A DNA stretch of 64,000 bases from a bacterium (lineage in GTDB: Bacteria > Omnitrophota > Gorgyraeia > Aquiviventales > Aquiviventaceae). This document shows positions 1-64,000 of the stretch, piece after piece; positions within the stretch are counted from its first letter, which is position 1, and every line of letters starts with the position of its first letter. Made by a program: the position numbers and the translations under genes. Below the pieces are notes generated by a model. That model saw only the letters and a list, made by a program, of their open reading frames with translations. It ran no database searches and was not told where the DNA came from. The DNA lies in contig DASWKB010000038.1 in the NCBI GenBank assembly GCA_036396895.1, forward strand, positions 13,145-77,144, written 5' to 3'.

Positions 1-1368
1 GCCGCGATACCCGTTGCCGGCCAGCGCGAGGCCCGGCACGCCCGCAAGCCGCCGATCGAGGTCCGCCATGCGCGACGGATGCCCCACCGCGTACTGCGGC
101 ATCGCCTCAGGATACCGGTGCACGGAGATCCACAACGGGGCCGAGCGCGAACCGATCAGTTCCGCGAGCTCCTTGACGACCATCGCCCCCAGCGCCTCCT
201 CCCCGAGCGACGCGACGGGGCGATGCATCGCGCCACCGACGAACGCGCGCACGAGGACCGAGCCGGCCGGCGCCCGGTGAGGGAATTTCGTGCTGGCGAA
301 CGTGCAGCCGATGAGCGGCCGCCCTTCGACGGCGGGCACCACGAATCCGAATCCATCGAGCGCATGAAGTACGTCCGTCCGCCGGAACGCGACATTCACG
401 GTCGCGACCGACTCGTACCGGATGCCGCCGATGAGCGCGGCCGCCTCCGGGAGCGCCTCCGCCAGCACCGCCGCCGCCTGCGGCGCCGGCAGCGCCACGC
501 AGACGGCGTCCGCCTCGAGCGTCTCGCCGGGCGCCGCGCGCACGCTCCAGGATCCGCCCGGCTCAGGCCGTGCGACGGATCGCACCCGGCATCCGGCGCG
601 CAGCCGCGCCCCCCGCTCGCGCAGCCGGCCGAGGAGCGCGCCGATGATCGACTCCATGCCTCCCCGCAGCGATACGAACAGACCGTACCGAGGCCCGCTG
701 GCGCCGCGCATCGCGCCGTCGCGCGCCCGGACGCGCGCGCGCAGCGCCCGGATCAGGCTGCCGTGGCGCCGCTCCATCTCGGCGAGCTGCGGCAACGTCG
801 CGCCGAGGCTGAGCCGGTCAGGATCCGCCGTGTAGATGCCGGAAATCATGGGCTGCGCGAGCCGCTCCAGCGCCTCGCGGCCGAACCGCCGACGGACGAA
901 GCCGCCGACGCTCTCATCGTCCTCTCCGGACCGGGGCGGAATCCACCACTCCCCCGCCATGCGGAGCTTCGCCCGCCAGCCCACGAGATCCGTCCGGAAC
1001 AGCGTGCTGAACCTGACCGGAAGGCCGAGATAGATCCCTTCCGGCACGGGGCTTAACCGCCCGCGGTGAACGATGAAACTCCGCCGGCAGTCCTGATTCG
1101 TCCCGATCAGCTCTCCCCCGAGGCCGAGCCGCTGGCAGAGCTCCAGCGCCCACGGCTTGTCGGCAATGAAGGCGTCGGGGCCCGCCTCGAGCAGGAAGCC
1201 CTCGCGCGCGGATGAGGCGATCACGCCTCCGAACCGAGCGCCCGCCTCCAGCAGGGTCAGATCGAGCCGCCGCCCATCCTCCCCGGCCAGCTCCAGGGCC
1301 CGGTGCGCGGCGGCCAGCCCGGACACGCCGCCGCCGATGACGATCAGGCGAAACCGGTCCCGGCTCAT
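1..1368 (-). CDS. hemY: Protoporphyrinogen/coproporphyrinogen III oxidase (HemY/CgoX family), partial; the C-terminus lies beyond the window start
   Basis: My own minus-strand translation from the ATG near 1368 gives MSRDRFRLIVIGGGVSGLAAAHRALELAG..., which carries a GxGxxG FAD-binding fold. Length and further sequence (FLLEAGPDAF..., YPEAMPQY...GYRG) fit the HemY family. It is absent from the ORF track because it runs off the edge. Confidence 0.75.
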   Translation of the reverse strand, partial: MSRDRFRLIVIGGGVSGLAAAHRALELAGEDGRRLDLTLLEAGARFGGVIASSAREGFLLEAGPDAFIADKPWALELCQRLGLGGELIGTNQDCRRSFIVHRGRLSPVPEGIYLGLPVRFSTLFRTDLVGWRAKLRMAGEWWIPPRSGEDDESVGGFVRRRFGREALERLAQPMISGIYTADPDRLSLGATLPQLAEMERRHGSLIRALRARVRARDGAMRGASGPRYGLFVSLRGGMESIIGALLGRLRERGARLRAGCRVRSVARPEPGGSWSVRAAPGETLEADAVCVALPAPQAAAVLAEALPEAAALIGGIRYESVATVNVAFRRTDVLHALDGFGFVVPAVEGRPLIGCTFASTKFPHRAPAGSVLVRAFVGGAMHRPVASLGEEALGAMVVKELAELIGSRSAPLWISVHRYPEAMPQYAVGHPSRMADLDRRLAGVPGLALAGNGYRG

Positions 1369-1375
1369 GACAACA

Positions 1376-3322
1376 TCAGCGCCGGGAAAACTCGTGCACG
1401 GCGTCAACGAAGATTCTCGCGTGATCGGGCGGCGTGCCCGGCAGCACGCCGTGGCCGAGGTTCGCGATATGGCCCGGGAGGCCTCCCGCCCGGCTCAACA
1501 GCCGGCGCACGCGCGCGCGGATCGTCTCCGGCTCCGCGAACAGCGCGACCGGATCGAGGTTGCCCTGAATGCCGACGCCGGAGCCGATTTGACGCCAGGC
1601 CTCATCGAGCTCGATGCGGTGATCGACGCCGATCACGTCGCCGCCCGCCTCCCGCATGGCCGCCAGCAGCGTCGCCGTCTGGGTCCCGAACTGGATCACG
1701 GGGGTCCCCTGCGGCAGCGCGCGGATCACCGCCCGCGTGTGCGGCAGCACGAACTCGCGGTAGTCCGCCGGAGAGAGGCAGCCGACCCAGCTGTCGAAGA
1801 GCTGCACCGCGTCGGCGCCGGCTTCGATCTGCCCGATCAGGTATTTCGCGATGCCCCGGGAGAGCTTCTCCATCAGCGCGCGCCAGGCGCCGGGGTCCCG
1901 GTACATGAAGCGCTTGGTTTGGATGAAGGATCTGGACGTGCCGCCTTCGATGATGTAGGACGCGAGCGTGAACGGCGCGCCCGCGAAGCCGATCAGCGGC
2001 ACGCGCGCGTCGAGCCCCGCGCGCGCCAGGCGCACGGCGTCGAACACGAATCCGAGCGATTCGCCGGGCTCGATCTCGCGGAGGCGGTCCACGCCCGCGG
2101 CGGTCACCGACGCGCCGCCGCCGATGACCGGCCCCTCCTCGGCCGTGTACTCGAGCTCCAGCCCCAGCGGCTCGACGATGAGCAGCAAATCGGAGAAGAT
2201 GATGGCCGCGTCCACGCCGAGCGATTCCACGGCCGAAATGGTGACTTCCGCGGCGAGCTCCTTCGTCTTGCACAGCTCAAGGAACGAGACCGCGCTGCGC
2301 ACGCGGCGATACTCCGGCAGATAGCGCCCCGCTTGGCGCATCAGCCACACGGGCGTCACGCCGGCGGCCTCGCCGCGGCAGGCGGCGAGAAAGGGCGAAT
2401 CGCGCCGGGCCTCCATCGGGCGCCCTGCGGAGGGAACGGCGCCGGTGAACCGATGGAGCGGGCGGGCGCGCGCCTCGAGCAGTGCCACCGCCTGCGCCGC
2501 CAGCTCCGACACGAACAGGCCCATCTTCGAATGCGTGGGCTCGAAGTCGGCCCGGAGACCGCAGTCCTGCAGCGTTTCGCTGGTCGTCGGCCCGATCGAG
2601 GCGATGACCACGCGCCGGAGCGCCTCGCGGAAGGCCCCTTCCCGGCCGCACTCCCCGGCCAGGCGCAACAGATGGCGCACCTGGGCGGCGTTCGTGAACA
2701 GCGCGAACTGCACGCCGCCGCCGATCACCGCGTCGATCGCGCGCAGCACCGGAGCGGTGTCGTCGGGCAGCGCCCACCGGTACACGGGCACCCGCATCAC
2801 CCGGGCGCCGCGGCGCTTCAGCGCCTCCAGCAGGCGTTCGTTCGAAACGCCGTACTCCTGCACGGCCACGAGCCGCCCCTCGAGGGGAACGCTGCGCTCG
2901 CTCTGCTCGAGGGCCTGCAGGATCTCCTGCCAGGTGTTGGGCTCGGGCACCGTCAGGGCGATCGCGATCCCCCGGTCCTTCAGCACCCGCAGCGGCTTCG
3001 GGCCGCGGGCCACGACGGTCACCTTCGAGAGCGCGGCGGCGATCCGGTCCCACGGGTCGCGCGACTCGAGCGTCTCCAGGAGCAGCCGGGTCCCGACGCC
3101 GGTCATGCACACGAGCACGTCCACCTCTCCTGCCAGCAGGCGCTCGCCGAAGGCGGCCGCCTCCGGCTGACGGCCGAGGGGCACCTCCTGCAGGGCGGGC
3201 GCGCTCAGGGGCATGCCGCCGTAGCGGGACACGCTTTTGGCCATCACGTCGGCCATCCGGCTTTCGAAGACGGCGACCGTGGTGCCCGCGAATCCCTGGG
3301 TTGTCGTCACTGTGTGCTGCAT
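1376..3322 (-). CDS. hemDE: Bifunctional uroporphyrinogen-III synthase (N-terminal, HemD-like) / uroporphyrinogen decarboxylase (C-terminal, HemE) fusion protein
   Basis: 648 aa single ORF. The C-terminal ~350 aa has the canonical HemE N-terminal motif PVWLMRQAGRYLPEYR. The N-terminal ~290 aa has a HEM4-like two-lobed fold (VDVLVCMTGVGTRLL, FALFTNAAQVRHLL). Confidence 0.8.
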   Translation of the reverse strand: MQHTVTTTQGFAGTTVAVFESRMADVMAKSVSRYGGMPLSAPALQEVPLGRQPEAAAFGERLLAGEVDVLVCMTGVGTRLLLETLESRDPWDRIAAALSKVTVVARGPKPLRVLKDRGIAIALTVPEPNTWQEILQALEQSERSVPLEGRLVAVQEYGVSNERLLEALKRRGARVMRVPVYRWALPDDTAPVLRAIDAVIGGGVQFALFTNAAQVRHLLRLAGECGREGAFREALRRVVIASIGPTTSETLQDCGLRADFEPTHSKMGLFVSELAAQAVALLEARARPLHRFTGAVPSAGRPMEARRDSPFLAACRGEAAGVTPVWLMRQAGRYLPEYRRVRSAVSFLELCKTKELAAEVTISAVESLGVDAAIIFSDLLLIVEPLGLELEYTAEEGPVIGGGASVTAAGVDRLREIEPGESLGFVFDAVRLARAGLDARVPLIGFAGAPFTLASYIIEGGTSRSFIQTKRFMYRDPGAWRALMEKLSRGIAKYLIGQIEAGADAVQLFDSWVGCLSPADYREFVLPHTRAVIRALPQGTPVIQFGTQTATLLAAMREAGGDVIGVDHRIELDEAWRQIGSGVGIQGNLDPVALFAEPETIRARVRRLLSRAGGLPGHIANLGHGVLPGTPPDHARIFVDAVHEFSRR

Positions 3323-3383
3323 CGTGCCTCAGCGGTGTGTGCGATTTCGATGACTGGATGATGCCGAGTCTGGAGCAGGCGCG

Positions 3384-3472
3384 GTGCCAAATTCGGAATG
3401 CGGAATTCGGAATGCGGAATGACGTTCAAGCAGATCGATTCCGAATTCTCAATTCCCAATTCCGAATGTCAC
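3384..3472. repeat. Heptamer-array hairpin element, GGAATKC family, copy 1 (MITE/REP-like)
   Basis: gtgccaaattcggaatgcggaattcggaatgcggaatg ... cgattccgaattctcaattcccaattccgaatgtcac. Tandem GGAATKC heptamers sit on the left arm and their complement on the right. Related copies at 42540-42678 and 55914-55996. Confidence 0.7.
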
Positions 3473-3495
3473 GTCGGACCATGGTCTCAACGCAG

Positions 3496-4572
3496 TTAAG
3501 GCTTGAGGTACTCCTCCCGATAGATGGTCACCAAGGAAAAGAACAGGGTCAGCACGACGGGGGCCAAGAAGACGCCGATCAGGCCGTAGGCGCGGATGCC
3601 GCCCAGGATGCCGAGAAACAGCAGGAGGTACGGCAGTTTGGTGCGCTCGCCGATGAGGGCCGGCTTGAGCAGGTTGTCCACCAGGCTGATGCCCGCCACG
3701 CCCAGCACAAACAGGATGCCGGCGCGGACGACCTCCTGCTGCACCAGCAGGTACACGACCAGCGGAAGCCACACCATGCTGGCGCCCGCCACCGGCAGCA
3801 GCGCCGCCAGGAACGTCAGCGCGCCGAACAGCACGGGAAACGGCACCCCGATCAGCCAAAAGATGATCCCGCTCAAGATCCCCTGCGCGATGCCCGTCAG
3901 CACCTGACCCCGGATGACCGCGGCGAGCGTCTCGTTGATCTGGCCGAACAGCGCCTGCTTCGTCTGGGCTCTGAGCGGCGTCACCTGATGGATGAAATCC
4001 ACGATGCCGGGACCGTGCCTGAGGAACACGTAGAGCAGCGCGAACGTCAGGAGCGCCGAGAGTCCGGACAGCAGGAGATTGCGCGTCAGCAGGCCGGCCT
4101 GCCGGGCCGAGAAGTTCCCCATGCCCTTGACCGCCTCGAGGAGCCAATCGGCGAAGTTCGACTTGGCGGGGCCGAGCTCCGCCACCTGGCGCTGCAGCTG
4201 CTGGAAGAGCGGCATCTCCCGCACGCGCTCGACCACCTCCTCGAGATGCCCCTCCTGGACATAGGCGGCGACCTGCTGGTAAAACCCCGCGGCCTGGAAC
4301 GCCAGTTTTGTGACTAACATCAGCACCGGCGGGACGAGCACCACCGCCAGGATCACCGTGACGGTGAGCGCCGCCAGCGGTTCGGTGAACCTGGCCCGCT
4401 CGATGAGCCGGCGCTGAAGCGGATAGCACGCGAACGCCAGGATGCCGGCCCACAGGATGGAATTGATGAACGGGGACAGCACCAGATACACCTGGTATAC
4501 GATGAACGCCAGGAGGAGCAGGAAGAATCCGTTCAGGAGCCGGTCGCGGGGCATCGCCACTGATTTTACCAC
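3496..4572 (-). CDS. AI-2E family transporter (PerM/YhhT, UPF0118) permease
   Basis: 358 aa, multiple TM helices and a length typical of the AI-2E family (…LLPVAGASMVWLPLVVYLL…). Confidence 0.8.
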   Translation of the reverse strand: MVKSVAMPRDRLLNGFFLLLLAFIVYQVYLVLSPFINSILWAGILAFACYPLQRRLIERARFTEPLAALTVTVILAVVLVPPVLMLVTKLAFQAAGFYQQVAAYVQEGHLEEVVERVREMPLFQQLQRQVAELGPAKSNFADWLLEAVKGMGNFSARQAGLLTRNLLLSGLSALLTFALLYVFLRHGPGIVDFIHQVTPLRAQTKQALFGQINETLAAVIRGQVLTGIAQGILSGIIFWLIGVPFPVLFGALTFLAALLPVAGASMVWLPLVVYLLVQQEVVRAGILFVLGVAGISLVDNLLKPALIGERTKLPYLLLFLGILGGIRAYGLIGVFLAPVVLTLFFSLVTIYREEYLKP

Positions 4573-4634
4573 ACCATCGCGGTTCCAAGCTGCGGGTTCC
4601 GCGTCAAAGGTTGGCGGCGAGGACCTGGGAATCC

Positions 4635-4839
4635 CGAGAGGCTGGAAGCTGGAGGCTGGAGGCTAGAATGAGTACGTGATCATTCTAAATGCGCCCACGA
4701 TTGCATCTAAACATTGGGCGCATTTACCCTGAGCGAAGTCGAAGGGTACCCCCTCGACTCGCTTTGCTCGCTCGGGGTAAATGGAACCCATTCGAATGTT
4801 AACATGCAATGTGGGTTCCATTTAGCTCCCAGCCTCTCG
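4635..4839. repeat. Heptamer-array hairpin element, GCTGGAR family, copy 1
   Basis: Perfect 11-bp terminal inverted repeats (cgagaggctgg / ccagcctctcg) enclose ggctggaagctggaggctggaggctag. Inside are three internal palindromes (tagaatga..tcattcta; aaatgcgccca..tgggcgcattt; aaatggaaccca..tgggttccattt). Confidence 0.7.
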
Positions 4840-4865
4840 CGTCCAACTTCTCATCGACTCGTTGC

Positions 4866-5465
4866 TCAGGAGGTCGGAGCGAAGTACGGGTTTGTCCCCG
4901 AGGCGTGGTCGGTGGTGTCGTAGATGTCCTTGATCTCCGGCAGCTGTTCGCGCAGCATGGCCTCGATCCCGTGCCGCAGGGTCACGTTGGCCATGCCGCA
5001 GCCGTGGCACCCGCCCCCCATGCGAAGGTACACGTTGCCCTCCCTAACGTCGGTGAGCTCGACGAACCCGCCGTGCTGGGCGATCGCCGGGTTGACCTTG
5101 GAGTCGAAGAGCTCCCGAATCCTGCGCATCAGCTCGAAGTCCGGCGCGCGCCGCGCCAAGAGCTGTTCGCTGACGGCCGGCTCCCCGCTCCCGAGGTGCG
5201 CGCGGATGACACCCGCGATCTGCGCGGCCGTGACGCGCCAGTCCTGCTCGTCATGCTTGGTGACCGTCAGGGTGTTCCCGGCGATCCGGACGCCGTGCAC
5301 TTTGGCCTCCTGAAACAGCTTCTCGGCCAGCCCGGACCCCTTCGCCGACTCAGGATCCGTGAACGAGACGGACCCCTCGGCGAGCAGCGTCCGGTCGATG
5401 GTCAGCTTGCACACTTCCGGCTCAGACGGCTCGAGGTGAGCCTCGATCTTGATGGTCTGGTCCAT
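4866..5465 (-). CDS. nfuA: Fe-S cluster scaffold/carrier protein, Nfu/NifU-like (Nfu_N + NifU C-terminal domain)
   Basis: 199 aa. The C-terminal CxxC motif GGGCHGCGMA is typical of the NifU-like domain. Confidence 0.75.
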   Translation of the reverse strand: MDQTIKIEAHLEPSEPEVCKLTIDRTLLAEGSVSFTDPESAKGSGLAEKLFQEAKVHGVRIAGNTLTVTKHDEQDWRVTAAQIAGVIRAHLGSGEPAVSEQLLARRAPDFELMRRIRELFDSKVNPAIAQHGGFVELTDVREGNVYLRMGGGCHGCGMANVTLRHGIEAMLREQLPEIKDIYDTTDHASGTNPYFAPTS

Positions 5466-5896
5466 GGATCGAACCTCCTTGGATGGAACGGCGGCGTGGC
5501 CTGCCTATTTACTATAGCATGTCGTCCCGTCGCCGAACACCCCTCCCCTTGCGACCCCCTTGAGTTTGGCGACCAGTAACCGGTCCTGTGCCGCCACGGA
5601 ACTTCAGGCGTGTGCCGGCGCGGAAGAGCATGTTTGTGCATCTGTGCAGAACCCCGTTTGTGCCACGACGCCACCCTCAACAACGGAATGTTGGATAGAT
5701 GCACATCGGCACAAGCGTGATGGTCCATGATGGCCCAAACGGCTGGTTTCGTGATGGGACAATCCTGCTCTCCCGATACAGCACAAGACTGACTCCGCAC
5801 TCCCCACTCCACACTCCGCACTTGGCGCGACCGCTCGCGACGTGCCCCTCGCCCCATGCCCCCCGCCCCGACACGGCCCACGGTCCAGAGACGTCG

Positions 5897-6715
5897 CTAC
5901 CAGGTGATCCCGGAACCGGTCGGCGTCCGCCAGACTCCCAGCAGCACTGGGAGGGTTCCCCCCCAAGCCAGCCGGCCGAAGCGGTCCACGGCGATGGCCG
6001 CCAGCCGTTTCCGGCGAAGCTCCCGGAGCATGCTCCGGAGCACGACTGCCGGCGAGCGTCCATCGCGCGCGCGTTCGGCGATCCGTACGGCCAGCGCGGC
6101 TTCGACGATATCCTCTCCCAGCCCGGTGCAGGACACGGCCACGTTGTCGCCGGCCCAGTTTCCGACAGGCATGCCGCTGTCGCTCACCCGCCCCGCGGAC
6201 GCGCGCCGCTTGCCCCCGGTTGAGGTGGCTGCCGCCAGGCGGCCGGCGCGGTCGACGGCGACCGCCCCGACCGTGCCCGGCCCCTGAGGACGGATAGCCC
6301 GCCAGGCAACGGCGGGCCCCGCCGCCAAGCCCAGCCGGCGGGCGAACCTCGAAGCTTCCGGCCCAGCCAGGATCCTGTCGGAGCGTCCCAGCAGCGCTCG
6401 AGCCGCCCGAACGGGGTTCCGGACTCGCTCAATATTGAGGACACCCCCGAACCGGCTTGATTCGCCGTCCATGACCGAGGCGCTCATCCGGACCCGCCCG
6501 TCCCGCTGGGCGACCGACCCGGTCCCGGCATTGAACATCGGGTCGTCCTCCAGCCTGGACACGGCGTCCACCACGGCCGCAAGCGCCCCGGACCGCCGCA
6601 GGACGCGGTAGCCGTACTCGCAGATGCGCCTCAGGCGGCGCTCGGCCTCCCGCAGGCGCGCCGTGTCCGCCTGCGATCCGGCCCCCCCATGGATCACCAG
6701 CGCTGGGCGGCTCAT
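5897..6715 (-). CDS. Isoaspartyl peptidase / L-asparaginase (Ntn-hydrolase, plant-type asparaginase family)
   Basis: ALVIHGGAG N-terminal motif and a GTVGAVAVD nucleophile region. The ORF in the track (to 6778) has a Gly/Arg-rich N-terminal extension; the true start is probably the internal Met of MSRPALVIHGGAG. Confidence 0.7.
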   Translation of the reverse strand: MSRPALVIHGGAGSQADTARLREAERRLRRICEYGYRVLRRSGALAAVVDAVSRLEDDPMFNAGTGSVAQRDGRVRMSASVMDGESSRFGGVLNIERVRNPVRAARALLGRSDRILAGPEASRFARRLGLAAGPAVAWRAIRPQGPGTVGAVAVDRAGRLAAATSTGGKRRASAGRVSDSGMPVGNWAGDNVAVSCTGLGEDIVEAALAVRIAERARDGRSPAVVLRSMLRELRRKRLAAIAVDRFGRLAWGGTLPVLLGVWRTPTGSGITW

Positions 6716-6796
6716 TCCGCTTCCCATTCGACCCCTGCCCATGCTCATGTTATGTCCCCCTCCCCGCCCTTCCCCCACCGCACTGGGTGTCTGGGT

Positions 6797-6840
6797 GTCC
6801 CCAAGGTGACAGTCACCCAGGTGACTGTCACCTTGGGGAC
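6797..6840. promoter_or_regulatory. Perfect 20-bp inverted repeat with a 4-nt spacer, containing two GGTGAC-N-GTCACC palindromic boxes, in the divergent intergenic region between the asparaginase gene and the inositol-3-phosphate synthase gene
   Basis: gtccccaaggtgacagtcac ccag gtgactgtcaccttggggac. No T-tract follows, so this is more likely an operator than a terminator. Confidence 0.5.
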
Positions 6841-6957
6841 AGGCATGGGCGTGTGCGTGCTATCGACATGGATGGCTAACCACCGGCACTAACTGCTTGC
6901 ATCCATGGAATTTTCGATTATACTACTAGGGCTGTTTTCCACCAGGAGGGATGCTGC

Positions 6958-8169
6958 ATGAGACGGGCCGTGCGGCCGATTAGAATTGCCATCGTTGGCG
7001 TGGGAAATTGCGCCAGCTCTCTGTTGCAAGGCATCGCCTATTACGGGTCAAAGACTCCCGATGACGTCATCGGGCTCATGCACTGGGATCTCGGGGGCTA
7101 CCATCCCGGCGATCTCCAGGTAGTCGCGGCGTTCGACATCGATCAGCGCAAGGTCGGGCTGGACGTCGCAACGGCCATCTTCCAGCCCCCGAACTGCACC
7201 GCCGTCTTCCACCGCGAGGTGCCTCCCTCCGGCGCCACCGTGTCCATGGGCCCGGTGCTGGATGGCTATTCGGAGCACATGCGGGGCTACGAGGCGGCCC
7301 AGACGTTCCTCCCCGCGGACGTGCCCGAACCGACCGCCAAGCAGGTCATCGCCTCGCTCAAGGCCTCCGGTGCGGAGATCATGCTGAACTATCTGCCCGT
7401 CGGTTCCGAGCAGGCCACCCGGTTCTACGCCGAATGCGCGCTGGAGTCCGGGGTCGCATTCATCAACAACATGCCGGTGTTCATCGCCAGCGACCCCGCC
7501 TGGGCGGGCCGGTTCGCCGAGCGGAACCTGCCGATCATCGGCGATGACATCAAGTCCCAGCTCGGCGCCACCATCACCCACCGGGCGCTCACGGACCTCT
7601 TCAAGAAGCGCGGCGTCAAGCTCGAACGGACCTACCAGCTCAATACGGGCGGCAACACCGACTTCCTCAATATGCTCAACCGAACCCGGCTCTCGTCCAA
7701 GAAGCGCTCGAAGACCGAAGCGGTGCAGGCGGTGGCGGCCGAGCGCCTGGACCCCAACAACATCCACATCGGACCCAGCGACTACGTGCCCTGGCAGAAG
7801 GATAACAAGGTCTGCTTCATTCGGATGGAAGGCAAGCTCTTCGGCGACATCCCGATGAACCTCGAACTGCGGCTGTCGGTCGAAGATTCGCCGAACTCGG
7901 CCGGGGTCGCCATTGACGCCGTCCGCTGCTGTCGGCTGGCGCTCGACGCCGGACAAGGCGGGAACCTGGCAGGCCCCTCGGCGTACTTCATGAAGCATCC
8001 CCCCGCGCAGTTCCCTGACGACGAAGCGTACCGGATGGTCGAGGACTTCATCCGCACCCACCAGCCGGCCTCCAAGCCGGCTCCGGCGGGAGGGCGCTAC
8101 GCGGCCGCCGGCAGCGCCACCGACGGGAACGGCGCGCATTCCGTCGCGCGCATCGCGCGTAAAAAGTAA
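6958..8169 (+). CDS. ino1: myo-Inositol-1-phosphate (inositol-3-phosphate) synthase
   Basis: 403 aa. The N-terminus [20 protein letters not shown] matches the bacterial/archaeal MIPS Rossmann motif. There is a GGAGGG RBS upstream. This is the only convincing plus-strand gene in the window. Confidence 0.8.
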
Positions 8170-8188
8170 CCCCACTTCCGTCGCTGTT

Positions 8189-10503
8189 CTACTGCGCCAT
8201 GCGGATGCGATCCGCCCGCCGCTCCAGGTGCTCCGCTTTACCGACCTTTCCCGCTTTCCGCAACACGTCGGCGTAATTGTCCAGCAGGAACGCCACCTCG
8301 GGATGCGTCGGGCCGACCAGCTGTTCGTAGATATCGAGCGCGCGCTGGAAGAGCGCTTCCACCGTCGCCAATTCGCTTCCGCCGGTCTGGCGCGACAGCC
8401 CTTGCTGGCGCAAGGATTTGGCCGCCAGCTCCAGGATCTGATGATAGCGCTTGTATCTGGGGTCCTGGTTCGCGGGGCCGTCCCCGAGCTCGATCGGCGC
8501 CGCAAGCTGCACGGAGATCTCCCCGTCCGCCTCGGGCCCTCCGCCGGCCAGTGCCTGCTCCATGATGGCCAGCGCCCGCTGGAACATCCGCTCTGCCGCG
8601 TCCCGGTCGCCGCGCTGTTCGGTCACCCGGGCCAGGCGGCCCAGGATCCGGCCGACCTGGAGGTGCTCCGGTCCGCCGGACTGCTCGGCCACGTCGAGCG
8701 CGCGCGCGTACGCCTCTGAGGCTTCCTGGAGCCGCCCTTCGCCGCCGCGCAAGTCGCCGAGCTCGGTCAGGACGCGGGCGACTTCGGTATGCCGGTCGCC
8801 GAACTGGCGCTTCGTCAGGCGAAGCGCTTCCTCGAGCATCGCCCCCGCAGCCTCGATGTCGCCGCGCTCTCGCCGAACGGCCGCAAGCAGGCCGAGCAGC
8901 CGGGCGTCCTGCGCCTCGTCCCGGCGCGCGAGCGCGCGGTGTTCCCCGAGCAGGCGTTCTGCGCGCTCGATGAGCGGCGCCGCGGCCTCCAGCTCGCCGC
9001 GCGCCCGCTTGATCTCGGCCAGCTGGAGCAGCGCGCCCGCCAGCTGCGGCGCGCCCGAGGGTGCGGATGCCTGGAGAATGTCGGCCGCGCGCTGCCCGGC
9101 CGCCTCGGCTTCCTCGAACCGCTCCTGCGCGGCGTAGAGACTTGCCAGCTCGTTCAAGGGGCCGGCGGCGTCGGGATGCTCCGCGCCGAGGCGTCGCTCC
9201 ACGCCGAGCAGCGCCCGGCGCAGATGGGCTTCCGCCTCTCTCCCCCGTCCCTGCAGACGGAGCGCCGAGCCCCAGGCGCTCCTGGCCCGCACCGTCTCCG
9301 CATGGTCAGGTCCGAGGCGCTCCTCGGCGGTCGCGGTCGCCTGCGCCGCCAGCGTCTCTGCCGAGAGCAGATCGCCCCGCGCGGCCGCCAGCTCCGCGAG
9401 CGCGCGCAACGCGCCGGCGACCCTGGGATGGTCCGGGCCGTAGCGCTTCGCCGCGAGTTCCCGCGCCCGCTCCAACGCCTCGTGCGCCTGATCGAACTCC
9501 CCCCGCGCGGCCGCGAGATCCGCCCTGACGCGCAGCAGCGCGTCCTCGGACGGATGGCCCTCCGGCAGCCGCCGGCGGGCGCGCTCAAGCGCCTCCTCCG
9601 CGTCGGCGTACCGGCCCTCGGCGAGCGCCACGCGGCTGATCCCGAGCCAGACGTCCGCCATCAGCGGATGCTCGGCGCTCCAGACACGCTCGATGATCTC
9701 GCGGCTCTGAGACAGGAACGCCCGCGCCGAGGCGAGGTCGGACTCCTCGAGCGCAAGCGACGCGGAAGCCACCAGAGACTCCGCCATCCTGGGATGCGTC
9801 GGTCCCCAGCGCTCCTCGATGAGCGCGCGCGCCTCGCGCAGCGCCTCCCGGGCCTGCGGATACGCGCCGGCGCGCGCCTGCCGCTCGCCCTCGAGCAGCA
9901 GGATGTGCGCCGCCGGAGCCGATCCGCCTGAGCTGGCGCGGTCTGTCAGCGCCAGCGCCCGCGCGAGCAGCTCACCGGCCGCTCCGAAATCGGCCGTCGC
10001 CGTCGCGTTCGCCGCCAGGAGTCCAAGCGTGTGCGCCAGCTCCGGGGCGTCCGGGCCGAGTTCGCCCTCCGTGAGCTCGAGGCTGCGGGCCGCGAAGACG
10101 CGGGACGCCTCGAACGCTCCGAGGCGAAGATGGACCCCGGCGAGCCGGTCGAGAGCGGCGGACACCAGCGGATCGGATTGCGCGTGCCGGATGTGGCTCT
10201 GAATGGCGAGGACGCGGTAGGAGGTCCGCTCGGCTTCGGGCAGCCGTCCGGCGGCCAGTTGGAGGTCTCCGAGCACGGACAGGGCCGCCGCCACGGACGG
10301 CGCATCCGGACCAGCGGCGCGCTCCGCGCCAGCCACGGCGCGCGCCGCCGCGGTCTCGGCCTCCGCGTACCGGCCGGACTGCCGCAGCGCCCGCGCGCGC
10401 TCGAGCAGCTCCGCGGCCGGCTGAGCCCCCTCGGCGCACTCGGCCCGCGGCACGAACGACGCCACGAAGAGTCCCACGGCCAGGAGCAGCCGGGCGGTGT
10501 TCA
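8189..10503 (-). CDS. Tetratricopeptide-repeat (TPR_10/TPR_12-type) protein with an N-terminal signal peptide
   Basis: Long array of 42-aa repeats with the pattern ...LG..H...A..L..LA..Y...G.Y..AE.L. The likely start is the GTG at 10503 (VNTARLLLAVGLFVASFVPRAEC, a signal peptide). The ORF in the track is extended upstream. Confidence 0.65.
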
Positions 10504-11622
10504 CTCGGAACGGTGTCCCGGATGCGCGAGTTGCCGCAGCATCCACGCCACGACCGCAAGGCCCGCCGCGAACAAGACGAGAAACGCCGCCATGGGCCCC
10601 CACTGCGCCGAGACGCGCAGCTCCTCCGGCCGGAACACGTGCGCGAGTTCGATGGACTGCACCCATTGCCGGCTCACTGCGTTGGCGATCAACACGGCCG
10701 CCTGCGCCGCCGCCACGGGCCAGACGGCGACCGGACCGGCCGCCGCGCGTCGCATGAGCGCCCACACAAGGACCGGCAGCGCGGCGGACGCGGCCGAGGC
10801 CGCGAGCAGACCCGGCGTCCCGGCGATCGCGCCGGTCACGCGCGCCTCGAGCGTCCCGAACACGTACCAGGCGCCCATCGCGCCGAACCAGACCAGGCCC
10901 AGCCCGTGCAGCCGCGACGCGGCCCGCGCGGCCCAGCGCCGGTAGTCCTCGGACTCCCCGCGCGCCGCCGTCCGGGTCTCCACCAGAATGTACACCGCGG
11001 TCGTCATGATCGCCAAGCCGAACATCATCAGCCACCTGGGGAACAGCGTGGGATCCGCCAGGTTCAATCCCGTCCCGGTGACCGCGCCGGCGACGCTCGT
11101 CCGCTCATACAGCGCCAGCATCCTCGCCGGGTCGGCCATCAGGCTGAAGGCGTTCGAAAACACGAATCCGATCGCCAGGAACAGGCCGGCGCTCACGACC
11201 CCGGCCGCGCGGCCCAGCGGCGAGACCCGCCCGCCCCGCACCTGGCCGGCGTAGACATACACCCCGTAATACGCCGCCAGGAGCATGGGAATGACCGAGA
11301 ACCAGAACCATCCCATCATGATGGTCGCGGGATAGAACACGGGATAGTACGCGACCTGGATGAACAGGAGCGGCACGATGCCGAAGTTGACGCCCAGCGC
11401 GATGAGGATCGGCATCGCGCTCGCGAGCCGCCGGCCCAGGCGCGCCGCGTGCGCGTGCCGGGTGAACGCGCACACCGCGACGAGCACCATCCCGGCGTAC
11501 CAGACGTGCATCGGCACCATGTGGAGCACGAAGCCGAGCAGCTTGAAGCCGGCCAGAACCCAGTAGGGCGCCGGGCTGCCCGCCGGCGTCCCCGCCGCCA
11601 GCGGAAACGTCTCGGGCGTCAT
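10501..11622 (-). CDS. Polytopic inner-membrane protein of unknown function (possible partner subunit of the upstream CydA-like protein)
   Basis: 373 aa, about 9 predicted hydrophobic helices. Its 4-nt overlap with the upstream gene suggests translational coupling. Confidence 0.45.
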   Translation of the reverse strand: MTPETFPLAAGTPAGSPAPYWVLAGFKLLGFVLHMVPMHVWYAGMVLVAVCAFTRHAHAARLGRRLASAMPILIALGVNFGIVPLLFIQVAYYPVFYPATIMMGWFWFSVIPMLLAAYYGVYVYAGQVRGGRVSPLGRAAGVVSAGLFLAIGFVFSNAFSLMADPARMLALYERTSVAGAVTGTGLNLADPTLFPRWLMMFGLAIMTTAVYILVETRTAARGESEDYRRWAARAASRLHGLGLVWFGAMGAWYVFGTLEARVTGAIAGTPGLLAASAASAALPVLVWALMRRAAAGPVAVWPVAAAQAAVLIANAVSRQWVQSIELAHVFRPEELRVSAQWGPMAAFLVLFAAGLAVVAWMLRQLAHPGHRSE

Positions 11623-13007
11623 GCGCCCCCTCCCCGCGACTCCGCCCCCGGCAGGACCGGATGCGGCGACGCCAGCGTCTCCAGGTAGCGGCGCAGCGCC
11701 AGAGCCTCCTCCGGCCTCCCCGACCAGGGCGGCATGAAGAAATGATACCGGTCCAGATTCACGATGAGATGGTCCAGCATCCCGGGCGTCCAGCCGGGCA
11801 GCATTTCGCGCATGCCCGAATAGCCGCTCGCGGCGTGGCAGGAGCCGCAGTGGTGCATGAACACCGTCCGGCCGATGAGGCGCTGATCGGCCTCCGTCAG
11901 CGACGGGATGCGCGACTCATCGAGGCCGCCGCCGGAGACCAGCTGGGGCAGCCGCCCCGCAACGTACCGGCGCGTCCACACCCCCCCGTCGAGAAACCCG
12001 TCCCGCTTGAGGCGCGGCACCTCCGAGACGTAGATGTTGTGGCTGTACACCTCGCCGTAGATGACGAACGGCTTCCGGGCGGCCTCCCGCACGAATTCGG
12101 CCTGCCCGGTGACGATATAGCCGATGAGGAGCAGGAGCACGGCGAAGCCCGGGCTCACCCACTCGGGATGCCGGTAGGGGCCGAAGTAGAACATGAAGAA
12201 CACGACCACGCTGAGCGCGAAGATCAGCGCGATCATGAGGTTCATCGCCGCGGCGCCGATGAGCGTCGCCTTCGCGCTCGCCGGCAGCGCCGCGTGCCAC
12301 CAGAGGCCTCCCAGGGTGATGAGCACCGCCCCGGCCATCGCCGGCCGGGCCGAGCGGCGGGCGATCATCGCCCGCAGACCGGCCGGACCGTTCCAGAATG
12401 ACGAATGGACATAGACATACAGCGTCGCCAACAGCAGCGAGGCGCCGGTGCGGGCGACGATCTGCGGCAGGGTCTGAGGGTTCGCCCAGCCCCGCCAGAA
12501 GTCGCCCTGCCAGTCGCCGGGGTTGAGCATGAACGCGGTGATGCCGGTGATGATCACGAGGCTCATCCAGGCCGAGCCGGCGTAGATCCAGGCCATCGCC
12601 TGGTGCGCGCGCGGGGTGAGCCGGTCCCACGCGTAGTAGAAGATGAAGGCCGAGACGATCTCGATGAGGAAGAAGACGTACTCCATCGCCCAGCCGAACA
12701 CGAAGAGGTGGATGAGCATCTGGGTGGGGAGCGGAGAGGCGAGCCCGATGGTCCACCAGATGCCCACGCCCGTGATCGCCCCGTAGACGACGGTGAGCAG
12801 GATGAAGAACCACGCGTGCCGCCGGAGGTACGCCAGGTAGGCCGCGTTGCCGGTCCGGTAGGCGTGCCGGGTCTCCACCGCGAGGAACAACCCGCCGCCC
12901 ACCGCGTAGAGCGCGACGTAGATGTGGAGCACCGCGACGGCCGCGATGAGCATGGGGGCGGTCAGGCCGGGCACGTACCAGAACGGGTAATGCATGGCTG
13001 CGCTCAC
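11619..13007 (-). CDS. Cytochrome bd-type oxidase subunit I (CydA)-like membrane protein with a C-terminal monoheme cytochrome c domain
   Basis: The N-terminal ~330 aa has CydA-like helices (…FIFYYAWDRL… compares with the CydA FFFGWDRL region; EAARKPFVIYG compares with EAGRQPW). The C-terminal soluble domain contains MHHCGSCHAASGY, a CxxCH heme c site. Confidence 0.55.
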   Translation of the reverse strand: MSAAMHYPFWYVPGLTAPMLIAAVAVLHIYVALYAVGGGLFLAVETRHAYRTGNAAYLAYLRRHAWFFILLTVVYGAITGVGIWWTIGLASPLPTQMLIHLFVFGWAMEYVFFLIEIVSAFIFYYAWDRLTPRAHQAMAWIYAGSAWMSLVIITGITAFMLNPGDWQGDFWRGWANPQTLPQIVARTGASLLLATLYVYVHSSFWNGPAGLRAMIARRSARPAMAGAVLITLGGLWWHAALPASAKATLIGAAAMNLMIALIFALSVVVFFMFYFGPYRHPEWVSPGFAVLLLLIGYIVTGQAEFVREAARKPFVIYGEVYSHNIYVSEVPRLKRDGFLDGGVWTRRYVAGRLPQLVSGGGLDESRIPSLTEADQRLIGRTVFMHHCGSCHAASGYSGMREMLPGWTPGMLDHLIVNLDRYHFFMPPWSGRPEEALALRRYLETLASPHPVLPGAESRGGGA

Positions 13008-13026
13008 TCCTTGATCGTCTAGCGTA

Positions 13027-13701
13027 TCACCGGACCCAGCGGCCCGCCAGATGGCCGATGCCGTAGCCTGCGACCGCCGCGAGGCCCGCGATCCCGAGCA
13101 TTTCGAGCCCGCTCATCCACCAGCGCGTCTTCACCATCCGCCCCTTGAACGCGCCGAAGAGGAAGAGCGCCGCCGCCGTGGCCAGCACGGACACGAGCAT
13201 GGCCTCCCGCACCGTCCAGATGAGATACGGCGCCGCCGGCACGCATCCGCCGATCACGTAGGCTGTGCCCATCGTGAACGCGTTGCTCGCCGGCCGCTCG
13301 AGCGCCTCCGGGTAGATCCCGAGCTCCTTGTGCGCCATGTCCTCAAGGAGCAGGCGCTTGTCCGACAGGAGCCGCCGGGCGATGACGGCGATTTCCTCTT
13401 CCGTCCAGCCGCGGGCGCGGTACATCGCCACGAGCTCCCGCCGCTCGCCGGCCGGGTCGCGCTCGATCGCCTCTTCCTCCTCGCGGAGCAGCCGCGCCAG
13501 GTATTCGCGCTGCGCTTTGGAGGACAGGTAGGACCCGGCGGCCATCGAGAGCGATTCGACGACGATGATGACGCATCCCGCGATGATGACCGCGGCGGCG
13601 TCGCGGGTGCCCTCCGCGATGCCGGTCAGCGCGCCCAGCGTCGACACCAGACCGTCCTGGACGCCGAAGACCATCTCGCGCAGCCGCGCGCGGGCGCGCA
13701 T
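13027..13701 (-). CDS. VIT1/CCC1 family iron/manganese transporter
   Basis: The N-terminus REMVFGVQDGLVSTLGALTGIA is typical of the VIT family, and TM helices are present at both ends. The start is probably the internal Met (MRARARLREM…). Confidence 0.65.
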   Translation of the reverse strand: MRARARLREMVFGVQDGLVSTLGALTGIAEGTRDAAAVIIAGCVIIVVESLSMAAGSYLSSKAQREYLARLLREEEEAIERDPAGERRELVAMYRARGWTEEEIAVIARRLLSDKRLLLEDMAHKELGIYPEALERPASNAFTMGTAYVIGGCVPAAPYLIWTVREAMLVSVLATAAALFLFGAFKGRMVKTRWWMSGLEMLGIAGLAAVAGYGIGHLAGRWVR

Positions 13702-13835
13702 GTCGGGCGCGCCGCGGCGCCTCGCGGCGACGCTTCGCCCGGACGGCGGGGCGGGCGCGCCGGGAAGCGCATGATGCTCCCCCGGCGACGCCTCGCCCCG
13801 AGGAGCGGGCGGCGCGGGCAGCGCCCCGTCCGGGC

Positions 13836-14120
13836 TCATGCGGAAGAACTCCGGCGCATCATGAGGTAATAGAGCACGGGAATCGCGGTGCGGGAGAGCA
13901 GCGTCGAGGCGACTTCGCCCGCCATGAGCGCGATCGCCAGCCCCTGGAAGATGGGATCGAACAGGACGCCCGCGCCGCCGCCCAGGAGGAGCGACGCAGC
14001 CACCATGACCAAGGCTCCCGCGCGCGCGCTCATCGACACGTCCGGTTGGCGAGCACGATCCCGGAAGATCTTCTGCAGATTGCGCACGCTCATGAGGCCC
14101 ATCCGGTCAGTCCCGGCCAT
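13836..14120 (-). pseudogene. Possible remnant of an RND efflux pump: C-terminal ~90 aa only
   Basis: 94-aa ORF. …[30 protein letters not shown] resembles the last TM helix and C-terminus of RND (AcrB/CzcA) transporters. No RND body is present upstream. Confidence 0.3.
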
Positions 14121-14168
14121 TCCCGCAGCCGGACCATCGGGCGCCCATCCGCGGAGGCGAACGCCGGG

Positions 14169-16160
14169 TCAGAGCCGGCCGCGCACGAGCTGCTGCGCGA
14201 CCGCCGGGTCGGCGAGCGTCGTCGTGTCGCCCAGGTTGTCCACTTCACCGGCCGCCACTTTCCGGAGGATGCGCCGCATGATCTTGCCGGAGCGGGTCTT
14301 CGGCAGCGCGTCGGTGAACTGGATCTTCTCCGGCGTCGCGATGGGACCGATCACCGCACGCACGTGCGACATGAGCTTCTTGCGCAGCTCATCCGTGGGC
14401 TCGACGCCCTGCTTCAAGGTGACGTAGCAGTAGAGGCCCTGCCCCTTCACCTCATGCGGAAACCCGACCACCGCCGCTTCCGCGACCGTTTGGTGCGCCA
14501 CCAGGGCGCTCTCGACCTCCGCCGTGCCGAGCCGGTGCCCCGAGATGTTGATGACGTCATCGATGCGGCCCATCAGCCAGTAGAAGCCGTCCGCGTCGAC
14601 CCGGCAGCCGTCCCCGGTGAAGTACTTGCCCGGGAACATAGAGAAGTACACGTCCTTGATCCGCGTGTGCGCCGGATCGCCGTAGACGCCGCGGAGCATG
14701 CCGGGCCAGGGCTGCGTGATCACGAGCGAGCCGCCTTCGTTGACGGCGGCTTCCGTGCCGTCCTGCCGGAGCACCTGCGGGACCACGCCGAAAAACGGCT
14801 TTGTCGCGGATCCCGGCTTGGTCCCCAGCGCGCCCGGCAGCGGCGTGATCAGAATGCCCCCGGTCTCCGTCTGCCACCAGGTGTCCACGATCGGGCAGCG
14901 CGCCTTCCCGATGACCCGGTGGTACCACATCCACGCTTCCGGGTTGATCGGCTCGCCGACCGACCCCAGGATGCGCAGGCTGGAGAGGTCGTGTTTATTC
15001 GGCCACTCCTCCCCGAGCCGCATCAGGGCGCGGATCGCCGTCGGCGCCGTGTAGAACACCGTCACTTTATACTCCTCGACGATCTGCCAGAACCGGTCGG
15101 GCTCGGGGAACGTCGGAATGCCCTCGAACATGATCGCCGTCGCGCCGTTGGAGAGCGGCCCGTAGACGATGTAGGAGTGCCCCGTCACCCATCCGATGTC
15201 CGCCGTGCACCAGAACAGATCGTCATCGTGCACGTCGAAGATATACTTGAAGGTGACATGGACGAAGAGCAGGTAGCCCGCCGTCGTGTGGAGCACGCCC
15301 TTGGGCTTGCCGGTTGAGCCGCTCGTGTAGAGGATGAACAGCGGCGACTCCGCGTCCATCGGCTCAGGCGGGCACGGCCGGGCGGCCTCCGGACGCGCCA
15401 TCTCCTCATGCCACCAGAGGTCGCGGCCGGCCGTCATGGCGCAGCTGCCGTCGCCCCGGCGGTATACGATCACGGTCTTCACGCTCGGGCAATCCGCGAG
15501 CGCCTCGTCCGCCTTCGCCTTCATGCCGAGGGATTTGCCCCCGTGCACCGCCGCATCCGTCGTCACCAGGAGCCGCGAGTTGCAGTCCTGCAGCCGGTCC
15601 CGCAGGGCGCTGGGGCTGAACGCCGAGAACACGACCGAATGGATGGCGCCGATTCTCGTGCAGGAGAGCATCGCGACCGCCAGCTCCGGGATCATCGGCA
15701 TGAAGAGGGTCACCCGGTCCCCGCGCGTCACGCCGTGCGCCTTCAGGACGTTCGCGAACCGGCACACCTCGGCGTGCAGCTCTTCATACGTCAGGGTCCG
15801 CTTGTCCTTCGAGGATTCCCCCTGCCAGATGATGGCGGGCTTGGTCTTACGCGGCCCATCGAGATGACGGTCGAGGCAGTTGGCGCTCACGTTCAGCTGC
15901 GCGCCGTGGAAATACTCCACGTAGGGATGCTCGGTCTCGCCGATCGTGGACCAGTCGGAGCGTACGACCGCGTCCCAGCGCGTCATCCAGCTCAGGTGCT
16001 CCTCGGCCATCCGGCCCCAGAACGCCTCGGGCGACCGCACCGACTCTTCGTACATCATCCGGTATTCCTCTTCGCCCTTGATGAACGCGCCTTCCCGGAC
16101 TTTCGCGGGAGGATCGAAGCGCCGCTCCTCCTGCAGCAACGACGAAATATCTTGCGCCAT
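14169..16160 (-). CDS. acs: Acetyl-CoA synthetase (AMP-forming)
   Basis: About 660 aa from [18 protein letters not shown]. Carries the AMP-binding signature [12 protein letters not shown] and Acs-specific N- and C-terminal regions. Confidence 0.9.
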
Positions 16161-16187
16161 CGCATCCTCCTTCTCAGTATTCGCGAG

Positions 16188-16274
16188 AAGCTGGAGGTTG
16201 GAGGCTAGAAGCTCGAACATTCCAGCTTCCAGCATCCAGCTTCCAGCATCCAGCATCCAGCTTCCAGCTTCCGA
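16188..16274. repeat. Heptamer-array hairpin element, GCTGGAR family, copy 2 (includes a 7x CCAGCWT tandem array)
   Basis: gctggaggttggaggctagaagctcgaacattccagcttccagcatccagcttccagcatccagcatccagcttccagcttcc, between hypE and acs. Confidence 0.65.
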
Positions 16275-16302
16275 CCAGTGCCCTTGACCCGCGTGATGCG
16301 GT

Positions 16303-17355
16303 CTAGCAGATACGGGGCAGCTGCTCGCCGCTCAGCATATCAAGAATCCGGGAGGATCCGATGGCGCTTTTCAGCGAGACAAGGCCGGGGGTGTCGCCCG
16401 CCACCCGTCCGATTTCGACCGCCTGCTGCCCCAGCGGGTGCGCCCGCATCAGGGCCGCCGCCCGGGGAGCGTCCTGGGGCGCCACGAACGCGACGAACCG
16501 CCCTTCGTTGGCGACGTACAGCGGGTCGAGACCCAGCATCTCGCAGGCGCCGCGCACCTCCTCGCGAACCGGCACGGCCGCCTCATCGACCGCAAGCGGC
16601 ACCCGCGCGCTCTGGGCAAGCTCCACCAGCGCGCTCGCGAGACCGCCGCGGGTGAGATCCCGCAGGCAGTGCACCTCGATCCCGGCCTCCACCAGCGCCG
16701 CGACGAGGCCGGCGAGCGGAGCCGAATCGCTCTCGATCGCGCTCTCGAACTCGAGCCCCTCGCGGACCGCCATGATCGCGATGCCGTGCCGGCCGATGTC
16801 TCCGCTCAGCAGCACCACGTCCCCCGGCCGGATGCGGTCGGGACCGATGACCACGCCGGGCGGCACAAGACCGAGCCCCGCGGTATTGAGGTAGATCCCG
16901 TCGCCTTTGCCCCGGTCCACGACCTTGGTGTCGCCGGTCACGATGTCGACTCCGGCCGAGGCGGACGCCTCCCGCATGGAGCGCACGACTTCCCACAAGG
17001 ACGCCATCGGAAACCCCTCTTCCAGAATGAAGCCCACGGTGAGCGCGACGGGCTTCGCCCCGCACATCGCCAGGTCGTTGACCGTGCCGTGCACCGCGAG
17101 CGAGCCGATGTCACCGCCGGGAAATTTCCAGGGCCGCACGACATAGGAATCCGTCGTCAGCGCCACCCGCGTCCCGTTCACGCCGAGGACGGCGCCGTCG
17201 TGCAGCCGCTCCGGGCTGCCGCCGAAGGCGGGTACGAACACCCGCTCGATCAGCTGGCGCATCAGCTTGCCTCCACCCCCGTGCGCGAGCAGAATCTGCG
17301 GCGTCTCCGTGATCGGCAGCGGACACGCAAGCGACAGCGGGGGGCGCTCGCTCAT
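16303..17355 (-). CDS. hypE: Hydrogenase maturation protein HypE (carbamoyl dehydratase)
   Basis: From [15 protein letters not shown]…; has AIR-synthase-like domains and the HypE C-terminus …PRIC. The ORF in the track has a spurious Arg-rich N-terminal extension. Confidence 0.9.
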
Positions 17356-18458
17356 CGCGCCTCCACCTTCGCCGCGACCCCCCGGTAGCGGTAATAGGCG
17401 GCGCAGGCCCCCTCGGATGAGACCATCGTCGCGCCCATCGGGCGCTCGGGCGTGCAGCGGGTGCCGAACGCGGGGCACTCCGTCGGCTTCTTCACGCCCT
17501 GCAGCACGAGCCCGCTCTCGCACTCGGCGGGCTCCTCCGTATGGCGGTCCGCTACGCCGAAGCGGCGCTCGGCGTCGTGCGCGTCGTACGGCGGCCGCAA
17601 GCCCAGGCCGCTTGCGGGGATGCTCCCGACGCCGCGCCACTTGCGGTCGACGACCGTGAAGACCTCCCGGATCAGCGCCTGCGCCGGACGGTTGCCCGCG
17701 CGCCGGACCGCGCGCGCATACTGGTTCTCGACCTCGGCGCGGCCCTCCTCGAGCTGGCGGACGCACAGGTACACGCCCTGGAGGATGTCGAGCGGCTCGA
17801 AGCCCGTCACGACGATCGGCACGCGGTAGCGCGCGGCCAGCGGGCCGTATTCGGCGGTGCCCATGATCGTGCAGACGTGTCCCGCGGCCAGGAATCCCTG
17901 CACCCGGTTCATGGGCGAGCTCAGGATCGCTTCCATGGCGGGCGGGACGAGCACGTGCGAGACGAGCAGAAAGAAATTCTGGAGGGTCGCCCGGTGCGCC
18001 TGATACACGGCCATGGCGGTGGCGGGCGCGGTCGTTTCGAACCCGACGGCGAAGAAGACGACCTCGCGGTCGGGATGCGCGGCCGCGAGCGCGACGGCGT
18101 CCATCGGCGAATAGACGACCCGGACGTCGCCGCCGCGCGCCTTCACGGCGAAGAGGTCCTCGCGGCTGCCGGGCACGCGCAGCATGTCTCCGAAGGAGCA
18201 GAAGATGACGCCCGGCGCCGCGGCGATCGCGAGCGCTTTGTCGATGAGCTCAAGGGGCGTCACGCACACGGGACAGCCGGGCCCGTGGATCAGCGTGAGC
18301 TCGGGCGGCAGGAGCTCGTCGATGCCGAACTTCACGATGGCGTGCGTCTGCCCTCCGCAGATCTCCATGATCGTCCAGGGGCGCCTCGTGCGATTCGCGA
18401 TCAGCCGCGCGTAGCGGCGGGCGGCTTCGGCGTCGCGGTACTCATCGATGAATTTCAT
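17352..18458 (-). CDS. hypD: Hydrogenase maturation protein HypD
   Basis: 368 aa with MKFIDEYRD…, the GPGCPVCV motif and the CGG motif. ATGA overlap with hypE. Confidence 0.9.
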
Positions 18459-18709
18459 GGCGGCGGCGCCTCAAGTTCCGCGAGCTCGCCCATGCGCCGC
18501 AGGTAGTCGAAGACGACGGTCGCTTCCTGCTCGTCGACTTTGCTGATCGCGAACCCGACGTGCACGATCACGTAGTCCCCCACCCCGGCCTCGGGGACAT
18601 AGGAGAGGTTGACGGGCTTGAGGACGCCGCCGAAGCTCACCTTTCCGGTCCGCGCGCCGGGCTCCTCCCGCTCGAGGCGCACGATTTGTCCGGGCACGCC
18701 GAGGCACAT
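18455..18709 (-). CDS. hypC: Hydrogenase maturation protein HypC
   Basis: [11 protein letters not shown]-terminus (the MCL(A/G)(I/V)P signature), about 84 aa. Confidence 0.85.
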
Positions 18710-21414
18710 CACGTCCTCCGCTCGCTTCGGTCGGCGGCGAGAGCCTGGCCGAGCGACAGTCCGCCGTCATTCGGCGGAACGCGCTGATGCCAGTAGGGGC
18801 GAAATCCGGCATCGCGCAGGCGGCGCACCGCCCGCTCGGTCAGCCGGCGGTTCTGGAAGCACCCGCCGCTGAGCGCGACACGGCGCTCGCCGATCGCGGC
18901 GGCCGCCGCAAGGATATATTCTACCAAGGTCTCGTGCACGTTCGCCGCGATGATTCCCGCGTCCACGCCGCGCCGGCGGTCCTCGAGGAGCCCGCGCACC
19001 ATCGGACCCCAGTCGATCACGATGGGCGAGTCCGCCCCTCCCGGCCGGCCCAGCCGCACAGGGTACGGCCCGGAGCCGTCCGCGCGCCCGGCCACGTCTT
19101 CCAGCAGCATCGCCGCCTGCGCTTCGAACGCCGCGACCTGCCGCAGCCCGATGAGCGCGGCGACGGCGTCGAAGAGCCGCCCGGCGCTCGAGGTGATCGG
19201 CGCGTGGATCCCGCGCCTCAGCATGACCCGCAGCACCTCCCGCTCCTTCGGTGTGAACGCGGCCAGCGCCGGCACCTCGCGGCGCGAAAACGCCCCCTCG
19301 CCGAAGAGCTCGTACAGCACGCCGAGCGCCGAGCGCCGCGGCTCCTTGACGGCCTGATCCCCGCCCGGGAGGCGGAACGTGCGCAAGTGCGCCGCGCGCT
19401 CGAACCCCCGGGCGCCGACGCGAAGGAATTCCCCTCCCCAGACCGTGCCATCGAGCCCGTACCCCGTGCCGTCCCAGGCGACGCCGAGGACCGGCGGCTC
19501 CAGGTCGTTCTCCGCCATGCAGCTGAGCACGTGCGCGTAGTGATGCTGCACCGCCACGACCGGGAGGCCCGTCTGCCCGGCATACTGGGTCGAGCGGTAA
19601 TCCGGGTGGGCGTCGCAGGCGACCGCCTGAGGCCGCGCCTCGTGCAGGCGCGCGAGGTTCTCCGCGGCCTGCTGGAACGCGGCATACGCCTGCACGGTCT
19701 CGAGATCGCCCAGGTGCTGGCTGACGACCACGCCGGAGCCGACGGTGAGCGCGACGGTGTTCTTCAGGTGCCCGCCGACGGCGAGCACGGTCCGGACGGA
19801 GCGCCGCTTCAGCGGCACCGGCAGAGGGGCGTAGCCGCGCGCCCGGCGGATCAGAAGCTCGCGCTCGAGCACGACGCGCACGACGGAATCGTCCACGTGC
19901 CTGGCGATCGGCCGGTTGTGGACCAGAAAGAGGTCGGCAATGCCCTCCAGCCTGTCCAGCGCCTCGCTCTCGTCCGTGCAGATCGGCTCGTCCGAGAGGT
20001 TACCGCTGGTCGCCACGATGGGACCCGCGACCGCCTGAACGAGCAGGTGGTGCAGCGGCGTGTACGGGAGCATGACGCCCAGCGTCCGTTGCCCGGGGGC
20101 GAGGCTCTCCGCCAACGGGGACTCCTCAGGCCGGATCCGCTTCTCGAGCAGCACAATCGGGGCCTGGGGAGACGCGAGGAGGCGCTCCTCGATTTCCGAT
20201 ACGTCGCACTGCGCCCGCACCGCGCCGACCGAGCGCACCATCACCGCCAGCGGCTTCTCCTCGCGCCGCTTGCGCTCGCGCAGTTCCCGCACGGCGCCGT
20301 CATTGCGCGCGTCCGCGACCAGATGGAATCCGCCGAGCCCCTTGACCGCCACGATGCCGCCTGAGCGCACTGCCTCGGCCGCCGCCGCGAGCGCGGCGGC
20401 GTCCCTGGCCAGCACCGCGCCCGCCGGATCCCACAGCGCCAGACGGGGTCCGCAGGCCGGGCAGGCGTTCGGCTGGGCGTGGAACCGGCGGTCGGCCGGA
20501 TCGTCGTATTCGCGGCGGCAGTCCGGGCAGAGCGTGAAGCGGCTCATCGTCGTGGCCGGCCGGTCGTAGGGCAGTGCGAGGATAATGCTGAACCGCGGCC
20601 CGCAGTTCGTGCAGTTGGTGAACGGATACCGGAAGCGGCGGTCGCGCGGATCGTCGAGCTCCCGACGGCAGTCCGCGCACGTCGCCAAATCTGGCAGGAC
20701 GACGCCGGTCCGGGCGCCGCCCTGACCGCTTTGGCGGATGGCGAAACCGCGGAGCCCGGCCGCGTCCAGCCAGCGGACCTCCTCGCTGTACACCGCGGCC
20801 TGTGGCGGGAGATCATGGCGGAGCCCCTCCAGCAGCCGCGCGAGCGTCTCCGGAGCGCCTTCCGCCTCGACGATCACGCCTTGGGGGGAGTTCTGCACCC
20901 AGCCGTCGAGCCCGAGCCGGGTCGCCAGCCGGTGCACGAAGGGACGGAACCCGACGCCCTGTACCGCGCCGGTCAGGGCGACGTGGAGCCGCCGCCGCTC
21001 CTGCCGCGCGATCCGGATCCCGGATTGTTGCGCCATCGGACTCTCCATCCGCCGTGACGGCCCCTCGGCCGCCTCCGTCGAATCCGCCACCGTCACGTCG
21101 ATCACCTCGAGCGCGTGCGCACCCGGCACCTCGATCAGCGCGCCGCAGGCGCCGCACGGGAGCATCGACCCGGCGAGCGCGTCGTGCGTCACGGGCTCAT
21201 CGCGCCCGCACGCGCACCGGACGGACGTCACGCCCGGCTCGATGATGACCTCGGCGGACTCCAGGACGGACCCCGCCGAGGCGGCCGCGAGGGCGTGCCG
21301 CACCGCCTCGGGCGCGAGCGCGCCTCCCGCACGGACCCGCACCTGTCGTACTCCTGTCGGGAACCGCCGGGTGAGCTCGCGCATCAGGGCCAAGACGGAG
21401 CCGGATTCATGCAT
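18709..21414 (-). CDS. hypAF: HypA-HypF fusion: N-terminal HypA (Ni-insertion zinc-finger protein) fused in-frame to carbamoyltransferase HypF
   Basis: MHESGSVLALMRELT… plus CxxC…CxxC (CACGRD…CGACG) make a HypA of about 115 aa. After a linker comes the HypF acylphosphatase domain (LTGAVQGVGFRPFV), two CxxC zinc fingers, and the YrdC and Kae1-like domains, ending …GGLSLGQ. There is no stop codon between the HypA and HypF parts. Confidence 0.75.
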   Translation of the reverse strand: MHESGSVLALMRELTRRFPTGVRQVRVRAGGALAPEAVRHALAAASAGSVLESAEVIIEPGVTSVRCACGRDEPVTHDALAGSMLPCGACGALIEVPGAHALEVIDVTVADSTEAAEGPSRRMESPMAQQSGIRIARQERRRLHVALTGAVQGVGFRPFVHRLATRLGLDGWVQNSPQGVIVEAEGAPETLARLLEGLRHDLPPQAAVYSEEVRWLDAAGLRGFAIRQSGQGGARTGVVLPDLATCADCRRELDDPRDRRFRYPFTNCTNCGPRFSIILALPYDRPATTMSRFTLCPDCRREYDDPADRRFHAQPNACPACGPRLALWDPAGAVLARDAAALAAAAEAVRSGGIVAVKGLGGFHLVADARNDGAVRELRERKRREEKPLAVMVRSVGAVRAQCDVSEIEERLLASPQAPIVLLEKRIRPEESPLAESLAPGQRTLGVMLPYTPLHHLLVQAVAGPIVATSGNLSDEPICTDESEALDRLEGIADLFLVHNRPIARHVDDSVVRVVLERELLIRRARGYAPLPVPLKRRSVRTVLAVGGHLKNTVALTVGSGVVVSQHLGDLETVQAYAAFQQAAENLARLHEARPQAVACDAHPDYRSTQYAGQTGLPVVAVQHHYAHVLSCMAENDLEPPVLGVAWDGTGYGLDGTVWGGEFLRVGARGFERAAHLRTFRLPGGDQAVKEPRRSALGVLYELFGEGAFSRREVPALAAFTPKEREVLRVMLRRGIHAPITSSAGRLFDAVAALIGLRQVAAFEAQAAMLLEDVAGRADGSGPYPVRLGRPGGADSPIVIDWGPMVRGLLEDRRRGVDAGIIAANVHETLVEYILAAAAAIGERRVALSGGCFQNRRLTERAVRRLRDAGFRPYWHQRVPPNDGGLSLGQALAADRSERRT

Positions 21415-21973
21415 CGGGCACCGCCGGCTCAGGCGCGCGCGGAGGCGCGGACGGACACGCCAGGTCCCGCAGGATGCGCCCCGCGACCTTCGCAGACGCC
21501 CGTCGCACCGCGGGCGTGACCGGCGCTCCGGGATCAAAGCAGTCCCCCTCGATGCCGTACACCATCACCCGGGCCGGCAGACGGCGCATCGCCCGGGCCA
21601 GCTCGATCGCGTCGGCGACGCCCATCCCGTGCGTCGAGTGCTGGCGCAGCTCAGCCGGTACGGGACCCTCGCTCACGGCGAGCCGGTGGATCGTCCCCGG
21701 CCGAGCGCCGGAGGCGACGGCATCGATGAGCACGACGTGCTCATGGGCCGCCCAGGCATCCAACAACTCCGTCAGCGCGCCCCCGGCTTCGAGGATCTCG
21801 ACGCCCGGCAATGCCGCGGACCGAATGCGGCGCGCCGCCAGCACCCCGGCGGCGTCATCGCCGCGGAGCGTGTTCCCCATGCCCACCACGAGCACCCGCC
21901 CGGCCGGCAGAGGCGCCGCCGGACCGGCCGATGCCGCATCCGTCCCGGATGTCCGGCGCGCACGTCCCCGCAT
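21407..21973 (-). CDS. Hydrogenase maturation endopeptidase (HycI/FrhD/HoxW family)
   Basis: VLVVGMGNTLRGDDAAGV (GNxLxxDDG motif), about 160-188 aa, immediately downstream of the large subunit. Confidence 0.75.
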   Translation of the reverse strand: MRGRARRTSGTDAASAGPAAPLPAGRVLVVGMGNTLRGDDAAGVLAARRIRSAALPGVEILEAGGALTELLDAWAAHEHVVLIDAVASGARPGTIHRLAVSEGPVPAELRQHSTHGMGVADAIELARAMRRLPARVMVYGIEGDCFDPGAPVTPAVRRASAKVAGRILRDLACPSAPPRAPEPAVPDA

Positions 21974-21976
21974 GGC

Positions 21977-23300
21977 TCACTCCCGGAACAGCCGCAGCTT
22001 CAAGAAGTGCGTGGAACACGAAATGCACGGGTCGTAGTTCCTCACGGCCTGCTCGCATTGCCACTCGAGTTCCTTCGCCGGGAGCGAGAGCCGTTCCGGC
22101 ACAAACGCCCGGAGATCCTGCTCGATCGTGGCCTGGTTCACCGCCGTCGGAGACACGATCTTGGCGTCCCGGATCGTCCCCGCGTCGTCGATCGTGTACC
22201 GGTGGTAGAGGATCCCCCGCGGCGCCTCGGTGACGGCGTAGCCCGTGCCCGCGCGGGGCCGCACTTCGACGGCGGGGGCGTCGGGCGGCTCGTACGCCTC
22301 GATGATCCGCAGCGCTTCCTCGAACGCGAACACCGTTTCGACCCCGCGCACCAGGATGCTCCGGAACGGGTTCCGGCACGAGTCGCTCAGGCCGGCCTGC
22401 CGCGCCGCGTCTTGCGCGACCGACGGAAGGCGCTCGAAGTTCAGGCTGTACCGGGCCAGCGGCCCGACGTGCGCCGTGCCGCGGCCCTGCACCACGCTGT
22501 GCAAGGCGGTCGAATGCGGCTGGTGTTGCTCCAGCAAGTGGGCATCGTAGTCCCGGACCTCGATGTCGAGGCCTTTGTTGGACACGAGCCGTCCTTCGTT
22601 CAGCGGGTACTCCTCGGCGTGCCGGAGCGCCACGAACTCATAGTCCTGCTCGAAGTCCGGGTAGGACAGCGTGGCCAGCCACGACATCGTCTTCACGGCG
22701 GCGTCGCGCCCCCAGGCCAGTTCGTCGCGCATGACCGCCAGTTCCGACTTGGTCGGCACCCGGTAGAATCCGCCGATCTTGACGTTGATCGGGTGGATCT
22801 CCCGTCCGCCCAGGAGCGTCATGAGCGTATTGCCGGCCTTCTTCATGCGGAGGCCGCGCTGGACGAGCTCAGGATGGTCTTTGGCCATCTGCACCGCGTC
22901 CTGATACCCGAGGAAATCCGGCGCGTGGAGCAAAAACATGTGCAGCACGTGGCTCTCGATCCATTCGCCGCAGTACAAGAGCCGCCGGAGCGCCCGCAGC
23001 GGCCCGTCCACGGTCACGCCGCAGATCTGCTCCATCGCATGCACGGCGCACATCTGATAGGCGACCGGGCAGATCCCGCAGATGCGCGCGGTGAGATCCG
23101 GCGCTTCGCGGAAATCCCGGCCGCGCAGCAACGCCTCGAAAAACCGCGGCGGCTCGACAATGCGCAGCTTCACGTCCTTGACGTCCCTCCCGCGGATGCG
23201 GATGTCGAGGCCGCCCTCGCCCTCCACCCGGGCGAGATAGTTCACCTTAATGTGACGCGTCGCGGTGCGGGGCATGGGCTTCACTCTCCCGTCGGAAGAC
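21977..23300 (-). CDS. hydA: [NiFe]-hydrogenase large (alpha) subunit, group 3b (sulfhydrogenase/NADP-coupled type)
   Basis: N-terminal [10 protein letters not shown] and C-terminal [10 protein letters not shown] Ni-binding CxxC pairs. About 440 aa. Confidence 0.85.
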
Positions 23301-24044
23301 ATCGGCATAGGCGTTGTACGTCCGGAAGCTGCGCACGAGGTCCGCCTCATGCGCGCCCAGCTGCTTCCACTGCTCGCTCAGCGCGCGGGTGTTGGCGCTT
23401 TCCATCGGGCCGAAACACCCGTAGCAGCCGCGGGAGAAAGCCGGGCAGATCGCCCCGCAGCCGTCCTGGGTGACGGGACCCAGACACGGCGTCCCGTGGG
23501 CCGTCATCACGCACGTCAGGCCGCGACGCTTGCAGGTGAGGCAGACGCTCGACGTCGGCAGGTTCGGCGCCCGTCCGTTCAGGAGCGCGCTGAAGACTTC
23601 CAGGAGCTGCGCCTTGTTGATCGGACAGCCCCGCAGTTCCAGATCCACCGTCACGTGGTCGATGATCGGCGTCGAGCGCTCCAGCGTCTCGATGTACTCC
23701 GGTTTGGCGTAGACGATGGACACGAACTCGTTGACCTTGCGGAAATTCCGCAGCGCCTGGATCCCGCCCGCGGTCGCGCACGCCCCGATGGTCACCAGCA
23801 TCCGGGACGCCCGCCGCACCTGTTGAATCCGCTCGGCATCATGGGAGGTCGTCACGGACCCTTCGACCAGCGAGACGTCATACGGCCCCTTCACGACGGC
23901 CCGTGACGCCTCAGGAAAATTCGCGATGTCCACCGCGCCCGCCACCGCGAGGAGCTCGTCCTCGCAGTCGAGGAGGCTCAGCTGACACCCGTCGCAGGAC
24001 GCGAATTTCCAGACTGCCAGTGTCGGCCGCTTCACCGCTCCCAT
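23247..24044 (-). CDS. hydD: [NiFe]-hydrogenase small (delta) subunit, group 3
   Basis: [12 protein letters not shown]…IGACATAGG, a short group-3 small subunit lacking a Tat signal. Confidence 0.8.
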
Positions 24045-24045
24045 G

Positions 24046-24906
24046 TCATATCTCCCGCTTGGCCAGCCACGGTTCCACGCGATCGACCCGAAACACCGGG
24101 CCGTCCTTGCAGACAAAGAACGGCCCGAACTGACAGTGCCCGCAGAGCCCGATGGCGCACTTCATATTGCGCTCCAAGCTGACGTAGATCCGGTCGTTCG
24201 TCACGCCGCGCTTCTGGAGCTCCTGGACGGCAAATCGCATCATGATCTCGGGACCGCAGACCATGGCGAGCGCCTGCAGGGGATCGAACCCGGCCCGCCG
24301 GATCAGGGGCGTCACCACCCCGACGTTCCCGCGCCAGCCCCCTTCCCCCCGGTCGACGGTGACCTGGACGTCGAGGTCGAATCGCCCGCCCCAGAGCCGC
24401 AGCTCGTTGCGGAAGAGAATGTCGCTCGGCGTCCGGGTCCCGTACAGCAGCACCACGCGCCCGTACCGGGACCGGTGCGCCAGCACGTGATAGATGGCCG
24501 GCCGCAGCGGCGCCAGCCCGATCCCGCCCGCGACGATCACGACATCCCGGCCGGCGGCGAGGTCCAGCGGCCAGCCGGTGCCGAAGGGCCCGCGCACGCC
24601 GAGGAGCCCTCCGCGTCCAAGACGGCTCATGGCGTTCGTCACCGCGCCCACGGCGCGCGTGGTATGCCCGACGCGCACGGTGGATGCCGGATCGCCCGAG
24701 ATCGAAATCGGGACTTCTCCCACCCCGATCACGTCGAGCATGTTGAACTGTCCGGGCCTGAAGGGCCGGACGCGCGAGCCCGGCTGCGGCTGCAGCTCCA
24801 TCGTAAACGTGTCGGCCGTTTCCTTCCGCACCCGCTTAATGAGAAACAGGTCCGGCCGCATCGGATCGGCGCCCCGCCCGTTCGTCTTGGTCTTCGCGCG
24901 CATCAC
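24046..24906 (-). CDS. hydG: Hydrogenase gamma subunit (PyrK/AsrB-like FAD/NAD(P)-binding, 2Fe-2S)
   Basis: FNR-like fold and the C-terminal [10 protein letters not shown] 2Fe-2S motif. Confidence 0.8.
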
Positions 24907-25363
24907 GCTCCCCCGTAGAGGTCCTGCAATTGCAGGCGAGCCGACTCCAGCCGGTCCGCGATCACCTGCGAGAAGCGCCGCAGGAGTTCATACCCCAGGT
25001 CGTGATCCTGCTCGCATTTCTTCCGCAGACACTCGCCGTCCAGCACCACGGCGCGGACCGGCGTCAGGGCGCGGGCGTCAAAGCGCCACTGATGCGGCGG
25101 GATGAGCCACGACCAGCCGAGCACGTCCCCCGCGGAGACGGTCTGAATCGTCCGGGGCGACCCGCCCACCGGCGGCAGCTCGATCCCGACGCGGCCTTCG
25201 CGCAGCACGTAGAACGCATTCGCCGGCTCGCCCGTGCGGAATATGTACGCCGCGGGCTGCACGGCGACGTTCCGCGCGCATCCGGCCAACACCGTGACGT
25301 AGGGGGCCGGAACATCATGGAAAAACGGGTGGTCGGCCAACAGCGACGCCAGATCGCGCATCA
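24903..25363 (-). CDS. Standalone cyclic-nucleotide-binding (cNMP/CAP effector) domain protein lacking an HTH
   Basis: About 150 aa from [16 protein letters not shown]…; has the beta-roll signature ([18 protein letters not shown]…). It overlaps the hydB stop (ATGA) and the hydG start, so it is embedded in the hydrogenase operon. Confidence 0.6.
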
Positions 25364-26545
25364 GGAGCCTCCTGGGGTGGCCGGCGGATCGCACCGCTCG
25401 GACTCGCGGATTTCCCGGACTTCCTCGGTCACATCGATGCCAACGGGACACCAGCTGATGCAGCGCCCGCACCCCACGCATCCCAGGGTCCCGAACTGGT
25501 CGACCCACGTCGCCAGCTTATGCGTCAGCCATTGCCGGTATCGCGCGCGCGTCGAGCTCCGGATGCTGCCGCCGTGAATGTAGCTGAACGCCATCGTGAA
25601 GCATGAATCCCATTTCCGGACCCGCTCCGCCGTCGTCCCGGTCAGGTCGGTGACCTCCTCCACCGTCGAGCAGAAACAGGTCGGGCACACCATGGTGCAA
25701 TTCGCGCAGGCGAGGCACCGCGACGCGACCTGATCCCAGCGCGGGTGGTCCAGATGCCGGTAGAGCAGGTCCTTCAGGCCGTCCACCTCCAGCGTCCGGC
25801 CCATCCGGGCGGCCGTCTCCGCCACCGCCGACGTCGCGCGGGCCACCGTCTCCGGATCGGCCGGCCGGTGCGCGAGCTCGGCGAGGAGCTCCCCGCCGCG
25901 CGCCGTGCCGACCTCGATGAGGAATTCATGACGCTGCGCGTCGCACAGCTCGGTGAGCGCCAGGTCAAATCCCGTCGTGGCTGCCGGGCCAGACTGCACG
26001 GACGCGCAGAAGCAGGTGCCGCCCGACTGGGTGCAGTTGACCGCGATCAGGCACGCGGATTGACGGCGGGCCGCGTACTGCGGATCGGCCCACGTCCCCT
26101 CGAGCAGAATCCGGTCCTGCACCGCGATCGCCTGAAGCTCGCATGCCCGCACGCCGAGGAACGCCAGCTTCTCACGCGGCGCGCCGCCCCCCGTGAACGC
26201 CGGCGCCCGCCCGGAGCGATCGACCCGGCAGACGGTCGCCACGGGAGGGTACAGCCAGCGCTTCCATGACTGCGGGCTGAGCGTATAGCCGAAGAGCGTG
26301 TCGTGCTCCCGGCGGAAGAGCCGGTAGCGCCCCGGGGCCTGCTCGTCGCCCCACCCCGCCGGCAGCGCCTCGGGCCCATCGAGTTCATCGTAGACCACGG
26401 CGCCGTCCCGCACGGTCGGACCGATCACCCGGTACTCCCGCTTGCGCAGCGCGTCGAACAGGCTCCCGAGCGCGGCGCGTTCCATGAGCGCCCGCCCCCC
26501 CGTCCCGAGGGCCCGCCGATTCCCCTGTGATGCCGTGCCGCCCAT
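25361..26545 (-). CDS. hydB: Hydrogenase beta subunit (AsrA-like, multiple 4Fe-4S clusters)
   Basis: CLACANCTMVCPTCFC plus further Cys clusters; about 394 aa. Confidence 0.8.
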   Translation of the reverse strand: MGGTASQGNRRALGTGGRALMERAALGSLFDALRKREYRVIGPTVRDGAVVYDELDGPEALPAGWGDEQAPGRYRLFRREHDTLFGYTLSPQSWKRWLYPPVATVCRVDRSGRAPAFTGGGAPREKLAFLGVRACELQAIAVQDRILLEGTWADPQYAARRQSACLIAVNCTQSGGTCFCASVQSGPAATTGFDLALTELCDAQRHEFLIEVGTARGGELLAELAHRPADPETVARATSAVAETAARMGRTLEVDGLKDLLYRHLDHPRWDQVASRCLACANCTMVCPTCFCSTVEEVTDLTGTTAERVRKWDSCFTMAFSYIHGGSIRSSTRARYRQWLTHKLATWVDQFGTLGCVGCGRCISWCPVGIDVTEEVREIRESERCDPPATPGGS

Positions 26546-26558
26546 GCGTGGTCTCCTC

Positions 26559-27587
26559 TCACGATCCGTCCGGCGCGTCGCCGGGCCGGGGACGCAGCGC
26601 GTAGGAACGCAGCACCTTCATGTAATTGGCCCGCTCGAACGCTTCGGGCTCGGCCACCGCCACCGTGCTCATGCTGCCCTGCATCTGCTGGACGGACTCG
26701 TATTCGTGCTCTTCCATCCACCGCACGAGGCCGGCCGTGAGCGTCTGCACGTGCTCGGGGCCGTGGCGCAGCAGCGCCGAGGTCATCATGGCCACCCGCG
26801 CGCCGGCCATCATGGCCTTCAGGACGTCCTCCGCCGTGTGGACGCCCCCCGTGACCGCCAGGTCCGCGCGCAGGCAGCCGTAGAGCATCGCCACCCACTG
26901 CAGGCGAAGCCGCAGCTCATCCGACGTGCTGAGCCGCAAGTTCGGGACGACCTCCAGCCGCTCCAGATCCAGATCCGGCTGATAGAACCGGTTGAACACG
27001 ACGAGCGCATCCGCCCCCGCGGACTCCAGGCGGCGGGCGATGTGGGCCAGCGCGCTGAAGAACGGGCTGAGCTTGACGGCCACCGGGATGTCGATGCTCG
27101 CCGCCACGTCCCTGACCAGCTGGACATACATCGCCTCGACGTCCGCGCCGCTGGTGTCCGGATTGGTCGGGATGAAATAGACGTTGAGCTCCAGCGCGTC
27201 TGCGCCGGCCTCCTGGATCCGCTTGGCGTAGCTGATCCAGCCGCCGGTGGAGACGCCGTTCAAACTGCCGATGATCGGGATCCCCACCGCCGCTTTCGCC
27301 CGCCGGATGTGCTCGAGGTACTCCTCGGGTCCGAGGTTGTAGCGCGTCATGTCCGGAAAGTAGGTGAGCGCCTCCGCGAAGCTCTCCGTCCCGTAGGAGA
27401 GGAACCGGTCCAGGTCCTGGCTCTCCAGAACGATCTGCTCCTCGAACAGCGACGGCAGCACGACGGCCGCGATGCCCGCGTCCTCGAGGCGCTGGATGCT
27501 CCGGAGGTCCTCCCCCAAGGGCCCGGCCGAGGCGACGAGCGGGCTGCGCAGCGTCAATCCCAGGTAGCGCGTCGTGAGGTCAGGCAT
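26559..27587 (-). CDS. Dihydroorotate dehydrogenase-like (PyrD class 1-like FMN TIM-barrel) protein
   Basis: …[11 protein letters not shown]…, [11 protein letters not shown] and [19 protein letters not shown] match the DHOD family. Sits between PFOR and hydB. Confidence 0.65.
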
Positions 27588-30500
27588 GAGGGGCCTCCGG
27601 CGGCGCGTCCGTCACGGCGCTGGACGCCAGGTGCTGGTAGCGGCGCCATCGCACCCTGACGTCCTCCTGCGCGAGCTCCAGCAGGCGCTTGGCCTCCTCC
27701 GGATTGCTGTGCGCCAGCATGGTGTACCGGGTCTCGTTGTAGATGTAGTTCTCCAGGGGGATGCTGGGCGGTCCGGAGTCGATCAGCAGCGGGTGCTTGC
27801 CGTCCCCCGGGCGCGCCGGGTGGTACCGGAACAGCGGCCAGTGCCCGGATTGAACCGCGGCTTTCTGCTGGTCCATCCCGTGCACGAGGTCGTAGCCGTG
27901 CGCGATGCAGTGGCTGTAGGCGATGATCAGCGACGGCCCATCGTAGGCTTCCGCTTCGAGAAAGGCCCTCAGGGTCTGCATGTCGCTTGCGCCCATGGCC
28001 ACCTGCGCGACGTACACGTGCCCGTAGCTCAGCGCCATGAGCGCCAGGTCCTTCTTCGGCATCTGCTTGCCGCTCGCGGCGAACTTCGCGACGCCAGCCC
28101 GCGGCGTGGCCTTGGACATCTGGCCACCGGTGTTCGAGTACACTTCCGTGTCCAGCACGAGCACGTTGACGTTGTGCCCGGAGGCCAGGACGTGGTCGAG
28201 ACCGCCGTAACCGATGTCGTACGCCCAGCCGTCCCCGCCCACGATCCAGACGGTCTTCTTGACCAGGACGTCCGCCAGTCGCTCCAAATCGGCCCCCTCC
28301 TGCTCCGCCAGCCCGCGGAGCCGCTCCTTCAGGCGCGCCACGCGCTGCCGCTGCGCCCGCAGGCCGGTCTCGGAGCTCTGGTCGGCGTTGAGGATCGAGT
28401 CCACGAGCTCCTCGCCGACGATGTCGCCGAGCTTGACCAGCAGCCGCTTGGCATAGGCCCCCTGCGCGTCGAGTGCCAAGCGCATGCCCAAGCCGAATTC
28501 CGCGTTGTCCTCGAAGAGGGAGTTGGCCCACGCCGGCCCGCGGCCGTCCCCGTTCGCGGTCCAGGGCGTGGTCGGAAGGTTCCCGCCGTAGATGGAGGAG
28601 CAGCCCGTCGCGTTGGCGATCATCGCCCGGTCGCCGAAGAGCTGGCTGAGCAGCTTGAGATACGGCGTCTCGCCGCATCCCGCACAGGCGCCGGAGAATT
28701 CGAACAGCGGCGGCAGGAGCTGCACGTCCTTCACCTGCGCGAGCGCGAGCGCCTCCCGGTCCGCCTCGGGCAGCGACAGGAAGAACTCCCAGTTGTCCCG
28801 CTCGGCCGTCCGGAGCGGCTCCTGCGGGTGCATGTTGATGGCCTTGTGCCGGACTTCGCGCTTGCTCTTGACCGGACACACCTCCACGCACAGGGCGCAT
28901 CCGGTGCAGTCTTCCGGCGCGACCTGCAGCGTATAGCGGCGGCCGCCGAACTCCCGCCACCGGGCGGGCGCGGACTTGAACGTCTCCGGCGCGCCCTGGA
29001 GCCGGTCCGCCGGATAGACCTTCCCCCGGATCACCGCATGCGGGCAGACCAGCACGCACTTGCCGCACTGCACGCAGAGCGTCTCGTCCCACACCGGGAT
29101 CTGCAGCGCGATATTGCGCTTTTCCCAGCGGGCCGTGCCCGTCGGATAGGTGCCGTCGTCCGGCAGCGCGCTCACGGGCAGCTGGTCCCCCTGCCCGACG
29201 ATCATCCGCCCCAGGACGGACTTGACGAACTCCGGCGCCTGCGCGGGGACGGGCGGCAGGAGCTCGAGCGCGCCGTCCGCCTCGGCGGGCACGGCGACCT
29301 CGTGCAGGTGCTCGAGCGCGTGATCGACCGCCGCGAAATTCTTCTGGACCACGGCTTCCCCCCGCTTCCCGTACGTCTTCTGGATGGAGGCTTTGATCGC
29401 CGTGATCGCCTCCTCCCGTGGCAGGACGCCGCTGATGGCGAAAAAGCAGGTCTGCATGACCGTGTTGATCCGCCGGCCCATCCCCGCTTCCTGCGCCACC
29501 CGGTACCCGTCGATGACGAAGACGCGCAGGCGCTTCTCGATGATCTGGCGCTGCACGGGGCGCGGCAGATGCGCCCAGACCTCCCCCGGCCCGTACGGGC
29601 TGTTGAGCAGGAACGTCGCCTCGGAGCGGGCGACGGAGAGGACGTCGAAGCGCTCCAGGAACGAGAACTGGTGGCACGCGACCACGCTCGCCTGCGTGAT
29701 CAGATAGGCCGAGCGGATCGGCCGCGAGCCGAAGCGCAGGTGGGAGACCGTCATGGATCCCGACTTCTTCGAGTCATAGACAAAGTACCCTTGCGCGTAG
29801 AACGGCGTCCCCTCGCCGATGATCTTGATGGAGTTCTTGTTCGCCCCCACCGTCCCGTCGGATCCGAGGCCGTAGAAGATCGCCCGGTGCGTATCCGCGT
29901 CCTCGGTCGAGACCTCCGGGTCGTAGGCCAGGCTCGTCATGGTGACGTCGTCCACGATGCCGACCGTGAAATGGTTCTTCGGAGAGGCGCTCGAGAGCTG
30001 ATCGAACACGCCCGTCAGCATCGCCGGGGTGAACTCCTTGGACGAAAGCCCGTACCGGCCGCCGATGATCTTCGGATGCGTCCGGAAGGGCGCCCGCCCG
30101 GCCGACACGGCTTCCTGGACGGCGGCGACGACGTCCAGGTACAGCGGCTCGCCCGCGCTGCCGGGCTCCTTGGTGCGGTCGAGCACCCCGATGGCGGTCA
30201 CCGTGGGCGGCAGCGCGGCGATGAAGTGCTCCACCGAGAAGGGGCGGTAGAGCCGGACGTTGATGAGCCCGACGCGCGCCCCACGGGCGGTCAGGTACTC
30301 AACGGTCTCCTGGGCCGTTTCGGCGCTGGAGCCCATCAGGACCACCACGTGCTCGGCATCCGGCGCGCCGAGGTAGTCGAAGAGGTGGTAGCGGCGACCC
30401 GTCAGGCGGCCGAGGGCGTCCATCGCGCCCTGCACGATCGCCGGACACGCGAGGTAATACGGATTGGAGGCTTCGCGGGCCTGGAAGTGCACGTCCGGGT

Positions 30501-31161
30501 TGTGCGCCGTGCCCCGGATGACCGGCCGGTCCGGAGTGAGCGCGCGGGCTCGGAACGCGCGAACCAAGTCGTCGTCGATCAGGGCCCGGAGATCCTCGGG
30601 GGCGAGCCGTTCGACCTTCATGACCTCGTGCGAGGTCCTGAATCCGTCGAAGAAATGCACCGCGGGCACGCGGGACTTGAGCGCGGCCGCGTGGCTCACC
30701 AAGGCGAGGTCCATCGCCGCCTGCACGGAGCTGGAGGCGAGCATGGCGAACCCGGTCGCGCGCGCGGCCATCACGTCGCTGTGGTCGCCGAAGATCGACA
30801 GCGCCTGGGTCGCGATGGACCGGGACGCGACGTGAAACACCGTCGGGAGCAGCTCCCCGGCGATCTTGTACATGTTCGGGATCATGAGGAGCAGGCCCTG
30901 CGAGGCGGTGAACGTCGTGGTCAGTGAGCCCGCCTGGAGGGCGCCGTGCACCGCCCCCGCGGCTCCGCCTTCGCTCTGCATCTCTTCAACCGAGGGAGGA
31001 ACCCCCCACAGGTTCGGCCTGCCCTGGGTCGCCCACTGATCCGCCCATTCCCCCATGGTCGAAGAGGGGGTGATGGGATAGATCGCGATCACCTCGCTGA
31101 GTTGATAGGCGATCTCGGCAACCGCCTGGTTGGCATCGAGCGTCACGCTCGGGCGTGGCAT
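27580..31161 (-). CDS. nifJ: Pyruvate:ferredoxin (flavodoxin) oxidoreductase, single-polypeptide NifJ/PFOR type
   Basis: 1193 aa with ferredoxin-like [12 protein letters not shown] and the TPP motif [16 protein letters not shown]. Confidence 0.9.
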
Positions 31162-31247
31162 CGCGTCCCCTCCCTTGTCTCGTCCCCTGCAGCGTCCGAT
31201 CTGACGTCCTGAGCTTACCTATGAGATACCTGAATATACCGCCGCCT

Positions 31248-31267
31248 TCTATGATGGCTGTCATAGA
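31248..31267. promoter_or_regulatory. Inverted repeat TCTATGA-N6-TCATAGA about 90 bp upstream of the PFOR start, in a locally AT-richer region
   Basis: tctatgatggctgtcataga. It shares the CTATGA half-site with the palindrome upstream of the Crp/Fnr gene at 36328. Confidence 0.35.
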
Positions 31268-31394
31268 GGATTCCTGCATTGGAGGCATAAACGTACCGTG
31301 AGAAAGCGAGATAGTTCCATCAAATGGGCTTGGCTATGACCTGGCGCATACCGTATTGAAACGGGACCGCACTGTCTCGGAGGCCGCTGGCGGG

Positions 31395-32057
31395 TTAGAG
31401 ACGGATTTTCCCTGACAGCAAGAGAAGCTGCCGGTCGTCCCAATCCGCGCCGCGCCGGATGCTCTGGATGCCCCAGGCGAGCGTAGCGGAGAGTTGCTTG
31501 GTGAGGGAGGTCTGGAGGCCCGCGAAGAGGCGATTCTGGTTCCAGCCCCCGTGGGGGGTCTCGAAGAAGGGTTCCTCGCTCGCACACACCGCGAGCCGGC
31601 CGTCGGTGCCCGGCAGCGTGTACACCGCTTGAATGCGGTTGCGGTAGCGCCACTTCACGTCATCGGAGGCGCCTTCGATCACGCGGATCTCCAGGCGCGC
31701 CCGGTTCTCGAACTTCACGGGGCCGACGGCGACGTGCGGAATCAGATCAAACATCGGCCGGTGCTCGTCGCGCCAATGGCCGTCTTGGCCCTTCTCCTGC
31801 ATGTAGCTGTAGACCGCTCCGGCCCTGAGATGCGGCAGCACCTGGACGGCGGCGCTCCCCTCCCAGTAGACGAAGAAGATCTCCCGCATGTCGTCCCGGT
31901 ACCGGGTCTGCTCGACCAGGGTCCCCGAGACCCGGCCGCGCGTGAAGAGCGGCCACACGGTTTCCTGCCACAGGTGCCAGTCGTCCGATGCCCGGACGGC
32001 CGGCGTCACCGCGAGACTCCCGAGCACGAGCACGCATGCGAGACCGAAACGGGACAC
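31395..32057 (-). CDS. Secreted hypothetical protein (signal peptide)
   Basis: MSRFGLACVLVLGSLAVTPAVRA signal peptide, 220 aa, no recognisable motif. Confidence 0.45.
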   Translation of the reverse strand: MSRFGLACVLVLGSLAVTPAVRASDDWHLWQETVWPLFTRGRVSGTLVEQTRYRDDMREIFFVYWEGSAAVQVLPHLRAGAVYSYMQEKGQDGHWRDEHRPMFDLIPHVAVGPVKFENRARLEIRVIEGASDDVKWRYRNRIQAVYTLPGTDGRLAVCASEEPFFETPHGGWNQNRLFAGLQTSLTKQLSATLAWGIQSIRRGADWDDRQLLLLSGKIRL

Positions 32058-32125
32058 GAATCCTCCTCAGCTCAGTGAACAGTGAACAGGCAAAAGCCAA
32101 AAGGCAAACGCACAAGTGACAAGGA

Positions 32126-32467
32126 TCATTCGTGTGACGTTCGACGTTCGTCCCTTTGGTCCACCAACCGGATCGTCTCCACGATCAACGGCAGATACCG
32201 GTCGAGACAGCAGTCGGCGCGGCTGCGGACCTCGCACGCATCGTCGGCCCGGCGGTGCTCGCACCGTGAACAGATCCGCGCGCGGACGGCGGCCTCGTAC
32301 GCCGGTCCGGAGGCCCCGCCGACCTCGCGCACCAGTTCCACCAGCGCGGGAATCCACGCGGCCATCCGGCACGTGTCCGGATCCTCGCAGGAGAGCTGCC
32401 GGTCGAGGCAGACCCCGTGGACGTGCGCCCGAAGCGCGTCCCGATAGTGCTGCCAGGGATCCGTCAT
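32126..32467 (-). CDS. Small Cys-rich hypothetical protein (8 Cys), translationally coupled to pckA
   Basis: MTDPWQHYRDALRAHVHGVCLDRQLSCEDPDTC…ICSRCEHRRADDACE…CCLDRY. The ATGA overlap places its start on the pckA stop. Confidence 0.4.
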   Translation of the reverse strand: MTDPWQHYRDALRAHVHGVCLDRQLSCEDPDTCRMAAWIPALVELVREVGGASGPAYEAAVRARICSRCEHRRADDACEVRSRADCCLDRYLPLIVETIRLVDQRDERRTSHE

Positions 32468-34146
32468 GGGCCTCCTCCCGGCGATGAAGACGCGGCGCGC
32501 GCGCCGACCGCGCCGTCTTCCGGCGCGGCCTGCCGGACGTCCGGCGGCACCCGCCCGTCGAACTGCGCGAAATTCTTCCGGAATCGCTGCGCCAGCTCGC
32601 GCGCCTTCGCGTCGTACGCGGACGGGTCCTGCCACGTGCGGCGCGGGTCGAGGACGGTCTCCGGCACGTCCGGGCATCGCGCGACCGCGTCCATGCCGAA
32701 CACCGGGTCACGCCGCGTCGGAGCCTCATCGAGCGCGCCGCCGAGCGCCGCGTCGATGATCGCCCTGGTCAGCTCGATCTTGATCCGCTTGCCGGCGCCG
32801 TAGGCCCCCCCGCTCCAGCCGGTGTTCACCAGCCAGCAGCGGGTGCGCTGCTCGGCGATCTTGTCCCCGAGCAGCTTCGCGTAGACGATAGGGTCCAGCG
32901 CCATGAACGGCGCGCCGAAACAGGTGCTGAAGGTGGCCTGCGGCTCGGTCACGCCCAGTTCCGTCCCCGCCACCTTCGCGGTGTAGCCGGAGAGAAAATG
33001 GAACATCGCCTGCGCGGGCGTGAGACGGGCGATCGGGGGCAGCACCCCGAACGCGTCGCAGGTGAGCATGATCACGTCGCGCGGATGGCCGCCGCATCCC
33101 GTCCGGCTGGCGTTGGGGATGTAGCAGAGCGGGTAGGCCCCGCGGGTGTTCTCGGTCAGCGAATCATCATCGAGGTCCAGCCGCCGGCTCTCCGGATCGA
33201 GCGCGACGTTCTCCAGCACGGTCCCGAACCGGCGCGTCACGGAGAAGATCTCGGGTTCCGATGCCGCCGAGAGGCGGATCATCTTCGCGTAGCAGCCGCC
33301 TTCGATGTTGAACACGCCGTGATCGCTCCAGCCGTGCTCGTCGTCGCCGATCAGGGTGCGCCGCCGGTCGGCCGAGAGCGTGGTCTTGCCCGTGCCGGAG
33401 AGGCCGAAGAAGACCGCCACCTCCCCGTCGGGGGCGATGTTCGCCGAGCAGTGCATGGAGAGCACGCCTGCGAGCGGCAGGAGGTAGTTCATCAGCGTGA
33501 ACACCGATTTCTTGATCTCGCCCGCGTACCCGGTGCCTCCGATCAGGATCAGCTTCTGTCCGAAGTTCACGACAATGAACGTGGGCGAGTTCGTCCCGTC
33601 GATCTCCGGGTCCGCGCCGAAGGAGGGGGCATGGAGCACCGTGTAGTCCGGCGTGAAGGCGGGATCGAAGCCCGTCCGGTCCTCCACGATGAACATGGTC
33701 CGGGCGAAGAGGCTGTGCCAGGCGCTTTCCGTCATCACCCGGATCGAACGCCGGTAAGCGGGATCCGCCCCGGCCGCGCAGTCCTGGATGAAGAGGTCTT
33801 TCCCCCGCAGCGAGGACAGCATGCGCCGGTGGAGCCGGGCGAACCGGGCCGAGGACATGGCGCGGTTGACCGGTCCCCACCACACGTGGGACTCGCTGGA
33901 CGGCTCGCGCACGACGTACTTGTCGTTCGGCGAGCGCCCGGTGTGCTGGCCGGTCCGGACCACCAGCGCTCCGCCACGGGCGACCGACCCTTCGCGCCGG
34001 CGGATCGCTTCCTCGTACAACGCCGAGGTCGAGAAGTTCCACGACACCTGCCCGGCCCGGGTCAGGCCGTGGCGGGCGAGCTCGCGGGCGGGCGAAGACT
34101 CCGGGGAGGATTCAGGCGAGCGGGCACGGGTTCGGCGCTGCGGCAT
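32464..34146 (-). CDS. pckA: Phosphoenolpyruvate carboxykinase (ATP)
   Basis: RSPNDKYVVRE, Walker A FFGLSGTGKTTLS, and overall PckA collinearity. The ORF in the track carries an N-terminal extension. Confidence 0.9.
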   Translation of the reverse strand: MPQRRTRARSPESSPESSPARELARHGLTRAGQVSWNFSTSALYEEAIRRREGSVARGGALVVRTGQHTGRSPNDKYVVREPSSESHVWWGPVNRAMSSARFARLHRRMLSSLRGKDLFIQDCAAGADPAYRRSIRVMTESAWHSLFARTMFIVEDRTGFDPAFTPDYTVLHAPSFGADPEIDGTNSPTFIVVNFGQKLILIGGTGYAGEIKKSVFTLMNYLLPLAGVLSMHCSANIAPDGEVAVFFGLSGTGKTTLSADRRRTLIGDDEHGWSDHGVFNIEGGCYAKMIRLSAASEPEIFSVTRRFGTVLENVALDPESRRLDLDDDSLTENTRGAYPLCYIPNASRTGCGGHPRDVIMLTCDAFGVLPPIARLTPAQAMFHFLSGYTAKVAGTELGVTEPQATFSTCFGAPFMALDPIVYAKLLGDKIAEQRTRCWLVNTGWSGGAYGAGKRIKIELTRAIIDAALGGALDEAPTRRDPVFGMDAVARCPDVPETVLDPRRTWQDPSAYDAKARELAQRFRKNFAQFDGRVPPDVRQAAPEDGAVGARAASSSPGGGP

Positions 34147-34202
34147 GATGGGGCTTCCGACTCCTTGCGTTGTGGTGGCTGCGCCCGTCGCCGCGTCAGA
34201 CG

Positions 34203-34673
34203 TCAACGCAGGAGCGCCCGCAGCACATCCATCGAGGTGACAATGCCGGCCAGGGTGCCCTCCCGTCCGACGACGACCCGGTGCACCTGCCGGCGCAGCA
34301 TCACCCGCCCGATGGCGCGCACGCTCGTCTGCTCCCGGACCAGGGGCGAGGCCGGCGCCATGACGTCGCGCACGCGGCGCTCGTCGGCCTCGGGGCCGAG
34401 CGACGGCGGAGGCGCCACGGCCGTGGATTCCTGCGTGAAATAGGCCGCCTCATCCGCGGCGCCGGTCCGGCCAAGCACCAGATCGCGCTGGGACACCGCC
34501 CCGACCAGCCGGCCCTCGGCGTCCACCACCGGCGCGCCGCTGACGCCGTGGTCGAAGAAGACCTGAGCCGCCTCCCGGAGCGTCATGTCCGGGCTCAGCG
34601 CCACGACGTGCCGGCGCATGACATCCCCGGCCCGCAGCTGCACGCCGTCCCGCTTCACCTGGATCCCAGCCAT
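34203..34673 (-). CDS. CBS-domain pair protein
   Basis: Two CBS repeats (…VMRRHVVALSPDMTLREAAQVFFDHGVSGAPVVD…). Confidence 0.65.
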   Translation of the reverse strand: MAGIQVKRDGVQLRAGDVMRRHVVALSPDMTLREAAQVFFDHGVSGAPVVDAEGRLVGAVSQRDLVLGRTGAADEAAYFTQESTAVAPPPSLGPEADERRVRDVMAPASPLVREQTSVRAIGRVMLRRQVHRVVVGREGTLAGIVTSMDVLRALLR

Positions 34674-34702
34674 CGCTCCCGCCGCCCCGCCGCGAGGCGG
34701 GT

Positions 34703-35356
34703 TTACACGCGCACGCGGAACTCGGCGCCCGCGGTTCGCTCGCCGGCGATGTCGCCCTCGAGTTCCCGGATCAGCGTCCGGCAGTCAATCCCGTGCCGCC
34801 AGGCCACCTCGTCGAGGCACACCAGTCCCTCATCCTGAATGTTGATGAACATCCGCCGGAATACCCCTGCGGCTTCCGGATAGGCACGGAGCACCCGGTT
34901 CACGGTCATTCGCTCATCGACGCCGGCCTCCACCGAAGGCTCACCGAACTCCTCCTCGGAGGGGAGCCGCCGTTCAAGTTCCGGAAACAGCATGGCTTCC
35001 TCCTCGTCCATATGCCGGCGCAGCCGCTCGATGAGCGCGAGGAGCCGCGGGCGGATCGCCGCACGTGCTTCTCCCGGTCCCTGGACGAACGCCCGGTTGA
35101 TGGCGCTCAGCAGGCGCGGCTCGCGGCGGTGCGTCACGCCCAGGTGCGCGATCTCATCCGGTTCCAGCGAGGCGCGGCACCGGCTGATGAGCGACTCCTC
35201 CCGCCTGATATGGTCCTTCAACTGGCGCGCGAGCGTGTACACGAGCTCCCTCGCCACGTACCATGCCTGCGGATGCAAGGCAAGCGCGCTCTCGAGGATC
35301 TGAAGTTTCGCGCGCAGCAGCGCGTGCTCGCGCCGCAGGCGCTCCACCGGTTGCAT
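34703..35356 (-). CDS. Hemerythrin HHE cation-binding domain + C-terminal DUF1858 (ScdA_N-like) protein; has the RIC/YtfE domains in reversed order
   Basis: H…HxxxE motifs (RREHALL, KDHIRREE, HMDEEE) and a C-terminal …VLRAYPEAAGVFRRMFI…CLDEVAWRHGID… segment. Confidence 0.6.
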   Translation of the reverse strand: MQPVERLRREHALLRAKLQILESALALHPQAWYVARELVYTLARQLKDHIRREESLISRCRASLEPDEIAHLGVTHRREPRLLSAINRAFVQGPGEARAAIRPRLLALIERLRRHMDEEEAMLFPELERRLPSEEEFGEPSVEAGVDERMTVNRVLRAYPEAAGVFRRMFINIQDEGLVCLDEVAWRHGIDCRTLIRELEGDIAGERTAGAEFRVRV

Positions 35357-35575
35357 CGCGACCTCCCGTCTCCTCCCGCGCCACAGAGACCCGGAGCGTA
35401 CGAGGTTGCGCGCTGTGGTGCTCACATCCTACGTTCGGCCTGCGCACCCTTTCGGCGTCGGCTCGATGATGATGTCCAACTCGCGCTCGAGGGCCGCCAC
35501 GTGGCCCGCCTGGACCTGCGCGCCGACGGCGATCATGATCAGGCGCGCCGGAACCCGGGCGCGCTATGACGCATG

Positions 35576-36271
35576 TCAGCCCCCGGCGCGGACAGTCCCG
35601 TCGCGAGACGCGGTCCGGCCGTTGCCGTCAACCAGATGCCTGAGCTGCTCCGGCGCGAGCACCGTGATCTTGCCGCGGGATGACGTGATCCACCCCTTCC
35701 GCTTCATCGTGGAAAGCGTCCGGATCGAGGTCTCCCAGCGAGTGCCGGCCATCCTGGCCAGCTCGTGGTGCGTCAGCGGAATCGTCACGCCGAAGGTCGT
35801 CCGAAGCCTGAGCAGCACCGAGGCCAGCCGCTGTTCCACGGGCGCCTGCCCGAGACGGATCGTCTCCGCCATGTGGCGCATCCGGTGAATGCAGCTGGTG
35901 ATGACCGCTTCGGCGAACTGCGGATACTGCGAAATGAGCTCGCCGCAGGTGGCGGACGGAATCCGAACCACCTGAGCGTCCGTGGCGGCCAGAGCCCCGG
36001 CGGAGTACGTCCCGCGTTCGAACGCGGAAATGCCGCAGAGCGCCTCGTCCGGCGTCATCGTGAAGATCGTCGCCAGGGATCCCTGGGGGGTGCGCTTCAC
36101 CAGGAACACGACCCCGCGCTTGAGCACCCACACGGCTTCCGCCGGCTGATGCTCCTCGAAGATCATGGCGCCCTTGCCGAACCGTAGACGCTGGCACTCG
36201 GACGCCAACTGCCGGCACACCGGGGACGGCAGAGCTTGAAACAGCGGCACAGAATCGAGCAGATGCTCCAT
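35576..36271 (-). CDS. Crp/Fnr family transcriptional regulator
   Basis: cNMP-binding beta-roll plus a C-terminal HTH (TIPLTHHELARMAGTRWETSIRTLS). Confidence 0.8.
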   Translation of the reverse strand: MEHLLDSVPLFQALPSPVCRQLASECQRLRFGKGAMIFEEHQPAEAVWVLKRGVVFLVKRTPQGSLATIFTMTPDEALCGISAFERGTYSAGALAATDAQVVRIPSATCGELISQYPQFAEAVITSCIHRMRHMAETIRLGQAPVEQRLASVLLRLRTTFGVTIPLTHHELARMAGTRWETSIRTLSTMKRKGWITSSRGKITVLAPEQLRHLVDGNGRTASRDGTVRAGG

Positions 36272-36327
36272 GGCTCCTCCCTCACGGCTTCTGTCAGTAT
36301 CGTACCCCCACCGGAGGGAGAAGTTCT

Positions 36328-36341
36328 ATGACGTACGTCAT
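36328..36341. promoter_or_regulatory. Perfect 14-bp palindrome ATGACGTACGTCAT (5-4-5 spacing as in FNR/FixK-type boxes), about 60 bp upstream of the Crp/Fnr gene
   Basis: Seen directly in the sequence. Candidate autoregulatory operator. Confidence 0.4.
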
Positions 36342-36398
36342 GCGTGGGTAGCGCGGCGCGTCGGAGCGGTCCGGTTTCCTGACAGATGACCCGGGGGC

Positions 36399-37055
36399 TC
36401 AGGAACGGACGAGCTCGCTGAGGTGCTTGGGATGGACGATCGTGGTCTTGCCGCGGACGGACCGGATCCACCCCTGCTGCTTGAAGCGGCTCAAGGTGCG
36501 GATGGCGGTCTCATGCGTCGTGCCCGCCAGCTCGGCCAGCTCGTGGCGGGTCAGCGGAATCGTCTCGCCGAATTTCTTCTGGAGCGTGAGCAAGACTTGC
36601 GCGATGCGCTTTTCTGCTGGCTCGTAGGCGGTGCAGCTCTTGTGCTCGACCTGGCGCAGGCGATCGCAGAACAGGCACAGCGTCTGGCTGGCGAATTCCC
36701 TGGACTTCGCCATGGCCTGGTGGAACATCTCAAGCGGAACCCGGACGAGCGTGCTGTCCACGGCGGCAATGGCATCGACGGGATAGGCCTTGCGGTCCAG
36801 CGTGGAGAGGCAACAGAAGGTCTCCCCGGGGGTCATGACGCACGTGGTGGATGCCCGGCCGTCGGCGAAGAAATTCATCAGGTGGACGCGTCCGGTACGC
36901 ACGACCCAGACCGCGTCGGCCTGCTCGTTCTGCCGGAAGACCGTTTCGCCCTTGGCGAACCCGCGCTCGCGGCTCACGGACGCGACCTGCTGCAACTCCG
37001 CGGGCGTCAAGCGCTTGAACGGATCCACGTTGGCCAGAAATTGCTGCATCATGCC
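36399..37055 (-). CDS. Crp/Fnr family transcriptional regulator (second paralog)
   Basis: From MMQQFLANVDPFKRLT…; has the HTH TIPLTRHELAELAGTTHETAIRTLS. Overlaps the end of ccsA. Confidence 0.8.
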   Translation of the reverse strand, partial: GMMQQFLANVDPFKRLTPAELQQVASVSRERGFAKGETVFRQNEQADAVWVVRTGRVHLMNFFADGRASTTCVMTPGETFCCLSTLDRKAYPVDAIAAVDSTLVRVPLEMFHQAMAKSREFASQTLCLFCDRLRQVEHKSCTAYEPAEKRIAQVLLTLQKKFGETIPLTRHELAELAGTTHETAIRTLSRFKQQGWIRSVRGKTTIVHPKHLSELVRS

Positions 37056-38773
37056 CCTGCTCGGACGCGGCGGGAAGCCATGACGGCGCCCAGGAGCGCG
37101 ATGAACGCCGCTTCTCCGATGGCGTACGCGATCAAGAGCGGCGGGATCGGCTTCGCGTTCCCGCCGGCATAGCTGTGCAGGCCGACCAGATAGAAGCTCA
37201 CACCATAATACGTCATCAAGAGCAGGAAGAATCCCGCGATCGTGGCCATCGCCACGCCGGCCGGCCGCAGCCAGCCGGCGAACCGGCCGTGCAGCACCGC
37301 GATGAACCACAAGAGCGTGATGAGCGCCCAGGTCTCCTTGGGATCCCAGCCCCAGTACCGGCCCCAGGACGCGTTCGCCCAGACCGCCCCGAGCATGATC
37401 CCGGCCGCCAGGAGCACCACGCCGACCTGAATCGTCCGGTAGAGCCACAGATCGAGCGCGGCGAGCGTGGCGTCCTCGCGGCGCGCGAGATACTTCGCGC
37501 CCGCAAAGTGCGCCAGGACCGCCGCCAGCGCCAGCGCGCCGTAGCTCGCCACGATCGTGAGGACGTGCACGGTAAGCCACAGGTTGCTGCGCAGCACGGC
37601 GACGATCGGGGTGATGCTGGAATCCAGCGGCAGATGGTCCGCCAGGATCAGGGTGATGACGGCGAGGATCGACGCCGCCAGCGCGAAGAACCGCACGCGG
37701 TAGCGCCACTCGAACACGAAGGCGAGGACGACCGCGACGAACGGCAGCCAGAGCATGGTCTCGTAGAAGTTCGCCACCGGAGGCCGCTCGGCAAGCACCA
37801 CCCGCGCGACCATGCCGCCCGCGTGGAGGGCCGCCGCCAACGTCATCGCGGCCATCCCGATCGCCGCCGCCCGCCGCGAGCCCGCCGCTGCCGTCGAGGT
37901 GCCGCCGGGTGTGACGCCCGGCGCACCCGCGCGCAGCCCGGCCGCCAGGGCCAGGATCGCCAGGACGTACGCGATGCGGGCGAGCAGGAACGGCTCGAGC
38001 CGGTTGTACCACACCTCGAGCGTGAGGCGCCACTCCGCGGGATACGCGGACGGCTGAAGGTCCCGGAGAGTCCGGCGAAGCGACCGCGCCGATTGCCCAA
38101 GCGCCTCCGCATCGCCGCCTCGCACGGCCTGGACGAAGGAGGCCCATGCGCCGCGGACGGTGTCCCGCGCCTCCGGCGGGTGGCCGGCCGGGTTCAGCAC
38201 GGGCAGCCAGGTCCGCTCAAGCCGCGACGCGGGCGGGACGAGATCGAGCTCCTGTTCAAAGAGGAGATTGAGCGTGACGAAGCGGTCGTACACGTCCATC
38301 GTTTCGTTCTCGGCGATGGTGAGCTTCTCATCGCGCTGCTGCTTCGCCACGATGGGCGGCAACAGCTGCATGAGCCGCCGCGTCGCGATGATCCCGTGGT
38401 AGGAGACGTGCGCGGACTCATCCGGCACCCCCAGCGCGTCGCGCAACGGGCCATACGGCACGGCGATGAGCGGCGCGTCCTGCCAGCGCTCCGGCTCCGC
38501 GATCAAGGAGAGCGTCGTCGCCACCGGGTCCTGCCCCCCCAGGGTCGGCGATCCCGTCAGATGCTTCAGGGTCTCCCAGGCGAAGCTGTCGAAGGGTTTG
38601 TGGCGCCCATGGTGCTGGATGACGATCCGCCGCGCGCCCGAGAGCGCCGCCTCCGGCCAGTCCCGCACGTCGGGCACGTCCCCGGCTGCCTGGACGGCGA
38701 TCCCCGCCGACATGACGAGTCCGCACGCGAGGCCCCAGACGCGCCAGGCGCGCCGCCGAGTGCCGATCATGCG
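37049..38773 (-). CDS. ccsA: Cytochrome c biogenesis protein CcsA/ResC (System II) with a large N-terminal periplasmic domain
   Basis: WWD domain WGRYWGWDPKETWAL and multiple TM helices. Confidence 0.8.
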   Translation of the reverse strand, partial: RMIGTRRRAWRVWGLACGLVMSAGIAVQAAGDVPDVRDWPEAALSGARRIVIQHHGRHKPFDSFAWETLKHLTGSPTLGGQDPVATTLSLIAEPERWQDAPLIAVPYGPLRDALGVPDESAHVSYHGIIATRRLMQLLPPIVAKQQRDEKLTIAENETMDVYDRFVTLNLLFEQELDLVPPASRLERTWLPVLNPAGHPPEARDTVRGAWASFVQAVRGGDAEALGQSARSLRRTLRDLQPSAYPAEWRLTLEVWYNRLEPFLLARIAYVLAILALAAGLRAGAPGVTPGGTSTAAAGSRRAAAIGMAAMTLAAALHAGGMVARVVLAERPPVANFYETMLWLPFVAVVLAFVFEWRYRVRFFALAASILAVITLILADHLPLDSSITPIVAVLRSNLWLTVHVLTIVASYGALALAAVLAHFAGAKYLARREDATLAALDLWLYRTIQVGVVLLAAGIMLGAVWANASWGRYWGWDPKETWALITLLWFIAVLHGRFAGWLRPAGVAMATIAGFFLLLMTYYGVSFYLVGLHSYAGGNAKPIPPLLIAYAIGEAAFIALLGAVMASRRVRAGA

Positions 38774-40512
38774 CCCCCTCCCCCCCAGCGCGCCGCCTTC
38801 GCCCGCCGCGCGATGAACATCCACACGACCCCGAGAATCACGATGAGAAATCCGGCGTACACCAGCGGCGTGCCGGGATCGTTCCGCACCGACAGCACCG
38901 TCGTTTCCACTGCGCCCGGGACGAAGCTCGACTGGAACAGGCTGTACCCGCGGTACTTGAGCGGGTTGTTCATGCTGATCTTGCGCATGAGGATAACGCC
39001 CCGCTCCAGGTCGCTCAGGTGGACGTCGCTTTCGAAGCCGGCGGCCATCTGCGTGCCGGGATAATCGATCTTCCTGAAGTCCAGCAGCTTCACGGTGAAC
39101 GGCAGCTCGCGCGTCTGCTGCTCGTAGCTCACCGTCACGGGGTGCCCGTTGAGATCCAGCTCGAGCGCGCCGCCGGATCCGACCCAGCCGTCGGCTTCAG
39201 CGTCGCTCGAGGACAGCGTCACGTGCAGCGCTTCCCCCCTGACCTCGTCGCTGCGGTTCGTCACGCGCTGCTCCAGGACGGCGCGCGGCGCGTACGCCTC
39301 CACGCGGAACACGTACTCGAGCCAAGGGTGCGTATACGTCTCGCCCGGCTCCAGATGCTCGACATGCCGCCGTTCGCCCGCCCGGCCGGTCAGCACCGCG
39401 CCCAGCCGCTCGGCGCCCGGATGCACGTAGAGCGCGATCGCATTCGGCGGCAGCGACGCCGAGAAGGGATGCGTGTAGCTCACCTGGGCCGGAATCTGAT
39501 GCTGCCAGCCGTGCATGGACGCGATGTCCGGATGGAAGGCGAAGAGCAGGTACGGGTCGGTCCCCTCCGGTCCGCTCAGCGTGAAGGCCACCGCGGGATT
39601 GTTCGGAGAGTCCGAGCGGGATTCGGGGCCATCCTCGCCGATCACGAAGTCAGGAAAGTAGTCGCGGAACGTGATCGTGTACGGAGTCCCCTCGACCGGG
39701 ATGGGCGTGTGCATCGTCTCCGGCACAGGAATGTCGCGCGCACCCAGGTCCGGCAGCGCCACGGCCACGACCCCCCGCAGGTGGCGGGTGGCCGGAACCG
39801 GCTCGATGAGGCGCGCGGCGTCGGCCTCCGTTTCCGGCTCGAGGAAGATGACGTGCGCGTCGCCCCAGCCGATCCCGAACCGCTCCGGGTCGCGCGCGAA
39901 GAGCCACAGCGCGTCCTGCTGGAGCCCGTGTTCCACCCTGACCCGCACGGCCGGGTTCGCCTCAGGCCCGCCATCGGTGACCTCGTCCTGCACCACCGCG
40001 TCCGGATAATACCGGTTCACCGTGAGCTCCAGGCGGCGGCCCTCCAGCTCGGCCGAGAACGACGCGTCGGGCTCGTGCACCCAGGCCTGCGTCTCGAAGA
40101 AGGTCGGGAACGCCCGGTGCCCGCCGGGATTCGGCTGATGCAGCACGAGGACCTTGCCCGGAAGCAGCAGCGTCCGGTTGGCCTCCCCTTCGCGGATCAC
40201 GAGCTGGCCCTCGATGCCGAAGCGGCCGCCGATGATGCCGCCGAGGAGAATGCAGATGATCCCGAGGTGCGCCAGGAGGAACGGCACGTGCTTGCGCTTC
40301 CACGGCACGCGACGCAGCGCCGACACCACCAGGTTCACCGCGAGAAATCCGAGGATCCCCTGGAACCACCACGCCTGGTAGATGAAGCGCTGGACGGAGG
40401 CCGTGCCGTAACGCGTCTCATAGATCGTGCCCCACGCCAGCACGATCGCGATCGCGAGGATCAGCGCGACCGCCATCTGGAGTGAGCCCATCCAACGAAG
40501 GAGTCGAGTCAT
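38767..40512 (-). CDS. ccsB: Cytochrome c biogenesis protein CcsB/ResB (System II)
   Basis: 581 aa with N-terminal TM helices and the ResB family N-terminus (…WGTIYETRYGTASVQRFIYQAWWF…). Confidence 0.8.
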   Translation of the reverse strand: MTRLLRWMGSLQMAVALILAIAIVLAWGTIYETRYGTASVQRFIYQAWWFQGILGFLAVNLVVSALRRVPWKRKHVPFLLAHLGIICILLGGIIGGRFGIEGQLVIREGEANRTLLLPGKVLVLHQPNPGGHRAFPTFFETQAWVHEPDASFSAELEGRRLELTVNRYYPDAVVQDEVTDGGPEANPAVRVRVEHGLQQDALWLFARDPERFGIGWGDAHVIFLEPETEADAARLIEPVPATRHLRGVVAVALPDLGARDIPVPETMHTPIPVEGTPYTITFRDYFPDFVIGEDGPESRSDSPNNPAVAFTLSGPEGTDPYLLFAFHPDIASMHGWQHQIPAQVSYTHPFSASLPPNAIALYVHPGAERLGAVLTGRAGERRHVEHLEPGETYTHPWLEYVFRVEAYAPRAVLEQRVTNRSDEVRGEALHVTLSSSDAEADGWVGSGGALELDLNGHPVTVSYEQQTRELPFTVKLLDFRKIDYPGTQMAAGFESDVHLSDLERGVILMRKISMNNPLKYRGYSLFQSSFVPGAVETTVLSVRNDPGTPLVYAGFLIVILGVVWMFIARRAKAARWGGGGA

Positions 40513-40686
40513 CAGCGGTGTGTCCGTGCCGTTACAACGGGAGGGCGACTGCGTCCCTGCCGACCATGCGCCTTATCATACTACACCGATGCGTCGGAAG
40601 GAAAGACGGGAAAAAACCTGGCCATGGCGACGAAGGCGAGCCCGCCGGCGCAGAGCCCCGCCGCGGCCATCGCGAGCGCGCGCCGC

Positions 40687-42603
40687 CTACACCTCGTCAT
40701 CCGGCTCGTTCTCGCGGTGGGCCCGATCCGACTCCGAGGGCCGCCCGCTGATCCACGTCCACTTCATCGGGTACTCGTCCGGGTCGAACATCACGAAGTA
40801 GAAGTGCCACACGGCGATCGCCAGGCACGCGAGGACCGCCTCGTAGTAGTGAATCGCGTTCACCACGTCGAAGCACCACTTCGGGAACACGCGCAGCGTC
40901 CAGTCCTGCCAGGTCATCAGCGTGCCCGTCAGCACCATCACGATGGAGCCCCACACGAGCGCCCAGTACTCCATCTTCTCGACATAGCTGTAGCGGGCGA
41001 AGACCGGCCGCGCCGCGCGCCGTCCCAGGTAGAACGCCAGCATGCGGAACGGATCGATGAGATCGCGGCGCCTCGGCCACAGCGCCGCCAGCTCCTTCCT
41101 GCCGCGCGTCGTGGCGGCCATGAACCACAGGTGGTACACCGACAGCAGCACGAACAGCGCCGCCGCGACCCGGTGCCCCATGCTCCGCCAATCGAACCGG
41201 CCGACGAAGGGGCTCGACCACCAGGCCTGCGGGAACGACAGCGCGAAGCCCGTGTAGGCCAGCGTCAGGAACGCGAGAATCAACAGGACGTGCTGGAGGC
41301 GCTCGCCGCGCTGCATCCGCATGCCGGTGGCCTGAGCCCGGTGGCGGCGGTAATGCTCGGCGAGCTTCCGCCTGAAGTCCAGGAAGTTGTGCGCGAGCAT
41401 CCCGCCGATCACCATCACGATCAGCGCCAGGTAGAACCTGCGGACCCACCCGACGACGCGGTGCTCCAGGCCCGGCCGGGTGCCTGAGTGGATCTGCCCT
41501 TTGGCGACCTGGGCGCTGACGCCGGGGTGGCACTTCCCGCAGGTCTGCGGCAGGTTCGAGGGATGCACCGAGGAGCGGGGGTCGTTCGAGGGGAGGATAT
41601 CGTGGGCCCCGTGGCAGGAGGCGCAGTTCGCCGCCGTCGGCATGCCCATCTGCAGCGCAAGCCCGTGGAAGCTCGACATGTAGGTGTCGACGGTGTGCGA
41701 CGGGAGCCCGTACTTGGTGATGATGCGCTCGGCTGCGTGGCACTGCCCGCACGTCTCGGGAATGTGCGAGGGGAAGACCGACGATGCGGCCAGCTTCACG
41801 GACGCGATGGTGTGCTCGCCGTGGCAGTCGGTGCAGACCGGCGCCTCGCGCTTCCCCGCCTGGACGGCGCCGCCGTGGACGCTGCGCAGGTACGTCTGCT
41901 GGATGTTCTCATGGCATTTCCCGCAGGTGGCCGGGATGCGCTGCCAGTAGAGCTTCGACCCCGGATTGGTCGCGCGGTGCAGATCGTGCGAGCCGTGGCA
42001 GTCCGTGCACACGGCCGCCGCCGCCACGCCCCGCTCGATGAGCGCCCGGCCGTGCACGCTCTCATCGTAGGAGGCCACCGGCTCGGGCTGCGCCAGCCGG
42101 AACCGGGCCATCTCGGCGGTCTTCCCGTGGCATTGCGCGCAGGTCTCGGGAATGTTGGCCCGGTGCACGGGCGAGGCGGGGTTGCGCGAGCTCAGCAGCT
42201 CATGGGCGTTGCCGTGGCAGCTGCGGCAGGTCGCCGCTTCGGTGACGCCGGCTTTCAGCGCCAGGCCGTGATCGCTGTTCAGGTAGACTTCGGTCTCGAT
42301 CCGGTGGCAGGAGGCGCAGCTCACGGGCGCAAGCGGCACGCCGTGCGGGATCTCCGTCACGTCCCGGTGGCAGCTCGTGCAGCGGTTGCGGCCGTGGATC
42401 GAGGCTCCGAACAGCTCGGGGTCGATGAACGGGTCCGCGGACGGGTCGCCGTGGCACGCCAGGCACGTGTCATTGTCCGGAGCCTCCTGCGCGCGCGCCG
42501 GCGCTGCGAATGCCAACACCAATCCCAGCGCCAACCATCGTGCCAAATTCGGAATTCGGAATGCGGAATGGCTCGGCGTACCGTTCGATGTGGAATGTGT
42601 CAT
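40687..42603 (-). CDS. Undecaheme c-type cytochrome fused to a C-terminal diheme cytochrome b (HydC/FdnI-like) membrane domain; same architecture as Geobacter CbcL
   Basis: 11 CxxCH motifs follow a signal peptide. The C-terminal 4-5 TM helices carry conserved His (MLAHNFLDF, SVYHLWF, NAIHYYEAVL, AVWHFYF). The start codon and N-region lie inside the GGAATKC element. Confidence 0.7.
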   Translation of the reverse strand: MTHSTSNGTPSHSAFRIPNLARWLALGLVLAFAAPARAQEAPDNDTCLACHGDPSADPFIDPELFGASIHGRNRCTSCHRDVTEIPHGVPLAPVSCASCHRIETEVYLNSDHGLALKAGVTEAATCRSCHGNAHELLSSRNPASPVHRANIPETCAQCHGKTAEMARFRLAQPEPVASYDESVHGRALIERGVAAAAVCTDCHGSHDLHRATNPGSKLYWQRIPATCGKCHENIQQTYLRSVHGGAVQAGKREAPVCTDCHGEHTIASVKLAASSVFPSHIPETCGQCHAAERIITKYGLPSHTVDTYMSSFHGLALQMGMPTAANCASCHGAHDILPSNDPRSSVHPSNLPQTCGKCHPGVSAQVAKGQIHSGTRPGLEHRVVGWVRRFYLALIVMVIGGMLAHNFLDFRRKLAEHYRRHRAQATGMRMQRGERLQHVLLILAFLTLAYTGFALSFPQAWWSSPFVGRFDWRSMGHRVAAALFVLLSVYHLWFMAATTRGRKELAALWPRRRDLIDPFRMLAFYLGRRAARPVFARYSYVEKMEYWALVWGSIVMVLTGTLMTWQDWTLRVFPKWCFDVVNAIHYYEAVLACLAIAVWHFYFVMFDPDEYPMKWTWISGRPSESDRAHRENEPDDEV

Positions 42604-42678
42604 GGACCGGCCGAGCGGGCATGACACGTTACACATCCAACATGACACAATCGGGATTCCGCATTCCGCATTTGGCAC
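42540..42678. repeat. Heptamer-array hairpin element, GGAATKC family, copy 2 (longest; near-perfect terminal inverted repeats)
   Basis: gtgccaaattcggaattcggaatgcggaatg …(unique core with tgtcatg/catgaca and ggctcggc/gccgagc sub-palindromes)… gggattccgcattccgcatttggcac. Confidence 0.75.
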
Positions 42679-42686
42679 TGATTTCG

Positions 42687-44200
<1,514 letters not shown>

Positions 44201-44201
<1 letters not shown>

Positions 44202-45485
44202 CACGAGCGCTCCCCCCGCGAGCCGTCCGGGCGGTCCAACTCCCTGATCCGCAGCACGAGGCCGAGGATCAAGAGCCCCAGGATCACGAGCGTCACCCAA
44301 AAGCCCTTGCGGCGGAAGTGGAACTCCTCCACCGCCTGCTCCCCCTGCCCCGCGGCCTCATCCGCATGGGCAAGCCCCTCCTCGACGATGGGGTCCATCT
44401 TGTCCATCGAAAAGGCGTGCACATACGCCCGCGACTGCGTCAGTTTGGCGCCCGCCTCGTGGAGCTCGAATTCCGCGTCCGCCACGTCCATGCCCAGGCC
44501 GTCGGCCTGTTCGATCAGGGCATTCGCGTCCTGCACGCGGGTCTTGAGCCGCTCGATTGCCCCGCGCATCGCTTGGGCGGTGCGGAACCCCGCGGACTCG
44601 GGCTCGTGGCAGCTGACGCAGAGCGCCTCGGGGCCGGTCCCGAGCATCTCGTCCGTCGGCCTGGCGATCAAATGGTTGCCGTGGCACACCTCGCACTCCG
44701 GCAGCCCCAACGCCTCGTGCGCCGCTTTGTGCGGGCTGTTGACGAACAGGTCGCGCGAGAGCGCGTGGCACTGGGCGCACACGTTGCCGACGGCGAGCGT
44801 GCCCGGGCGGGCGGCCTCGTGTGATCCGTGGCAGCTGGCGCAATGGGGCGCCGCGCGGTCGCCCCGGAACAACAGCGCCTGGCCGTGCACGCTCCGCGAA
44901 TATTCCCAGTGCTGATTGACCGGCAGCCCGTGCCGGTCCATGACGGACGCGTCCGCATGGCACGTCGCGCACGTCCCGGGGATGTTGGTCGCATAGACCG
45001 GCGAGGAGGGGTTGCGCGCCTGCAGGATCCCGTGGACGCCGTGACAGCTCGTGCAGACGGGAACGTCGGCGTCGTGCGCGGCGAAGCGTTTGCCGTGCTG
45101 GCTCGTCAGGTACTTCGCGTACTGGTCGGTCGGCAGGTTCGGATTGAACCGCCGCATGTACTCCGGATTCGCGTGGCACCGGGCGCAGAGCGCCGGGATC
45201 TCCTCGCGCCGGATATGCCCGAGGAACCCCCGCGCGGGATCCATGGCCGCCTCCGGATCCATGGAGGCGGGATCTCCCCCGTGGCAGTCGGCGCACGTGA
45301 GCCCGCGCGCGGCATGCACATCGTCGGGAAACAGCGCGGCCGGCCCCCGGGTGCCGCCCTCCATGGCCTGATGGCATTCCACGCACCCGCTGCCCTTGGT
45401 CTGTGCCTGCGCCGCCGGCGCCCATGCCGGGATCGCGAGCGCCGCGACGACGCCGGCTCGCAGCACCACCGCCGAGCGCGTCATG
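44201..45485 (-). CDS. Nonaheme c-type cytochrome with signal peptide and C-terminal TM anchor
   Basis: From MTRSAVVLRAGVVAALAIPAWAPAAQA; 9 CxxCH; C-terminal WVTLVILGLLILGLVL helix. Its ATGA overlap with the cytochrome b stop suggests translational coupling. Confidence 0.75.
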
Positions 45486-46560
45486 GCGCGTGCCCGATCC
45501 AGAGCGCGTAGACCGTCATGCCCACCACGTAGCTCATCCCGACCCACCCCAGCAGCGCCATCAGCCAATGCGCCCGTCCGCGGCGGGCCGGACGGTCCAG
45601 CCACGGCACCAGCACCAGCGCGGCGCCCGCAATCCCGATGCCGCCGATGGCGAGCAGCTCTCCTTCCAAGCCGAAGACATGGCTCGGCACCAGCTTCAAG
45701 GTCTGAAACATCCAGAGGAAGTACCATTCCGGCTCGATGCCGGCCGGCGTCGGCGCGAAGGGATCCGCCTGCTCGCCCAGCGTGGCCGGCAGGTACACCG
45801 CGAGGGCCAGCACCGCCCCGAGCATCACGCACCATGCGACCAGATCCCGGAGCAGGAAGTCCGGCACGAACGGCATGCTGCGCTCGTCCCGCACAGAGAG
45901 CGGCCGGCTCATCCCCTGCATCTGAATCATGGCCAGATGCGCGCCCAGCAGGCCCAGGAGCGCGATCGGCAGGATGGCGATATGCAGCCAATAGAACCGC
46001 CGGATGGTCGCCGCGCCCACTTCCGGACCTCCGCGCAGCATGGTCCCGATGACCGGGCCGATCCCGGGCACGGCCGCGGAGATTTCCGTGCCGACTTTCG
46101 TCGCGAAGTACGCGAGCGTATTCCACGGCAGGAGGTACCCGGTGAATCCGAAGCCCATCAGGAGGAAAAACAGGAGCGCCCCGCTGACCCAGGTCAGTTC
46201 CCGGGGCGGGCGGTACGCCTTCAGGAAAAACGTGCTCGCCAGATGCACGAAGGCGGAGAGGATCGCCACGTTCGCCGCCCAGGCGTGCACCGAGCGCACG
46301 AGCCAGCCGAACTCCACCTTGGTCATGATGAAGCGGACGGACTCGAACGCGTGCTCGGCGGAGGGCTGATAGTACAGCAGCAGCAGGATGCCGCTCAGAA
46401 TCTGGATGACGATCAGGACAAGCGTCATGCCGCCCCAGTAATACCAGATCGTGTGCCGGTGGACGGGCACCGTCTTGTGGGACGCGAACTCGCCGAGGCG
46501 CTGCAGGGGATAGCGGCTGTGGAAGAAGCCGCGCAGCCGCTCAGCCGCGCGCGCGAACAT
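45481..46560 (-). CDS. petB: Cytochrome b (bc1/b6f family, b6 + subunit IV fused length)
   Basis: …WGGMTLVLIVIQILSGILLLLYY…, the heme-ligand His regions (SVHAWAANVAILSAFVHL…) and a PEW-like region (LPW). Confidence 0.85.
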   Translation of the reverse strand: MFARAAERLRGFFHSRYPLQRLGEFASHKTVPVHRHTIWYYWGGMTLVLIVIQILSGILLLLYYQPSAEHAFESVRFIMTKVEFGWLVRSVHAWAANVAILSAFVHLASTFFLKAYRPPRELTWVSGALLFFLLMGFGFTGYLLPWNTLAYFATKVGTEISAAVPGIGPVIGTMLRGGPEVGAATIRRFYWLHIAILPIALLGLLGAHLAMIQMQGMSRPLSVRDERSMPFVPDFLLRDLVAWCVMLGAVLALAVYLPATLGEQADPFAPTPAGIEPEWYFLWMFQTLKLVPSHVFGLEGELLAIGGIGIAGAALVLVPWLDRPARRGRAHWLMALLGWVGMSYVVGMTVYALWIGHAP

Positions 46561-46811
46561 GGAGCCTCACGGGCAAGCCCGTCGCACTTGTCATCCCACG
46601 CTCCGCGTGAGGCGACATCCCGCCCCCGGTCTTGGCCGGAGCAGGCTCGGCGGGATGGAGCCTCACGGGCATGCCGGTTGCCCACATGAACACCGCCCGT
46701 GGGGCGGAATCCCGCGCGAGCCCACGGCCGCTGGCCGTGGTGCGAGTCGCGGGATCACCGGGTCCTTTCGCGCGCGTCATGATCCGCACCGGCAGCGCGC
46801 CCGCGGCTCCG
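46560..46811. repeat. Structured spacer between Rieske and cytochrome b genes, with direct and inverted copies of GGAGCCTCACG and several short stem-loops
   Basis: Two direct repeats of about 26 nt (atggagcctcacgggcaagcc…/atggagcctcacgggcatgcc…), an inverted copy (cgcgtgaggcg), and hairpins cgggcaagcccg and ccacgggc…gcccgtgg. Confidence 0.45.
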
Positions 46812-47294
46812 TCATGAGGATTTCGACACGACAATGTCATCGCCGCGGATGTTGACCTGAAACGCCTCGAGCGGCCGCGGAGGAGGCCCCGAGATCACCT
46901 GGCCGTTCAGGTCGAACTTGCCGTTGTGGCAGGCGCACCAGATGACGCTGGCGTGATCGTCGTACTGCACGGTGCAGTTCAGGTGCGTGCACACGGCGGA
47001 AAACGCCTTCAGGTCTCCGTGCGGCGTATGGACGAGCAGCGCGGGCTGGGACCCGAACCGGAAGATCTTGGCCTGGTTGGCGGCCAGCTCGCCGACTCTC
47101 CCCGCCACCACGTTCGACACCGAAGCTTCCCGGCCCATGGGAGGATAGAGATACCGCACGATCGGGTAGAGAGTCGACCCGATCAGGGCGAGGACGCCGC
47201 CTTTCAGGAGCCCCCCGAGGAACGCGCGCCGGCTGAACCCCCGGCGCGGACACATAATCCCGTTTGACGGTTCCATCTCGTTGCTCCGACGCAC
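46812..47294 (-). CDS. petA: Rieske [2Fe-2S] iron-sulfur protein with twin-arginine signal
   Basis: Tat motif SRRAFLGG; Rieske boxes CTHLNC and CACHNG. Confidence 0.8.
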   Translation of the reverse strand: MRRSNEMEPSNGIMCPRRGFSRRAFLGGLLKGGVLALIGSTLYPIVRYLYPPMGREASVSNVVAGRVGELAANQAKIFRFGSQPALLVHTPHGDLKAFSAVCTHLNCTVQYDDHASVIWCACHNGKFDLNGQVISGPPPRPLEAFQVNIRGDDIVVSKSS

Positions 47295-47394
47295 AAGAGG
47301 AGGCCGCCCGCCGGCTCCCGCGCATCCGCGCGTCAGTCAGGTCGCCTGGCGGGCGGCCTCCGCAGTGCCCGTGACGCCGTGCCGGAAGCCCGGA

Positions 47395-49431
47395 TCAGAA
47401 CTTCTTCGACACCTCCAACCACAATGCGTTCGCCCGGTAGTTGCCCGCCTCCGCCAAAGACTTGGCCAGATAATGATAATATCCGTACTTCGCGCCGAGT
47501 GTCACGTCCTCCTTCGGCGACCAGTTCACGCCGAGCTCCAGGTCGAGCCGCTCGTTGTCGATGCCGTACGGCAGCGCCGTCGGCGACACGTCATTGAAGT
47601 TCTCCGCGTCGGCATAGAGCAGCGAGGACGTCAGCGACACCGCGGACGTCGGCGTGTAATCGACGGTCAAGAGCCAGGTGGTGACATCGCTGCTGAACGC
47701 CGCGATCGGCGGGTTCGGACCGTGGCGGGCCGGCGTGACCACGTCCGCATCTTGCCGGGACACGGACCCCAGCACCAGGAGCCCATTGAGCGGCTGGAGC
47801 GCCACATCGTAGGTATAGATGTGCGACAACGTCTGCGTCTCGACGCTGTTCATGCCCTGCACCGCGGTCGCGTAGTCATCGTCCCGCAGCTGGTAGCGGA
47901 ACGAGGTGCGCAGCCAGCGCCGTGGCTTGAGCGTCACGCGGGTCGTGAACTCATCCGTGGCCTTGTTGGCATAGTCGATGAACGCGGAGCTGAACGACGT
48001 CTCGAATTGGTCGTCGTAGTCATTGTTGCTCCGTTTGTGGCGCACCTGGCTCGTCACGTCCAGGAACCGCCACGGCGAGCTCCGGGCGCCCAGCGTCCAG
48101 CCGCCGCGGCGGACATCGGTCACCGTGTCCCGGTAGAAGGAGTTCGCGCCCGTGATCCCGTCGGATTGATCTTCGCGAAGCCGGATGCGCGCCTGCTCCA
48201 GCTCGAGGTCCGTGTACACCGACGTACGGGGGATTCCGGTGAACTTGAGCGAGACCGCTTCGCCCCAGCGGTGCTCGTTCGAATCGCTGATGTTGTTCTC
48301 GATCCCGTCGATCACGCCGTCGGGCGACGCCCCGGAGGCCGGCGAGCCGTCTTCAGGATATACGGAGACGCTCTCGCGTTTCGCGAGCTCCGCCTTGAGC
48401 CGGGTGGTCAGCGTGAGCGAGTCCGCGACGTCCACCGCCAGGTTGCCGACCCAGGCGTGCGTATCCACATCGCTGTCGGCGCGCGCGTTCCGCTTCTGCT
48501 CCGAGAAGCTGAAGAAATTCGTCGGCACCCCCGCCGCGTTCAATTCATACAGGTCTTCGTATTCGCGGGCCGTCAGGTGCGCGAAGTGATACGCGCTGGC
48601 GAAGAACACCTTTTCTTCCAGGAACGCCCGCTCCGCGCCGAAGAGCGAGGTCAGCACCGCCGCCTCCGGGCGCTGGTCGTGCCGCCGCATCAGCTTGTCG
48701 GCGGCGGTGGCGGTGGTCGAGATGTCCCGCTCGAGCCGCACGGATTCGATGTCGACGAACTCCGCCTCGTGCTTGGTGGTCAGGTTCCACTCCGCCACCT
48801 CGTCGGCGATCTCGAAGCCCACGACGTCGACGATCTCATCCACTTCCTGCCAAGTGGGCGCGATATTCCGGGTCACCGCCTCCTCCGCTTCGCTCCAGGT
48901 GAGGCGGGATTTCGTGCCGTCCTTGTACTCGCGTTCATAGAACAGCTTGATGTCCGGGAAATCCTCGAGCGTGAGGCCCGCCTCCAGCTCGATCTTGCCG
49001 ATGTCCATCTCCAGGCGCTTGTCCGTTTCGCTCCCCGAGAGCGTCGTGAACGGCGGATACACGCCGCCCGTGCCGTCGTAGTATTTCCGGAATTCCTGGA
49101 AATTCAGGTGGACGTACCCGAGGCCGCCCCAGTTGTACTCGAGCGCCGTCCCGAGATCGTTATCGTCGATGATGGCGTGCCCGGTTGCGCGGAATTCGGT
49201 GTCGCCCTCCCCTTCGACCTTGAGGGAGAAATCCTCGATGCCGCCGCCGTAGCCGTCCTTGATCCAGTGGTGCGCCCGGAACTTCTCGTCATCCCCCTGC
49301 ACGTCGATATAGCGCACGGGCAGCACCGTGATCGAGGACTCCATCTCGGCGGCCGCCGCGGTCCGGGCGCTCCCCAGGAGGCCGCCCACGGCCATGACCA
49401 GCGCCCCCACCGCACCGATCGTCGCTCTCAT
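47395..49431 (-). CDS. Outer-membrane beta-barrel protein (large, about 650 aa mature; C-terminal Phe)
   Basis: Signal peptide MRATIGAVGALVMAVGGLLGSARTAAAA, alternating amphipathic beta-strand pattern with aromatic girdle residues throughout, and a terminal …LWLEVSKKF. Confidence 0.55.
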   Translation of the reverse strand: MRATIGAVGALVMAVGGLLGSARTAAAAEMESSITVLPVRYIDVQGDDEKFRAHHWIKDGYGGGIEDFSLKVEGEGDTEFRATGHAIIDDNDLGTALEYNWGGLGYVHLNFQEFRKYYDGTGGVYPPFTTLSGSETDKRLEMDIGKIELEAGLTLEDFPDIKLFYEREYKDGTKSRLTWSEAEEAVTRNIAPTWQEVDEIVDVVGFEIADEVAEWNLTTKHEAEFVDIESVRLERDISTTATAADKLMRRHDQRPEAAVLTSLFGAERAFLEEKVFFASAYHFAHLTAREYEDLYELNAAGVPTNFFSFSEQKRNARADSDVDTHAWVGNLAVDVADSLTLTTRLKAELAKRESVSVYPEDGSPASGASPDGVIDGIENNISDSNEHRWGEAVSLKFTGIPRTSVYTDLELEQARIRLREDQSDGITGANSFYRDTVTDVRRGGWTLGARSSPWRFLDVTSQVRHKRSNNDYDDQFETSFSSAFIDYANKATDEFTTRVTLKPRRWLRTSFRYQLRDDDYATAVQGMNSVETQTLSHIYTYDVALQPLNGLLVLGSVSRQDADVVTPARHGPNPPIAAFSSDVTTWLLTVDYTPTSAVSLTSSLLYADAENFNDVSPTALPYGIDNERLDLELGVNWSPKEDVTLGAKYGYYHYLAKSLAEAGNYRANALWLEVSKKF

Positions 49432-49449
49432 CTCGCCTCCTCCCTCGCC

Positions 49450-50568
49450 TCAATACCGCAGGTGGTCGCTGAAGTTCGACCCGTGGACCGCCGTGTGGCA
49501 GCCCGCGCTGAAACACGTCCCTTCCGGTAGGCGACCCGCATGGCCCGAATTCCCGATGCTCGGGAAGTTGACCTGGGTGTGGCAGCGCAGGCACAGGTTC
49601 GCGTCCCGCGCGACCAGCATCTTGTCGTTGATCGAACCGTGAACCTGGTGGCACTCGGTGCATCCCTCGCGCAGCGCTTCGTGCTCGAACACGAACGGCC
49701 CTCGCTGCTCCTTGTGGCACTTGAAGCACGCCTCGTTCGTGCCGTGGAGGCTCGTCGCCGACCAGGGGCGGACGTCCGTCGCGTGCGCGTCATGGCAGTC
49801 CGCGCAGCTCATCTTGCCTTCCAGCACCGGGTGGTGGTGCGTCATCCGGAACTGCATCTTCTTGTCCGTGTGGCAGGCGAAGCACGCGTTGGGGTCCTTG
49901 CGGGGGTTGATCATTCCGCCGACGCCGCGGCCTCCGCCGGCGTCCACATGGAGGCTGCCCGGCCCATGACAAGTCTCGCATCCTTGCGCCTTGAGGCCCT
50001 CCACCTCGCCCGGAATGGCAATGCGCGCGTGCGAAGAGTGCTTGAACTCCTTGGCCTCCTTGGCGTGGCACATGGCGCAGGTCTCCGTGCCGACGTATTC
50101 CGCCTTGGGCGCCTCCTCCGCTCCGTCCTCCGCCTGCTCATCGGCCCATGCCGCCGGCATCGCCAGGGAGGCCAGATACCGGTTGACCGACCGCGGTGGC
50201 AGCGAAGATTGCGGGCTGCCGGGCAGGGAGGCGGGGTCGGACGGGTTTGTGCCGGCGTTCAGCTCCTCGCCGTTCGTCGCGCCGTCTTCGTCGGCGTCCT
50301 GATCCTCGACGGCGCGGTAGTCCTCGATCGTGAGGGCCAGGGCGTTCCCGGCCCCCTTGAGCGCCTCGAGCGCCTTGCCGTAGGCGTTCAGGTCGCCTTT
50401 CTTCCCGACCGCGCTCTCATGGCAAGCCTTGCACGTCACGGCCTTCGTGTCCGGATAGGCGGCCTTAAAACTCTTCACGTTCTGGATCGTCGCCCAAGCC
50501 GAAGGCGCCATGACGAGCCACGCCAACAAGCCTCCCACTATGCCCAGCATGCCCCGCATGTCCCGCAT
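49450..50568 (-). CDS. Multiheme c-type cytochrome (8 CxxCH + 1 CX4CH) with an N-terminal monoheme/DxDxDG Ca-binding-like domain
   Basis: Signal peptide; CKACH, then DQDADEDGATNGEE, then CAMCH, CETCH, CFACH, CADCH, CFKCH, CTECH, CLRCH, and CFSAGCH near the C-terminus. Confidence 0.7.
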   Translation of the reverse strand: MRDMRGMLGIVGGLLAWLVMAPSAWATIQNVKSFKAAYPDTKAVTCKACHESAVGKKGDLNAYGKALEALKGAGNALALTIEDYRAVEDQDADEDGATNGEELNAGTNPSDPASLPGSPQSSLPPRSVNRYLASLAMPAAWADEQAEDGAEEAPKAEYVGTETCAMCHAKEAKEFKHSSHARIAIPGEVEGLKAQGCETCHGPGSLHVDAGGGRGVGGMINPRKDPNACFACHTDKKMQFRMTHHHPVLEGKMSCADCHDAHATDVRPWSATSLHGTNEACFKCHKEQRGPFVFEHEALREGCTECHQVHGSINDKMLVARDANLCLRCHTQVNFPSIGNSGHAGRLPEGTCFSAGCHTAVHGSNFSDHLRY

Positions 50569-50618
50569 TGCTCCCCCCTCAGGCTGCATCCGCGCACCAC
50601 ACTCGGCCGTTCCTGAGC

Positions 50619-50996
50619 TTATGATGACGGCGAACCCTCCGGAGCCGACGCGGGATCGGACGGATCCGTCCCCGCCTCGAGCTCCTCGCCGTTGGTCGCG
50701 CCGTCTTCGTCAGCGTCCTGGTCCTCGACGGCGCGGTAGTCCTCGACCGTCAGGGTCAGGGCGTTCCCGGCGCCCTTGAGCGCCTCGAGCGCCTTGCCGT
50801 AGGCGTTCAGGTTTCCCTTCTTGCCGATCGCGGCCTCATGGCAGACCTTGCACGTCACGACCTTCGTGCCCGGATAGGCGTCCTTAAAACTCTTGACGTT
50901 CTGGATCGTCGCCCGGGCCGAGGGCGCCATGACGAGCGCCGCCGCGATGACGCCGAGCCCGATTACGAGACCGTGACCGATTCGCATGGCTGGTTC
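50619..50996 (-). CDS. Small secreted monoheme cytochrome c with a DxDxDG motif; tandem paralog of the N-terminal domain of the downstream multiheme cytochrome
   Basis: MRIGHGLVIGLGVIAAALVMAPSARA signal, CKVCHE, DQDADEDGATNGEE. DNA about 90% identical to 50224-50520. Confidence 0.6.
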   Translation of the reverse strand, partial: EPAMRIGHGLVIGLGVIAAALVMAPSARATIQNVKSFKDAYPGTKVVTCKVCHEAAIGKKGNLNAYGKALEALKGAGNALTLTVEDYRAVEDQDADEDGATNGEELEAGTDPSDPASAPEGSPSS

Positions 50997-52087
50997 TCCT
51001 GCGCGTCCGTCCGCCACCACCGCAGAAAATGCTCGGTCTGCCGCGACAGCATGGCGCGGCACGATGCCACGGCCCGGCGGCGGCTCGCCAGTGTCGTGTC
51101 CACGGCCGTTTGCAGATCGTCGATGTTGTAGAGCGTGACGCCCGGCATGCGGCCGACCGCCGGATCCACGTTCCTCGGCACCGAGAGATCGACGATGACG
51201 AGCGGGCGGGATCCTCGGACGGCCTGCGCCGATTCGATATCGCCGGGATCGATCACGTAGTGCGGCGCCTGCGTGCAGACGATCGCGACATCGATGTGCG
51301 CGAGATGCCGCTGGGCCTGCTCCCATGAGAGCCAACCGCCGGAGCACAACGAGGCCAGTTCCCTGGCTTTGGCCTGGGTTCGGTTGACGACCCAGACCTG
51401 GCCGATGCCCGCGGCGGTGAGATGGCGCACCGTCGTTTCCGCGGCCTTGCCCGCGCCCCACAACAGCGCATGCGCCTCGCCGAGACGCTCGCCGAAGAGC
51501 CGGCGGAGGAGCCCCGCCACCACGGACCCGATCGACCCCGGACCGCCGTTCACGGCCGTGCGCGTGCGGATCAGCTTGGCGGCATGGAGGGCCTTTTGGA
51601 AGAGCCGGTTCAGGAGCATGCCGGTGGCACCGGCGTCCTGCGCGGTGAGGTAGGCCTGCTTGACCTGCGCGGCGATCTCGGACTCGCCCAGCACCATGGA
51701 GTCCAACCCTGAGGCCACCTGGAACAGGTGGGACACGGCGTCGTGGTTCGCGCGCCGGACCAGCGCCGCCTCGAGCCGGGCCGGTTCCGCTCCGGCCCGG
51801 GCCGCGAACATCTCGCACGCCGCGCGGGCGGCCGCATCGGGATCAGTCCCTGCCAGATAGCATTCGACGCGGTTGCACGTCGAGAGCACCACGGCCTCGT
51901 CGATGGCCGCCGATGCGCACAGCGCGCGGAGCGCATCGGGCAGCTCGCGGGGGTGGAAGGCCAGCCGGTCGCGCAGATCGAGCCCCGTGCCGCGGTAGTG
52001 CACCCCCACCACCGCGAGCGCCCGCGCCCGCGCCGAGGAGGAAGGCGCCGCGCCAGCAATGGGCTGGATGTGGTCTGTCTGCGCAGT
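50963..52087 (-). CDS. hemA: Glutamyl-tRNA reductase
   Basis: …VLSTCNRVECY…, a C-terminal NAD-binding and dimerization region, about 375 aa from MTAQTDHIQP. Confidence 0.85.
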   Translation of the reverse strand, partial: TAQTDHIQPIAGAAPSSSARARALAVVGVHYRGTGLDLRDRLAFHPRELPDALRALCASAAIDEAVVLSTCNRVECYLAGTDPDAAARAACEMFAARAGAEPARLEAALVRRANHDAVSHLFQVASGLDSMVLGESEIAAQVKQAYLTAQDAGATGMLLNRLFQKALHAAKLIRTRTAVNGGPGSIGSVVAGLLRRLFGERLGEAHALLWGAGKAAETTVRHLTAAGIGQVWVVNRTQAKARELASLCSGGWLSWEQAQRHLAHIDVAIVCTQAPHYVIDPGDIESAQAVRGSRPLVIVDLSVPRNVDPAVGRMPGVTLYNIDDLQTAVDTTLASRRRAVASCRAMLSRQTEHFLRWWRTDAQENQPCESVTVS

Positions 52088-52207
52088 CATGGACGGATTG
52101 GGAGAATTATAGTCCCGCCTCTCGGCCGGCGCTAGGATGGAATTGTGCTCGAAGGGCATGCCTGATCTATCCAGATACGTCGAGTATTCGAAGACAGGAC
52201 ATCCGTC

Positions 52208-52567
52208 TCAGTTCCGCTCCGTCAGGCACGGGAACCCGGCGCTCCGGCCCCCGTGCCGGGCGCAGCAGGGAAACGTCCCGGTCAGCCGGTACCGGACGCA
52301 TTGCCCTTCCCTGATGGCCTCGACCAGCCCCGCCGCGCGCAAGATCGCCAGATGGTGCGACACGCGCGCGGGTCTCACGCGCAGGCGCCTCGCCAGCTCG
52401 CCCACATGCTCGCTGCGCGACAGCAGGGCGCGCACGAGCCCAAACCGGATCGGATCTCCCATCGCCTGGAACAGGATCACGCACGCCTCCGGCGTCCGGG
52501 GAGCCTGGGCCTGCCAGCCGCTGCCGTTGTTGACGGCCGATTCAACTTCGCGTCGGGATCGCCTCAT
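52208..52567 (-). CDS. ArsR/SmtB family transcriptional regulator
   Basis: …LFQAMGDPIRFGLVRALLSRSEHVGELARRLRVRPARVSHHLAILRAAGLV… (winged HTH). Confidence 0.7.
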   Translation of the reverse strand: MRRSRREVESAVNNGSGWQAQAPRTPEACVILFQAMGDPIRFGLVRALLSRSEHVGELARRLRVRPARVSHHLAILRAAGLVEAIREGQCVRYRLTGTFPCCARHGGRSAGFPCLTERN

Positions 52568-53162
52568 TCAGCGCATCCAGCAGCTGGTCGATCCGCATGC
52601 CATAGCACCACGCGACCTCCTCGAGCGTCGCGCTGCCGTGCCAGCGCCGATTGACCCGCAGCGCATCGACCACCGCGGCGAGCTCCGGAAACCGGCGCAG
52701 CGTCGCGTTCAGCGTGGCGTCCTTCGTGATGGGCCACACGGCCGCCGCCCCCGCGGGCGGCAGCTGCTCCAACAGCGGGAACAGCAGATCGTGCTCCCGT
52801 TGGGTGTGAACCCGGTAGAGCGCGAGGAAATGCTCCGCGAACGTCGTGAACGACTCCTGGCCCGGCATGACGCCGCCTCTGGCCAGCGCCTTCAGGACCG
52901 TCAGCGATTCCAGCAGATCCCGGTGCTCCGCCAGCAGCACTTCGATCAGCGCGGGATCCGCCTGGCCCGAGGCCCGAAACGGCACGTAGAACTGCCGCTC
53001 TTCCTGCGCGATATGCTCGGTGAGCCTGACCGCGCAGGCGTCGAGAAACGGGAGCAGATCTTCCGGCGGCACCCGCATATGCGATGTCACCCACAGATCG
53101 AGATGGGCCAGCGTCGCGTCAAGCAACTCATGGTCGTCATGCAGCCATGCGAGCCGATTCAT
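52542..53162 (-). CDS. Hemerythrin HHE domain + C-terminal DUF1858 protein (second paralog)
   Basis: HDDHELL, TEHIAQEE and EHRDLLE motifs, plus C-terminal …LRRFPELAAVVDALRVNRRWHGSATLEEVAWCYGM…. Confidence 0.6.
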   Translation of the reverse strand: MNRLAWLHDDHELLDATLAHLDLWVTSHMRVPPEDLLPFLDACAVRLTEHIAQEERQFYVPFRASGQADPALIEVLLAEHRDLLESLTVLKALARGGVMPGQESFTTFAEHFLALYRVHTQREHDLLFPLLEQLPPAGAAAVWPITKDATLNATLRRFPELAAVVDALRVNRRWHGSATLEEVAWCYGMRIDQLLDALNEAIPTRS

Positions 53163-53283
53163 GCTCCGGAGCTCGTCCAGGACGGTGCCCGGCTTGTCGT
53201 GTTGTGTCGAACGCTCGAACGGGCTCCCGGCTCTACGGTAGCGGGAATCCCGGATGGCCTTCTATGACGTGACGCATGTTCGT

Positions 53284-54519
53284 TCAACATCGCTCCAGCC
53301 GCACCGTTGCCTCCGCGTGCGCGGACTCGAACGCCCCGGCATCGGGGGCCCGGAGCAATCGCGGAAGCGCGAACCACAGCCAAGCCAGCGCGCCCAGCAG
53401 CCAGGCGCCTGCCGCCGTGCCCAGCGCATGGAAATAGCCGGCGGGCACGAGATCCGCGCACAGCCGCGCGATCAGCGCCGCGCCCAGCGCGACCCCGAGC
53501 AGGCGAATGATCCACAGCGGGTTGCGAAGGCGCAACCCTTCCCCGCTGTGGCTCATCACCACCATCGTGGCGACCGCAAACGCCATCAGGCTGAACCCGC
53601 CCAAAAACACCACGTGCAGCATCGCAACCCGGTACGCCGGCTGCCACGCCGCCGCCCACAAGCCTCCCATGATGGCCCACAGCGACACCCACACCAGCCG
53701 CGCATAGCCCTCGGGAACCGCCGGAGGCCTCCAGCACTGCGTGGTCCAGGCCAGCTCCGCCGTGACCACCGCCGCCCGCAGCGCATAGGCCGGACGGATC
53801 ATGCCTGCGCCTTCCAGCACGCCGCTCGCCGCCAGCGACGCGCCGGCGGCCGCGTGCGCGGCCATCCGCACGCCGGGCCGGGTCCACCATCGGGGATCAC
53901 CCGGATCGACGCGGACCGGCAGCCCGCCCCGTCCGAGCAGCCTGGGCGCCATGAAGCCGGCGACGCCGACGACGATGGACAGCAGGAATCCCTGCTGAGC
54001 CAGCACGCGCCCCGTGCCGCTCACCCACACCGGGGCGCCCCCCAGCTCCCGGGCCATCATCATCCCGGCTCCCGCGATGCCCAACAGCAGGCCGATCGGG
54101 ATCCAAACGAACTCCGCCGGCGCATCGCCGCCGCGCCGCGCCGCCACCCGGCGCGCGGCGAACGCGCCCAACTGAACGAGCAGCGCGATGAAACACGCCA
54201 GCGACGCGGCCCACCAGCCGAATGACAGGCACAGCACGTATCCCGCCAGCGCCGCCAGGGCGCCCGCCAATTCCGCGGTGGAGGCGGGCGGCGTTGACGA
54301 GAACCGCGGAAGCGCGGTCATGAGGAAGCCGGCGATGAAGCCGTACATGTAGCCGCCGACTTGAAGGAACGCGTGAAAGGAACCGGATGAGGCCTCGGTC
54401 CATCGGGCCGCGTACGCGAGCCAGTGGCCGACGCCGAGGCAGCCCAGCAGCGTGCCGATGGGAAACAGGACCCGAAAGGGCTCCCGCTTCGCCTGGGTCC
54501 AGGTGATCATCCCGCGCAC
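53284..54519 (-). CDS. NnrS-like polytopic membrane protein (heme-copper membrane protein family linked to NO response)
   Basis: 411 aa, about 12 TM helices with multiple His in the helices. Family assignment from overall architecture only. Confidence 0.45.
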   Translation of the reverse strand: MRGMITWTQAKREPFRVLFPIGTLLGCLGVGHWLAYAARWTEASSGSFHAFLQVGGYMYGFIAGFLMTALPRFSSTPPASTAELAGALAALAGYVLCLSFGWWAASLACFIALLVQLGAFAARRVAARRGGDAPAEFVWIPIGLLLGIAGAGMMMARELGGAPVWVSGTGRVLAQQGFLLSIVVGVAGFMAPRLLGRGGLPVRVDPGDPRWWTRPGVRMAAHAAAGASLAASGVLEGAGMIRPAYALRAAVVTAELAWTTQCWRPPAVPEGYARLVWVSLWAIMGGLWAAAWQPAYRVAMLHVVFLGGFSLMAFAVATMVVMSHSGEGLRLRNPLWIIRLLGVALGAALIARLCADLVPAGYFHALGTAAGAWLLGALAWLWFALPRLLRAPDAGAFESAHAEATVRLERC

Positions 54520-55655
54520 GAGGCCGGCTGTCCGGCCTGGACGCGCGGCACATAGGCGCAGCCCGGCTCTTCCGCGAGATAATCGCCGGTCGTCGCGTAG
54601 GCGCGCGCGCGGGAGCCGCCGCAGGCGTCCCGGTACTCGCAGATCCCGCAGCGGCCGCCCAGGCGGTCGGGATCGCGAAGCGCCCGGAACACCGGCGAGT
54701 CGCGGTACACGTCCGCCAGCCGGTGGCGGCGCACGTTGCCGGCCGCCAGCGGCAGAAACCCGCTCGGATAGATCTCCCCGTGGTACGAGATGAACAGGTG
54801 GCCTTTGCCCGCGTTGATCGGCTGCGGGGCCTGGCCGATCGTCCCCATCGGCCCGATCGCGCGCCGCAGCGCCTCAGGCAACGCCGCATCCGAGGCCGAG
54901 GGACGCCGGGCGGCCGCCGGCTCGCGCTGCATGACGTAACGGCGGAAGTGGGGGGCTTCGGTGATCTTGACGATGAACGGCGCGCGGCGTGTCAGCGCGT
55001 AGAGCTTCGCGAAGACCCGTTCGAATTCCTCGGGCGCGAGCCCCTCCACCTGGTTGCCCCGGCCCACCGGCACGAGGAAGAACACCTCCCAGAATACGAT
55101 CCCGAGGCGCTCGATCAGCTCGATCATCGCGTCGGCGTCCTCGAGGTTGCGCCGGCTGAAGACGGTGTTGATCTGGACGGCGAGCTTGGCCTCGTGCGCC
55201 CACTGCACGGCGTCCATGGTCTTGCGGAACGCGCCCGGCACGCCCCGGAACGCGTCGTGCGCGCCGGGGGTGCTCGCATCCAGGCTCAGCGCCATCTGAT
55301 CGAGCCCCGTGTCCTTCAGCGACGCGACGACGGACCGGGTCAGCTTCGCGGTCGCGGCCGGAATCGTGCCGACGCGCCGTCCGCGCGCTTTGGCGCGCCG
55401 GATCAGCTCGAAGAGATCGGGCCGCTTGAGCGGATCGCCGCCGCTGAGGACCAGGATCGGGGTGCCGAGGGCCGCGATCTCATCGATCAGCGCCAGCCCC
55501 TCTTCGGGCGTCAGCTCTCCGGGCAGCGGGTTCGGCTGGGCGGCGGCGCGGCAGTGCGCGCAGGCGAGGTCGCAGGCTTGCGTGGTTTCCCAAATGACGA
55601 TGAAGGGCGTCCGGGCGAGGTCGAGCGCGCGCGCGTGGGCGTGGGGCGGCGTGGT
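54507..55655 (-). CDS. Radical SAM / SPASM-domain enzyme (NirJ/AhbD/MftC-like subfamily)
   Basis: IWETTQACDLACAHC (CX3CX2C) and a C-terminal auxiliary-cluster Cys region CGICEYRDACGG. The start is probably the Met of MTTPPHAHARA…. Confidence 0.7.
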   Translation of the reverse strand, partial: TTPPHAHARALDLARTPFIVIWETTQACDLACAHCRAAAQPNPLPGELTPEEGLALIDEIAALGTPILVLSGGDPLKRPDLFELIRRAKARGRRVGTIPAATAKLTRSVVASLKDTGLDQMALSLDASTPGAHDAFRGVPGAFRKTMDAVQWAHEAKLAVQINTVFSRRNLEDADAMIELIERLGIVFWEVFFLVPVGRGNQVEGLAPEEFERVFAKLYALTRRAPFIVKITEAPHFRRYVMQREPAAARRPSASDAALPEALRRAIGPMGTIGQAPQPINAGKGHLFISYHGEIYPSGFLPLAAGNVRRHRLADVYRDSPVFRALRDPDRLGGRCGICEYRDACGGSRARAYATTGDYLAEEPGCAYVPRVQAGQPASCAG

Positions 55656-55903
55656 CATGCGCCTGGCGTCCCGGGCGGCGCGGGAACCACGCCGGAGACC
55701 GGCAGCGCGTCGAACGGCCACGCCCCGCCGTCGGTCGTGAAGACGCAGTCCACGCGGAAGCAGGCGGGATCCTTATCGAGGCAGTTGACCACTCTCCACT
55801 TCCCTGGCGCGTGCTGCAGCAGGATCGCCCAGACGCTGCGCTGCGTCAGCGCGCACGTGCACGGCAGGTATTTCACCTCGCCCCGGTCCGCCTCACTCAT
55901 CAC
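55655..55903 (-). CDS. Small Cys-containing hypothetical protein (82 aa) translationally coupled to the radical SAM/SPASM gene
   Basis: VKYLPCTCALTQRSVWAILLQHAPGKWRVVNCLDKDPACFRVDCVF; its stop overlaps the rSAM start; lies immediately downstream of GGAATKC element copy 3. Confidence 0.35.
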   Translation of the reverse strand: MMSEADRGEVKYLPCTCALTQRSVWAILLQHAPGKWRVVNCLDKDPACFRVDCVFTTDGGAWPFDALPVSGVVPAPPGTPGA

Positions 55904-55913
55904 TGTGCCTCCC

Positions 55914-55996
55914 GTGCCAAATGTGGAATTCGGAATTGGGAATTCGGAATGTGCTCCCGGTTTTCAATTCCGCATTCCGCATTCCGCATTTGGCAC
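55914..55996. repeat. Heptamer-array hairpin element, GGAATKC family, copy 3
   Basis: gtgccaaatgtggaattcggaattgggaattcggaatg tgctcccggtttt caattccgcattccgcattccgcatttggcac. Confidence 0.7.
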
Positions 55997-56045
55997 ACCG
56001 CATGCCCATGCACCTTGAATCTTCCTTGACGTGAGCCTGATGCAG

Positions 56046-57788
56046 TTAGCCGGCGCACTCGCCCTTCCCCATCCCTCCCAAGGAGAAGTCCTCCGTGTGC
56101 CCCCAGTCGCGGAACGCCTCAGGGTCTTCCGGGTTGGGTTCGAACACGGCGAACGGGGCCAGCGCGCGCTCGATCGGCGCCGTGCCGGCGCGTTCCACGC
56201 AGGCCCGGAACGATTCCCCGTCGGTCCGCTCGCGCCGGTACCAGGCCAGCAGCGCCTCGACGGCCTGCGGGACCCGCCGCGCCGGCAGCCGCGCCACCGT
56301 CTGCCCGAATGACGCTTCGCCGTCCCCGCATCCGCCGCCGACCAGCACCTGATAGAACGGCACCGGGCGGCCCGCCACGTTCCGGCTCGACCCGAACATG
56401 CCGATGTCGGCGATATGATGCTGGCCGCAGGAATTCGGGCAGCCGGAGAGCTTGATCCGGAGCGCTTGGAGGTCGTCGGTCTTGTACTCCGGAGCGTCGA
56501 GCGTGTCCGCCAGCGCCGTCGCCAGGCCGCGCGAGGCGGTAATGCCGATCTGGCAGGTGTCCGCGCCCGGGCAGGACGTGATGTCCTGAATCCGCTCCGC
56601 GTCGGCGCGCCCGAGCCCGAGCGGGACGAGCACCGCGTACAGCGACGGCAGATCCTCTTCCCTAACCCAGGGCAGGCACACGTCCTGCCACGGCGTCGTG
56701 ACGACCCGCCCGCCGGAGAACCGGCGCGCCGCGTCCGCGAGACCCCGCAGCTGGGGCACCGACAGATCACCCAGGAGCAGCCGCACGGTGACCATCGCGA
56801 CGCCCGGCTGGCGCTGGGGCTGCGCGTTCGTCTTGACCCACCGGACATACCCCGCGGCGCCCTCCGCCCGGATGGCGCGGCCGCCGCCGCGCCCGTTCGT
56901 TGGGATCGCCGGCTCCGGCAGCAACGGGAACCGCTCCGGGCGCGCGTGCAGCTCGTCGCGCCGAGCGAACACGCGGCGGCGGAACTCCTCGATGCCGATC
57001 GAGCTCAGCAGGAACTTCATCCTGGCGCGCTGGCGGTTCTTTCGCTCACCGTCGCGGTTGAACACCGCAAGGACGGCCTCCATCGTCGGCAGGAGCTCCG
57101 CCAGCGGCGTCCACGGCTCCAGGAGATCCGCCGGGCGCGGGAGCGCCCCGAGCCCCCCGCCGACGTACAGCCGGAATCCGGGCCGGCCCTGATCCAGCGC
57201 CGCGATCACCCCGATGTCATGGATCGCCGCCATCGCCCGGTCGTGCCGGCAGCCGGAGAAGCTCATCTTGAACTTGCGGGGAAGCTCCTGCGTGTCCGGG
57301 TGCCTGAGGAAATACGTGGTCGCGGCCAGCACGTACGGCGCCACGTCGAAGACCTCATCGGGGCAGAGCCCGGTGAACGGGCACGCGGTGATGTTCCTGA
57401 CGCTGTTGCCGCACGCCTCCCGCGTGGTGAGGCCGACATCCGCCAGCTCCGCCAGCAGGTCCGGCACCCGCGGCAGGGGCACCTCGTAGAGCTGGAAGTC
57501 CTGCCGGGTCGTCACGTGCGCCCTGCCGGTCGCGTAGGCCTCCGCGAGCGCCGCGACCCGCTCGCACTGCCCGGCGTTGAGCCAGCCGCCTGGCACTTTG
57601 ATGCGGACCATCTGGCGGTCGCGCAGCGCGCGGATGCCGTAGATCCCGAGCTGCAGCCGGCACTTCTTGAAGTCATCCGCGGAGAGCGACCCGTCGAGGT
57701 ACTGGCGGATGCGGCCCCGGAACTCGTCCAGTTCCGCCGGGTTCCCCGGCAGCGTCACGATGGGTGTCGTCGGCTGTGTCTGCTGCAT
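56046..57788 (-). CDS. Ferredoxin-dependent sulfite/nitrite reductase (siroheme + 4Fe-4S; NirA/Sir family)
   Basis: Two NiR/SiR repeats and the cluster motif SGCPNSCGQHH…; 580 aa. Confidence 0.85.
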   Translation of the reverse strand: MQQTQPTTPIVTLPGNPAELDEFRGRIRQYLDGSLSADDFKKCRLQLGIYGIRALRDRQMVRIKVPGGWLNAGQCERVAALAEAYATGRAHVTTRQDFQLYEVPLPRVPDLLAELADVGLTTREACGNSVRNITACPFTGLCPDEVFDVAPYVLAATTYFLRHPDTQELPRKFKMSFSGCRHDRAMAAIHDIGVIAALDQGRPGFRLYVGGGLGALPRPADLLEPWTPLAELLPTMEAVLAVFNRDGERKNRQRARMKFLLSSIGIEEFRRRVFARRDELHARPERFPLLPEPAIPTNGRGGGRAIRAEGAAGYVRWVKTNAQPQRQPGVAMVTVRLLLGDLSVPQLRGLADAARRFSGGRVVTTPWQDVCLPWVREEDLPSLYAVLVPLGLGRADAERIQDITSCPGADTCQIGITASRGLATALADTLDAPEYKTDDLQALRIKLSGCPNSCGQHHIADIGMFGSSRNVAGRPVPFYQVLVGGGCGDGEASFGQTVARLPARRVPQAVEALLAWYRRERTDGESFRACVERAGTAPIERALAPFAVFEPNPEDPEAFRDWGHTEDFSLGGMGKGECAG

Positions 57789-57851
57789 CGCGGTGCTCCT
57801 TCCCCTGGTTCGAAGTCTGACAGGCTTCTGTGCGCTCGTCGATGACCGACG

Positions 57852-58103
57852 TCAGATGCCCATGCCGTCTTTCTGCCACGTCGTCATCTCCCGCCGGTGC
57901 GCGAACAGGAACCGGTCGATCGCCTCGAGCACCGCGCGGCTCCGCGGCGCCGTCTCCTGGCGCTCCCAGCGGCTGAGCGTCGAATAGCTCACGCCCAGCT
58001 GATGGGCGCAGGCCTCCTCGGACCAGCCCATCTGCCTGCGGAGCCGCTTCAGCGCCTCCAGCCGTTCCCTGACTGTCTGGATTCCGGATACACTCATGTG
58101 CAA
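57852..58103 (-). CDS. XRE-family helix-turn-helix transcriptional regulator (small)
   Basis: …QMGWSEEACAHQLGVSYSTLSRWERQETAP… (HTH_XRE). Confidence 0.55.
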   Translation of the reverse strand: MHMSVSGIQTVRERLEALKRLRRQMGWSEEACAHQLGVSYSTLSRWERQETAPRSRAVLEAIDRFLFAHRREMTTWQKDGMGI

Positions 58104-58198
58104 ATGCTACAGCATCTGCACAGATCCGTTCCATGACATCCGTCATATTCGTCAACAAAGCCGGCCTGGGGCTGGAACGGGGCGGGGGGCGGGGACGT

Positions 58199-58372
58199 GG
58201 GGATGACCATGAGAGCATGAGAAGGTAGAAGATGGAGGGTGGAGGGTGGAAGAGAGAAGATGGAAGGTGGAGGGTAGAAGGTAGAAGGTAGAAGATAGAA
58301 GGTAGAGTTATATTGTCATTTGTACTTTCTATCTTCTACCTTCTATCTTCTACCTTCTCACGGTCATCCCCA
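58199..58372. repeat. Octamer-array hairpin element, GGTAGAAG/GGTGGAGG family
   Basis: Terminal inverted repeats ggggatgaccatgaga / tctcacggtcatcccc enclose (ggtagaag/ggtggagg)n, an AT-rich loop (ttatattgtcatttgtac), then (cttctacc/cttctatc)n. Confidence 0.7.
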
Positions 58373-58399
58373 CATCCGCGCCCCCCGGCCCAATCGTGA

Positions 58400-59884
58400 T
58401 CAGAACTGCTTCTTATACTTGAGAAACACCTCATCCAGCGGCGACGCCTTCGATTCGTTCGCCGCCGGGTCCGTGGTAACCGGCGTGGGGCGGACGTCCT
58501 TCTCGCCTTCGAGGGAGACCGAAGAGGTGCCGTCGAGCCGGTATTCCGCGCCCAGCCTGTGCGTGGTGGTCGGGGGCTGGAGCGAGGTCTCGGCCTGGGT
58601 CTGTTCGACCCCGTAGGTCGCCTTGAGTTTCCTGGTCACCGATGTCTCCACCTCGACCCCGCGAACGCCTTCGTCGTGTTTGAGCGCGACCGCGTCGATC
58701 CCGAGGCGCTGCGCCACGCGCCCGCCGAGTCCGCCGAAGAGGAAATAATCGATGAACTCGGAGGCGAGCTCTGGCGTCACCCGCCCCTCGGTGAGCGCCG
58801 TGGTGACTCCCCGCCACTCCTTCCCGGTCCCCAGCATGACGAGCAAGACCCCCTGCGGCTTCGGCGGCACCGAACTCAGCCGGAGGTCGGGCTTCTCCGG
58901 CGTGCCGCGCAGGCGGACCGTAATGGTGGTGTCGGCGATGCGCGCGGTCCCTTCCACATCCATCACCGGGCGCGTCGGCTCTCCCGCAAACTCCAGCCGG
59001 CTGTTTCGAAGCCGGAGCGCCGTCTGCCTGACCAGCGCTCCGCCGCCGGTCAGCTCGACAATCCCCCGCAGACCCGGCGGGGTCTTCGTCGTGTCAACGG
59101 CCAGGCGCAGCGTGACCGGCGCCTCGGTGACGGCGACCGGGCGGTGCGCGAGCCGCTCGATGTGCAGCCGGCCCATCACCACCGGCTCCCTGAGCGTGCC
59201 GGCGAGGCGGACATCGACGTCCCGAACGAGCCCCGTGACGCCCGGCAGCTTGTCTCCGGTGCCGATGAAGTCCAACACCTGCCGGACGGAGACCGTCTTC
59301 GAATAGACCCAGCCGTCCAGGCGGCCGTCCTCGATGGTCGCGGACACGACGACCGGCTCGGCTCCCGGCAGCCGGATGCGCGCGTTCTGCACAACCCGGA
59401 CCGAGTCGAGCGAGAGCGGCCACTCCAGATCGAGCCGCTGGATCTCGATGTCGGCCTCCTGAGGCAGCCCCCGCACGCCGCGCAGTCGCACGCCCGCAAG
59501 CGACACGCGGGATCCCGGCGAGCCGCTCGCCTCGCTCGCGGTGAACTCCCGCACGACGCCCGGCACATGCAGCGAGAGGTCCCGCATGGCGAATTGCACC
59601 GGCTTGCCCCCGCCGAGCAAACCGGTCGCCGCCAGATTCCCGACACCGATCTGCGACCCCGACGGCAGCGGCCCGGGCCCCTCGATGGCGAGCCCCTGCA
59701 GCGTCATCCCGTCCTGCAGCGTGCCCTGCGTGCCGGCGAGCTCGACGCGTGTCGCGTCCACCTGCCACGCGAGCCACAATCTGATGAGCGCCGACGATCC
59801 CGCGTTCGTCGCGACCGCGGCATACGCGCCGCCGGCCATGACGATGAGCCCCGCAAGTCCGAGCCAACCCAAGCGGCGTCTCAT
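58400..59884 (-). CDS. TamB/AsmA-like (DUF490) protein with N-terminal membrane anchor
   Basis: [24 protein letters not shown] anchor; the C-terminal region …[26 protein letters not shown]… resembles the TamB C-terminal domain. ATGA overlap with treY. Confidence 0.45.
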
Positions 59885-62817
59885 CGCGATGCACCTTCTT
59901 CCGGCGCCGCCTCGCCCTCCAGGATCGCCACCGGCAGGTGCCGGAACACGGCGGCGAGCCTGAGCCCGTGCAGCCATGTGACGGGCGCGCTCTCGATGGT
60001 CTCCCCCGTCAGGACGCTGCGCCACCGGTGCGGCGCGCCTCCGGGCAAGAGCAGCGTGTCGGACCCCCACACCGGCTGCCCGACCGGAAACGGATGCGTG
60101 CCCGCCAACCGCGAGGCGAGCCTGGGCACCGCGGCAAGCACCCAGTGCGGCCCGTGAGACCTGACGAACGCGAACACATGCGCGCGATGGGTGCCGAGCG
60201 CCTCCAGCGGCCGGTACTGGCCGGCGCCCAGCGCGTCGCGCCGACGCTGCCTGAGCTCGAGCCCTTGCCGGATGAGCAGCAGCTTGATCGCGCCGGTCTC
60301 CCAGCGCGCCAAGAGCGCCTTGGCGGACGCCTTCAGCCGCTCCGAATCCTGCGCCGGGGGTAGCGCCGCCAGCTCCGACGCCCGGCGCGCGAAATCGACC
60401 GGCCGTCGGTTGTCCGGATCGACGAGGCTGTCATCCCAGAGCTCGGTGCCCTGATAAAAATCCGGCGCGCCGGGCGCGCAGAGCTTGACCGCCGTCTGGG
60501 CCAGCGAGTTGACCGCCCCGAGGCGACCGACGACGCCAGCCAGGCGCGCGACATCAGCCAGGAAGGGCTGCTCCTCCCCGGGCGTCAACACGGTCCGGAC
60601 GAACCGCGTGAGGACCTCCTCATAGGCGGCGTCCGGGTTGATCCAGCTCGTCCTGAGCTTGGCTTCGCGGACCGCCTTCGTCATGTACGCCGAGAGGCGG
60701 TCCGCGTAGTCCGGCGCCACGGCGGCGCCGCGGGCGCCGGCGGGCCAGGTGCCCAGCAGGGTCTGGTAGAACAGGGACTGCTCCTCCGGCCCCGGGACCG
60801 GGTCGCCGTCGACGACGCCGATGAGCTCCCGGTGCCACGCGCGCCAGCGCGTGAGCGCGTCTTCCCACTCATCCGGCATCTCCGAGAGCGCGTTCAGCCG
60901 CGCCCGGATGTCTTCGCTGCGCTTCGTGTCGTGCGTCGAGGTCGCCGAGAGCCCGTACGGCCAGCGCTCCGCCCGCTCGGCGAGCCGCTGGTGCGCGGCC
61001 TCGGGCGCGACGACGCCGTGCGCGGGCTCGCCGCCCACCTCATTGAGGGATCCGAGCGGGCAGAGGCGGTAGAACGCGGTGTCTTCCACGCCTTTGGCGG
61101 CGACCGGCGCCGTCAACTGCTGCAGGCGGAGCACGAACACCCGCCGCTGGGCGCGCTGCGCCTCGGTCAGCCCGTCGGGATCCTCCAGCAGGAGCACGGA
61201 CCTGATGAACTCGAACACGGACGCGCTCATCTCGGGATTGCGGCGCTTCGCCGCGTGGACGGCGGCGAGGATCGCCTGCGTGCCTTCCTCGTGCACCTCG
61301 GCCGCGCCGGCCCGGATGTACGTCCGGTACACCGGAAAGCACGCGATGACCTCCCGCAGGGCCGCGTGCAGGCTCGCAAGCGTGAAATCGCGCGACCAGC
61401 GATGCTGCTCGGAGATCCGGTCGAGCCGCCGGGCCAAGACGTGGAGCTCGCTCGCCATCGCCACCTCGAGCAGCGCCCTGCGGCTCTGATAATAGACGTC
61501 GCCGAAGTTCACCGGGCGCCCGGTCGCCGCGGCGTAGATCTCCTTGAGCCGCGTCCAGCCGGCGGCATCGACGAACAGCCCGTTGACCAGATTGAGGAAT
61601 TCATAGCCGGTCGTGCCGTGAACCGGCCACTCCGCGCGCAGGCGCTCCCGCGGCCCGAGGATCTTCTCGACGACGATGTAGCCCGCCCGGTCTCCGGCCG
61701 CGCCCGGCGCCAGGTGCCCGCCCTCCTCGAGGGCGCGCCGGCAGGCGTCCTGCAGCGCATGCAGGTACTGCTCGGGGTCGTACAGGCCGTCGGGGTGGTC
61801 GACCCGCAGGCCGTGCACGTAGCCGGCGCGGATCAGCTCGAGCACGAGGCTGTGGACGACCTGGAACACCTCCGGCTCCTCCACCCGCACGGCCGCGAGC
61901 TCATTGATGTCGAAGAACCGCCGGTAGTTGATCTCATCGGCCGCGACCCGCCAGTGCGCGAGCCGGTACGCCTGATCGGCGAGCAGGGCCTCGAGCCGGT
62001 CGAAGCTCTCCGGCTTCCCGGGCACGCCGTTGAGCGATTCGAGAACGCGCTCGAGCTCCCGCGACAGGTCCGGCGCCGCGCCGAGCAGCGCCGCGAGGTG
62101 CCGCTTCAGGACCGATTGCTCCCGGTGGCGCTCCCGGTTCCGCTCGGGATCGGTCTCGGTCCGCGGCGGCAGATTCCCCAGCCCGGTCAGGATGCGCTCC
62201 AGCTCCGCCAGCACCCGGTCGCTCTCGCCGAGGGCCGGACGAACGCCGTCTCGCAGCGGCTCAAGGATCCGCGCCCACGTGCGCGGGGCGAGCGGGAACC
62301 GCCGTCCGCGGTACCGGACGGCGAACGCCCCGTCCTCGTAGACGACCACGAGCTCTCCGCTCTCCAGCACCCGCCCGTACTGGTCGCCCAACACCGGCAG
62401 GAGCACCTTGTGCGCCAGGTCCGGCTTCGGGGGCGTCCAGTCGATGTCGAACATCTTCGACTCGGGCGAGCTGGACCCGTTCTCCAGCACGTCCTGCCAC
62501 CACCGGTTGGCCTCATCGCTGATGTCCATGTGGTTCGGCACGACATCGAGGATGAGCCCCATGCCGTGCCGCTTCAAGGTCTCGACCAGCCGGCCGAACT
62601 CCTCCATCGTGCCCAGTTCCGGATTCAGCATGGTGTGGTCCGTCACGTCGTAGCCGTGGCGACTGCCGGGACGGGCGCGGAACACGGGAGAGGCGTAGAG
62701 GTCGCTGATGCCCAGGTCGTGCAGGTAGGACACGAGCGCCGTCGCGTCCCGGAACCTGAAGGCGCGGGAGAACTGGACCCGGTACGTCGCCAGCGGCGCA
62801 TAGAGCGGCGCGATCAT
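59881..62817 (-). CDS. treY: Malto-oligosyltrehalose synthase (GH13)
   Basis: [60 protein letters not shown]; 978 aa. Confidence 0.85.
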
Positions 62818-62821
62818 CGCC

Positions 62822-64000
62822 TCATGCCTCCTCGGCGAAGACGGCGCACTGATACGGCGCCAGGGGCCACTGCGCCGCGCCGGGCGCGGCGTCCTCCGGC
62901 ACGGCGCTGCCCGGCCCGGCCCAGCGCCACTCGGCGCTGTCGAGGCGCTTCCGCCACCGGCCCGGGGGGACCGGAACGCCGCGGACGGCCGGCTGAGCGC
63001 CGAAATGAAACATGAGGAACACCGATGAGCCGGGCGCTCCGCGGCGCGCGAGGAACAGCCGCGCCGCCTCCTCGACGGTGACGGCCAGGCCGTCGCGATC
63101 GGCGCGGGCCAGCGCCGGATGCGCCCGCCTGAGCGCCAGCGCCTCCCGGTAGAACTCGCGCAGCGCCCGGTGCCGGCCCTCGAGCGCCGGCGCCGGCGTC
63201 AACCGGGAGCGCCGGAAGGTGTCCTCCGCCTGGGGATCGGGCGGGCTCGCCTGCCAGCCGAACGCCGCGAACTCGCGCGAGCGCCCCTGCCGAACCGCCT
63301 CGATGAGCCCGGGATCGCCGTGCTCGATGAAATACAGAAACGGCGCCGTCTCCCCGTACTCCTCGCCCATGAAGAGGAGCGGAATGCCCGGCGCGAACAG
63401 CACCATGCCCGCCGCCAGCTTCAGCGCGTCGAACGGCGCGAGCGCGCTGAGCCGCTCGCCCAGCATGCGGTTGCCGACCTGGTCGTGGTTCTGCGAGAAG
63501 ATGACGAACCGGTCCGCCCCGCACGCGCGCGCGGGCGCGCCGTGCCGCCGGCCCCGGAACGCGGAGTGCCGCCCCGCGTACACATAGCCCTCCCGCCAGG
63601 CGCTCGCCAGATCCTCCAGCGTCCCGAAGTCCCGGTAATACCCCTGCCGCTCGCCGGTGAGCAGCGCGTGCAGGGCGTGGTGGAAGTCGTCGTTCCACTG
63701 GGCATCGAGCCCCCAGCCGCCGAGCTCGGCGGGCCGGATCGCCCGGGGATCGTTGAGGTCGCTTTCGGGGATCACGTGCACGGCGCGGCCGGCTCGTCCG
63801 GCCTCCGCATGCACCGCCGCTCCCAGCTCGGCGAGGAACGGCCTGGCGCTGACATCGAAGATGCCGTGGATGGCGTCCAGCCGGAGCGCGTCGACGTGGA
63901 AGTCCCGGACCCAGCCGAGGGCGTTCTCGATGAAGTACCGGCGCACCTCGTCGCTGCCCGGCCCGTCGAAGTTGATCGCCGCGCCCCAGGGACCCCGGTA
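62822..64000 (-). CDS. treZ: Malto-oligosyltrehalose trehalohydrolase (GH13), partial; the N-terminus lies beyond the window end
   Basis: …[14 protein letters not shown]… (catalytic Asp region) and the typical TreZ C-terminal domain. The reading frame is open to the window edge. Confidence 0.8.

Follow-up and report, generated by a model that had tools for sequence, protein, structure and literature searches.

The window, a 64-kb stretch of DNA with a GC content of 69%, carries on its minus strand what homology to Pfam, NCBIfam and PDB entries would assign as a group-3b-type [NiFe]-hydrogenase operon, with alpha, delta, beta and gamma subunits all present. The hydB-like beta subunit (25361..26545, 394 aa) has a 4Fe-4S dicluster domain (Pfam Fer4_22, 9.5e-34) and matches NCBIfam sulfhyd_ShyB/HydB, under the equivalog cut-off, and PDB 9nez_B, the sulfhydrogenase 1 beta subunit (E 1e-37). 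The hydG-like gamma subunit (24046..24903, 285 aa) combines FAD/NAD(P)-binding and 2Fe-2S regions (Pfam NAD_binding_1 and DHODB_Fe-S_bind; NCBIfam PRK08345 and ShyC/HydG), and is followed by the hydD-like small (delta) subunit of the [NiFe]-hydrogenase (23247..24044, probable ATG at 24044; Pfam Oxidored_q6, NCBIfam ShyD/HydD) and by the hydA-like [NiFe] large (alpha) subunit (Pfam NiFeSe_Hases, NCBIfam ShyA/HydA). The last was delimited as a mechanical ORF at 21977..23350, its true start probably lies near 23275, and its translation ends in DPCISCSTH followed by a cleavable tail. For all four subunit genes the best NCBIfam matches are to archaeal sulfhydrogenase (ShyA-D/HydA-D or hydrogenase gamma) and fall under the equivalog cut-offs, marking the window genes as homologues rather than equivalogs.

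Maturation functions form a block downstream on the same strand: a HycI-type hydrogenase maturation endopeptidase (21407..21973; Pfam HycI), hypA-hypF in a single reading frame of 901 aa (18709..21414; Pfam HypA plus Acylphosphatase, zf-HYPF, YrdC and HypF_C), hypC (18455..18712; Pfam HupF_HypC), hypD (17352..18458; Pfam HypD, 3.5e-154) and a hypE-like gene (16303..17388, start approximate; Pfam AIRS and AIRS_C). On the 5′ side of the operon, and again on the minus strand, a pyruvate:ferredoxin oxidoreductase gene (27580-31161; Pfam) overlaps a dihydroorotate-dehydrogenase-like gene (26559-27587; Pfam; NCBIfam PRK07565, 480 bits) that stops 13 nt before hydB, and both are probably co-transcribed with the hydrogenase genes. 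Two full-length CRP/FNR regulators with helix-turn-helix (HTH) domains are encoded on the minus strand about 10 kb from the gene described below, at 35576-36271 and within 36399-38147. Neither Rfam nor tRNA scanning gave a match in the window.

A translationally coupled gene between hydB and hydG

Between the beta and gamma subunit genes lies an ORF of 152 aa (24903..25361, minus strand; ATG at 25361-25359, TGA at 24905-24903), whose product, referred to here as X, contains a cNMP_binding domain (Pfam PF00027) and nothing else that Pfam recognises, and scores 236 bits on a profile of the family described below. The original prediction had set the upper end of this gene at 25363, which takes in the stop codon of the upstream gene; the ORF ends at 25361. 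On the coding strand both junctions read TGATG. The ATG and the hydB-like stop (25363-25361) have one base in common, as do the stop of the 152-aa gene and the hydG-like ATG at 24903; were the hydG-like gene to start instead at an alternative GTG at 24906, the overlap would be 4 nt (GTGA). The coupling of the gene to hydB that had been predicted is thus present, though as a 1-nt overlap and not in the ATGA form, and the predicted overlap with the hydG start is likewise there, again of 1 nt. A perfect Shine-Dalgarno sequence, AGGAGG, is located 6 nt 5′ of the ATG, within the 3′ end of hydB (25368..25373, minus strand), and GC content by codon position (0.73/0.47/0.86) is typical of coding sequence in a window of 69% GC. 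A mis-called or frameshifted ORF, raised at the outset as a possible source of error, does not account for the gene, which occurs as a separate reading frame of 151-160 aa in 76 related loci. It is a real gene that is translationally coupled to both hydB and hydG.

The fold agrees with the description of X as a standalone CAP-family effector domain. The Pfam cNMP_binding match spans residues 34-119 (E 2.3e-14, 53.6 bits against a cut-off of 27.5), with no HTH match by Pfam, and an AlphaFold2 (AF2) model of the protein (pLDDT 90.9) consists of a beta-roll and a 30-residue C-helix resembling the dimerisation helix of CRP, with secondary-structure elements in the order expected of an eight-stranded beta-roll followed by alphaB and alphaC. 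The C-helix is the last element of the chain, which stops at residue 152; the HTH_Crp_2 domain of CRP/FNR transcription factors is absent by both Pfam and AF2. Foldseek returned DNR as the first match, with Gmet_1532 (3mdp), Mycobacterium tuberculosis CRP and GlxR also among the best, and assigned a probability of 1.00 to the matches with DNR, CRP, GlxR and PKG domains. NCBIfam holds no family-specific model; its best match, the encapsulin 2B cNMP insert, is far under the cut-off.

The nearest solved structure that consists of the domain alone is that of Gmet_1532 from Geobacter metallireducens (PDB 3mdp, a structural-genomics 'CNMP-BD protein'; TM 0.81, rmsd 1.6 A). This protein shares an LIKPYHY..SARA version of the motif region and is found by the family profile (E 1e-16), but at 26% identity it has GVSSL where the X family has GWSW, and it has no published function.

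A conserved fifth gene in bacterial group 3b operons

Canonical hydBGDA operons had been expected to lack such a gene, and we take the Pyrococcus furiosus prototype to be a four-gene hydBGDA operon with no cNMP-fold gene. Among bacteria this expectation fails, since the five-gene order hydB-X-hydG-hydD-hydA is the common arrangement. A family search returned 1539 matches of about 153 aa at 50-60% identity in many phyla; 821 clusters (50% identity) fall at E<=1e-30, and at least 600 species genomes gave a match. When conservation in orthologous operons was examined, the gene was found between hydB and hydG, with hydD following, in 77 of the 80 loci retained, and hydA and hycI come next wherever the contig goes on. 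The sampled loci span Acidobacteriota, Bacteroidota, Ignavibacteria, Zixibacteria, Planctomycetota, Chloroflexia, Nitrospinota, Armatimonadota, Binatia and KSB1; this gene arrangement was also seen on replicons from Burkholderiaceae and Rhodococcus/Streptomyces, and 12 of 15 plasmid-borne clusters, a small sample, carry the gene. Tight spacing is also general: the gap from hydB to X has a median of +4 nt with overlap in 37 of 76 loci, and that from X to hydG a median of -14 nt with overlap in 64 of the 76.

X matches the core subunits in degree of conservation and is inherited together with them. Its mean pairwise identity (63%) compares with 56% for HydB, 59% for HydG and 66% for HydA, and Mantel correlations between X and every subunit (r 0.45-0.63, p=0.001) compare with 0.43-0.82 among the bona fide subunits. 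Neither absence from relatives nor a lack of co-evolution, the two outcomes that would have told against the original prediction, was observed. The window copy is a divergent member of this family (about 153 aa): apart from its own MAG record, no database entry exceeds 61% identity to it. It does not differ in kind from RefSeq members; its 236 bits on the family profile compare with 107-230 for true members. It carries the signature G-W-S-W-[LF]-x-P-P-x2-W-x-F-D-A at residues 82-96, within which GWSW-x-PP-x2-W-x-F is conserved in 95-129 of the 130 representatives. Invariant residues at its surface are R113, R129, R137, R142, Q144 and D147. The gene is already annotated in RefSeq, and members from 3b operons there (WP_059583937.1 of Burkholderia savannae and WP_013415449.1 of Rhodococcus equi) agree with X in length, motif and location, again between the 4Fe-4S and FAD/NAD(P) genes; the one from Burkholderia is 45% identical to the window protein and scores 230 bits on the profile. 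Our literature search found passing mentions only, in a description of the Rhodococcus equi cluster (PMC13332983) and in a paper in which the 3b-cluster protein is named 'HoxI' (PMC12319191), and no functional study of the fifth gene.

The gene is dispensable in some lineages. In the operon of Streptomyces sp. NBC_01340, hydB is followed directly by hydG, and in Mycobacterium smegmatis the genes of the 3b enzyme Hyh, which is reported to be linked to fermentative H2 production under hypoxia (bioRxiv 10.1101/2023.09.11.557286), are annotated as MSMEG_3931 (beta) and then MSMEG_3930 (gamma) (PMC2799521). That some actinobacterial operons are without the gene indicates that X is accessory and not catalytic.

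Natural fusions of X to HydB

In one clade of 11 clusters, X is covalently joined to the beta subunit in proteins of 540-546 aa that consist of HydB, a linker and an X domain and are 57-76% identical to one member, P0149. A fusion gene of this clade stands in a complete operon on a 153-kb contig, where it is followed by a second, free copy of X and then by hydG, hydD, hydA, hycI, hypF, hypC and hypD. The free copy beside the fusion, together with the existence of tandem two-domain relatives, fits a paired or dimeric working unit. In an AF2 model of P0149 (pLDDT 83, pTM 0.67) the linker scores below 50 and no docked arrangement is established. Only the 540-546-aa clade was accepted as fused. 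Apparent HydB-X and HydD-HydA fusion ORFs at locus L004 were rejected as garbled, frameshifted translation typical of an error-prone long-read MAG, as were 'fusions' of 539 aa and 720 aa (P0287 and P0288), which come from 'contig_' assemblies with fragmented neighbour genes.

These fusions bear on two alternative roles. The first is that X stays outside the mature enzyme and chaperones assembly or maturation of the beta/gamma module, for instance by holding HydB or HydG until Fe-S clusters or FAD are loaded. Operon position, coupling and co-inheritance would fit this equally well, as would the dispensability of the gene in some lineages, and synteny and co-inheritance are in general as compatible with an assembly factor or a cis-encoded regulator as with a subunit. 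We nevertheless consider a chaperone improbable, since a covalent HydB fusion kept over a clade this diverged speaks for permanent association and since dedicated maturation genes (hycI, hypA-F) occupy a separate downstream block; to our knowledge there is no precedent for a CNB-fold chaperone. The second is that X is a decoy which, having a CRP-type C-helix and no DNA-binding domain, would heterodimerise through that helix with full-length CRP/FNR regulators, such as the two encoded on its own strand at a distance of about 10 kb, and tune transcription as an anti-regulator. Likeness to those two regulators is generic (23 bits on the family profile). Both the position between the subunit genes, which is conserved from one phylum to the next irrespective of neighbouring regulators, and the HydB fusions fit poorly with such an activity, which we regard as extremely unlikely.

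Loss of the cyclic-nucleotide contacts

A cyclic-nucleotide signal had been among the functions suggested for X, and the phosphate-binding cassette was inspected with this in mind by MAFFT alignment to E. coli CRP. The position of the ribose-binding Glu72 of CRP is occupied in the family by an invariant Trp (W83), that of the phosphate-binding Arg82 is variable (R/H/Q/A/T) or is Trp92, depending on a one-residue gap, and that of Ser83 is Phe94. The cassette G-E-x-x-x...R-[ST]-A of functional receptors (CAP, PKA-R, PKG, CNG/HCN) is therefore not kept in the window protein. An alternative register, with a 4-residue insertion in the cassette and Trp92 opposite Arg82, was replaced by the gapless MAFFT register; the canonical contacts are gone in both.

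If X were a true cAMP/cGMP receptor, turning the hydrogenase on or off with cyclic-nucleotide level, this would account for the above-threshold Pfam match, for a fold nearest to the cAMP-bound structures of CRP and GlxR, and for the retention of the fold glycines (G44 in 108, G56 in 130, G78 in 115 and G82 in 128 of 130 representatives). Yet the Glu72, Arg82 and Ser83 contacts are replaced by the GWSW-x-PP-x2-W-x-F motif, making cAMP or cGMP sensing unlikely, and many CRP/FNR-fold sensors bind no cNMP, among them FNR, DNR and CooA, which share the fold with a re-purposed pocket. We consider such a receptor very unlikely, and responsiveness to cyclic nucleotides is the part of the original prediction that the inspected residues do not favour.

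Conserved cysteine and histidine residues

Four residues of X, H11, C28, C111 and C116, are invariant, and H120 is nearly so, in aligned close homologues (A1, A3) with window-like synteny. Among the 130 representatives H11 is present in 95, C28 in 100, C116 in 90 and C111 in 75, so that roughly half at most can have all three cysteines. In the fusion clade C111 is mostly lost and an invariant CKTC (11 of 11) is found in the linker, immediately ahead of the domain on its N-terminal side, while CxxC occurs in none of 107 unfused HydB tails; the number of potential ligands would thus stay roughly constant as positions shift. The beta1 strand of the CRP roll pairs with beta8, and by this topological argument C28 would be placed near the start of alphaB.

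Such a pattern could reflect a redox, metal or Fe-S sensing module whose Cys/His residues, situated close to the N-terminal segment and to helix alphaB, would either coordinate a metal or cluster or act as a thiol switch, and thereby report O2 or redox state to the enzyme. FNR, which has the same fold, holds a 4Fe-4S cluster through N-terminal Cys residues and Cys122, the gain of CKTC in fusion linkers offsets the loss of C111, and the gene neighbourhood is of a hypoxia/fermentation type. The conserved Cys of X are reminiscent of FNR, but their positions in the MAFFT alignment are unlike those of the FNR ligands, X has no HTH, and these Cys/His residues are all missing from the aligned Rhodococcus orthologue, itself encoded within a 3b operon. 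An essential Fe-S ligand set for the whole family was accordingly rejected, given this orthologue and the roughly half of representatives that can have all three cysteines, and we regard a sensing module of this kind as rather unlikely.

The most specific form that we can give to this reading is equally doubtful, and we offer it as speculation. X would be a built-in redox/metal sensor of bacterial 3b hydrogenases, in which H11, C28, C111 and C116 (CKTC and C116 in fused forms) bind a metal or Fe-S cluster, or act as a thiol switch, at the hinge of the N-terminal helices and alphaB/alphaC, gating electron flow between NAD(P)H and [NiFe] via the dimeric C-helix upon a change in O2 or redox state. 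If this is true, redox/metal gating would be a property that is absent from archaeal four-subunit enzymes and unlike that of HoxI.

Comparison with HoxI and a proposed role for X

The soluble NAD+-reducing group 3d hydrogenase of Cupriavidus necator H16 offers a parallel in HoxI (pHG1 H16_RS31960, 167 aa), likewise a standalone cNMP-fold protein without HTH encoded in the operon of a cytoplasmic bidirectional [NiFe]-hydrogenase. Two copies of HoxI are bound as an accessory subunit on the diaphorase side of the enzyme (PMC3189943), and activation by NADPH has been ascribed to it (Burgdorf 2005, as cited in PMC12319191). Neither HoxI nor the window protein has the canonical phosphate-binding Arg, although HoxI keeps the cassette Glu where the X family has Trp. 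The two are 19% identical by BLASTP, and HoxI scores 33 bits on the family profile, compared with 107-230 for members and 26.5 for E. coli CRP. They differ also in context, hoxI lying after the hoxW protease gene and X between beta and gamma, and in partners, which are HoxFU of group 3d for the one and HydB/HydG of group 3b for the other. Judged by these comparisons, HoxI is the closest characterised analogue of X, and not an orthologue.

We propose that X probably serves bacterial NAD(P)-linked [NiFe]-hydrogenases of group-3b type as a non-catalytic accessory protein, docking on the beta/gamma module and modulating or stabilising it. Synteny, co-inheritance, the HydB fusion and the HoxI precedent make the accessory or sensor-subunit role of the original prediction the best-supported reading, once the cyclic-nucleotide signal is set aside. 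Overlapping stop and start codons would cause X to be made in a fixed ratio with HydB and HydG. In unfused enzymes X, most likely as a dimer formed through the C-helix, may then dock on the electron-transfer (diaphorase) module formed by beta and gamma, beside the HydB C-terminus, and there could modulate or stabilise the module on a signal other than a canonical cyclic nucleotide. Candidates for this signal include a pyridine nucleotide, as claimed for HoxI, and the redox or metal state of the Cys/His residues; the redox/metal sensor discussed above is a specific version of the same proposal.

Group 3b enzymes are described as widely distributed bidirectional [NiFe]-hydrogenases (PMC12319191), and most of the bacterial 3b operons sampled here encode a fifth protein that is conserved like the catalytic subunits and for which NCBIfam offers no curated model. 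We found a single solved 3b structure, that of the archaeal Pyrococcus enzyme 9nez, and none of a bacterial representative; this P. furiosus sulfhydrogenase I (PDB 9nez/9nf0) has four catalytic and electron-transfer subunits homologous to those in the window. If X is a subunit, models of bacterial enzymes built on the archaeal four-subunit prototype would be incomplete, and X would be the obvious protein to look to for control of H2 production or uptake at the post-translational level, by way of cofactor preference, redox state or O2. The natural HydB fusion hints at the place where X binds, and the list of candidate ligands is short. There is also a modest practical gain, in that the label 'HoxI' can be corrected and a signature motif is available for annotation.

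Members of the family are not confined to hydrogenase operons. In two of the 80 loci an orphan copy stands beside unrelated genes, and related copies occur elsewhere in non-hydrogenase contexts in Streptomyces and beside metal-efflux genes, which shows that the fold is not exclusively hydrogenase-bound.

A Stand-Alone cNMP-Domain Gene within a Group 3b-Type Hydrogenase Operon

A free-standing cNMP-binding gene without a helix-turn-helix had been predicted between the hydrogenase beta and gamma subunit genes, and translation, Pfam searches and the identity of its neighbours bear this out. The gene encodes a 152-aa protein, here called X, from the minus strand (ATG at 25361-25359, TGA at 24905-24903), so that the strand and two bases at one end required correction. 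The sole Pfam match of X is cNMP_binding (53.6 bits, residues 34-119), and Pfam detected no helix-turn-helix. Its 5′ neighbour is a HydB-like gene (beta subunit; 394 aa, 25361-26545, minus strand; Fer4_22) and its 3′ neighbour a HydG-like gene (gamma subunit; 285 aa, 24046-24903, minus strand; NAD_binding_1 and DHODB_Fe-S_bind). Pfam identified, on the same strand after the hydG-like gene, a HydD-like small subunit (Oxidored_q6), a HydA-like large subunit (NiFeSe_Hases) whose C terminus reads DPCISCSTH plus a tail, the HycI protease, hypA-hypF, and then hypC, hypD and hypE. In NCBIfam the four structural genes match archaeal sulfhydrogenase subunits (Hyd/Shy) best, without reaching the equivalog cut-offs, and the window's HydB matches PDB 9nez_B, sulfhydrogenase 1 beta. 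HypA (MHE N terminus, Zn-site cysteines) and HypF (acylphosphatase, two zf-HYPF, YrdC and Kae1-like domains) lie in one uninterrupted 901-aa frame (18709-21414, minus strand) and thus constitute a HypA-HypF fusion, whereas hypA and hypF are separate overlapping genes in the Burkholderia operon.

X was also expected to overlap both neighbours, with ATGA at the hydB stop. It does, but the overlaps are of a different kind: on the coding strand both junctions read TGATG, with one base common to the hydB-like stop and the X start and one to the X stop and the hydG-like ATG. An alternative hydG GTG at 24906 would give a four-base overlap. A perfect Shine-Dalgarno-type AGGAGG lies 6 nt 5′ of the X start, and GC at the three codon positions (0.73/0.47/0.86, in a window of 69% GC) is that of a real gene.

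X Is an Ordinary Member of Bacterial 3b Operons

The databases contain 1539 relatives of X from many phyla, nearly all of 151-160 aa and 50-60% identity; searching 1.84 billion representatives with a profile returned 821 clusters at E≤1e-30, and at least 600 genomes matched when each species was scanned through a single genome. When the window's six proteins were compared by tblastn with the 80 loci kept, the order hydB-X-hydG-hydD was found in 77, with hydA and hycI next wherever the contig extends. The exceptions are L004, L079 and L082, the last two being orphan copies (that of L079 lies among unrelated genes). An apparent HydB-X fusion in L004 was rejected, as it comes from a frameshift-ridden long-read assembly. 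The hydB-X-hydG order is annotated on plasmids of Burkholderia savannae and Rhodococcus qingshengii and was found by tblastn on two Streptomyces replicons, and X adjoins hydB in 12 of 15 plasmid-borne 3b clusters. What the original prediction took for an insertion foreign to canonical operons is thus the ordinary bacterial arrangement, and the window's X is therefore a divergent member, fairly so, of a family already known.

Across 76 loci the median gap from hydB to X is +4 nt and that from X to hydG −14 nt, with overlap in 64. In the 58 loci where every one of the five genes is complete, pairwise identity averages 63% for X, 56% for HydB, 59% for HydG, 66% for HydA and 72% for HydD, which places X at the level of the core subunits. 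Mantel tests relate its distance matrix to that of each subunit (all four; r 0.45-0.63, p=0.001), with values inside the span of correlations between the true subunits themselves (0.43-0.82). Synteny, tight junctions, conservation and Mantel correlations together rule out a gene that is absent from relatives, that does not co-evolve with its operon, or that is a mis-called or frameshifted reading frame.

Orphan relatives also occur. One, 36% identical, lies on Streptomyces clavuligerus plasmid pF1D35B (L084, 3985-9270), flanked by a response-regulator gene and a GAF-domain gene, with genes for an Rrf2 regulator and a globin-domain protein next to them. The neighbourhood is of NO/hypoxia type, and the 12.4 kb analysed there contain no hydrogenase genes. 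Elsewhere in Streptomyces, replicons carry both a copy of this kind and, 12-21 kb away, a 3b operon without an X of its own.

Fold and Cyclic-Nucleotide Pocket

The AlphaFold2 model of X (81 homologues; pLDDT 90.9, pTM 0.83) comprises two short N-terminal helices, an eight-stranded roll with a short helix at the phosphate-binding cassette, alphaB (109-118) and a 30-residue alphaC (120-150), with no further domain. Foldseek matched it to DNR, Mycobacterium CRP, GlxR and Gmet_1532; the last (3mdp), itself a domain-only protein, superimposes with a TM-score of 0.81 and an rmsd of 1.6 Å. Model and matches indicate that X corresponds to the sensor and dimerisation-helix half of a CRP/FNR regulator.

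The most conserved stretch, in alignments of both 26 and 81 members, is G-W-S-W-L-x-P-P-x-x-W-x-F-D-A-R-A. In an alignment of this stretch with E. coli CRP, G82 of X matches CRP Gly71. The position of the ribose-binding Glu72 is an invariant Trp, that of Ser83 is Phe94, and that of the phosphate-binding Arg82 either a variable residue or, if a one-residue gap is shifted, Trp92. Among 130 representatives W83 occurs in 118, S84 in 114, W85 in 123, P89 in 129, W92 in 95 and F94 in 99, and position 93 is H, R, Q, A or T. With contact residues replaced and position 93 variable, the pocket is remodelled, and the inspection of cassette residues that the original prediction proposed speaks against retained cyclic-nucleotide binding by X. 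The pocket is likewise remodelled in FNR-, DNR- and CooA-type relatives.

HydB-X Fusions and a Possible Role for X

Eleven clusters form a clade of natural HydB-X fusions (540-546 aa, 57-76% identical to its reference member, P0149), consisting of HydB, a linker of ~18 residues and the X domain, which argues that X may act at the HydB C terminus. In one complete operon, on a 153-kb contig, the fusion gene comes first and a free X copy second, with hydG, hydD, hydA, hycI, hypF, hypC and hypD after them; a second, free X also precedes hydG at fusion loci L088 (2924-5110) and L091/L092 (7001-9184). Tandem relatives carry two, three or five copies in 300-840 aa (P0121-P0129, P0139). Two copies per fusion operon, the tandem forms and the CRP-type C-helix together argue for a paired unit. 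One two-copy relative (on the JGI contig of P0122) has metal-efflux genes (OEP, CusB/CzcB and ACR_tran) as its neighbours.

X is not needed for catalysis, since in Streptomyces sp. NBC_01340 hydB is followed directly by hydG, and the beta and gamma genes of Mycobacterium smegmatis Hyh, which reportedly produces H2 under hypoxia (bioRxiv 10.1101/2023.09.11.557286), are annotated as consecutive (PMC2799521). Its closest functional likeness would be HoxI, a cNMP-fold protein present in two copies in the Cupriavidus soluble hydrogenase HoxHYFUI2 and readily lost at high ionic strength (PMC3189943); activation by NADPH has been attributed to HoxI (Burgdorf 2005, as cited in PMC12319191). A 3b-cluster protein has been labelled 'HoxI' (PMC12319191), which we read as analogy and not orthology, since HoxI is only 19% identical to X, differs in gene position and partner subunits, and scores 33 bits against the family profile, compared with 26.5 for E. 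coli CRP and 107-230 for Burkholderia, Rhodococcus and Streptomyces members. X-type proteins are already known as a kind (the published 3b cluster of Rhodococcus equi includes one; PMC13332983), and the window's gene would not surprise a specialist; no curated NCBIfam model exists for the family, and we found neither a solved complex structure containing X nor a functional study in the literature.

The HydB fusion, the HoxI precedent, dispensability and a fermentation or hypoxia setting together lead us to infer that X partners the beta/gamma module in an accessory role, probably as a dimer, and may sense something other than cAMP. The earlier notion that X serves as a sensor or allosteric subunit is thus reasonable and, given synteny, coupling, co-inheritance and fusion, better grounded, shorn of its cyclic-nucleotide part. 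The conserved motif, the fusion clade and a pattern of cysteines make the role of this fifth bacterial 3b protein easier to test.

In that pattern, H11, C28, C111 and C116 do not vary among the close homologues aligned, and H120 hardly does; among 130 representatives C28 occurs in 100, C116 in 90, C111 in 75 and H11 in 95. CRP topology would put the set at the junction of the N-terminal helices with alphaB/alphaC, which is the fold's allosteric hinge, and FNR ligates its cluster through N-terminal cysteines and one in the domain. Pattern, placing and precedent suggest that some family members carry a switch based on a metal, a cluster or thiols, a reading that we consider improbable since the pattern is not universal: the one Rhodococcus 3b orthologue in the alignment has none of these residues. 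In the fused clade C111 is mostly absent and a linker CKTC is invariant (11/11; motif VCKTC(V/T)PS); CxxC occurs in none of 107 unfused HydB tails.

Wider Gene Neighbourhood

A pyruvate:ferredoxin oxidoreductase gene (PFOR, 1193 aa) and a dihydroorotate dehydrogenase-like gene (NCBIfam PRK07565, 480 bits), overlapping by 8 nt (26559-31161, minus strand), precede the operon. The latter ends 13 nt 5′ of hydB, with no space for a promoter between, and both genes apparently belong, with the five hydrogenase genes and the hyp cluster, to a single long transcription unit. Nearby lie genes for acetyl-CoA synthetase, PEPCK (32464-34206), a CBS-pair protein (34203-34673), a hemerythrin-domain protein (34703-35425) and two full-length CRP/FNR regulators (one at 35576-36271, the other formed by the last ~230 aa of ORF 36399-38147), the last five on the minus strand; the regulators are possible O2/redox regulators of the island. 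The context is one of fermentation or hypoxia. PFOR occupies the place held by ppsA (phosphoenolpyruvate synthase) upstream of the 3b operons of Burkholderia (L001, 2392-4848) and Rhodococcus (L083, 832-3141); by locus number, the M. smegmatis PEP synthase gene MSMEG_3934 is also near the Hyh genes.

The minus-strand stretch 11619-14120, flanked by the genes for acetyl-CoA synthetase and a 948-aa TPR protein, encodes a protein resembling cytochrome bd subunit I, on a weak and partial Pfam match, together with a VIT-family iron transporter and a 94-aa product for which Pfam gave nothing. A block at 37049-49431, all on the minus strand, resembles an extracellular electron-transfer module. It encodes cytochrome c biogenesis proteins (ResB and ResC-like), multihaem cytochromes that carry a fused cytochrome b561-type domain, a cytochrome of NapC/NirT-like type, a cytochrome b and, on a weak match, an outer-membrane porin like MtrB/PioB.

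Follow-up and report, generated by a model that had tools for sequence, protein, structure and literature searches.

Gene content and organization of the locus

We describe here a run of minus-strand genes within a window of 64,000 nucleotides (the whole stretch of DNA that was analysed) from an uncultured groundwater bacterium of the phylum Omnitrophota. Read in the direction of transcription, the genes encode a glutamyl-tRNA reductase, a monohaem cytochrome, an MtrA-like multihaem cytochrome, an outer-membrane beta-barrel, a Rieske protein, a cytochrome b, a nonahaem cytochrome, an ImcH-like and a CbcL-like protein, the maturation proteins CcsB and CcsA and a Crp/Fnr-family regulator (Table 1). 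The genes and haem counts listed in the first-pass annotation are all present, on the minus strand and where it had placed them; its starting point for the island needs correction, with the regulator gene lying just outside it and a second regulator gene following. hemA is part of the same unit, overlapping the monohaem gene by 25 nt, and start and stop codons overlap at the cytochrome b/nonahaem (-4), nonahaem/ImcH (-1), CcsB/CcsA (-4) and CcsA/Crp (-4) junctions. The island is a single tightly packed operon. In several Omnitrophota MAGs, the full order of hemA, MtrA-like, barrel, Rieske, cytochrome b, nonahaem, ImcH, CbcL, CcsBA and Crp is found, and because the same order recurs in independent MAGs, the arrangement is not due to chance. 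Synteny extends over the whole island in four related loci (L008, L011, L015 and L023), and five others carry it in partial or rearranged form (L010, L019, L018, L026 and L034). Furthermore, an independent genome (L007) has ImcH-like, MtrA-like and CbcL-like genes side by side with a barrel that Pfam recognizes as MtrB_PioB.

Table 1. Features of the operon and its immediate surroundings in window coordinates.
Feature	Position	Strand	Details
Second Crp/Fnr-family regulator	35576-36271	minus	
Crp/Fnr-family regulator	36399-37052	minus	4-nt overlap with CcsA
CcsA, System II haem handling	37049-38770	minus	PF01578, 120 bits
CcsB/ResB, System II cytochrome c maturation	38767-40512	minus	PF05140, 100.5 bits
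CbcL/MtoC/MtrH-family protein	40687-42603	minus	11 CXXCH; PF01292 cytochrome b
Predicted ImcH-family inner-membrane heptahaem quinol oxidase	42687-44201	minus	504 aa; 3 transmembrane helices; 7 haems
Nonahaem c-type cytochrome	44201-45484	minus	9 CXXCH; transmembrane helix 395-413
Cytochrome b, b6 + subunit IV fusion	45481-46560	minus	359 aa; PF00033, PF13631, PF00032
Rieske-cytochrome b spacer, unusually long	46561-46811	minus	
Rieske 2Fe-2S subunit	46812-47294	minus	PF00355, 53 bits; more likely ATG start 47276
Outer-membrane beta-barrel, MtrB-like sheath	47395-49431	minus	678 aa; 26 strands (predicted)
MtrA-like cytochrome	49450-50589	minus	8 CXXCH + CFSAGCH; alternative starts 50568, 50550
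Free-standing monohaem c-type cytochrome	50619-50987	minus	122 aa; 1 CXXCH; Sec signal
hemA, glutamyl-tRNA reductase	50963-52159	minus	Pfam GlutR_N + Shikimate_DH

The unit also takes in hemA, the ccsBA maturation genes and both Crp/Fnr regulators. hemA supplies haem precursor. CcsA has an N-terminal extension of about 300 aa, a WGRYWGWDPKETW motif is seen in its sequence, and it scores 162 bits on TIGR03144, below the cut-off of 187.6. Regulator matches to Crp/Fnr/FixK are generic and far below cut-offs; a homologue of the regulator adjoining CcsA is nevertheless encoded upstream of the cytochrome-barrel pair in L008, L011, L015 and L032, and L015 has both paralogues. TamB is also encoded in the window, which indicates that the organism has two membranes.

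The outer-membrane cytochrome-barrel pair

The MtrA-like protein consists of an N-terminal monohaem/TSP3 domain, a Pro/Ser/Ala-rich linker of about 50 aa and an octahaem core, in which seven CXXCH motifs are followed by a terminal CX4CH and then HGSNF; the remaining CXXCH belongs to the added N-terminal domain. Its best sequence match in the PDB is MtrA (6R2Q_A, E 1.4e-31), with residues 166-373 aligned to 62-325 of the chain. The score on TIGR03508 (MtrA/DmsE), on the other hand, is 162.5 bits, below the curated cut-off of 192.2, and the MtrA-like part holds 8 haems rather than the ten CXXCH of that decahaem family. Haem number and family score were both counted against the conduit reading, as was a structure model (pLDDT 54.6) too poor to show the shape of a wire. 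The pattern of seven CXXCH plus CX4CH recurs in 23 of 24 genome loci and in 55 of the 58 partner ORFs of metagenome loci. The free-standing monohaem protein shares 78% identity with the N-terminal 128 aa of the MtrA-like gene product and has a TSP3-type Ca-binding repeat (TSP3_bac match); no conserved Met or second His was found in it as distal ligand. It is a candidate periplasmic shuttle or docking module.

The barrel is predicted to have 26 strands, which would make it large enough to sheathe a multihaem cytochrome, and MtrB is its top structural match by two methods, at 13–14% identity in the structural alignments. Its sequence similarity to canonical MtrB/PioB is marginal, and this was counted against the conduit reading: the PF11854 match (30.3 bits, gathering score 23) is local and non-collinear, covering only residues 550-652 on profile positions 249-360, the precomputed match is marked 'faint', and hhalign against a canonical member found nothing (probability 1.4%). 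Existing annotation calls the barrel only 'hypothetical' and its partner 'cytochrome c3 family'. Judged from sequence and structural modelling, the outer-membrane part appears to be a divergent, unannotated relative of the Shewanella MtrA/MtrB wire-in-a-barrel. The barrel family is large, with 856 clusters at 50% identity, hundreds of them in groundwater and soil metagenomes. A PSCyt1 monohaem cytochrome c domain, absent from the window's own barrel, is fused to the N-terminus in 26 of 110 near-full-length relatives, which ties the family to redox chemistry independently of gene order.

An MtrA-like gene lies directly upstream of the barrel gene in every related locus with upstream DNA, a set that comprises about 25 loci, mostly in Omnitrophota genomes, and 64 of 80 metagenome loci with a barrel identity of only 22–29%. 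The octahaem MtrA homologue and the 26-strand MtrB-like barrel are thus predicted to be an obligate gene pair. hemA precedes them in L004, L005, L008, L010 and L015. No MtrC-like surface cytochrome was found in the window or conserved near the pair. A generic nutrient porin, which the first-pass annotation had named as part of an outcome that would speak against a conduit, does not fit the barrel in the window, given its 26 predicted strands, MtrB as top structural match and its constant association with an MtrA homologue.

The inner-membrane modules

The Rieske protein has CTHLNC and CACHNG cluster boxes and a Tat motif (RRAFL). The spacer that follows contains inverted repeats and, over 27 nt, a second copy of the ribosome-binding site and start of cytochrome b; the same junction in L004 is 5 nt. 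An Rfam search of the spacer gave no match, and a translational control element is possible. Cytochrome b has about seven transmembrane helices, HX13H and HX14H ligand pairs and PEWY; inspection of its motifs found no haem-ci Cys. On NCBIfam models it scores 229 bits for cytochrome b6 and 208 for ExtP (second-best), both below cut-offs, and the Ext equivalog cut-offs are missed (ExtP 208 against 290 bits; ExtQ 27.9 against 150). The nonahaem cytochrome ends in a helical stalk of about 90 aa and a single transmembrane anchor and is probably the c-subunit of a Rieske/cytochrome b complex. Cluster boxes, two His pairs, PEWY and a membrane-anchored c-type subunit, the features expected of such a complex, are all encoded here. 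The order Rieske, cytochrome b, nonahaem and ImcH recurs in L004, L008, L010, L011, L015 and L023. Translational coupling links cytochrome b with the nonahaem cytochrome and ImcH, so the three may form one complex instead of separate modules.

The ImcH-like protein has a NapC/NirT N-terminal region, three N-terminal helices (hydropathy peaks at 18-36, 50-68 and 101-119), one CX3CH (CGLVCH, 134-139) and six CXXCH. In Geobacter, E127, K173, distal Q179 and Y188 are conserved at the haem-1/menaquinol site; here E129, K175, Q181 and Y190 stand at identical spacing relative to H139 as the Geobacter residues do to H137. K175 and Q181 are invariant in 21 homologues, and E129 and Y190 are majority residues only. 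The label 'ImcH-like' is thus borne out by length, by the spacing of Lys and distal Gln and by the published architecture of three N-terminal helices, membrane-adjacent CX3CH plus six CXXCH and 495–519 aa (PMC6295460). The best 120 homologues all come from uncultured Omnitrophota and Elusimicrobia. A 2018 survey found no case of imcH next to an MtrAB-like pair (PMC6295460). The ImcH and CbcL homologues of D. acetexigens have consecutive accessions, which suggests adjacent genes, and imcH-cbcL adjacency may thus not be unique to the island.

The CbcL-like protein is an 11-haem periplasmic domain fused to a dihaem HydC/FdnI-type cytochrome b membrane domain (PF01292 at 54.7 bits, above the cut-off of 30.1). 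H405, H438, H477, H491, H585 and H600 are invariant in 7 homologues, and a crude hydropathy scan gives 4–5 membrane segments where the family expects about six. With its 11 CXXCH, PF01292 domain and six invariant His, it fits the CbcL/MtoC/MtrH family, in which the periplasmic c domain has 3–23 CXXCH and in which mtoC or mtrH beside mtoAB or mtrAB is an established pattern (PMC6295460). Nor do the cytochromes in the window group with nitrite- or hydroxylamine-type enzymes, as the first-pass annotation had considered; they belong with MtrA/DmsE, the ImcH architecture and CbcL/MtoC/MtrH.

Comparison with known systems

With Shewanella MtrCAB (6R2Q), the island shares a 26-strand barrel best matched by MtrB in structure, MtrA homology with the C-terminal CH...HGSN signature kept, and a cytochrome gene directly upstream of the barrel gene. 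It differs in the absence of MtrC, in an MtrA-like part of eight haems without the internal two-haem unit, in a last haem bound by CX4CH, conserved across the family, in the added N-terminal monohaem/TSP3 domain and in a barrel almost without sequence similarity to MtrB. MtoAB of Sideroxydans, Gallionella and Dechloromonas and PioAB of Rhodopseudomonas are likewise two-component conduits with no surface cytochrome, and the Mto clusters (MtoAB with MtoD and MtoC/CymA) also include a monohaem periplasmic protein and the CbcL homologue MtoC (PMC6295460). MtoA and PioA, on the other hand, are decahaem proteins of another phylum, their barrels are Pfam-recognized, their clusters are without ImcH or a Rieske/cytochrome b complex, and the monohaem protein here, with its TSP3 repeat and no obvious distal ligand, is unrelated in architecture.

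Geobacter sulfurreducens ImcH (GSU3259) agrees in architecture (504 aa here, 3 helices, CX3CH plus 6 CXXCH) and in the equal spacing of conserved Glu, Lys, Gln and Tyr, and CbcL (GSU0274) in joining a multihaem c domain to a HydC/FdnI-type cytochrome b with conserved His. Here, however, the two genes are adjacent, both adjoin an MtrAB-like pair, ImcH is translationally coupled to the Rieske/cytochrome b-nonahaem unit, and CbcL has 11 haems instead of 9. The Geobacter extHIJKLMNOPQS cluster also brings together an outer-membrane porin, multihaem cytochromes, a Rieske protein and a b6-type cytochrome b (PMC5877670); ExtI, however, is a small porin of about 45 kDa that resembles phosphate-selective porins rather than 26-strand MtrB-like barrels, ExtP and ExtQ are separate where the island has a fusion, and the rhodanese and selenocysteine cytochrome are absent here. 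PCC3 and PCC4 of Fe(II) oxidizers, proposed to span the whole envelope, similarly cluster a porin, periplasmic multihaem cytochromes and a quinone-active inner-membrane protein (He et al. 2017), but the proteins belong to other families: the wires carry 21 to 63 haems, the inner-membrane protein has 5 helices and WX3HX13H motifs, and an MtrA homologue, ImcH, CbcL and a Rieske protein are all absent. Finally, Cyc2, a fused monohaem cytochrome-porin, resembles the barrel subfamily (26 of 110) with an N-terminal monohaem fusion, in which, unlike Cyc2, the fused domain is PSCyt1, the barrel is MtrB-sized and the separate octahaem partner gene is kept.

Proposed pathway and direction of electron flow

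[quoted passage not shown] The electron-conduit interpretation proposed from the first-pass annotation is, computationally, supported by the MtrA homologue, the pairing with the barrel, the ImcH and CbcL features and the recurring gene order. With MtrCAB, Mto and Geobacter as models, the octahaem cytochrome would pass through the barrel and conduct electrons across the outer membrane. In the periplasm, electrons would be collected or delivered by its tethered N-terminal monohaem domain and by the free paralogue of that domain. The three inner-membrane modules would connect the chain with the (mena)quinone pool, differing in redox potential or in energy yield. Such a chain could run either way, serving to reduce metals, to oxidize Fe(II) or an electrode, or to exchange electrons with a partner cell. 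We consider outward flow the most likely, from menaquinol oxidation to the reduction of Fe(III), Mn(IV) or humics outside the cell, or of a partner cell. Outward flow is favoured because the flanking genes (PFOR, PEPCK, NiFe hydrogenase with Hyp genes, acetyl-CoA synthetase) suggest an anaerobic organotroph or hydrogen-cycling organism, and because reducers are the only organisms in which ImcH homologues are known so far, with quinol oxidation as their one implicated role (PMC6295460).

That last point also weighs against inward flow, in which the pair, like MtoAB/PioAB, would draw electrons from Fe(II) outside the cell, from Fe(II) minerals or from a cathode, the monohaem protein would act as MtoD, the CbcL/MtoC-type protein would reduce quinone, the Rieske/cytochrome b complex would see to uphill or downhill branching, and electrons would end on nitrite or a quinol oxidase. 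The known systems without MtrC, MtoAB and PioAB, act in Fe(II) oxidation, and the lack of an MtrC-like partner here was counted against the outward reading. The content of monohaem, MtrA-like, barrel and CbcL-like genes parallels the mtoA/B/D/C clusters of Dechloromonas and Gallionella (PMC6295460), and a bc complex known for uphill flow exists in A. ferrooxidans (PMC5566968). The groundwater source, the NnrS and hemerythrin genes flanking the island, the nitrite reductase NrfHA adjoining the pair in three relatives (L005, L014 and L023) and a two-domain Cu oxidase beside it in L002 point the same way; the NrfHA neighbours were also weighed against the main reading. However, cytochrome c oxidase, reductases for nitrate, nitrite or NO and markers of carbon fixation are all missing from the 64-kb window; its sole oxidase-like gene is a weak match to cytochrome bd subunit I, and the upstream NIR_SIR and radical SAM genes look assimilatory or involved in haem synthesis. 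We consider inward flow unlikely.

A still less probable explanation, which we regard as distinctly remote, is a general neighbourhood for anaerobic respiration and cytochrome maturation with no wired pathway: the Rieske/cytochrome b-nonahaem-ImcH and CbcL-like modules would feed periplasmic reductases such as nitrite reductase, and the cytochrome-barrel pair would be a separate unit, merely sharing regulation and haem supply. The pair does stand alone, without inner-membrane modules, in the majority of distant loci, so that its wiring to ImcH, CbcL and the Rieske/cytochrome b complex is read from Omnitrophota gene order only; its neighbours differ from one relative to the next (NrfHA, a molybdopterin oxidoreductase with NrfD, Cu oxidase), and CcsBA, hemA and Crp act as shared service genes. 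On the other hand, co-linearity with overlapping start and stop codons is strict over about 15 kb and in several MAGs that are 25–50% apart in protein sequence, the ImcH-like, CbcL-like, MtrA-like and barrel genes have come together independently in L007, L018, L019 and L034, and profile searches found no gene for a periplasmic terminal reductase in the island.

Beyond the envelope-spanning chain, we raise, as a speculative proposal that we doubt more than we believe, that the octahaem cytochrome with terminal CX4CH and the 26-strand barrel represent a distinct, unnamed class of trans-outer-membrane conduit, sister to MtrAB/MtoAB/PioAB and widespread in uncultured groundwater and soil bacteria. 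In Omnitrophota, a single operon would then hard-wire this conduit to ImcH, CbcL and the Rieske/cytochrome b complex, for electron exchange with minerals or, directly, with partner or host cells.

Implications

Bacteria with two membranes rely on porin-cytochrome conduits to respire minerals, to oxidize Fe(II) and to pass electrons to or from electrodes or partner cells. Surveys for such conduits use profiles built from proteins of Shewanella, Geobacter and Fe(II) oxidizers, and the barrel described here, annotated only as 'hypothetical' and with a 'cytochrome c3 family' partner, is expected to escape them. Omnitrophota are mostly ultra-small bacteria suspected of being host-dependent or predatory, and only generic 'metal-reducing cytochromes' were noted, in some Omnitrophia, by Seymour et al. 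2023. The operon is natural and self-contained, combining within about 15 kb haem supply and maturation with three quinone modules and an outer-membrane wire, and its compactness makes it attractive for heterologous reconstitution. It lets one ask whether modules of the ImcH and CbcL types are able to supply a conduit of the Mtr type with electrons, as well as what role the CX4CH haem plays at the end presumed to face the cell surface. A functional module would give Omnitrophota, a poorly understood phylum, a capacity for extracellular respiration.

The outer-membrane pair

The barrel (HEX9780536.1) is annotated as a hypothetical protein, has no NCBIfam match and no PDB match by sequence, and its match to Pfam MtrB_PioB (30.3 bits) is weak, local and non-collinear. 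An AlphaFold2 model computed from 35 homologues reaches a confident pLDDT of 85.3 and shows 26 strands, the number also given for MtrB in a statement cited in PMC12133095. Foldseek places MtrB of the Shewanella MtrCAB structure (6R2Q_B) first, with TM 0.67/0.70, followed by 22-strand TonB-dependent receptors at 0.34-0.48; the strand count and MtrB comparison proposed in the first-pass annotation both point to an MtrB-like barrel. Alignment by hhalign of the barrel profile with the canonical MtrB_PioB barrel of L007, an unrelated 2.7-Mb contig, returned nothing, and homology with MtrB thus stands on structure and gene pairing, not on sequence.

Searching 1.84 billion representatives with the barrel profile gave 856 barrel clusters, 353 of them with E <= 1e-30. 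Among the top matches, 26 of 110 near-full-length barrels carry one or two PSCyt1 (PF07635) monohaem domains fused at the N terminus (P0385, P0390, P0394, P0401, P0410, P0442 and about 20 more), which supports, independently, a working association of the barrel family with haem proteins. Soil, peat and groundwater metagenomes are the source of these fused barrels (loci L035-L114), and the octahaem partner gene, with seven CXXCH and one CX4CH, still lies directly upstream. Their other neighbours (Ig-domain surface proteins, a sigma factor, a PPIase) are variable and uninformative.

The closest solved relative of the partner cytochrome is MtrA of 6R2Q (E 1.4e-31), and on the DmsE/MtrA decahaem model it scores 162.5 bits, under the cut-off. 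Its MtrA-like part contains seven CXXCH and a terminal CX4CH, then HGSNF, and its alignment with MtrA indicates that an internal two-haem unit has been lost. The AlphaFold2 model, from 38 sequences, has a pLDDT of 54.6. Of 24 related genome loci, 23 keep the motif pattern, as do 55 of the 58 partner reading frames found in the distant metagenome loci. At every locus with upstream DNA, the gene immediately upstream of the barrel gene encodes the cytochrome; these loci number about 25, mostly from Omnitrophota genomes, plus 64 of 80 metagenome loci in which the barrels are only 22-29% identical. Beside the pair, no third cytochrome of MtrC type is conserved.

The monohaem gene and the N-terminal domain encoded by the next gene are recent paralogues, 78% identical. 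In the alignment of this monohaem/TSP3 domain, neither a Met nor a second His is conserved as distal ligand, Lys, Tyr and Asn being the only conserved candidates, and the haem may be five-coordinate or ligated by Lys or Tyr. Fusion of the domain to the MtrA-like protein is confined to the closest clade, about nine loci.

Inner-membrane modules

Members of the ImcH family have three transmembrane helices, a CX3CH motif beside the membrane domain and six CXXCH, and those of the Geobacter group are 495-519 aa long (PMC6295460). The ImcH-like protein agrees with this definition, with helices at 18-36, 50-68 and 101-119, CGLVCH at 134-139, six CXXCH and 504 aa. In G. sulfurreducens ImcH, haem 1 has H137 as proximal and Q179, unusually, as distal ligand, and menaquinol-site residues E127, K173 and Y188 are conserved (bioRxiv 10.1101/2023.05.03.539133). 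Compared by this published residue numbering, E129, K175, Q181 and Y190 of the ImcH-like protein have identical spacing from H139, and all 21 homologues compared keep K175 and Q181. The CbcL-like protein combines 11 CXXCH with a PF01292 cytochrome b domain exceeding the gathering score and has six invariant His in its membrane domain, which fits the CbcL/MtoC/MtrH family, whose members carry 3-23 haems (PMC6295460). The top matches all belong to uncultured bacteria.

The Rieske protein and the b6-plus-subunit-IV cytochrome b have every canonical motif. The C-terminal anchor of the nonahaem cytochrome, and the overlap of its reading frame with its neighbours at both ends, suggest that it is the c-subunit of the Rieske/cytochrome b complex, with which ImcH may be produced at a constant ratio.

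Layout and setting of the island

All elements named in the first-pass annotation were found, with the properties claimed for them; the Crp/Fnr gene exists and sits just below the proposed start of the island, followed by a second paralogue. At the upstream end, hemA belongs to the same unit, and stop and start codons overlap at hemA/monohaem, cytochrome b/nonahaem, nonahaem/ImcH, CcsB/CcsA and CcsA/Crp. Neither Crp paralogue is favoured as an FNR-type oxygen sensor, since both lack a visible N-terminal Cys cluster and have only generic family matches. In CcsA, the conserved haem-handling domain is preceded by an extra N-terminal stretch of about 300 aa, a signal or anchor and a soluble region, and the NCBIfam alignment of the protein covers residues 309-535 only. 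The Rieske-cytochrome b spacer, 251 nt in the window versus 5 nt in the related locus L004, contains a 27-nt duplicate (89% identical) of the cytochrome b ribosome-binding site and ATG, and several inverted repeats able to pair with the duplicated ribosome-binding site copy; the spacer may act in translational control or be left over from a duplication.

The window has a GC content of about 69%, and its minus strand carries almost every real gene. An Rfam scan of the window gave zero matches, and a promoter and terminator scan found no signal exceeding background. The nearest homologues of the island proteins are in Candidatus Omnitrophota/Omnitrophica MAGs, mostly from groundwater, and by these best matches the organism very probably belongs to Omnitrophota. 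TamB, encoded in the window, indicates an outer membrane.

Coordinates of features in the window and in related genome loci
Feature	Sequence	Coordinates	Remark
Weak cytochrome bd subunit I-like membrane protein, 497 aa, and its neighbour	Window	11619-13112 and 10501-11916	Membrane protein: 48.5 bits over half of profile
Four-subunit cytosolic-type NiFe hydrogenase (large, small, NAD-binding/FeS, Fer4_22 subunits)	Window	within 17352-26617	
hypF, hypD, fused HypA-like N-terminus	Window	within 17352-26617	Beside NiFe hydrogenase
PFOR	Window	27580-31218	Adjoins NiFe hydrogenase region
PEPCK	Window	32464-34206	Adjoins NiFe hydrogenase region
Second hemerythrin-domain protein	Window	34703-35425	Below island
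CcsA	Window	37049-38770	
CbcL-like protein	Window	40687-42603	
ImcH-like protein	Window	42687-44201	
Rieske/cytochrome b, nonahaem	Window	44201-47294	
Rieske-cytochrome b spacer	Window	46561-46811 (-)	
Duplicated ribosome-binding site and ATG	Window	46559-46585, 46655-46681	
MtrB-like barrel	Window	47395-49431	
MtrA-like octahaem cytochrome	Window	49450-50589	
Monohaem/TSP3 domain	Window	50619-50987, 50206-50589	
ArsR-type regulator, hemerythrin-domain protein, NnrS, AhbD-like radical SAM, NirA-like sirohaem protein	Window	52208-57851	Upstream of hemA
NrfA (cytochrome c552) and NrfH	L005	12445-13776	Adjoin pair
NrfA and NrfH	L014	1929-3356	Adjoin pair
NrfA and NrfH	L023	4557-6110	Adjoin pair
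dCTP deaminase gene	L005	18969-20843	Split by intein with LAGLIDADG endonuclease domain

Recurrence and relation to known systems

The order Crp, hemA, (monohaem), MtrA-like, barrel, Rieske, cytochrome b, nonahaem, ImcH, CbcL, CcsB, CcsA recurs in four related genome loci, L008, L011, L015 (whose available sequence ends at ImcH) and L023 (which has no Crp or hemA match). L010 keeps the order with CbcL absent, L019, L018, L026 and L034 have rearranged combinations of the island genes, and the barrel and Rieske genes of L004 are separated by an inserted molybdopterin oxidoreductase module. The unrelated contig L007 groups an ImcH homologue and ResB with a decahaem MtrA-like protein, a Pfam-recognised MtrB_PioB barrel, a CbcL-like protein and a small cytochrome c, so that the association of ImcH, MtrA-like protein, barrel and CbcL is a recurrent one. 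Around the pair itself, NrfA scores about 445-449 bits in L014 and L023, whereas L002, in place of NrfHA, carries genes for a two-domain Cu oxidase and a P-type ATPase upstream.

Parts of this arrangement have precedents: mtoC/mtrH beside mtoAB/mtrAB (PMC6295460), porin-cytochrome genes beside Rieske/cytochrome b genes in the Geobacter ext cluster (PMC5877670) and, as an idea, all-in-one envelope-spanning clusters in PCC3/4 (He et al. 2017). Three ImcH and three CbcL homologues had been counted in Omnitrophica, and some Omnitrophia had been flagged with "metal-reducing cytochromes" (Seymour et al. 2023). The latter calls are based on D. ferrophilus DFE clusters, which are beta-propeller-type systems and not this module, and the FLEET-type electron transfer of sister lineages is unrelated to the island. 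The literature searched describes neither the barrel family nor its octahaem partner with a CX4CH terminal haem, nor PSCyt1-fused barrels, nor imcH adjoining an MtrAB-type pair, the last explicitly reported as absent in a 2018 survey (PMC6295460).

Proposed electron route and direction of flow

Building on the family assignments, barrel fold, obligate pairing and synteny established here, and by analogy with MtrCAB, Mto and Geobacter systems, the octahaem cytochrome would sit inside the barrel and carry electrons across the outer membrane. The N-terminal monohaem/TSP3 domain, tethered by a flexible linker some 50 residues long, and its free paralogue would act on the periplasmic side, and ImcH, CbcL and the Rieske/cytochrome b complex would tie the chain to the quinone pool.

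Outside the island the window also encodes, besides the genes in the table, acetyl-CoA synthetase and a HemD/HemE fusion. The neighbour of the bd-like membrane protein has no family match, and the two together may be a divergent quinol oxidase. Upstream of hemA, a nitrogen-oxide role is weakened by the radical SAM gene, whose AhbD-like match to TIGR04053 (466 bits) suggests haem synthesis, and by the NIR_SIR protein, which falls under every cut-off; a NIR_SIR, radical SAM, NnrS and hemA set likewise precedes the pair in L004.

Inward electron flow through the same chain is a serious rival, which is consistent with the lack of MtrC, with a gene content resembling Mto clusters and with NrfHA adjoining the pair in three relatives. 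On the other side, ImcH has so far been tied to quinol oxidation only (PMC6295460), the flanking metabolism looks anaerobic, organotrophic or hydrogen-cycling, and the window contains no cytochrome c oxidase and no denitrification enzyme. For these reasons we favour outward flow, in which the organism would respire extracellular acceptors.

What the first reader, a model, noticed from the sequence alone, without database searches (positions are those of the whole stretch)
42540..42678. A family of hairpin elements built from tandem GGAATKC heptamers (three copies)
Three intergenic copies share the terminal motif GTGCCAAAT followed by 3-5 tandem GGAATKC heptamers. The opposite arm carries the exact complement (CATTCCG)n ATTTGGCAC. 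Each copy has a different unique core. The copies are at 3384-3472, 42540-42678 and 55914-55996. All sit between co-directional minus-strand genes. Terminal inverted repeats, a variable core, no ORF and multiple dispersed copies are the hallmarks of MITE or REP-like mobile or structural elements. I do not recognise the heptamer-array construction from described bacterial repeat families.
Basis: seen in the sequence. Interest (0 to 1): 0.8.

Follow-up and report, generated by a model that had tools for sequence, protein, structure and literature searches.

The report
Hairpin repeats with heptamer-array arms
The three hairpins are real and belong to a little-studied but widespread class of bacterial repeats whose two arms are short runs of a 7-base unit; a close cousin was described in Xanthomonas in 2015, so they are an interesting variant, not a new kind of element.

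Summary
Three intergenic hairpins (3384-3472, 42540-42678, 55914-55996) have arms of 3-5 GGAATKC units. A GTGCCAAAT/ATTTGGCAC clamp closes 5 of the 6 ends, and the cores are unrelated.

The construction is not unprecedented. Xanthomonas carries about 185 GGGAATC heptamer arrays per genome, 70-75 of them as convergent inverted pairs (Rehm 2015, PMC4692102). The GGAAT core is the same.

GGAATKC arrays are common in metagenome and viral contigs, 117 viral hits against 3 and 15 for composition-matched controls. Three regularities stand out:
- The purine-rich arm is always 5' (49 pairs to 1).
- Arms peak at 4-5 units.
- Unit number varies by exactly 7 nt between related genomes.

In relatives of this uncultured high-GC lineage (neighbours labelled 'Ca. 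Omnitrophica'), such hairpins sit in frame in two loops of an RluD-like protein. Other homologues have those sites empty.

My best reading is a REP/REPIN/RPE-like dispersed palindromic element with microsatellite arms and REP-like side effects on mRNA. Mobility and function are inferred, not shown. I found no Rfam match, no target-site duplication, no transposase among the ~19 window genes scanned against Pfam, and no sign of selection on the mRNA strand.

The parts
42540..42678 (.). Copy 2 of the GGAATKC hairpin. Clamp GTGCCAAAT at 42540-42548, 5' arm to about 42571, core 42572-42647, 3' arm 42648-42672, clamp ATTTGGCAC at 42670-42678.
   Evidence: I7: 31-nt arms, 84% complementary, 77 nt apart. 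Fold of -64 (minus-strand RNA) and -70 (plus-strand RNA) kcal/mol, z about -5.4.
42588..42637 (.). Second, nested hairpin inside the core of copy 2 (GATGTGGAATGTGTCATG / CATGACACGTTACACATC). It contains the ATG (42603, minus strand) that the JGI/ENA gene calls use as the start of the downstream cytochrome gene.
   Evidence: unique in the window and in all fetched loci. Gene-start conflict.
3384..3472 (.). Copy 1. Clamp GTGCCAAAT, 4.6 units (14-nt period AATTCGGAATGCGG), 16-nt loop, 4.3 diverged units, degenerate 3' clamp (AATGTCAC).
   Evidence: I8: 30-nt arms, 83%. Fold -36 kcal/mol, z -3.3.
55914..55996 (.). Copy 3. Both clamps intact, arms of 3.7 and 3.4 units, loop of about 13-21 nt. On the minus strand it is followed directly by GGGAGG and the ATG (55899) of an 81-aa ORF.
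   Evidence: I6: 31-nt arms, 87%; -43 and -47 kcal/mol. The 81-aa product is annotated as HEX9780544.1.
5792..5828 (+). Degenerate solo 3' arm of the same family, (ACTCCGC)n ACTTGGCGC. It is the complement of GGAGTGC units plus a diverged clamp.
   Evidence: ACTCCGCACTTGGCGC, 3 mismatches to ATTCCGCATTTGGCAC; 10 matches in the window against 0.29 expected.
16187..16271 (.). Hairpin of the same architecture with another heptamer (GAAGCTG/GGAGGYT arm against TTCCAGC x7.6). It ends 27 nt upstream of the acetyl-CoA synthetase start (16160, minus strand).
   Evidence: I9, I10; -48 kcal/mol, z -4.8.
58179..58391 (.). Composite hairpin: an outer 36-nt G+C-rich stem encloses (AGAAGGT)12 and (TACCTTC)5 arrays. 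It lies between a TamB-like gene stop (58400) and an HTH gene start (58103).
   Evidence: I1-I5, I11; -116 kcal/mol, z -16.
4630..4690 (+). Solo (GCTGGAR)4 array followed by a small hairpin (TAGAATGA..TCATTCTA), upstream of the AI-2E transporter gene.

Best explanation
The three copies belong to a lineage-wide population of small palindromic, non-coding insertion elements in the REP/REPIN/RPE sense. Each arm is a short microsatellite of about 4-5 tandem heptamers, here GGAATKC. The purine-rich arm is always 5' and the pyrimidine-rich arm 3'. In this genome a 6-9 bp GTGCCA(AAT) clamp closes the stem.

Shown here:
- the sequence family and its strong hairpin potential;
- the fixed polarity and the preferred arm length;
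- gain or loss of whole 7-nt units between related genomes (slippage);
- presence or absence of such hairpins at the same sites in homologous genes of related MAGs;
- tolerance of the hairpins between cistrons and, in frame, inside protein loops.

Inferred:
- The elements are dispersed by a copy mechanism acting on DNA. The enzyme is unknown. A trans-acting Y1/RAYT-type or other transposase is possible.
- The arms are kept homogeneous and complementary by slippage and intrastrand template switching.
- In the window they act mainly as bystanders with REP-like side effects. A -36 to -116 kcal/mol hairpin that starts 8-50 nt after a stop codon and ends 0-60 nt before the next start should block 3' exonucleases. 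It should also attenuate read-through and modulate initiation of the downstream cistron. Copy 2 overlaps the candidate start codons, and copy 3 abuts the Shine-Dalgarno sequence.
For: - Family and statistics.
- Stable folds.
- The shared clamp at 5 of 6 ends with unrelated cores argues for common descent of the copies, not independent local birth.
- The same unit recurs at unrelated sites and in many genomes. There are more than 120 metagenome loci and 117 viral loci (some of them related contigs), against 3 and 15 for composition-matched control heptamers.
- Polarity: 49 convergent pairs to 1 divergent. Among all complementary period-7 pairs, the purine-rich arm is 5' in 66 of 68 GGAAT-type pairs and 19 of 24 pairs with other heptamers. 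Direct gapped-pattern scans gave 4 to 0.
- Arm length peaks at 4-5 units.
- Orthologous elements differ by exactly one unit, 161 against 168 nt.
- Occupied and empty sites, and different unit types at the same two RluD loops, with the reading frame kept.
- Whole-element multi-copy family with heptamer termini and conserved subterminal hairpins in L325.
- Position just after stop codons matches the Xanthomonas GGGAATC repeats, which lie on average 28 nt after the upstream ORF (PMC4692102).
Against: - There are no target-site duplications.
- The ~19 window genes scanned against Pfam are housekeeping; the remaining genes were not scanned. No transposase or RAYT turned up.
- The cores of the three copies are unrelated, unlike copies of a typical MITE.
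- Genome-wide copy number is unknown, because the MAG is absent from the genome collection and no close relative is available. The best protein hit is 76% identical and has a different gene order.
- Relatives at that distance have few heptamer arrays around the cytochrome locus.
- No RNA data are available, so every effect on mRNA is inference.
Confidence: 0.5

Rival explanations
1. Host-selected RNA signals. The hairpins are U-tract-independent, bidirectional transcription terminators, attenuators or mRNA 3'-end stabilisers. The heptamer periodicity is only a by-product of how the stems grow.
For: - They start 8-50 nt after stop codons. In a crude survey of the metagenome loci they are more frequent between convergent than divergent genes, 9 to 4 overall and 5 to 1 for pairs.
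- The window region 40-60 kb has no excess of canonical hairpin-plus-T-run terminators, 3 found against 7.6 expected.
- The purine-5'/pyrimidine-3' polarity is the same as A-tract/stem/U-tract in bidirectional terminators. It puts a weak rY:dR hybrid under the 3' arm (my inference).
- Xanthomonas repeats sit 28 nt after ORF ends.
Against: - There is no T-run after any copy.
- The antisense RNA folds as well as or better than the sense RNA in 10 of 15 elements, so there is no G-U signature of selection on the mRNA strand.
- The same hairpins persist in frame inside an RluD-like ORF.
- Copies 2 and 3 sit inside probable operons, right at the next gene's start.
- Neighbouring relatives manage without them.
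Confidence: 0.2
2. Purely local origin. Each hairpin arose in place from a heptamer microsatellite by slippage plus template-switch (fold-back) synthesis. There is no mobility and no function.
For: - Exact 7-nt unit polymorphism.
- Period 7 dominates tandem repeats in the host contigs, 636 of about 1760 arrays.
- About two thirds of arrays are solo.
- Cores are unique.
- There are no target-site duplications.
Against: - Local birth should give a different unit at each site. Instead the same GGAATKC unit and the same GTGCCAAAT clamp recur at unrelated sites.
- GGAATKC is 8-40 times commoner than control heptamers.
- Both RluD sites in one genome carry the same unit type: L379 GGAATGC, L380 GGGGTTC.
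- Arm length is peaked, not decaying.
- The polarity is fixed.
Confidence: 0.15
3. Arrays of binding sites or non-B DNA. This would be either G-quadruplex-forming regulatory repeats, as proposed for the Xanthomonas and Nostoc heptamers, or tandem sites for a protein with a 7-nt footprint such as a cold-shock-domain protein.
For: - Rehm 2015 showed G4 formation by (GGGAATC)n oligonucleotides (PMC4692102).
- MacGregor 2015 discusses CSP binding of heptamer repeats (PMC4679880).
- The GGAAT core is conserved across many NN spacers.
Against: - The window's unit has only GG runs, so it forms at best weak two-tetrad G4s.
- Other units in the same architecture (GCTGGAR, AGAAGGT, GCAAGCT) share no binding motif.
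- The common denominator is the inverted-pair architecture, not a sequence.
Confidence: 0.05
4. Repair scars. A templated repeat-adding polymerase extends both 3' ends of a DNA break with the heptamer, and the ends are then joined. This gives convergent arrays around a unique junction.
For: - It would explain the fixed convergent polarity.
- It would explain the unique cores, the solo arms and the lack of target-site duplications.
- It would explain genome-specific unit types at several sites.
Against: - No such enzyme is known in bacteria, and no candidate gene was seen in the part of the window that was scanned.
- The conserved clamp outside the arrays and the conserved subterminal hairpins of the L325 family fit copying of a defined element better.
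Confidence: 0.05

Closest known systems
Xanthomonas GGGAATC heptamer repeats (Rehm et al. 2015, PLoS One, PMC4692102)
   Same: - Tandem heptamers with the same GGAAT core (GGGAATC rotated is GGAATCG).
- Mostly four units.
- High-GC host.
- About 90% intergenic and close to the end of the upstream ORF.
- Frequently arranged as convergent inverted pairs able to form stem-loops.
- Unit number varies between species.
   Different: - The unit is GGAATKC, so it has no GGG run and no good G-quadruplex potential.
- A GTGCCA(AAT) clamp closes the stem in this genome.
- The host is an uncultured lineage, not a gammaproteobacterium.
- Relatives carry the hairpins in frame inside a gene.
- The 2015 paper treats them as G4 repeats, not as hairpin elements.
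REP / REPIN elements mobilised by RAYT transposases (Bertels & Rainey 2011, PMC3116915; Ton-Hoang 2012, PMC3333891)
   Same: - Two inverted arms of about 30 nt separated by a variable spacer form a hairpin of about 80-140 nt.
- Extragenic, between co-directional genes.
- Solo arms also occur.
- No target-site duplication.
- Expected effects on mRNA stability and termination.
   Different: - Each arm is a tandem heptamer array, not an imperfect palindrome.
- There is no GTAG/GTGG 5' tetranucleotide.
- No RAYT was seen.
- Copy number is unknown.
Rickettsia palindromic elements (RPE; from my own knowledge, Ogata et al. 2000)
   Same: Small palindromic elements that can sit in frame inside protein-coding genes at surface loops and are translated. 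This is seen here in relatives.
   Different: - There is no sequence relationship.
- RPEs are not built from tandem heptamers.
- In the window itself all copies are intergenic.
Cyanobacterial STRR and Beggiatoaceae TAACTGA heptamer repeats (PMC4679880; Mazel 1990 as cited in PMC4692102)
   Same: Intergenic tandem heptanucleotide arrays of a few units, dispersed, lineage-enriched, and of unknown function.
   Different: Those are almost always direct arrays. The TAACTGA study found one inverted set among 170. The units and hosts are different.
MITEs
   Same: Short, no ORF, terminal inverted repeats, dispersed. A genuine MITE-like family with heptamer-array termini exists in L325.
   Different: The window copies have no target-site duplication, no shared interior and no recognisable parent IS.

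Membership tests
REP/REPIN | Two inverted repeat units with a short spacer forming one long hairpin | tested here: met
   Arms of 30-31 nt, 83-87% complementary, spacers of 17-77 nt. Folds.
REP/REPIN | Each REP unit is itself an imperfect palindrome with a conserved 5' GT[AG]G | tested here: not met
   The arms are tandem heptamers that begin GTGCCAAAT, with no internal palindrome.
REP/REPIN | A cognate RAYT (Y1 transposase) gene flanked by the repeats | not testable with these tools
   No transposase among the ~19 window genes scanned against Pfam. The rest of the window was not scanned, and the rest of the MAG is not retrievable.
REP/REPIN | Tens to hundreds of copies per genome | tested here: inconclusive
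   Three full copies plus one solo arm in 64 kb, and 2-3 further heptamer hairpins. The genome-wide count is unavailable.
MITE | Terminal inverted repeats and no ORF | tested here: met
MITE | Target-site duplication flanking each copy | tested here: not met
   The flanks are catc/tgat, tccc/accg and gcgcg/gtcgg, with no direct repeats.
MITE | Copies share their internal sequence, derived from a parent IS | tested here: not met
   The cores are unrelated. The copy 2 core is unique in the window and in 381 fetched loci.
Xanthomonas-type GGGAATC heptamer SSR | Tandem heptamers with consensus GGGANTN, at least 2 units, typically 4 | tested here: inconclusive
   The period, unit number and GGAAT core match. 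The GGG run that defines the published class is absent.
Xanthomonas-type GGGAATC heptamer SSR | Intergenic, close to the end of the upstream ORF, often as convergent inverted pairs | tested here: met
   The copies start 24, 8 and 50 nt after stops. Convergent-only pairing. Published values.
Xanthomonas-type GGGAATC heptamer SSR | G-quadruplex formation by the G-rich strand | not testable with these tools
   The sequence has GG runs only, so G4 formation is unlikely from sequence.
Intrinsic (Rho-independent) terminator | G+C-rich hairpin followed by a T-run | tested here: not met
   No element was reported by the terminator scan of 40-60 kb. The 3' flanks lack T-runs.
Rfam ncRNA families | Match at gathering threshold | tested here: not met
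   0 matches in the whole window. Only sub-threshold generic miRNA-precursor-like hits appeared.

The most novel reading that the evidence does not exclude
Heptamer-armed hairpins are the footprint of an undescribed DNA transaction. One option is a new class of non-autonomous elements recognised through their heptamer arrays. The other is templated addition of heptamer repeats to both 3' ends of a DNA break followed by end joining. This process operates across several bacterial phyla and their phages. It would explain the long-noted but unexplained excess of 7-nt microsatellites in bacteria, the strict purine-5' polarity, the arm length of about 31 nt, the unique cores, and the in-frame insertions into protein loops.
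Probability: 0.1. Interest if true: 0.85.

Novelty: new variant of a known kind. Interest (0 to 1): 0.5.

Why it matters
Heptanucleotide repeats have been known since 2007 to be over-represented in many bacterial genomes, and nobody has explained why. This window and the loci it led to show that one unit type (GGAAT plus two bases) is shared far beyond Xanthomonas, including on phage contigs.

The repeats behave less like free microsatellites than like defined hairpin elements:
- They have a fixed polarity.
- They have a preferred arm length.
- They are gained and lost at particular sites.
- They are tolerated inside genes.

That argues against the G-quadruplex explanation as the general one, because this variant lacks G-triplets. 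It also gives concrete, testable regularities.

There are practical consequences. The hairpins confuse gene callers: three different start calls exist for the cytochrome gene next to copy 2. They also generate spurious peptide repeats such as AECGMRN and IPHSAFR in predicted proteins.

Tried and rejected
- Rfam, at gathering threshold on the whole window and at permissive E-values on copies 2 and 3, gave only generic sub-threshold hairpin hits.
- There are no tRNA or tmRNA genes in the window.
- Sigma-54 promoter idea (the clamp contains TGGCAC). Only copy 1 has GG-N10-GC spacing, and one such site is expected by chance in 17% of shuffles. Rejected.
- Canonical terminator: no T-runs.
- Source genome. 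It is not in the genome collection. Exact-protein look-ups for window proteins failed. The cluster look-up only gave accessions: NCBI TPA MAG 'bacterium', HEX9780531/32/44.
- Empty-site test at the window's own loci was not possible. The nearest relatives are about 75% identical at protein level, with a different gene order.
- BLAST of copy 3 against GenBank phages and PLSDB plasmids found nothing. The low-complexity filter may hide matches.
- The cross-phylum spread of the GTGCCAAAT clamp is not convincing. The Planctomycetales-labelled hit (L004) groups by its RluD protein with the same 'Omnitrophica'-labelled high-GC lineage. In L004 and L033 the right-hand TGGCAC may be native coding sequence. 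Only 1 of 271 arrays collected without using the clamp carries it.
- Being stop-free in all six frames is not special. Half of all heptamers have this property.
- The sense-strand G-U bias test gave no support for selection on the mRNA.
- Literature searches for heptamer repeats together with REPIN or RAYT found no paper linking the two.
Full report
OBSERVATION. GGAATKCGGAAT, allowing one mismatch, occurs 13 times in the 64-kb window, all within the three elements, against 0.49 expected. GTGCCAAAT occurs five times, always at an element end. The 3' end of copy 1 is degenerate. The arms are 30-31 nt long and 83-87% complementary, with spacers of 17, 77 and 21 nt. Predicted folds are -36 to -70 kcal/mol with z-scores of -3.3 to -6.2, on either strand.

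Almost all genes in the window are on the minus strand. On that strand the elements start 24, 8 and 50 nt after the stop codons of three genes: an AI-2E transporter, a NapC/NirT cytochrome and a sulfite/nitrite-reductase-like gene. They end about 62, 0 and 11-15 nt before the next start. The downstream genes are a HemD-HemE fusion, a multihaem/cytochrome b fusion, and an 81-aa ORF ahead of a radical-SAM/SPASM gene.

- The core of copy 2 is itself a hairpin (42588-42637) and is unique.
- A diverged solo arm with a diverged clamp lies at 5792-5828.
- Two further hairpins have the same architecture but other heptamers. One is at 16187-16271 (GCTGGAR/TTCCAGC). The other is a 213-nt composite at 58179-58391, with (AGAAGGT)12 against (TACCTTC)5 inside a G+C-rich outer stem and a fold of -116 kcal/mol.
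- There is also a solo GCTGGAR array at 4630-4668.
So the defining feature is the architecture, namely inverted runs of a 7-nt unit. It is not the GGAATKC sequence.

ORGANISM. The window comes from an NCBI third-party-annotated MAG labelled only 'bacterium' (contig of 77,712 nt; proteins HEX9780531, -32 and -44). G+C is about 69%. The nearest proteins, at about 75% identity, come from MAGs labelled 'Candidatus Omnitrophica'. Their gene order at the cytochrome locus differs, and those loci carry few heptamer arrays. The MAG is not in the searchable genome collection, so genome-wide copy number could not be measured.

DISTRIBUTION.
- Clamp plus two units. A scan of one genome per species found only five loci, in 'Deltaproteobacteria', 'Planctomycetales' and 'Actinomycetes' MAGs.
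- Array alone, (GGAATKC)2.7. Composition-matched control heptamers gave 3 and 15, and GCTGGAR gave 16. Part of the viral count is redundancy from related contigs.
- Host contigs range from 42 to 70% G+C.
- With the two spacer bases left free, other GGAAT-NN units are also common: CA, TA, GA, AT and AC.
- In the 2.1 Mb of fetched loci, period 7 is by far the commonest tandem-repeat period, 636 of about 1760 arrays.

REGULARITIES.
1. Polarity. Paired arrays are 5'-(GGAATNN)n ... (NNATTCC)n-3' in 49 pairs and the reverse in 1. Among all complementary period-7 pairs, the purine-rich arm is 5' in 66 of 68 GGAAT-type pairs and in 19 of 24 pairs with other heptamers. That includes every strongly skewed one. 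Direct gapped-pattern scans gave 4 to 0. All five window hairpins obey the rule.
2. Arm length peaks at 4-5 units, about 31 nt, in pairs and in solo arrays.
3. Orthologous elements in related phage contigs differ by exactly one 7-nt unit in one arm.
4. About two thirds of arrays are solo.

GAIN AND LOSS, AND LIFE INSIDE GENES. In L004 and L033 a GGAATGC hairpin lies in frame inside an intact RluD-like ORF. The homologues of that protein are again 'Omnitrophica'-labelled, including one from a 68% G+C bin. L004 therefore probably belongs to the same broad lineage as the window.

The protein alignment and the DNA show two loops that vary between homologues:
- Some are empty (L381, P0191, P0196, P0174).
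- Some carry GGAATGC hairpins (L004, L033 and L379 at site 1; L379 at site 2).
- Some carry hairpins of other units: GGGGTTC at both sites in L380, GGGCTCA in L004 at site 2, GCAAGCT in L033 at site 2.
The reading frame is always kept, and there is no target-site duplication. Within one genome the same unit type tends to occupy both sites. These relatives carry roughly one heptamer hairpin per 3-5 kb. A 4.5-kb contig, L325, has three heptamer-armed elements that share conserved subterminal hairpins. That is a genuine multi-copy element family.

PRIOR KNOWLEDGE. Rehm et al. 2015 (PMC4692102) described about 185 GGGAATC heptamer repeats per Xanthomonas genome. They are mostly four units long, about 90% intergenic, and lie on average 28 nt from the upstream ORF. 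[quoted passage not shown] Rotated, GGGAATC is GGAATCG, which is the window's GGAAT core with a different spacer.

Heptamer SSR excess in bacteria (Mrazek 2007, as cited there), cyanobacterial STRR heptamers and Beggiatoaceae TAACTGA repeats (PMC4679880) are further relatives. Xanthomonas heptamer loci serve as VNTR markers. No paper I could find links heptamer repeats to REPIN/RAYT biology. Rfam has no matching family.

INTERPRETATION. The shared clamp and shared unit at unrelated sites argue against purely local birth of each hairpin. So do the cross-genome recurrence of one unit, the peaked arm length, the fixed polarity and the occupied/empty sites. All of these favour a defined, dispersed element that is copied at the DNA level, with arms that then evolve by slippage and palindrome correction.

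Several results argue against a classical MITE or REPIN: no target-site duplication, no shared core, arms that are not palindromic, and no transposase in the part of the window that was scanned.

A purely RNA-level role is not supported by the data:
- There is no T-run.
- The antisense RNA folds as well as or better than the sense RNA in 10 of 15 elements.
- The hairpins persist inside an ORF.
Even so, any transcript through these sites will carry a very stable hairpin between cistrons. REP-like effects on 3' decay, read-through and downstream initiation are therefore expected.

For copy 2 the downstream start is unresolved:
- ATG 42603, inside the core hairpin, in the JGI/ENA calls.
- TTG 42546, in the terminal stem, which gives a textbook signal peptide.
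- A shorter 609-aa product in the NCBI call.
The G-quadruplex explanation offered for Xanthomonas cannot be general, because this variant lacks G-triplets.

VERDICT. This is a real feature, correctly observed, and reasonably called REP/MITE-like. The construction is not unprecedented, and mobility and function remain inferred. It is a new variant of a known, under-studied kind. Interest is moderate (0.5). It comes mainly from the unexplained polarity rule, the arm-length rule and the in-frame insertions, which deserve a systematic survey.

Noticed in passing
window 16187-16271 and 58179-58391: Two more hairpins built from inverted heptamer arrays, but with other units: GCTGGAR, and AGAAGGT x12 against TACCTTC x5. 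The second is nested in a 36-nt G+C-rich outer stem, spans 213 nt and folds at -116 kcal/mol.
   Followed up: partly
window 6796-6841: Perfect 22+22-nt palindrome (TGTCCCCAAGGTGACAGTCACC gg GGTGACTGTCACCTTGGGGACA) in the divergent intergenic region between an asparaginase-like gene (minus strand) and a myo-inositol-1-phosphate synthase gene (plus strand). It is a candidate operator or bidirectional regulatory site.
   Followed up: no
window 40687-42603: Three different start calls exist for the multihaem/cytochrome b fusion gene next to copy 2: 638 aa from JGI/ENA, 609 aa from NCBI, and a 619-aa version from TTG 42546 that gives a canonical signal peptide (MARWLALGLVLAFAAPARA/QE). The heptamer arm is read as protein (..SHSAFRIPN..) in the longest call.
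   Followed up: partly
L004 6344-7456, L033 3013-4107, L379 10001-11110, L380 6766-7845, L381 143-1123: RluD-like pseudouridine synthases of related high-GC MAGs carry heptamer hairpins of different unit types in frame at the same two loops. Other homologues have those loops empty. The inserts are translated as 7-residue repeats such as AECGMRN / IPHSAFR and QGSGLRA / PEPRAPS.
   Followed up: yes
L325 340-575, 970-1135, 2205-2355: Three copies of a heptamer-armed element (GGAATGA/GGAATTA arms) with conserved subterminal hairpins AAATCCCTTCGGGATTT and AAATCCGTAAGGATTT lie within 2.4 kb of a 4.5-kb viral-collection contig. The first copy carries another palindromic element nested inside it.
   Followed up: partly
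L288-L348 (many viral contigs): A group of phage contigs carries (GGAATCA/GGAATCC)4-7 arrays followed by runs of GTGCTTGCACC-like repeats. The layout looks like an iteron or origin-type region, not a hairpin.
   Followed up: no
window 54507-57788: Downstream of copy 3, an 81-aa cysteine-containing ORF (HEX9780544.1, no Pfam match) precedes a radical-SAM/SPASM gene and follows a sulfite/nitrite-reductase-like gene. A HemD-HemE fusion lies next to copy 1. Several haem and cytochrome maturation genes are therefore the neighbours of these elements.
   Followed up: no
window 1-64000: Nearly every gene is on the minus strand, and cumulative GC skew falls monotonically across the whole window. This is consistent with one replichore and strong gene-strand bias.
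   Followed up: no
window 3374-3389 (minus strand): The clamp of copy 1 plus its flank reads TGGCACCGCGCCTGCT, a one-mismatch match to the sigma-54 -24/-12 consensus, about 50 nt upstream of the hemDE start. It is the only such site in the window and is not significant.
   Followed up: yes

Follow-up and report, generated by a model that had tools for sequence, protein, structure and literature searches.

Organization of the CbcL-like cytochrome locus

The 64-kb stretch of DNA analyzed here (the window) carries on its minus strand the gene for a CbcL-like cytochrome (40687–42546). Eleven CxxCH motifs were counted in the open reading frame, in agreement with the heme number given in the initial annotation, and a PF01292 b-type cytochrome domain occupies residues 430–606, the two giving the CbcL-type bc cytochrome architecture of a multiheme c-type domain and a b-type membrane domain. 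A multiheme c-type domain must be exported, with Sec export and heme attachment in the periplasm. The reading frame is full length and aligns to orthologues over 93–96% of its length, and the closest homologues of the protein, with no more than 74% identity, are from Omnitrophica-labelled and other PVC-group MAGs. Upstream on the same strand lies a gene for a NapC/NrfH-like multiheme cytochrome (42687–44204), which ends with a TAA stop codon at 42689–42687. The genes for ResB and CcsA are found directly downstream, and the gene is embedded in a series of co-directional genes that overlap by 4 nt. The cytochrome frame remains open as far back as 43194, where it corresponds to the −1 frame of the upstream gene. 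A fusion of the two cytochrome ORFs through a −1 frameshift was considered and rejected, as no X XXY YYZ slippery site was seen before the stop and the orthologues are separate. Genes were called by codon usage; the start positions of the caller are approximate, and those cited here were corrected by hand.

The short spacer between the two cytochrome genes, which would belong to one operon, contains a heptamer-built hairpin element of 139 nt (42540–42678; 55% GC versus 69% GC for the genome), the second of three copies in the window and hereafter copy 2. The TAA of the upstream gene sits 8 nt ahead of the element, the W codon of WLALGLVLAFAA in the cytochrome starts 3 nt past its end, and of the 147 nt that separate the upstream stop from the first hydrophobic-core codon, copy 2 makes up 139. 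The outer inverted arms of 31 nt (42540–42570 and 42648–42678) are 84% complementary. On the mRNA, transcribed from the minus strand, the 5′ arm (42648–42678) is composed of GTGCCAAAT and GCGGAAT GCGGAAT with degenerate sequence after them, and the 3′ arm (42540–42570) of (ATTCCGM)3 and ATTTGGCAC, corresponding to two and three heptamers, respectively. Read in the cytochrome frame, the 3′ arm encodes ...SHSAFRIPNLA(R). Between the arms is an expanded center of 77 nt (42571–42647) with its own 22-nt inverted repeat (42583–42604 and 42620–42641), and nothing similar to this center was found in any other fetched locus. The RNA of copy 2 folds with −65 kcal/mol (z = −5.2). A contig assembled separately from the same population, L040, has the identical junction with copy 2 (1 mismatch in 7917 nt), indicating that the element is not an assembly artefact. 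A scan of 42300–42900 revealed neither a sigma-70-like promoter nor a terminator, so that neither a newly gained promoter nor intrinsic termination within the element is supported. The suggestion in the initial annotation that the promoter had been reshaped lacks support, given the position of the gene inside the operon and the absence of a sigma-70-like site from the scan.

The heptamer repeat family

The repeat family has the form RTGCCAAAT-(KCGGAAT)n-loop-(ATTCCGM)n-ATTTGGCAC. Allowing at most one mismatch, GGAATKCGGAAT has 13 matches in the window compared with 0.49 expected, with clusters at 3384–3474, 42540–42678, and 55914–55996. Each of the three copies folds into a hairpin, with z between −3.1 and −5.2. 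Copy 1 (3384–3474) is positioned between an AI-2E transporter gene (stop at 3496) and a hemD-hemE fusion gene, which starts with ATG 3322 and has its own GAGG SD 61 nt beyond the element. Copy 3 (55914–55996) is positioned between a nitrite/sulfite reductase gene (stop at 56046) and an 82-aa ORF. The element ends at 55914 and is directly abutted by the SD sequence GGGAGG (55913–55908), followed by GTG 55903 and ATG 55900 (minus strand, 55898–55913), matching the distance of about 10 bp to the downstream ORF that had been noted previously. Heptamer arrays built from other units are also present at several places in the window, among them a second inverted pair at 58220–58358.

Each arm is built from a conserved 9-nt RTGCCAAAT terminus followed by tandem xGGAATx heptamers. 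In the window and the fetched loci, 13 pairs of arms have the same anatomy (RTGCCAAAT terminus, at least two xGGAATx heptamers, and an inverted partner), and solo arms exist beside them. Arm size is exactly four heptamers in 38 of 54 arms, and the loop is 10–18 nt long in 10 of the 13 pairs. Copy 2 falls outside this range and is an atypical, expanded member, with 77 nt between the 31-nt arms and 86 nt between the parsed heptamer arms. Complementarity at the K position was seen in only 9 of 39 unit pairs, indicating that the stem of the family is not kept perfect, and the family arms contain 4 stop codons in 3542 six-frame codons. The same 9-nt terminus and unit are found in contigs of 41–70% GC from different phyla. 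Of the 28 members in high-GC loci, approximately 23 are flanked by co-directional genes, and for seven the upstream stop is no more than 12 nt away.

Family members also occur within genes. An RluD-like ORF in loci L003 and L034 contains an element in frame, with 24 residues at the element position where E. coli RluD has 4, and the frame used is that of the cytochrome (...HSAFRIPHLAR compared with ...HSAFRIPNLAR). Judged by its sequence, this member is demonstrably read as protein; an in-frame coding insertion like those of the Rickettsia palindromic elements (RPEs) is thus seen in the family at L003/L034 and not at copy 2. At locus L023 the ATG of an AroE-like gene overlaps the element terminus, with the Pfam domain beginning at residue 7.

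No target-site duplications flank the 19 oriented copies inspected, in which inverted termini are present, and the combination of terminal inverted repeats and target-site duplication that characterizes a MITE was not found. The GTAG or CGTC tag of REP/REPIN sequences is absent, with termini GTGCC/ATGCC...GGCAC in all copies, and no RAYT gene was seen within the 64-kb window among the part of its genes that was scanned. Viral contigs gave no match to the terminus pattern and one terminus-less hairpin, and plasmids gave no match; neither search yielded a relevant partner, such as an autonomous IS with these termini. The whole window matched no Rfam family at the gathering score, and literature searches with the exact repeat sequences returned chance primer matches only. 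The element is probably one copy of a dispersed, non-coding palindromic repeat family, a view held with the confidence of the overall explanation given below.

Candidate start codons and the signal peptide

The host itself encodes the h-region WLALGLVLAFAA and the c-region PARA of this peptide (42490–42537, minus strand), with predicted cleavage before QEAPDNDTCLACH. The hydrophobic core starts two codons past the end of copy 2, and every start that would give a complete Sec signal peptide consequently lies in the element. To this extent the proposal of the initial annotation that the element supplies the start codon and n-region is supported; public annotations disagree on the start. The two candidate codons that it named, an ATG and a TTG, are positioned as it had described. 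The ATG at 42603–42601 is in the cytochrome frame, is base-paired in the inner stem of the expanded center, and has no SD; it is the start used by JGI and ENA, giving a protein of 638 aa. The TTG at 42546–42544 is in frame inside the conserved terminus ATTTGGCAC and would yield MAR-WLALGLVLAFAA-PARA|QE, a predicted 19-aa Sec-type signal peptide. A third in-frame codon, GTG 42678–42676, is formed by the opening three bases of the element, which lie 8 nt past the stop of the upstream gene, and is a possible re-initiation site giving a 63-aa leader. Including this codon, the further in-frame starts in the element, beyond those named in the initial annotation, are GTG42678, GTG42648, ATG42636, and GTG42627.

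Downstream of the element, in-frame starts are present at TTG42534, TTG42522, GTG42519, and TTG42516. The first of these outside the element, TTG 42534–42532, has the best codon-usage suffix score and gives no charged n-region (MALGLVLAFAAPARA). The last, TTG 42516–42514, is the NCBI start of a 609-aa protein beginning MAFAAPARAQEA..., in which most of the hydrophobic core is lost. The three public annotations of the gene differ by 29 residues (638 versus 609 aa). The ATG at 42538, just past the element, is out of frame and its reading frame ends after 22 codons.

The n-region of 107 homologues has a median length of 7 aa, being at least 22 aa in 8% and at most 5 aa in 29%. Initiation at TTG42546, ATG42603, and TTG42534 would give n-regions of 3, 22, and 0 aa, respectively, placing that of ATG42603 at about the 92nd percentile of the homologues. 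From TTG42546, the arrangement MAR / WLALGLVLAFAA / PARA|Q fits by inspection the Sec pattern of a positive n-region, an h-region of 7–15 hydrophobic aa, and small residues at −3 and −1, and starts at 42534 or beyond leave the protein without an n-region or without an h-region.

The in-frame starts up to 90 nt from 42534 all lack a nearby SD of 4 nt or more, whereas 41 of the 52 window genes have an SD, and TTG serves as an SD-supported start in 1 of the 29 window genes with an SD of at least 5 nt. The calculated opening energy is 20–23 kcal/mol for every candidate start, inside or outside the element, and therefore does not discriminate among them; ten SD-bearing starts in the window gave 10.5–21 kcal/mol. 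Expression of the CbcL-like gene may be poor. The GC3 value is 0.94 in the gene body and 0.53 in codons 1–19 of the 638-aa call, indicating that the element-encoded region shows no sign of long-term coding selection.

Orthologous loci

None of the five orthologous loci examined at the DNA level contains the element, and among six orthologous junctions the arrangement varies between an overlap of 4 nt and a spacer of 88 nt. The syntenic junctions in L036 and L035, which were read closely, have their own SD-like sequence and start codon, and their n-regions are unrelated and precede the conserved mature end ...EAP..DNDTCLACHGDPS. Comparison with such orthologues had been proposed in the initial annotation, and neither of the two has the N-terminal peptide found here. 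As these two junctions carry their own SD-like sequence, start, and n-region, the positions of the ribosome-binding site and the n-region upstream of the CbcL-like gene are now element sequence. The earlier claim that insertion of a repeat had reshaped the 5′ end is thus borne out for these positions, where no SD is left, whereas its "insertion" part is something we infer, the element having presumably come in by insertion or by replacing earlier sequence. Independent orthologues are at best approximately 73% identical, with signal peptides that cannot be aligned. No close relative without the element was present in the collections searched, in which the sole near-identical contig, L040, carries copy 2. 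Precise excision of copy 2, carried out by reading, restores no obvious ancestral start.

Probable translation initiation within the repeat

The repeat fills the gap between the two genes, which makes it most likely that the downstream gene starts inside it; with the hydrophobic core beginning two codons after the element and the arms almost stop-free, initiation most probably occurs on an element codon. Element-borne initiation of the CbcL-like cytochrome is, as a whole, the explanation that we consider probable from the sequence evidence. Copy 2 now lies where orthologous operons have the ribosome-binding site and start codon as well as the charged n-region of the signal peptide. The favored start is predicted to be TTG42546, although our confidence in this codon itself stops a little short of even; the terminus ATT-TGG-CAC-G would be read as TTG-GCA-CG(A), giving fMet-Ala-Arg. 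ATG42603 ranks second and is a tentative candidate of clearly lower probability, and the chance that another codon in the element, such as GTG42678, is the predicted start appears slim. Initiation inside such strongly folded RNA would depend on assistance by ribosomes terminating 8 nt upstream or by RNA processing. The likely net effect would be a lowered or uncoupled expression of the downstream cytochrome, as with REP hairpins in operons.

The true start could instead lie just downstream, at TTG42534, TTG42522, GTG42519, or TTG42516, leaving the element as a structured untranslated spacer that provides no codon. This is the strongest of the alternatives and still unlikely. The suffix score of TTG42534, the NCBI 609-aa form from 42516, and the lower GC3 of the element-encoded codons are consistent with it, as are the approximately 5% of homologues that are called with essentially no n-region. 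However, the proteins made from these codons would have MALGLVLAFAAPARA without a positive n-region or a truncated h-region (MAFAAPARA), while the multiheme c-type domain needs export and the ResB and CcsA genes follow directly. The downstream codons also lack an SD and are just as buried, at 20–23 kcal/mol.

Growth of the arrays in place, as simple repeats made by local slippage or as host regulatory sites, with no insertion into the 5′ end, is somewhat less likely again. Heptamer SSRs are over-represented in many bacteria, with slippage proposed as the cause (PMC4692102, PMC4679880), and other heptamer arrays with different units and the inverted pair at 58220–58358 exist in the window, as do both solo arms and pairs in the family and stems that are not kept perfect (K position complementary in 9/39). 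Evidence against slippage or growth in situ comes from a 9-nt terminus and unit common to contigs of 41–70% GC in different phyla, from the strong preference for arms of four units (38/54), from the in-frame element in a conserved RluD loop that comprises 4 residues in E. coli RluD, and from the five orthologous loci, read at the DNA level, that lack the element.

A more far-reaching version of element-borne initiation, which we regard as improbable, is that GTGCCAAAT-(KCGGAAT)n constitutes a mobile family of the foldback type that spans phyla and keeps its arms stop-free, with copy 2 as a functional example. Stop-free arms would let copies survive in genes, where they could be co-opted as coding or initiation sequence, and the TTG-GCA-CG terminus would act as a portable fMet-Ala-Arg n-region for signal peptides. 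The hairpin would then join the upstream stop and the downstream start at one stem base, and ribosomes finishing the NapC/NrfH-like cytochrome might gate translation of the CbcL-like one. It is doubtful that the element has simply crippled translation, with an intact CbcL-like ORF poorly expressed or silent after a recent insertion not yet purged or compensated: the lack of an SD, candidate starts in or next to a −65 kcal/mol hairpin, and element-encoded codons without the host codon bias are in line with this, but the ORF is full length with 11 CxxCH motifs, a b-type domain, and 93–96% alignment to orthologues, the identical junction recurs in a separately assembled contig of the same population, and the same gene string continues with essential genes for cytochrome c maturation.

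Element-borne initiation of the cytochrome would present a case in which a heptamer-built hairpin repeat replaces the initiation region of a gene belonging to a conserved operon for electron transfer. Taken with the RluD-like and AroE-like genes, this suggests that heptamer inverted repeats, a class that is widespread but little studied, can be co-opted as coding sequence. The event is a tidy case of a known kind; confirmation of a start within the element would make it a clean natural instance of a signal peptide whose n-region comes from a repeat. The NCBI 609-aa form would remove the export signal of a respiratory cytochrome, and start prediction that takes repeats into account would correct such cases.

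Comparison with known repeats and with CbcL

The GGAAT core is common to the present repeats and the GGGAATC repeats of Xanthomonas (Rehm et al. 2015, PMC4692102), the units being CGGAATK and GGGAATC, respectively. Most Xanthomonas arrays have four units, as do 38 of the 54 arms here, 70–75 sites are inverted pairs able to form stem-loops, and 89–93% of the repeats are intergenic, mostly between co-directional ORFs and near the end of the upstream ORF (PMC4692102). Placement of the present family is similar, between co-directional genes, near the upstream ORF end, and in convergent pairs. With the first G of the Xanthomonas consensus GGGANTN missing, the unit KCGGAAT lacks the G3 tract and G-quadruplex potential. 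The present arms have a conserved RTGCCAAAT terminus; the comparison with Xanthomonas covers the repeat cores. In addition, our family is found in several phyla, and no Xanthomonas repeat is described as overlapping a start codon or a signal peptide. Judged on these sequence features, the Xanthomonas heptamer inverted repeats appear to be the closest described relatives.

RPEs are reportedly palindromic repeats that are tolerated in frame in genes, where they add peptide segments. Such tolerance is seen here in the RluD-like ORF (L003/L034) and is plausible for the cytochrome N terminus. RPEs are 100–150 nt long and are not known to be built from tandem heptamers or to occur outside Rickettsia. 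Most members of the heptamer family are intergenic. The Correia elements (NEMIS MITEs) of Neisseria are co-transcribed inverted repeats with RNase III-cleaved hairpins that have remodelled downstream 5′ regions, and they are recognized by a TA target duplication, 26-nt TIRs, and promoter-like motifs. These hallmarks (TA duplication, defined 26-nt TIRs, and promoter-like motifs) were not found here.

REPs can stabilize upstream mRNA and lower downstream expression, as for the REP between malE and malF. Like the present family, the REP, BIME, and REPIN sequences of proteobacteria are short, high-copy palindromes in intergenic spacers of operons, forming RNA hairpins just after stop codons (PMC3116915, PMC3733652). 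Their tag, GTAG or CGTC, is placed at one end of a 20–40-nt palindrome (PMC3733652). The present copies differ in having no GTAG/CGTC tag and in that each arm is a tandem heptamer array and not a palindrome; the family also spans phyla, whereas REPs are normally lineage-specific. The TAACTGA heptamer arrays of Beggiatoaceae and cyanobacteria are intergenic, stop in many cases just a few nucleotides short of a start codon, often have no recognizable ribosome-binding site, and are common to distant lineages, with a regulator-binding role proposed (PMC4679880). In contrast to the hairpins described here, these are direct repeats of a different unit, with one inverted example reported (PMC4679880).

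CbcL of Geobacter sulfurreducens consists of a periplasmic multiheme c-type domain fused to a diheme b-type domain in the membrane and has 9 hemes in its c-type part, counted as CxxCH motifs (PMC9129911). The CbcL-like protein encoded here has the same architecture, with 11 CxxCH motifs compared with the 9 hemes of CbcL, and a predicted function.

Position and anatomy of the hairpin element upstream of the CbcL-like gene

The window has a GC content of ~69%, and its minus strand carries almost all genes. On this strand the NapC/NrfH-like multihaem cytochrome gene ends with a TAA at 42689-42687, and copy 2 of the hairpin element, a 139-nt palindrome running from 42678 to 42540, starts 8 bases past this stop. 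The arms are 31 nt long with 84% complementarity, one consisting of GTGCCAAAT and tandem KCGGAAT heptamers and the other of the complement thereof, ending in ATTTGGCAC; the 77-nt centre separating them contains an inner 22-nt inverted repeat (42583-42604 / 42620-42641). The RNA folds in silico into a single long interrupted hairpin (-65 kcal/mol, z = -5.2). Matches to GGAATKCGGAAT number 13 in the window, where 0.49 would be expected, and they are grouped into three elements (3384-3474, 42540-42678, and 55914-55996). The location and description of the element in the initial annotation are correct.

The ORF ending at 40687 encodes 11 CxxCH motifs and a PF01292 b-type cytochrome domain, an architecture like that of Geobacter CbcL, which carries nine haems (PMC9129911) compared with the 11 haem motifs here. 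The gene is part of a conserved string of cytochrome b, multihaem cytochrome, NapC/NrfH-like, CbcL-like, ResB, and CcsA, with 4-nt overlaps between several of the genes. At 37049-49410, genes for an MtrB/PioB-like porin (47395-49410) and for cytochrome b (45481-46560) are accompanied by three multihaem cytochromes, followed by ResB and CcsA; this neighbourhood suggests a module for electron transfer in the periplasm or outside the cell. Genes for PFOR, HypF, and a nitrite/sulfite reductase occur at other sites in the window.

Candidate starts of the CbcL-like cytochrome

Copy 2 is open throughout in the cytochrome frame and contains the in-frame starts GTG42678, GTG42648, ATG42636, GTG42627, ATG42603, and TTG42546 (named by codon and first base); TTG42534, TTG42522, GTG42519, and TTG42516 follow shortly downstream. 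The hydrophobic core WLALGLVLAFAA begins at 42537, three bases past the element, and is followed by PARA|QEAPDNDTCLACH. A Shine-Dalgarno (SD) core of at least 4 nt lies near a candidate start in 41 of the 52 window genes (at least 5 nt in 29), and none was found within 90 nt of 42534 for the CbcL-like gene. The existing annotations differ, with JGI and ENA using ATG42603 (638 aa) and NCBI (HEX9780531.1) using TTG42516 (609 aa, MAFAAPARAQEA...), by which most of the hydrophobic core is lost. The codon-usage caller prefers TTG42534 because the element-encoded codons have a GC3 of 0.53 versus 0.94 in the gene body. A c-type multihaem domain requires export, and the 609-aa NCBI form is predicted to have no usable signal peptide. 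Initiation at TTG42546 would give a textbook 19-aa signal peptide, MAR / WLALGLVLAFAA / PARA, whereas ATG42603 gives an n-region of 22 aa and TTG42534 gives none; among 107 homologues the median n-region is 7 aa, with 22 aa or more in 8%. Based on the need for export, the n-region lengths, and the signal-peptide fit, we favour TTG42546, place ATG42603 next, and put the downstream starts last, and there is a good probability that the true start lies within copy 2. All candidate starts are buried, with an opening cost of 20–23 kcal/mol for the -15 to +12 window, compared with 10.5–21 kcal/mol (median about 13) at ten SD-bearing starts elsewhere in the window. Initiation would probably depend on ribosomes that finish translation 8 nt before the hairpin, or on hairpin processing, and GTG42678, in frame at the stem base, could conceivably serve as a re-initiation point.

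Comparison with orthologous junctions

The best independent homologues are at most 74% identical, and their N-terminal signal peptides cannot be aligned. Of the syntenic operons, the two with the highest identity (L036 and L035) have spacers of 27 and 88 nt, and each junction has an SD-like sequence and its own start (GGGGGA-N5-ATG in L036). Their n-regions, located before an h-region, are unrelated (e.g. MLISGRTTAVCPR), and the mature end ...EAP..DNDTCLACHGDPS is conserved in this comparison. At three further orthologous loci the spacer measures 57, 25, and 1 nt, and at a fourth the genes overlap by 4 nt. The element is absent from 5/5 orthologous loci for which DNA was read, the P0003 contig lying outside this count. 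The positions of the relatives' initiation regions are element sequence in the window, where nothing RBS-like or n-region-like is left at the cytochrome junction outside copy 2. The initial annotation had proposed that insertion of the repeat supplied the start codon and signal-peptide n-region and reshaped the 5' end of the gene and probably the promoter and RBS. This proposal is partly supported. Copy 2 does occupy the RBS, start, and n-region positions, and it most likely supplies the cytochrome start codon; its arrival by insertion is what we infer, and a new promoter, none being found, gains no support. The effect on one gene is neat rather than surprising, and the main practical value lies in correcting the annotation and in offering a case where recruitment of a repeat as signal-peptide n-region can be tested.

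Family members as start or coding sequence

A GGAATGC hairpin lies in frame within an RluD-like pseudouridine synthase (PF00849) at two loci (L003 6982-7066 and L034 3878-3962), where it lengthens the loop preceding the RAGIVHRLDKDTSG motif by about 20 residues, giving 24 residues where Escherichia coli RluD has 4. It shares its reading frame with copy 2 (...IPHSAFRIPHLAR-AGIVHRLD versus ...SHSAFRIPNLAR-WLALG). At L023 (2094-2186) the ATG of an AroE-like gene overlaps the element terminus (ATTTGCC-ATG-ACG); no SD is present at this start, the Shikimate_dh_N Pfam domain begins at residue 7, and the sole alternative start is a GTG at codon 6. These cases make it plausible that supplying start or coding sequence is a family property. 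The same RluD-like ORF has a second in-frame hairpin of a different heptamer, (AGGGYTC)n ... (GAGCCCC)n (L003 6632-6706), which accounts for 25 extra residues between two positions that are neighbours in E. coli RluD.

Distribution and build of the element family

Pattern scans for the terminus with heptamers found 4 contigs of species-representative genomes, from a Deltaproteobacteria MAG, another delta MAG, and a Planctomycetales MAG, and 30 metagenome stretches. Contigs carrying family members have a GC content of 41–70%. One sample accounts for 17 stretches, on contigs matching the window in GC content; several of these have another heptamer repeat in common with the window, and one a 144-nt repeat. 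Among 54 arms parsed across the window and the fetched loci, 38 have exactly four heptamers; 13 inverted pairs, with loops mostly of 10–18 nt, and 29 solo arms were counted. Stop codons are rare in the arms (4 in 3542 six-frame codons). The K position is complementary in only 9/39 paired units (shuffle mean 13.6), so the stems have a regular mismatch. Of 28 elements in high-GC loci, about 23 separate co-directional genes, often filling the spacer, and for seven the distance to the upstream stop is at most 12 nt; examples, with genes identified by N-terminal peptides, are atpG|atpD, atpD|atpC, and positions upstream of pheA-like and proS-like genes. Two arms at L024 (364-700), ~270 nt apart, enclose unique sequence and a (CTTTCCA)n array, so arms can flank longer inserts, as in a foldback or MITE-like arrangement, and a (GAATGCG)4 hairpin without GTGCCAAAT on the viral-class contig L039 (2456-2546) indicates that terminus-less variants exist.

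Among described repeats, the GGGAATC heptamers of Xanthomonas come closest, with ~185 per genome, 89–93% intergenic, mostly between co-directional ORFs near the upstream one, four units being commonest, and 70–75 sites forming convergent pairs capable of stem-loops (PMC4692102). The GGAAT core and the preference for four units are common to both, whereas the family here lacks the G-tract, has a conserved 9-nt terminus, and is phylogenetically broader. Heptamer arrays that stop just before start codons without an RBS are also known from Beggiatoaceae (PMC4679880). The family resembles REP/BIME hairpins in position and likely RNA effect, and Rickettsia palindromic elements in tolerance inside ORFs. 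By sequence it fits neither REPs nor MITEs; neither a target-site duplication nor a REP-type GTAG/CGTC tag was found at the copies inspected. A scan of the whole window gave no Rfam match, and one of 42300-42900 gave no promoter or terminator.

Other repeats in the window

Heptamer repeats seem to be abundant in this genome in general. The spacer between two genes that end at 58103 and 58400 holds a second, unrelated heptamer foldback (58220-58358), in which (AGAAGGT) x12.4 at 58220-58306 faces (TACCTTC) x5.1 at 58323-58358. Intergenic tandem arrays of GCTGGAA, ACTCCGC, GCCCCAC, and TTCCAGC x7.6 lie at 4641-4668, 5792-5822, 5844-5869, and 16220-16272, respectively, and arrays of the GCTGGAA/GCTGGAG type are found again on many contigs from the metagenome sample Ga0214471. 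Window positions 4681-4824 are 98.6% identical over 144 nt to 7990-8133 of the otherwise unrelated contig L012. This stretch, which gave no Rfam match at gathering score, has two distinct palindromes, AAATGCGCCCA...TGGGCGCATTT and AAATGGAACCCA...TGGGTTCCATTT, and may represent a further repeat family or a small RNA.
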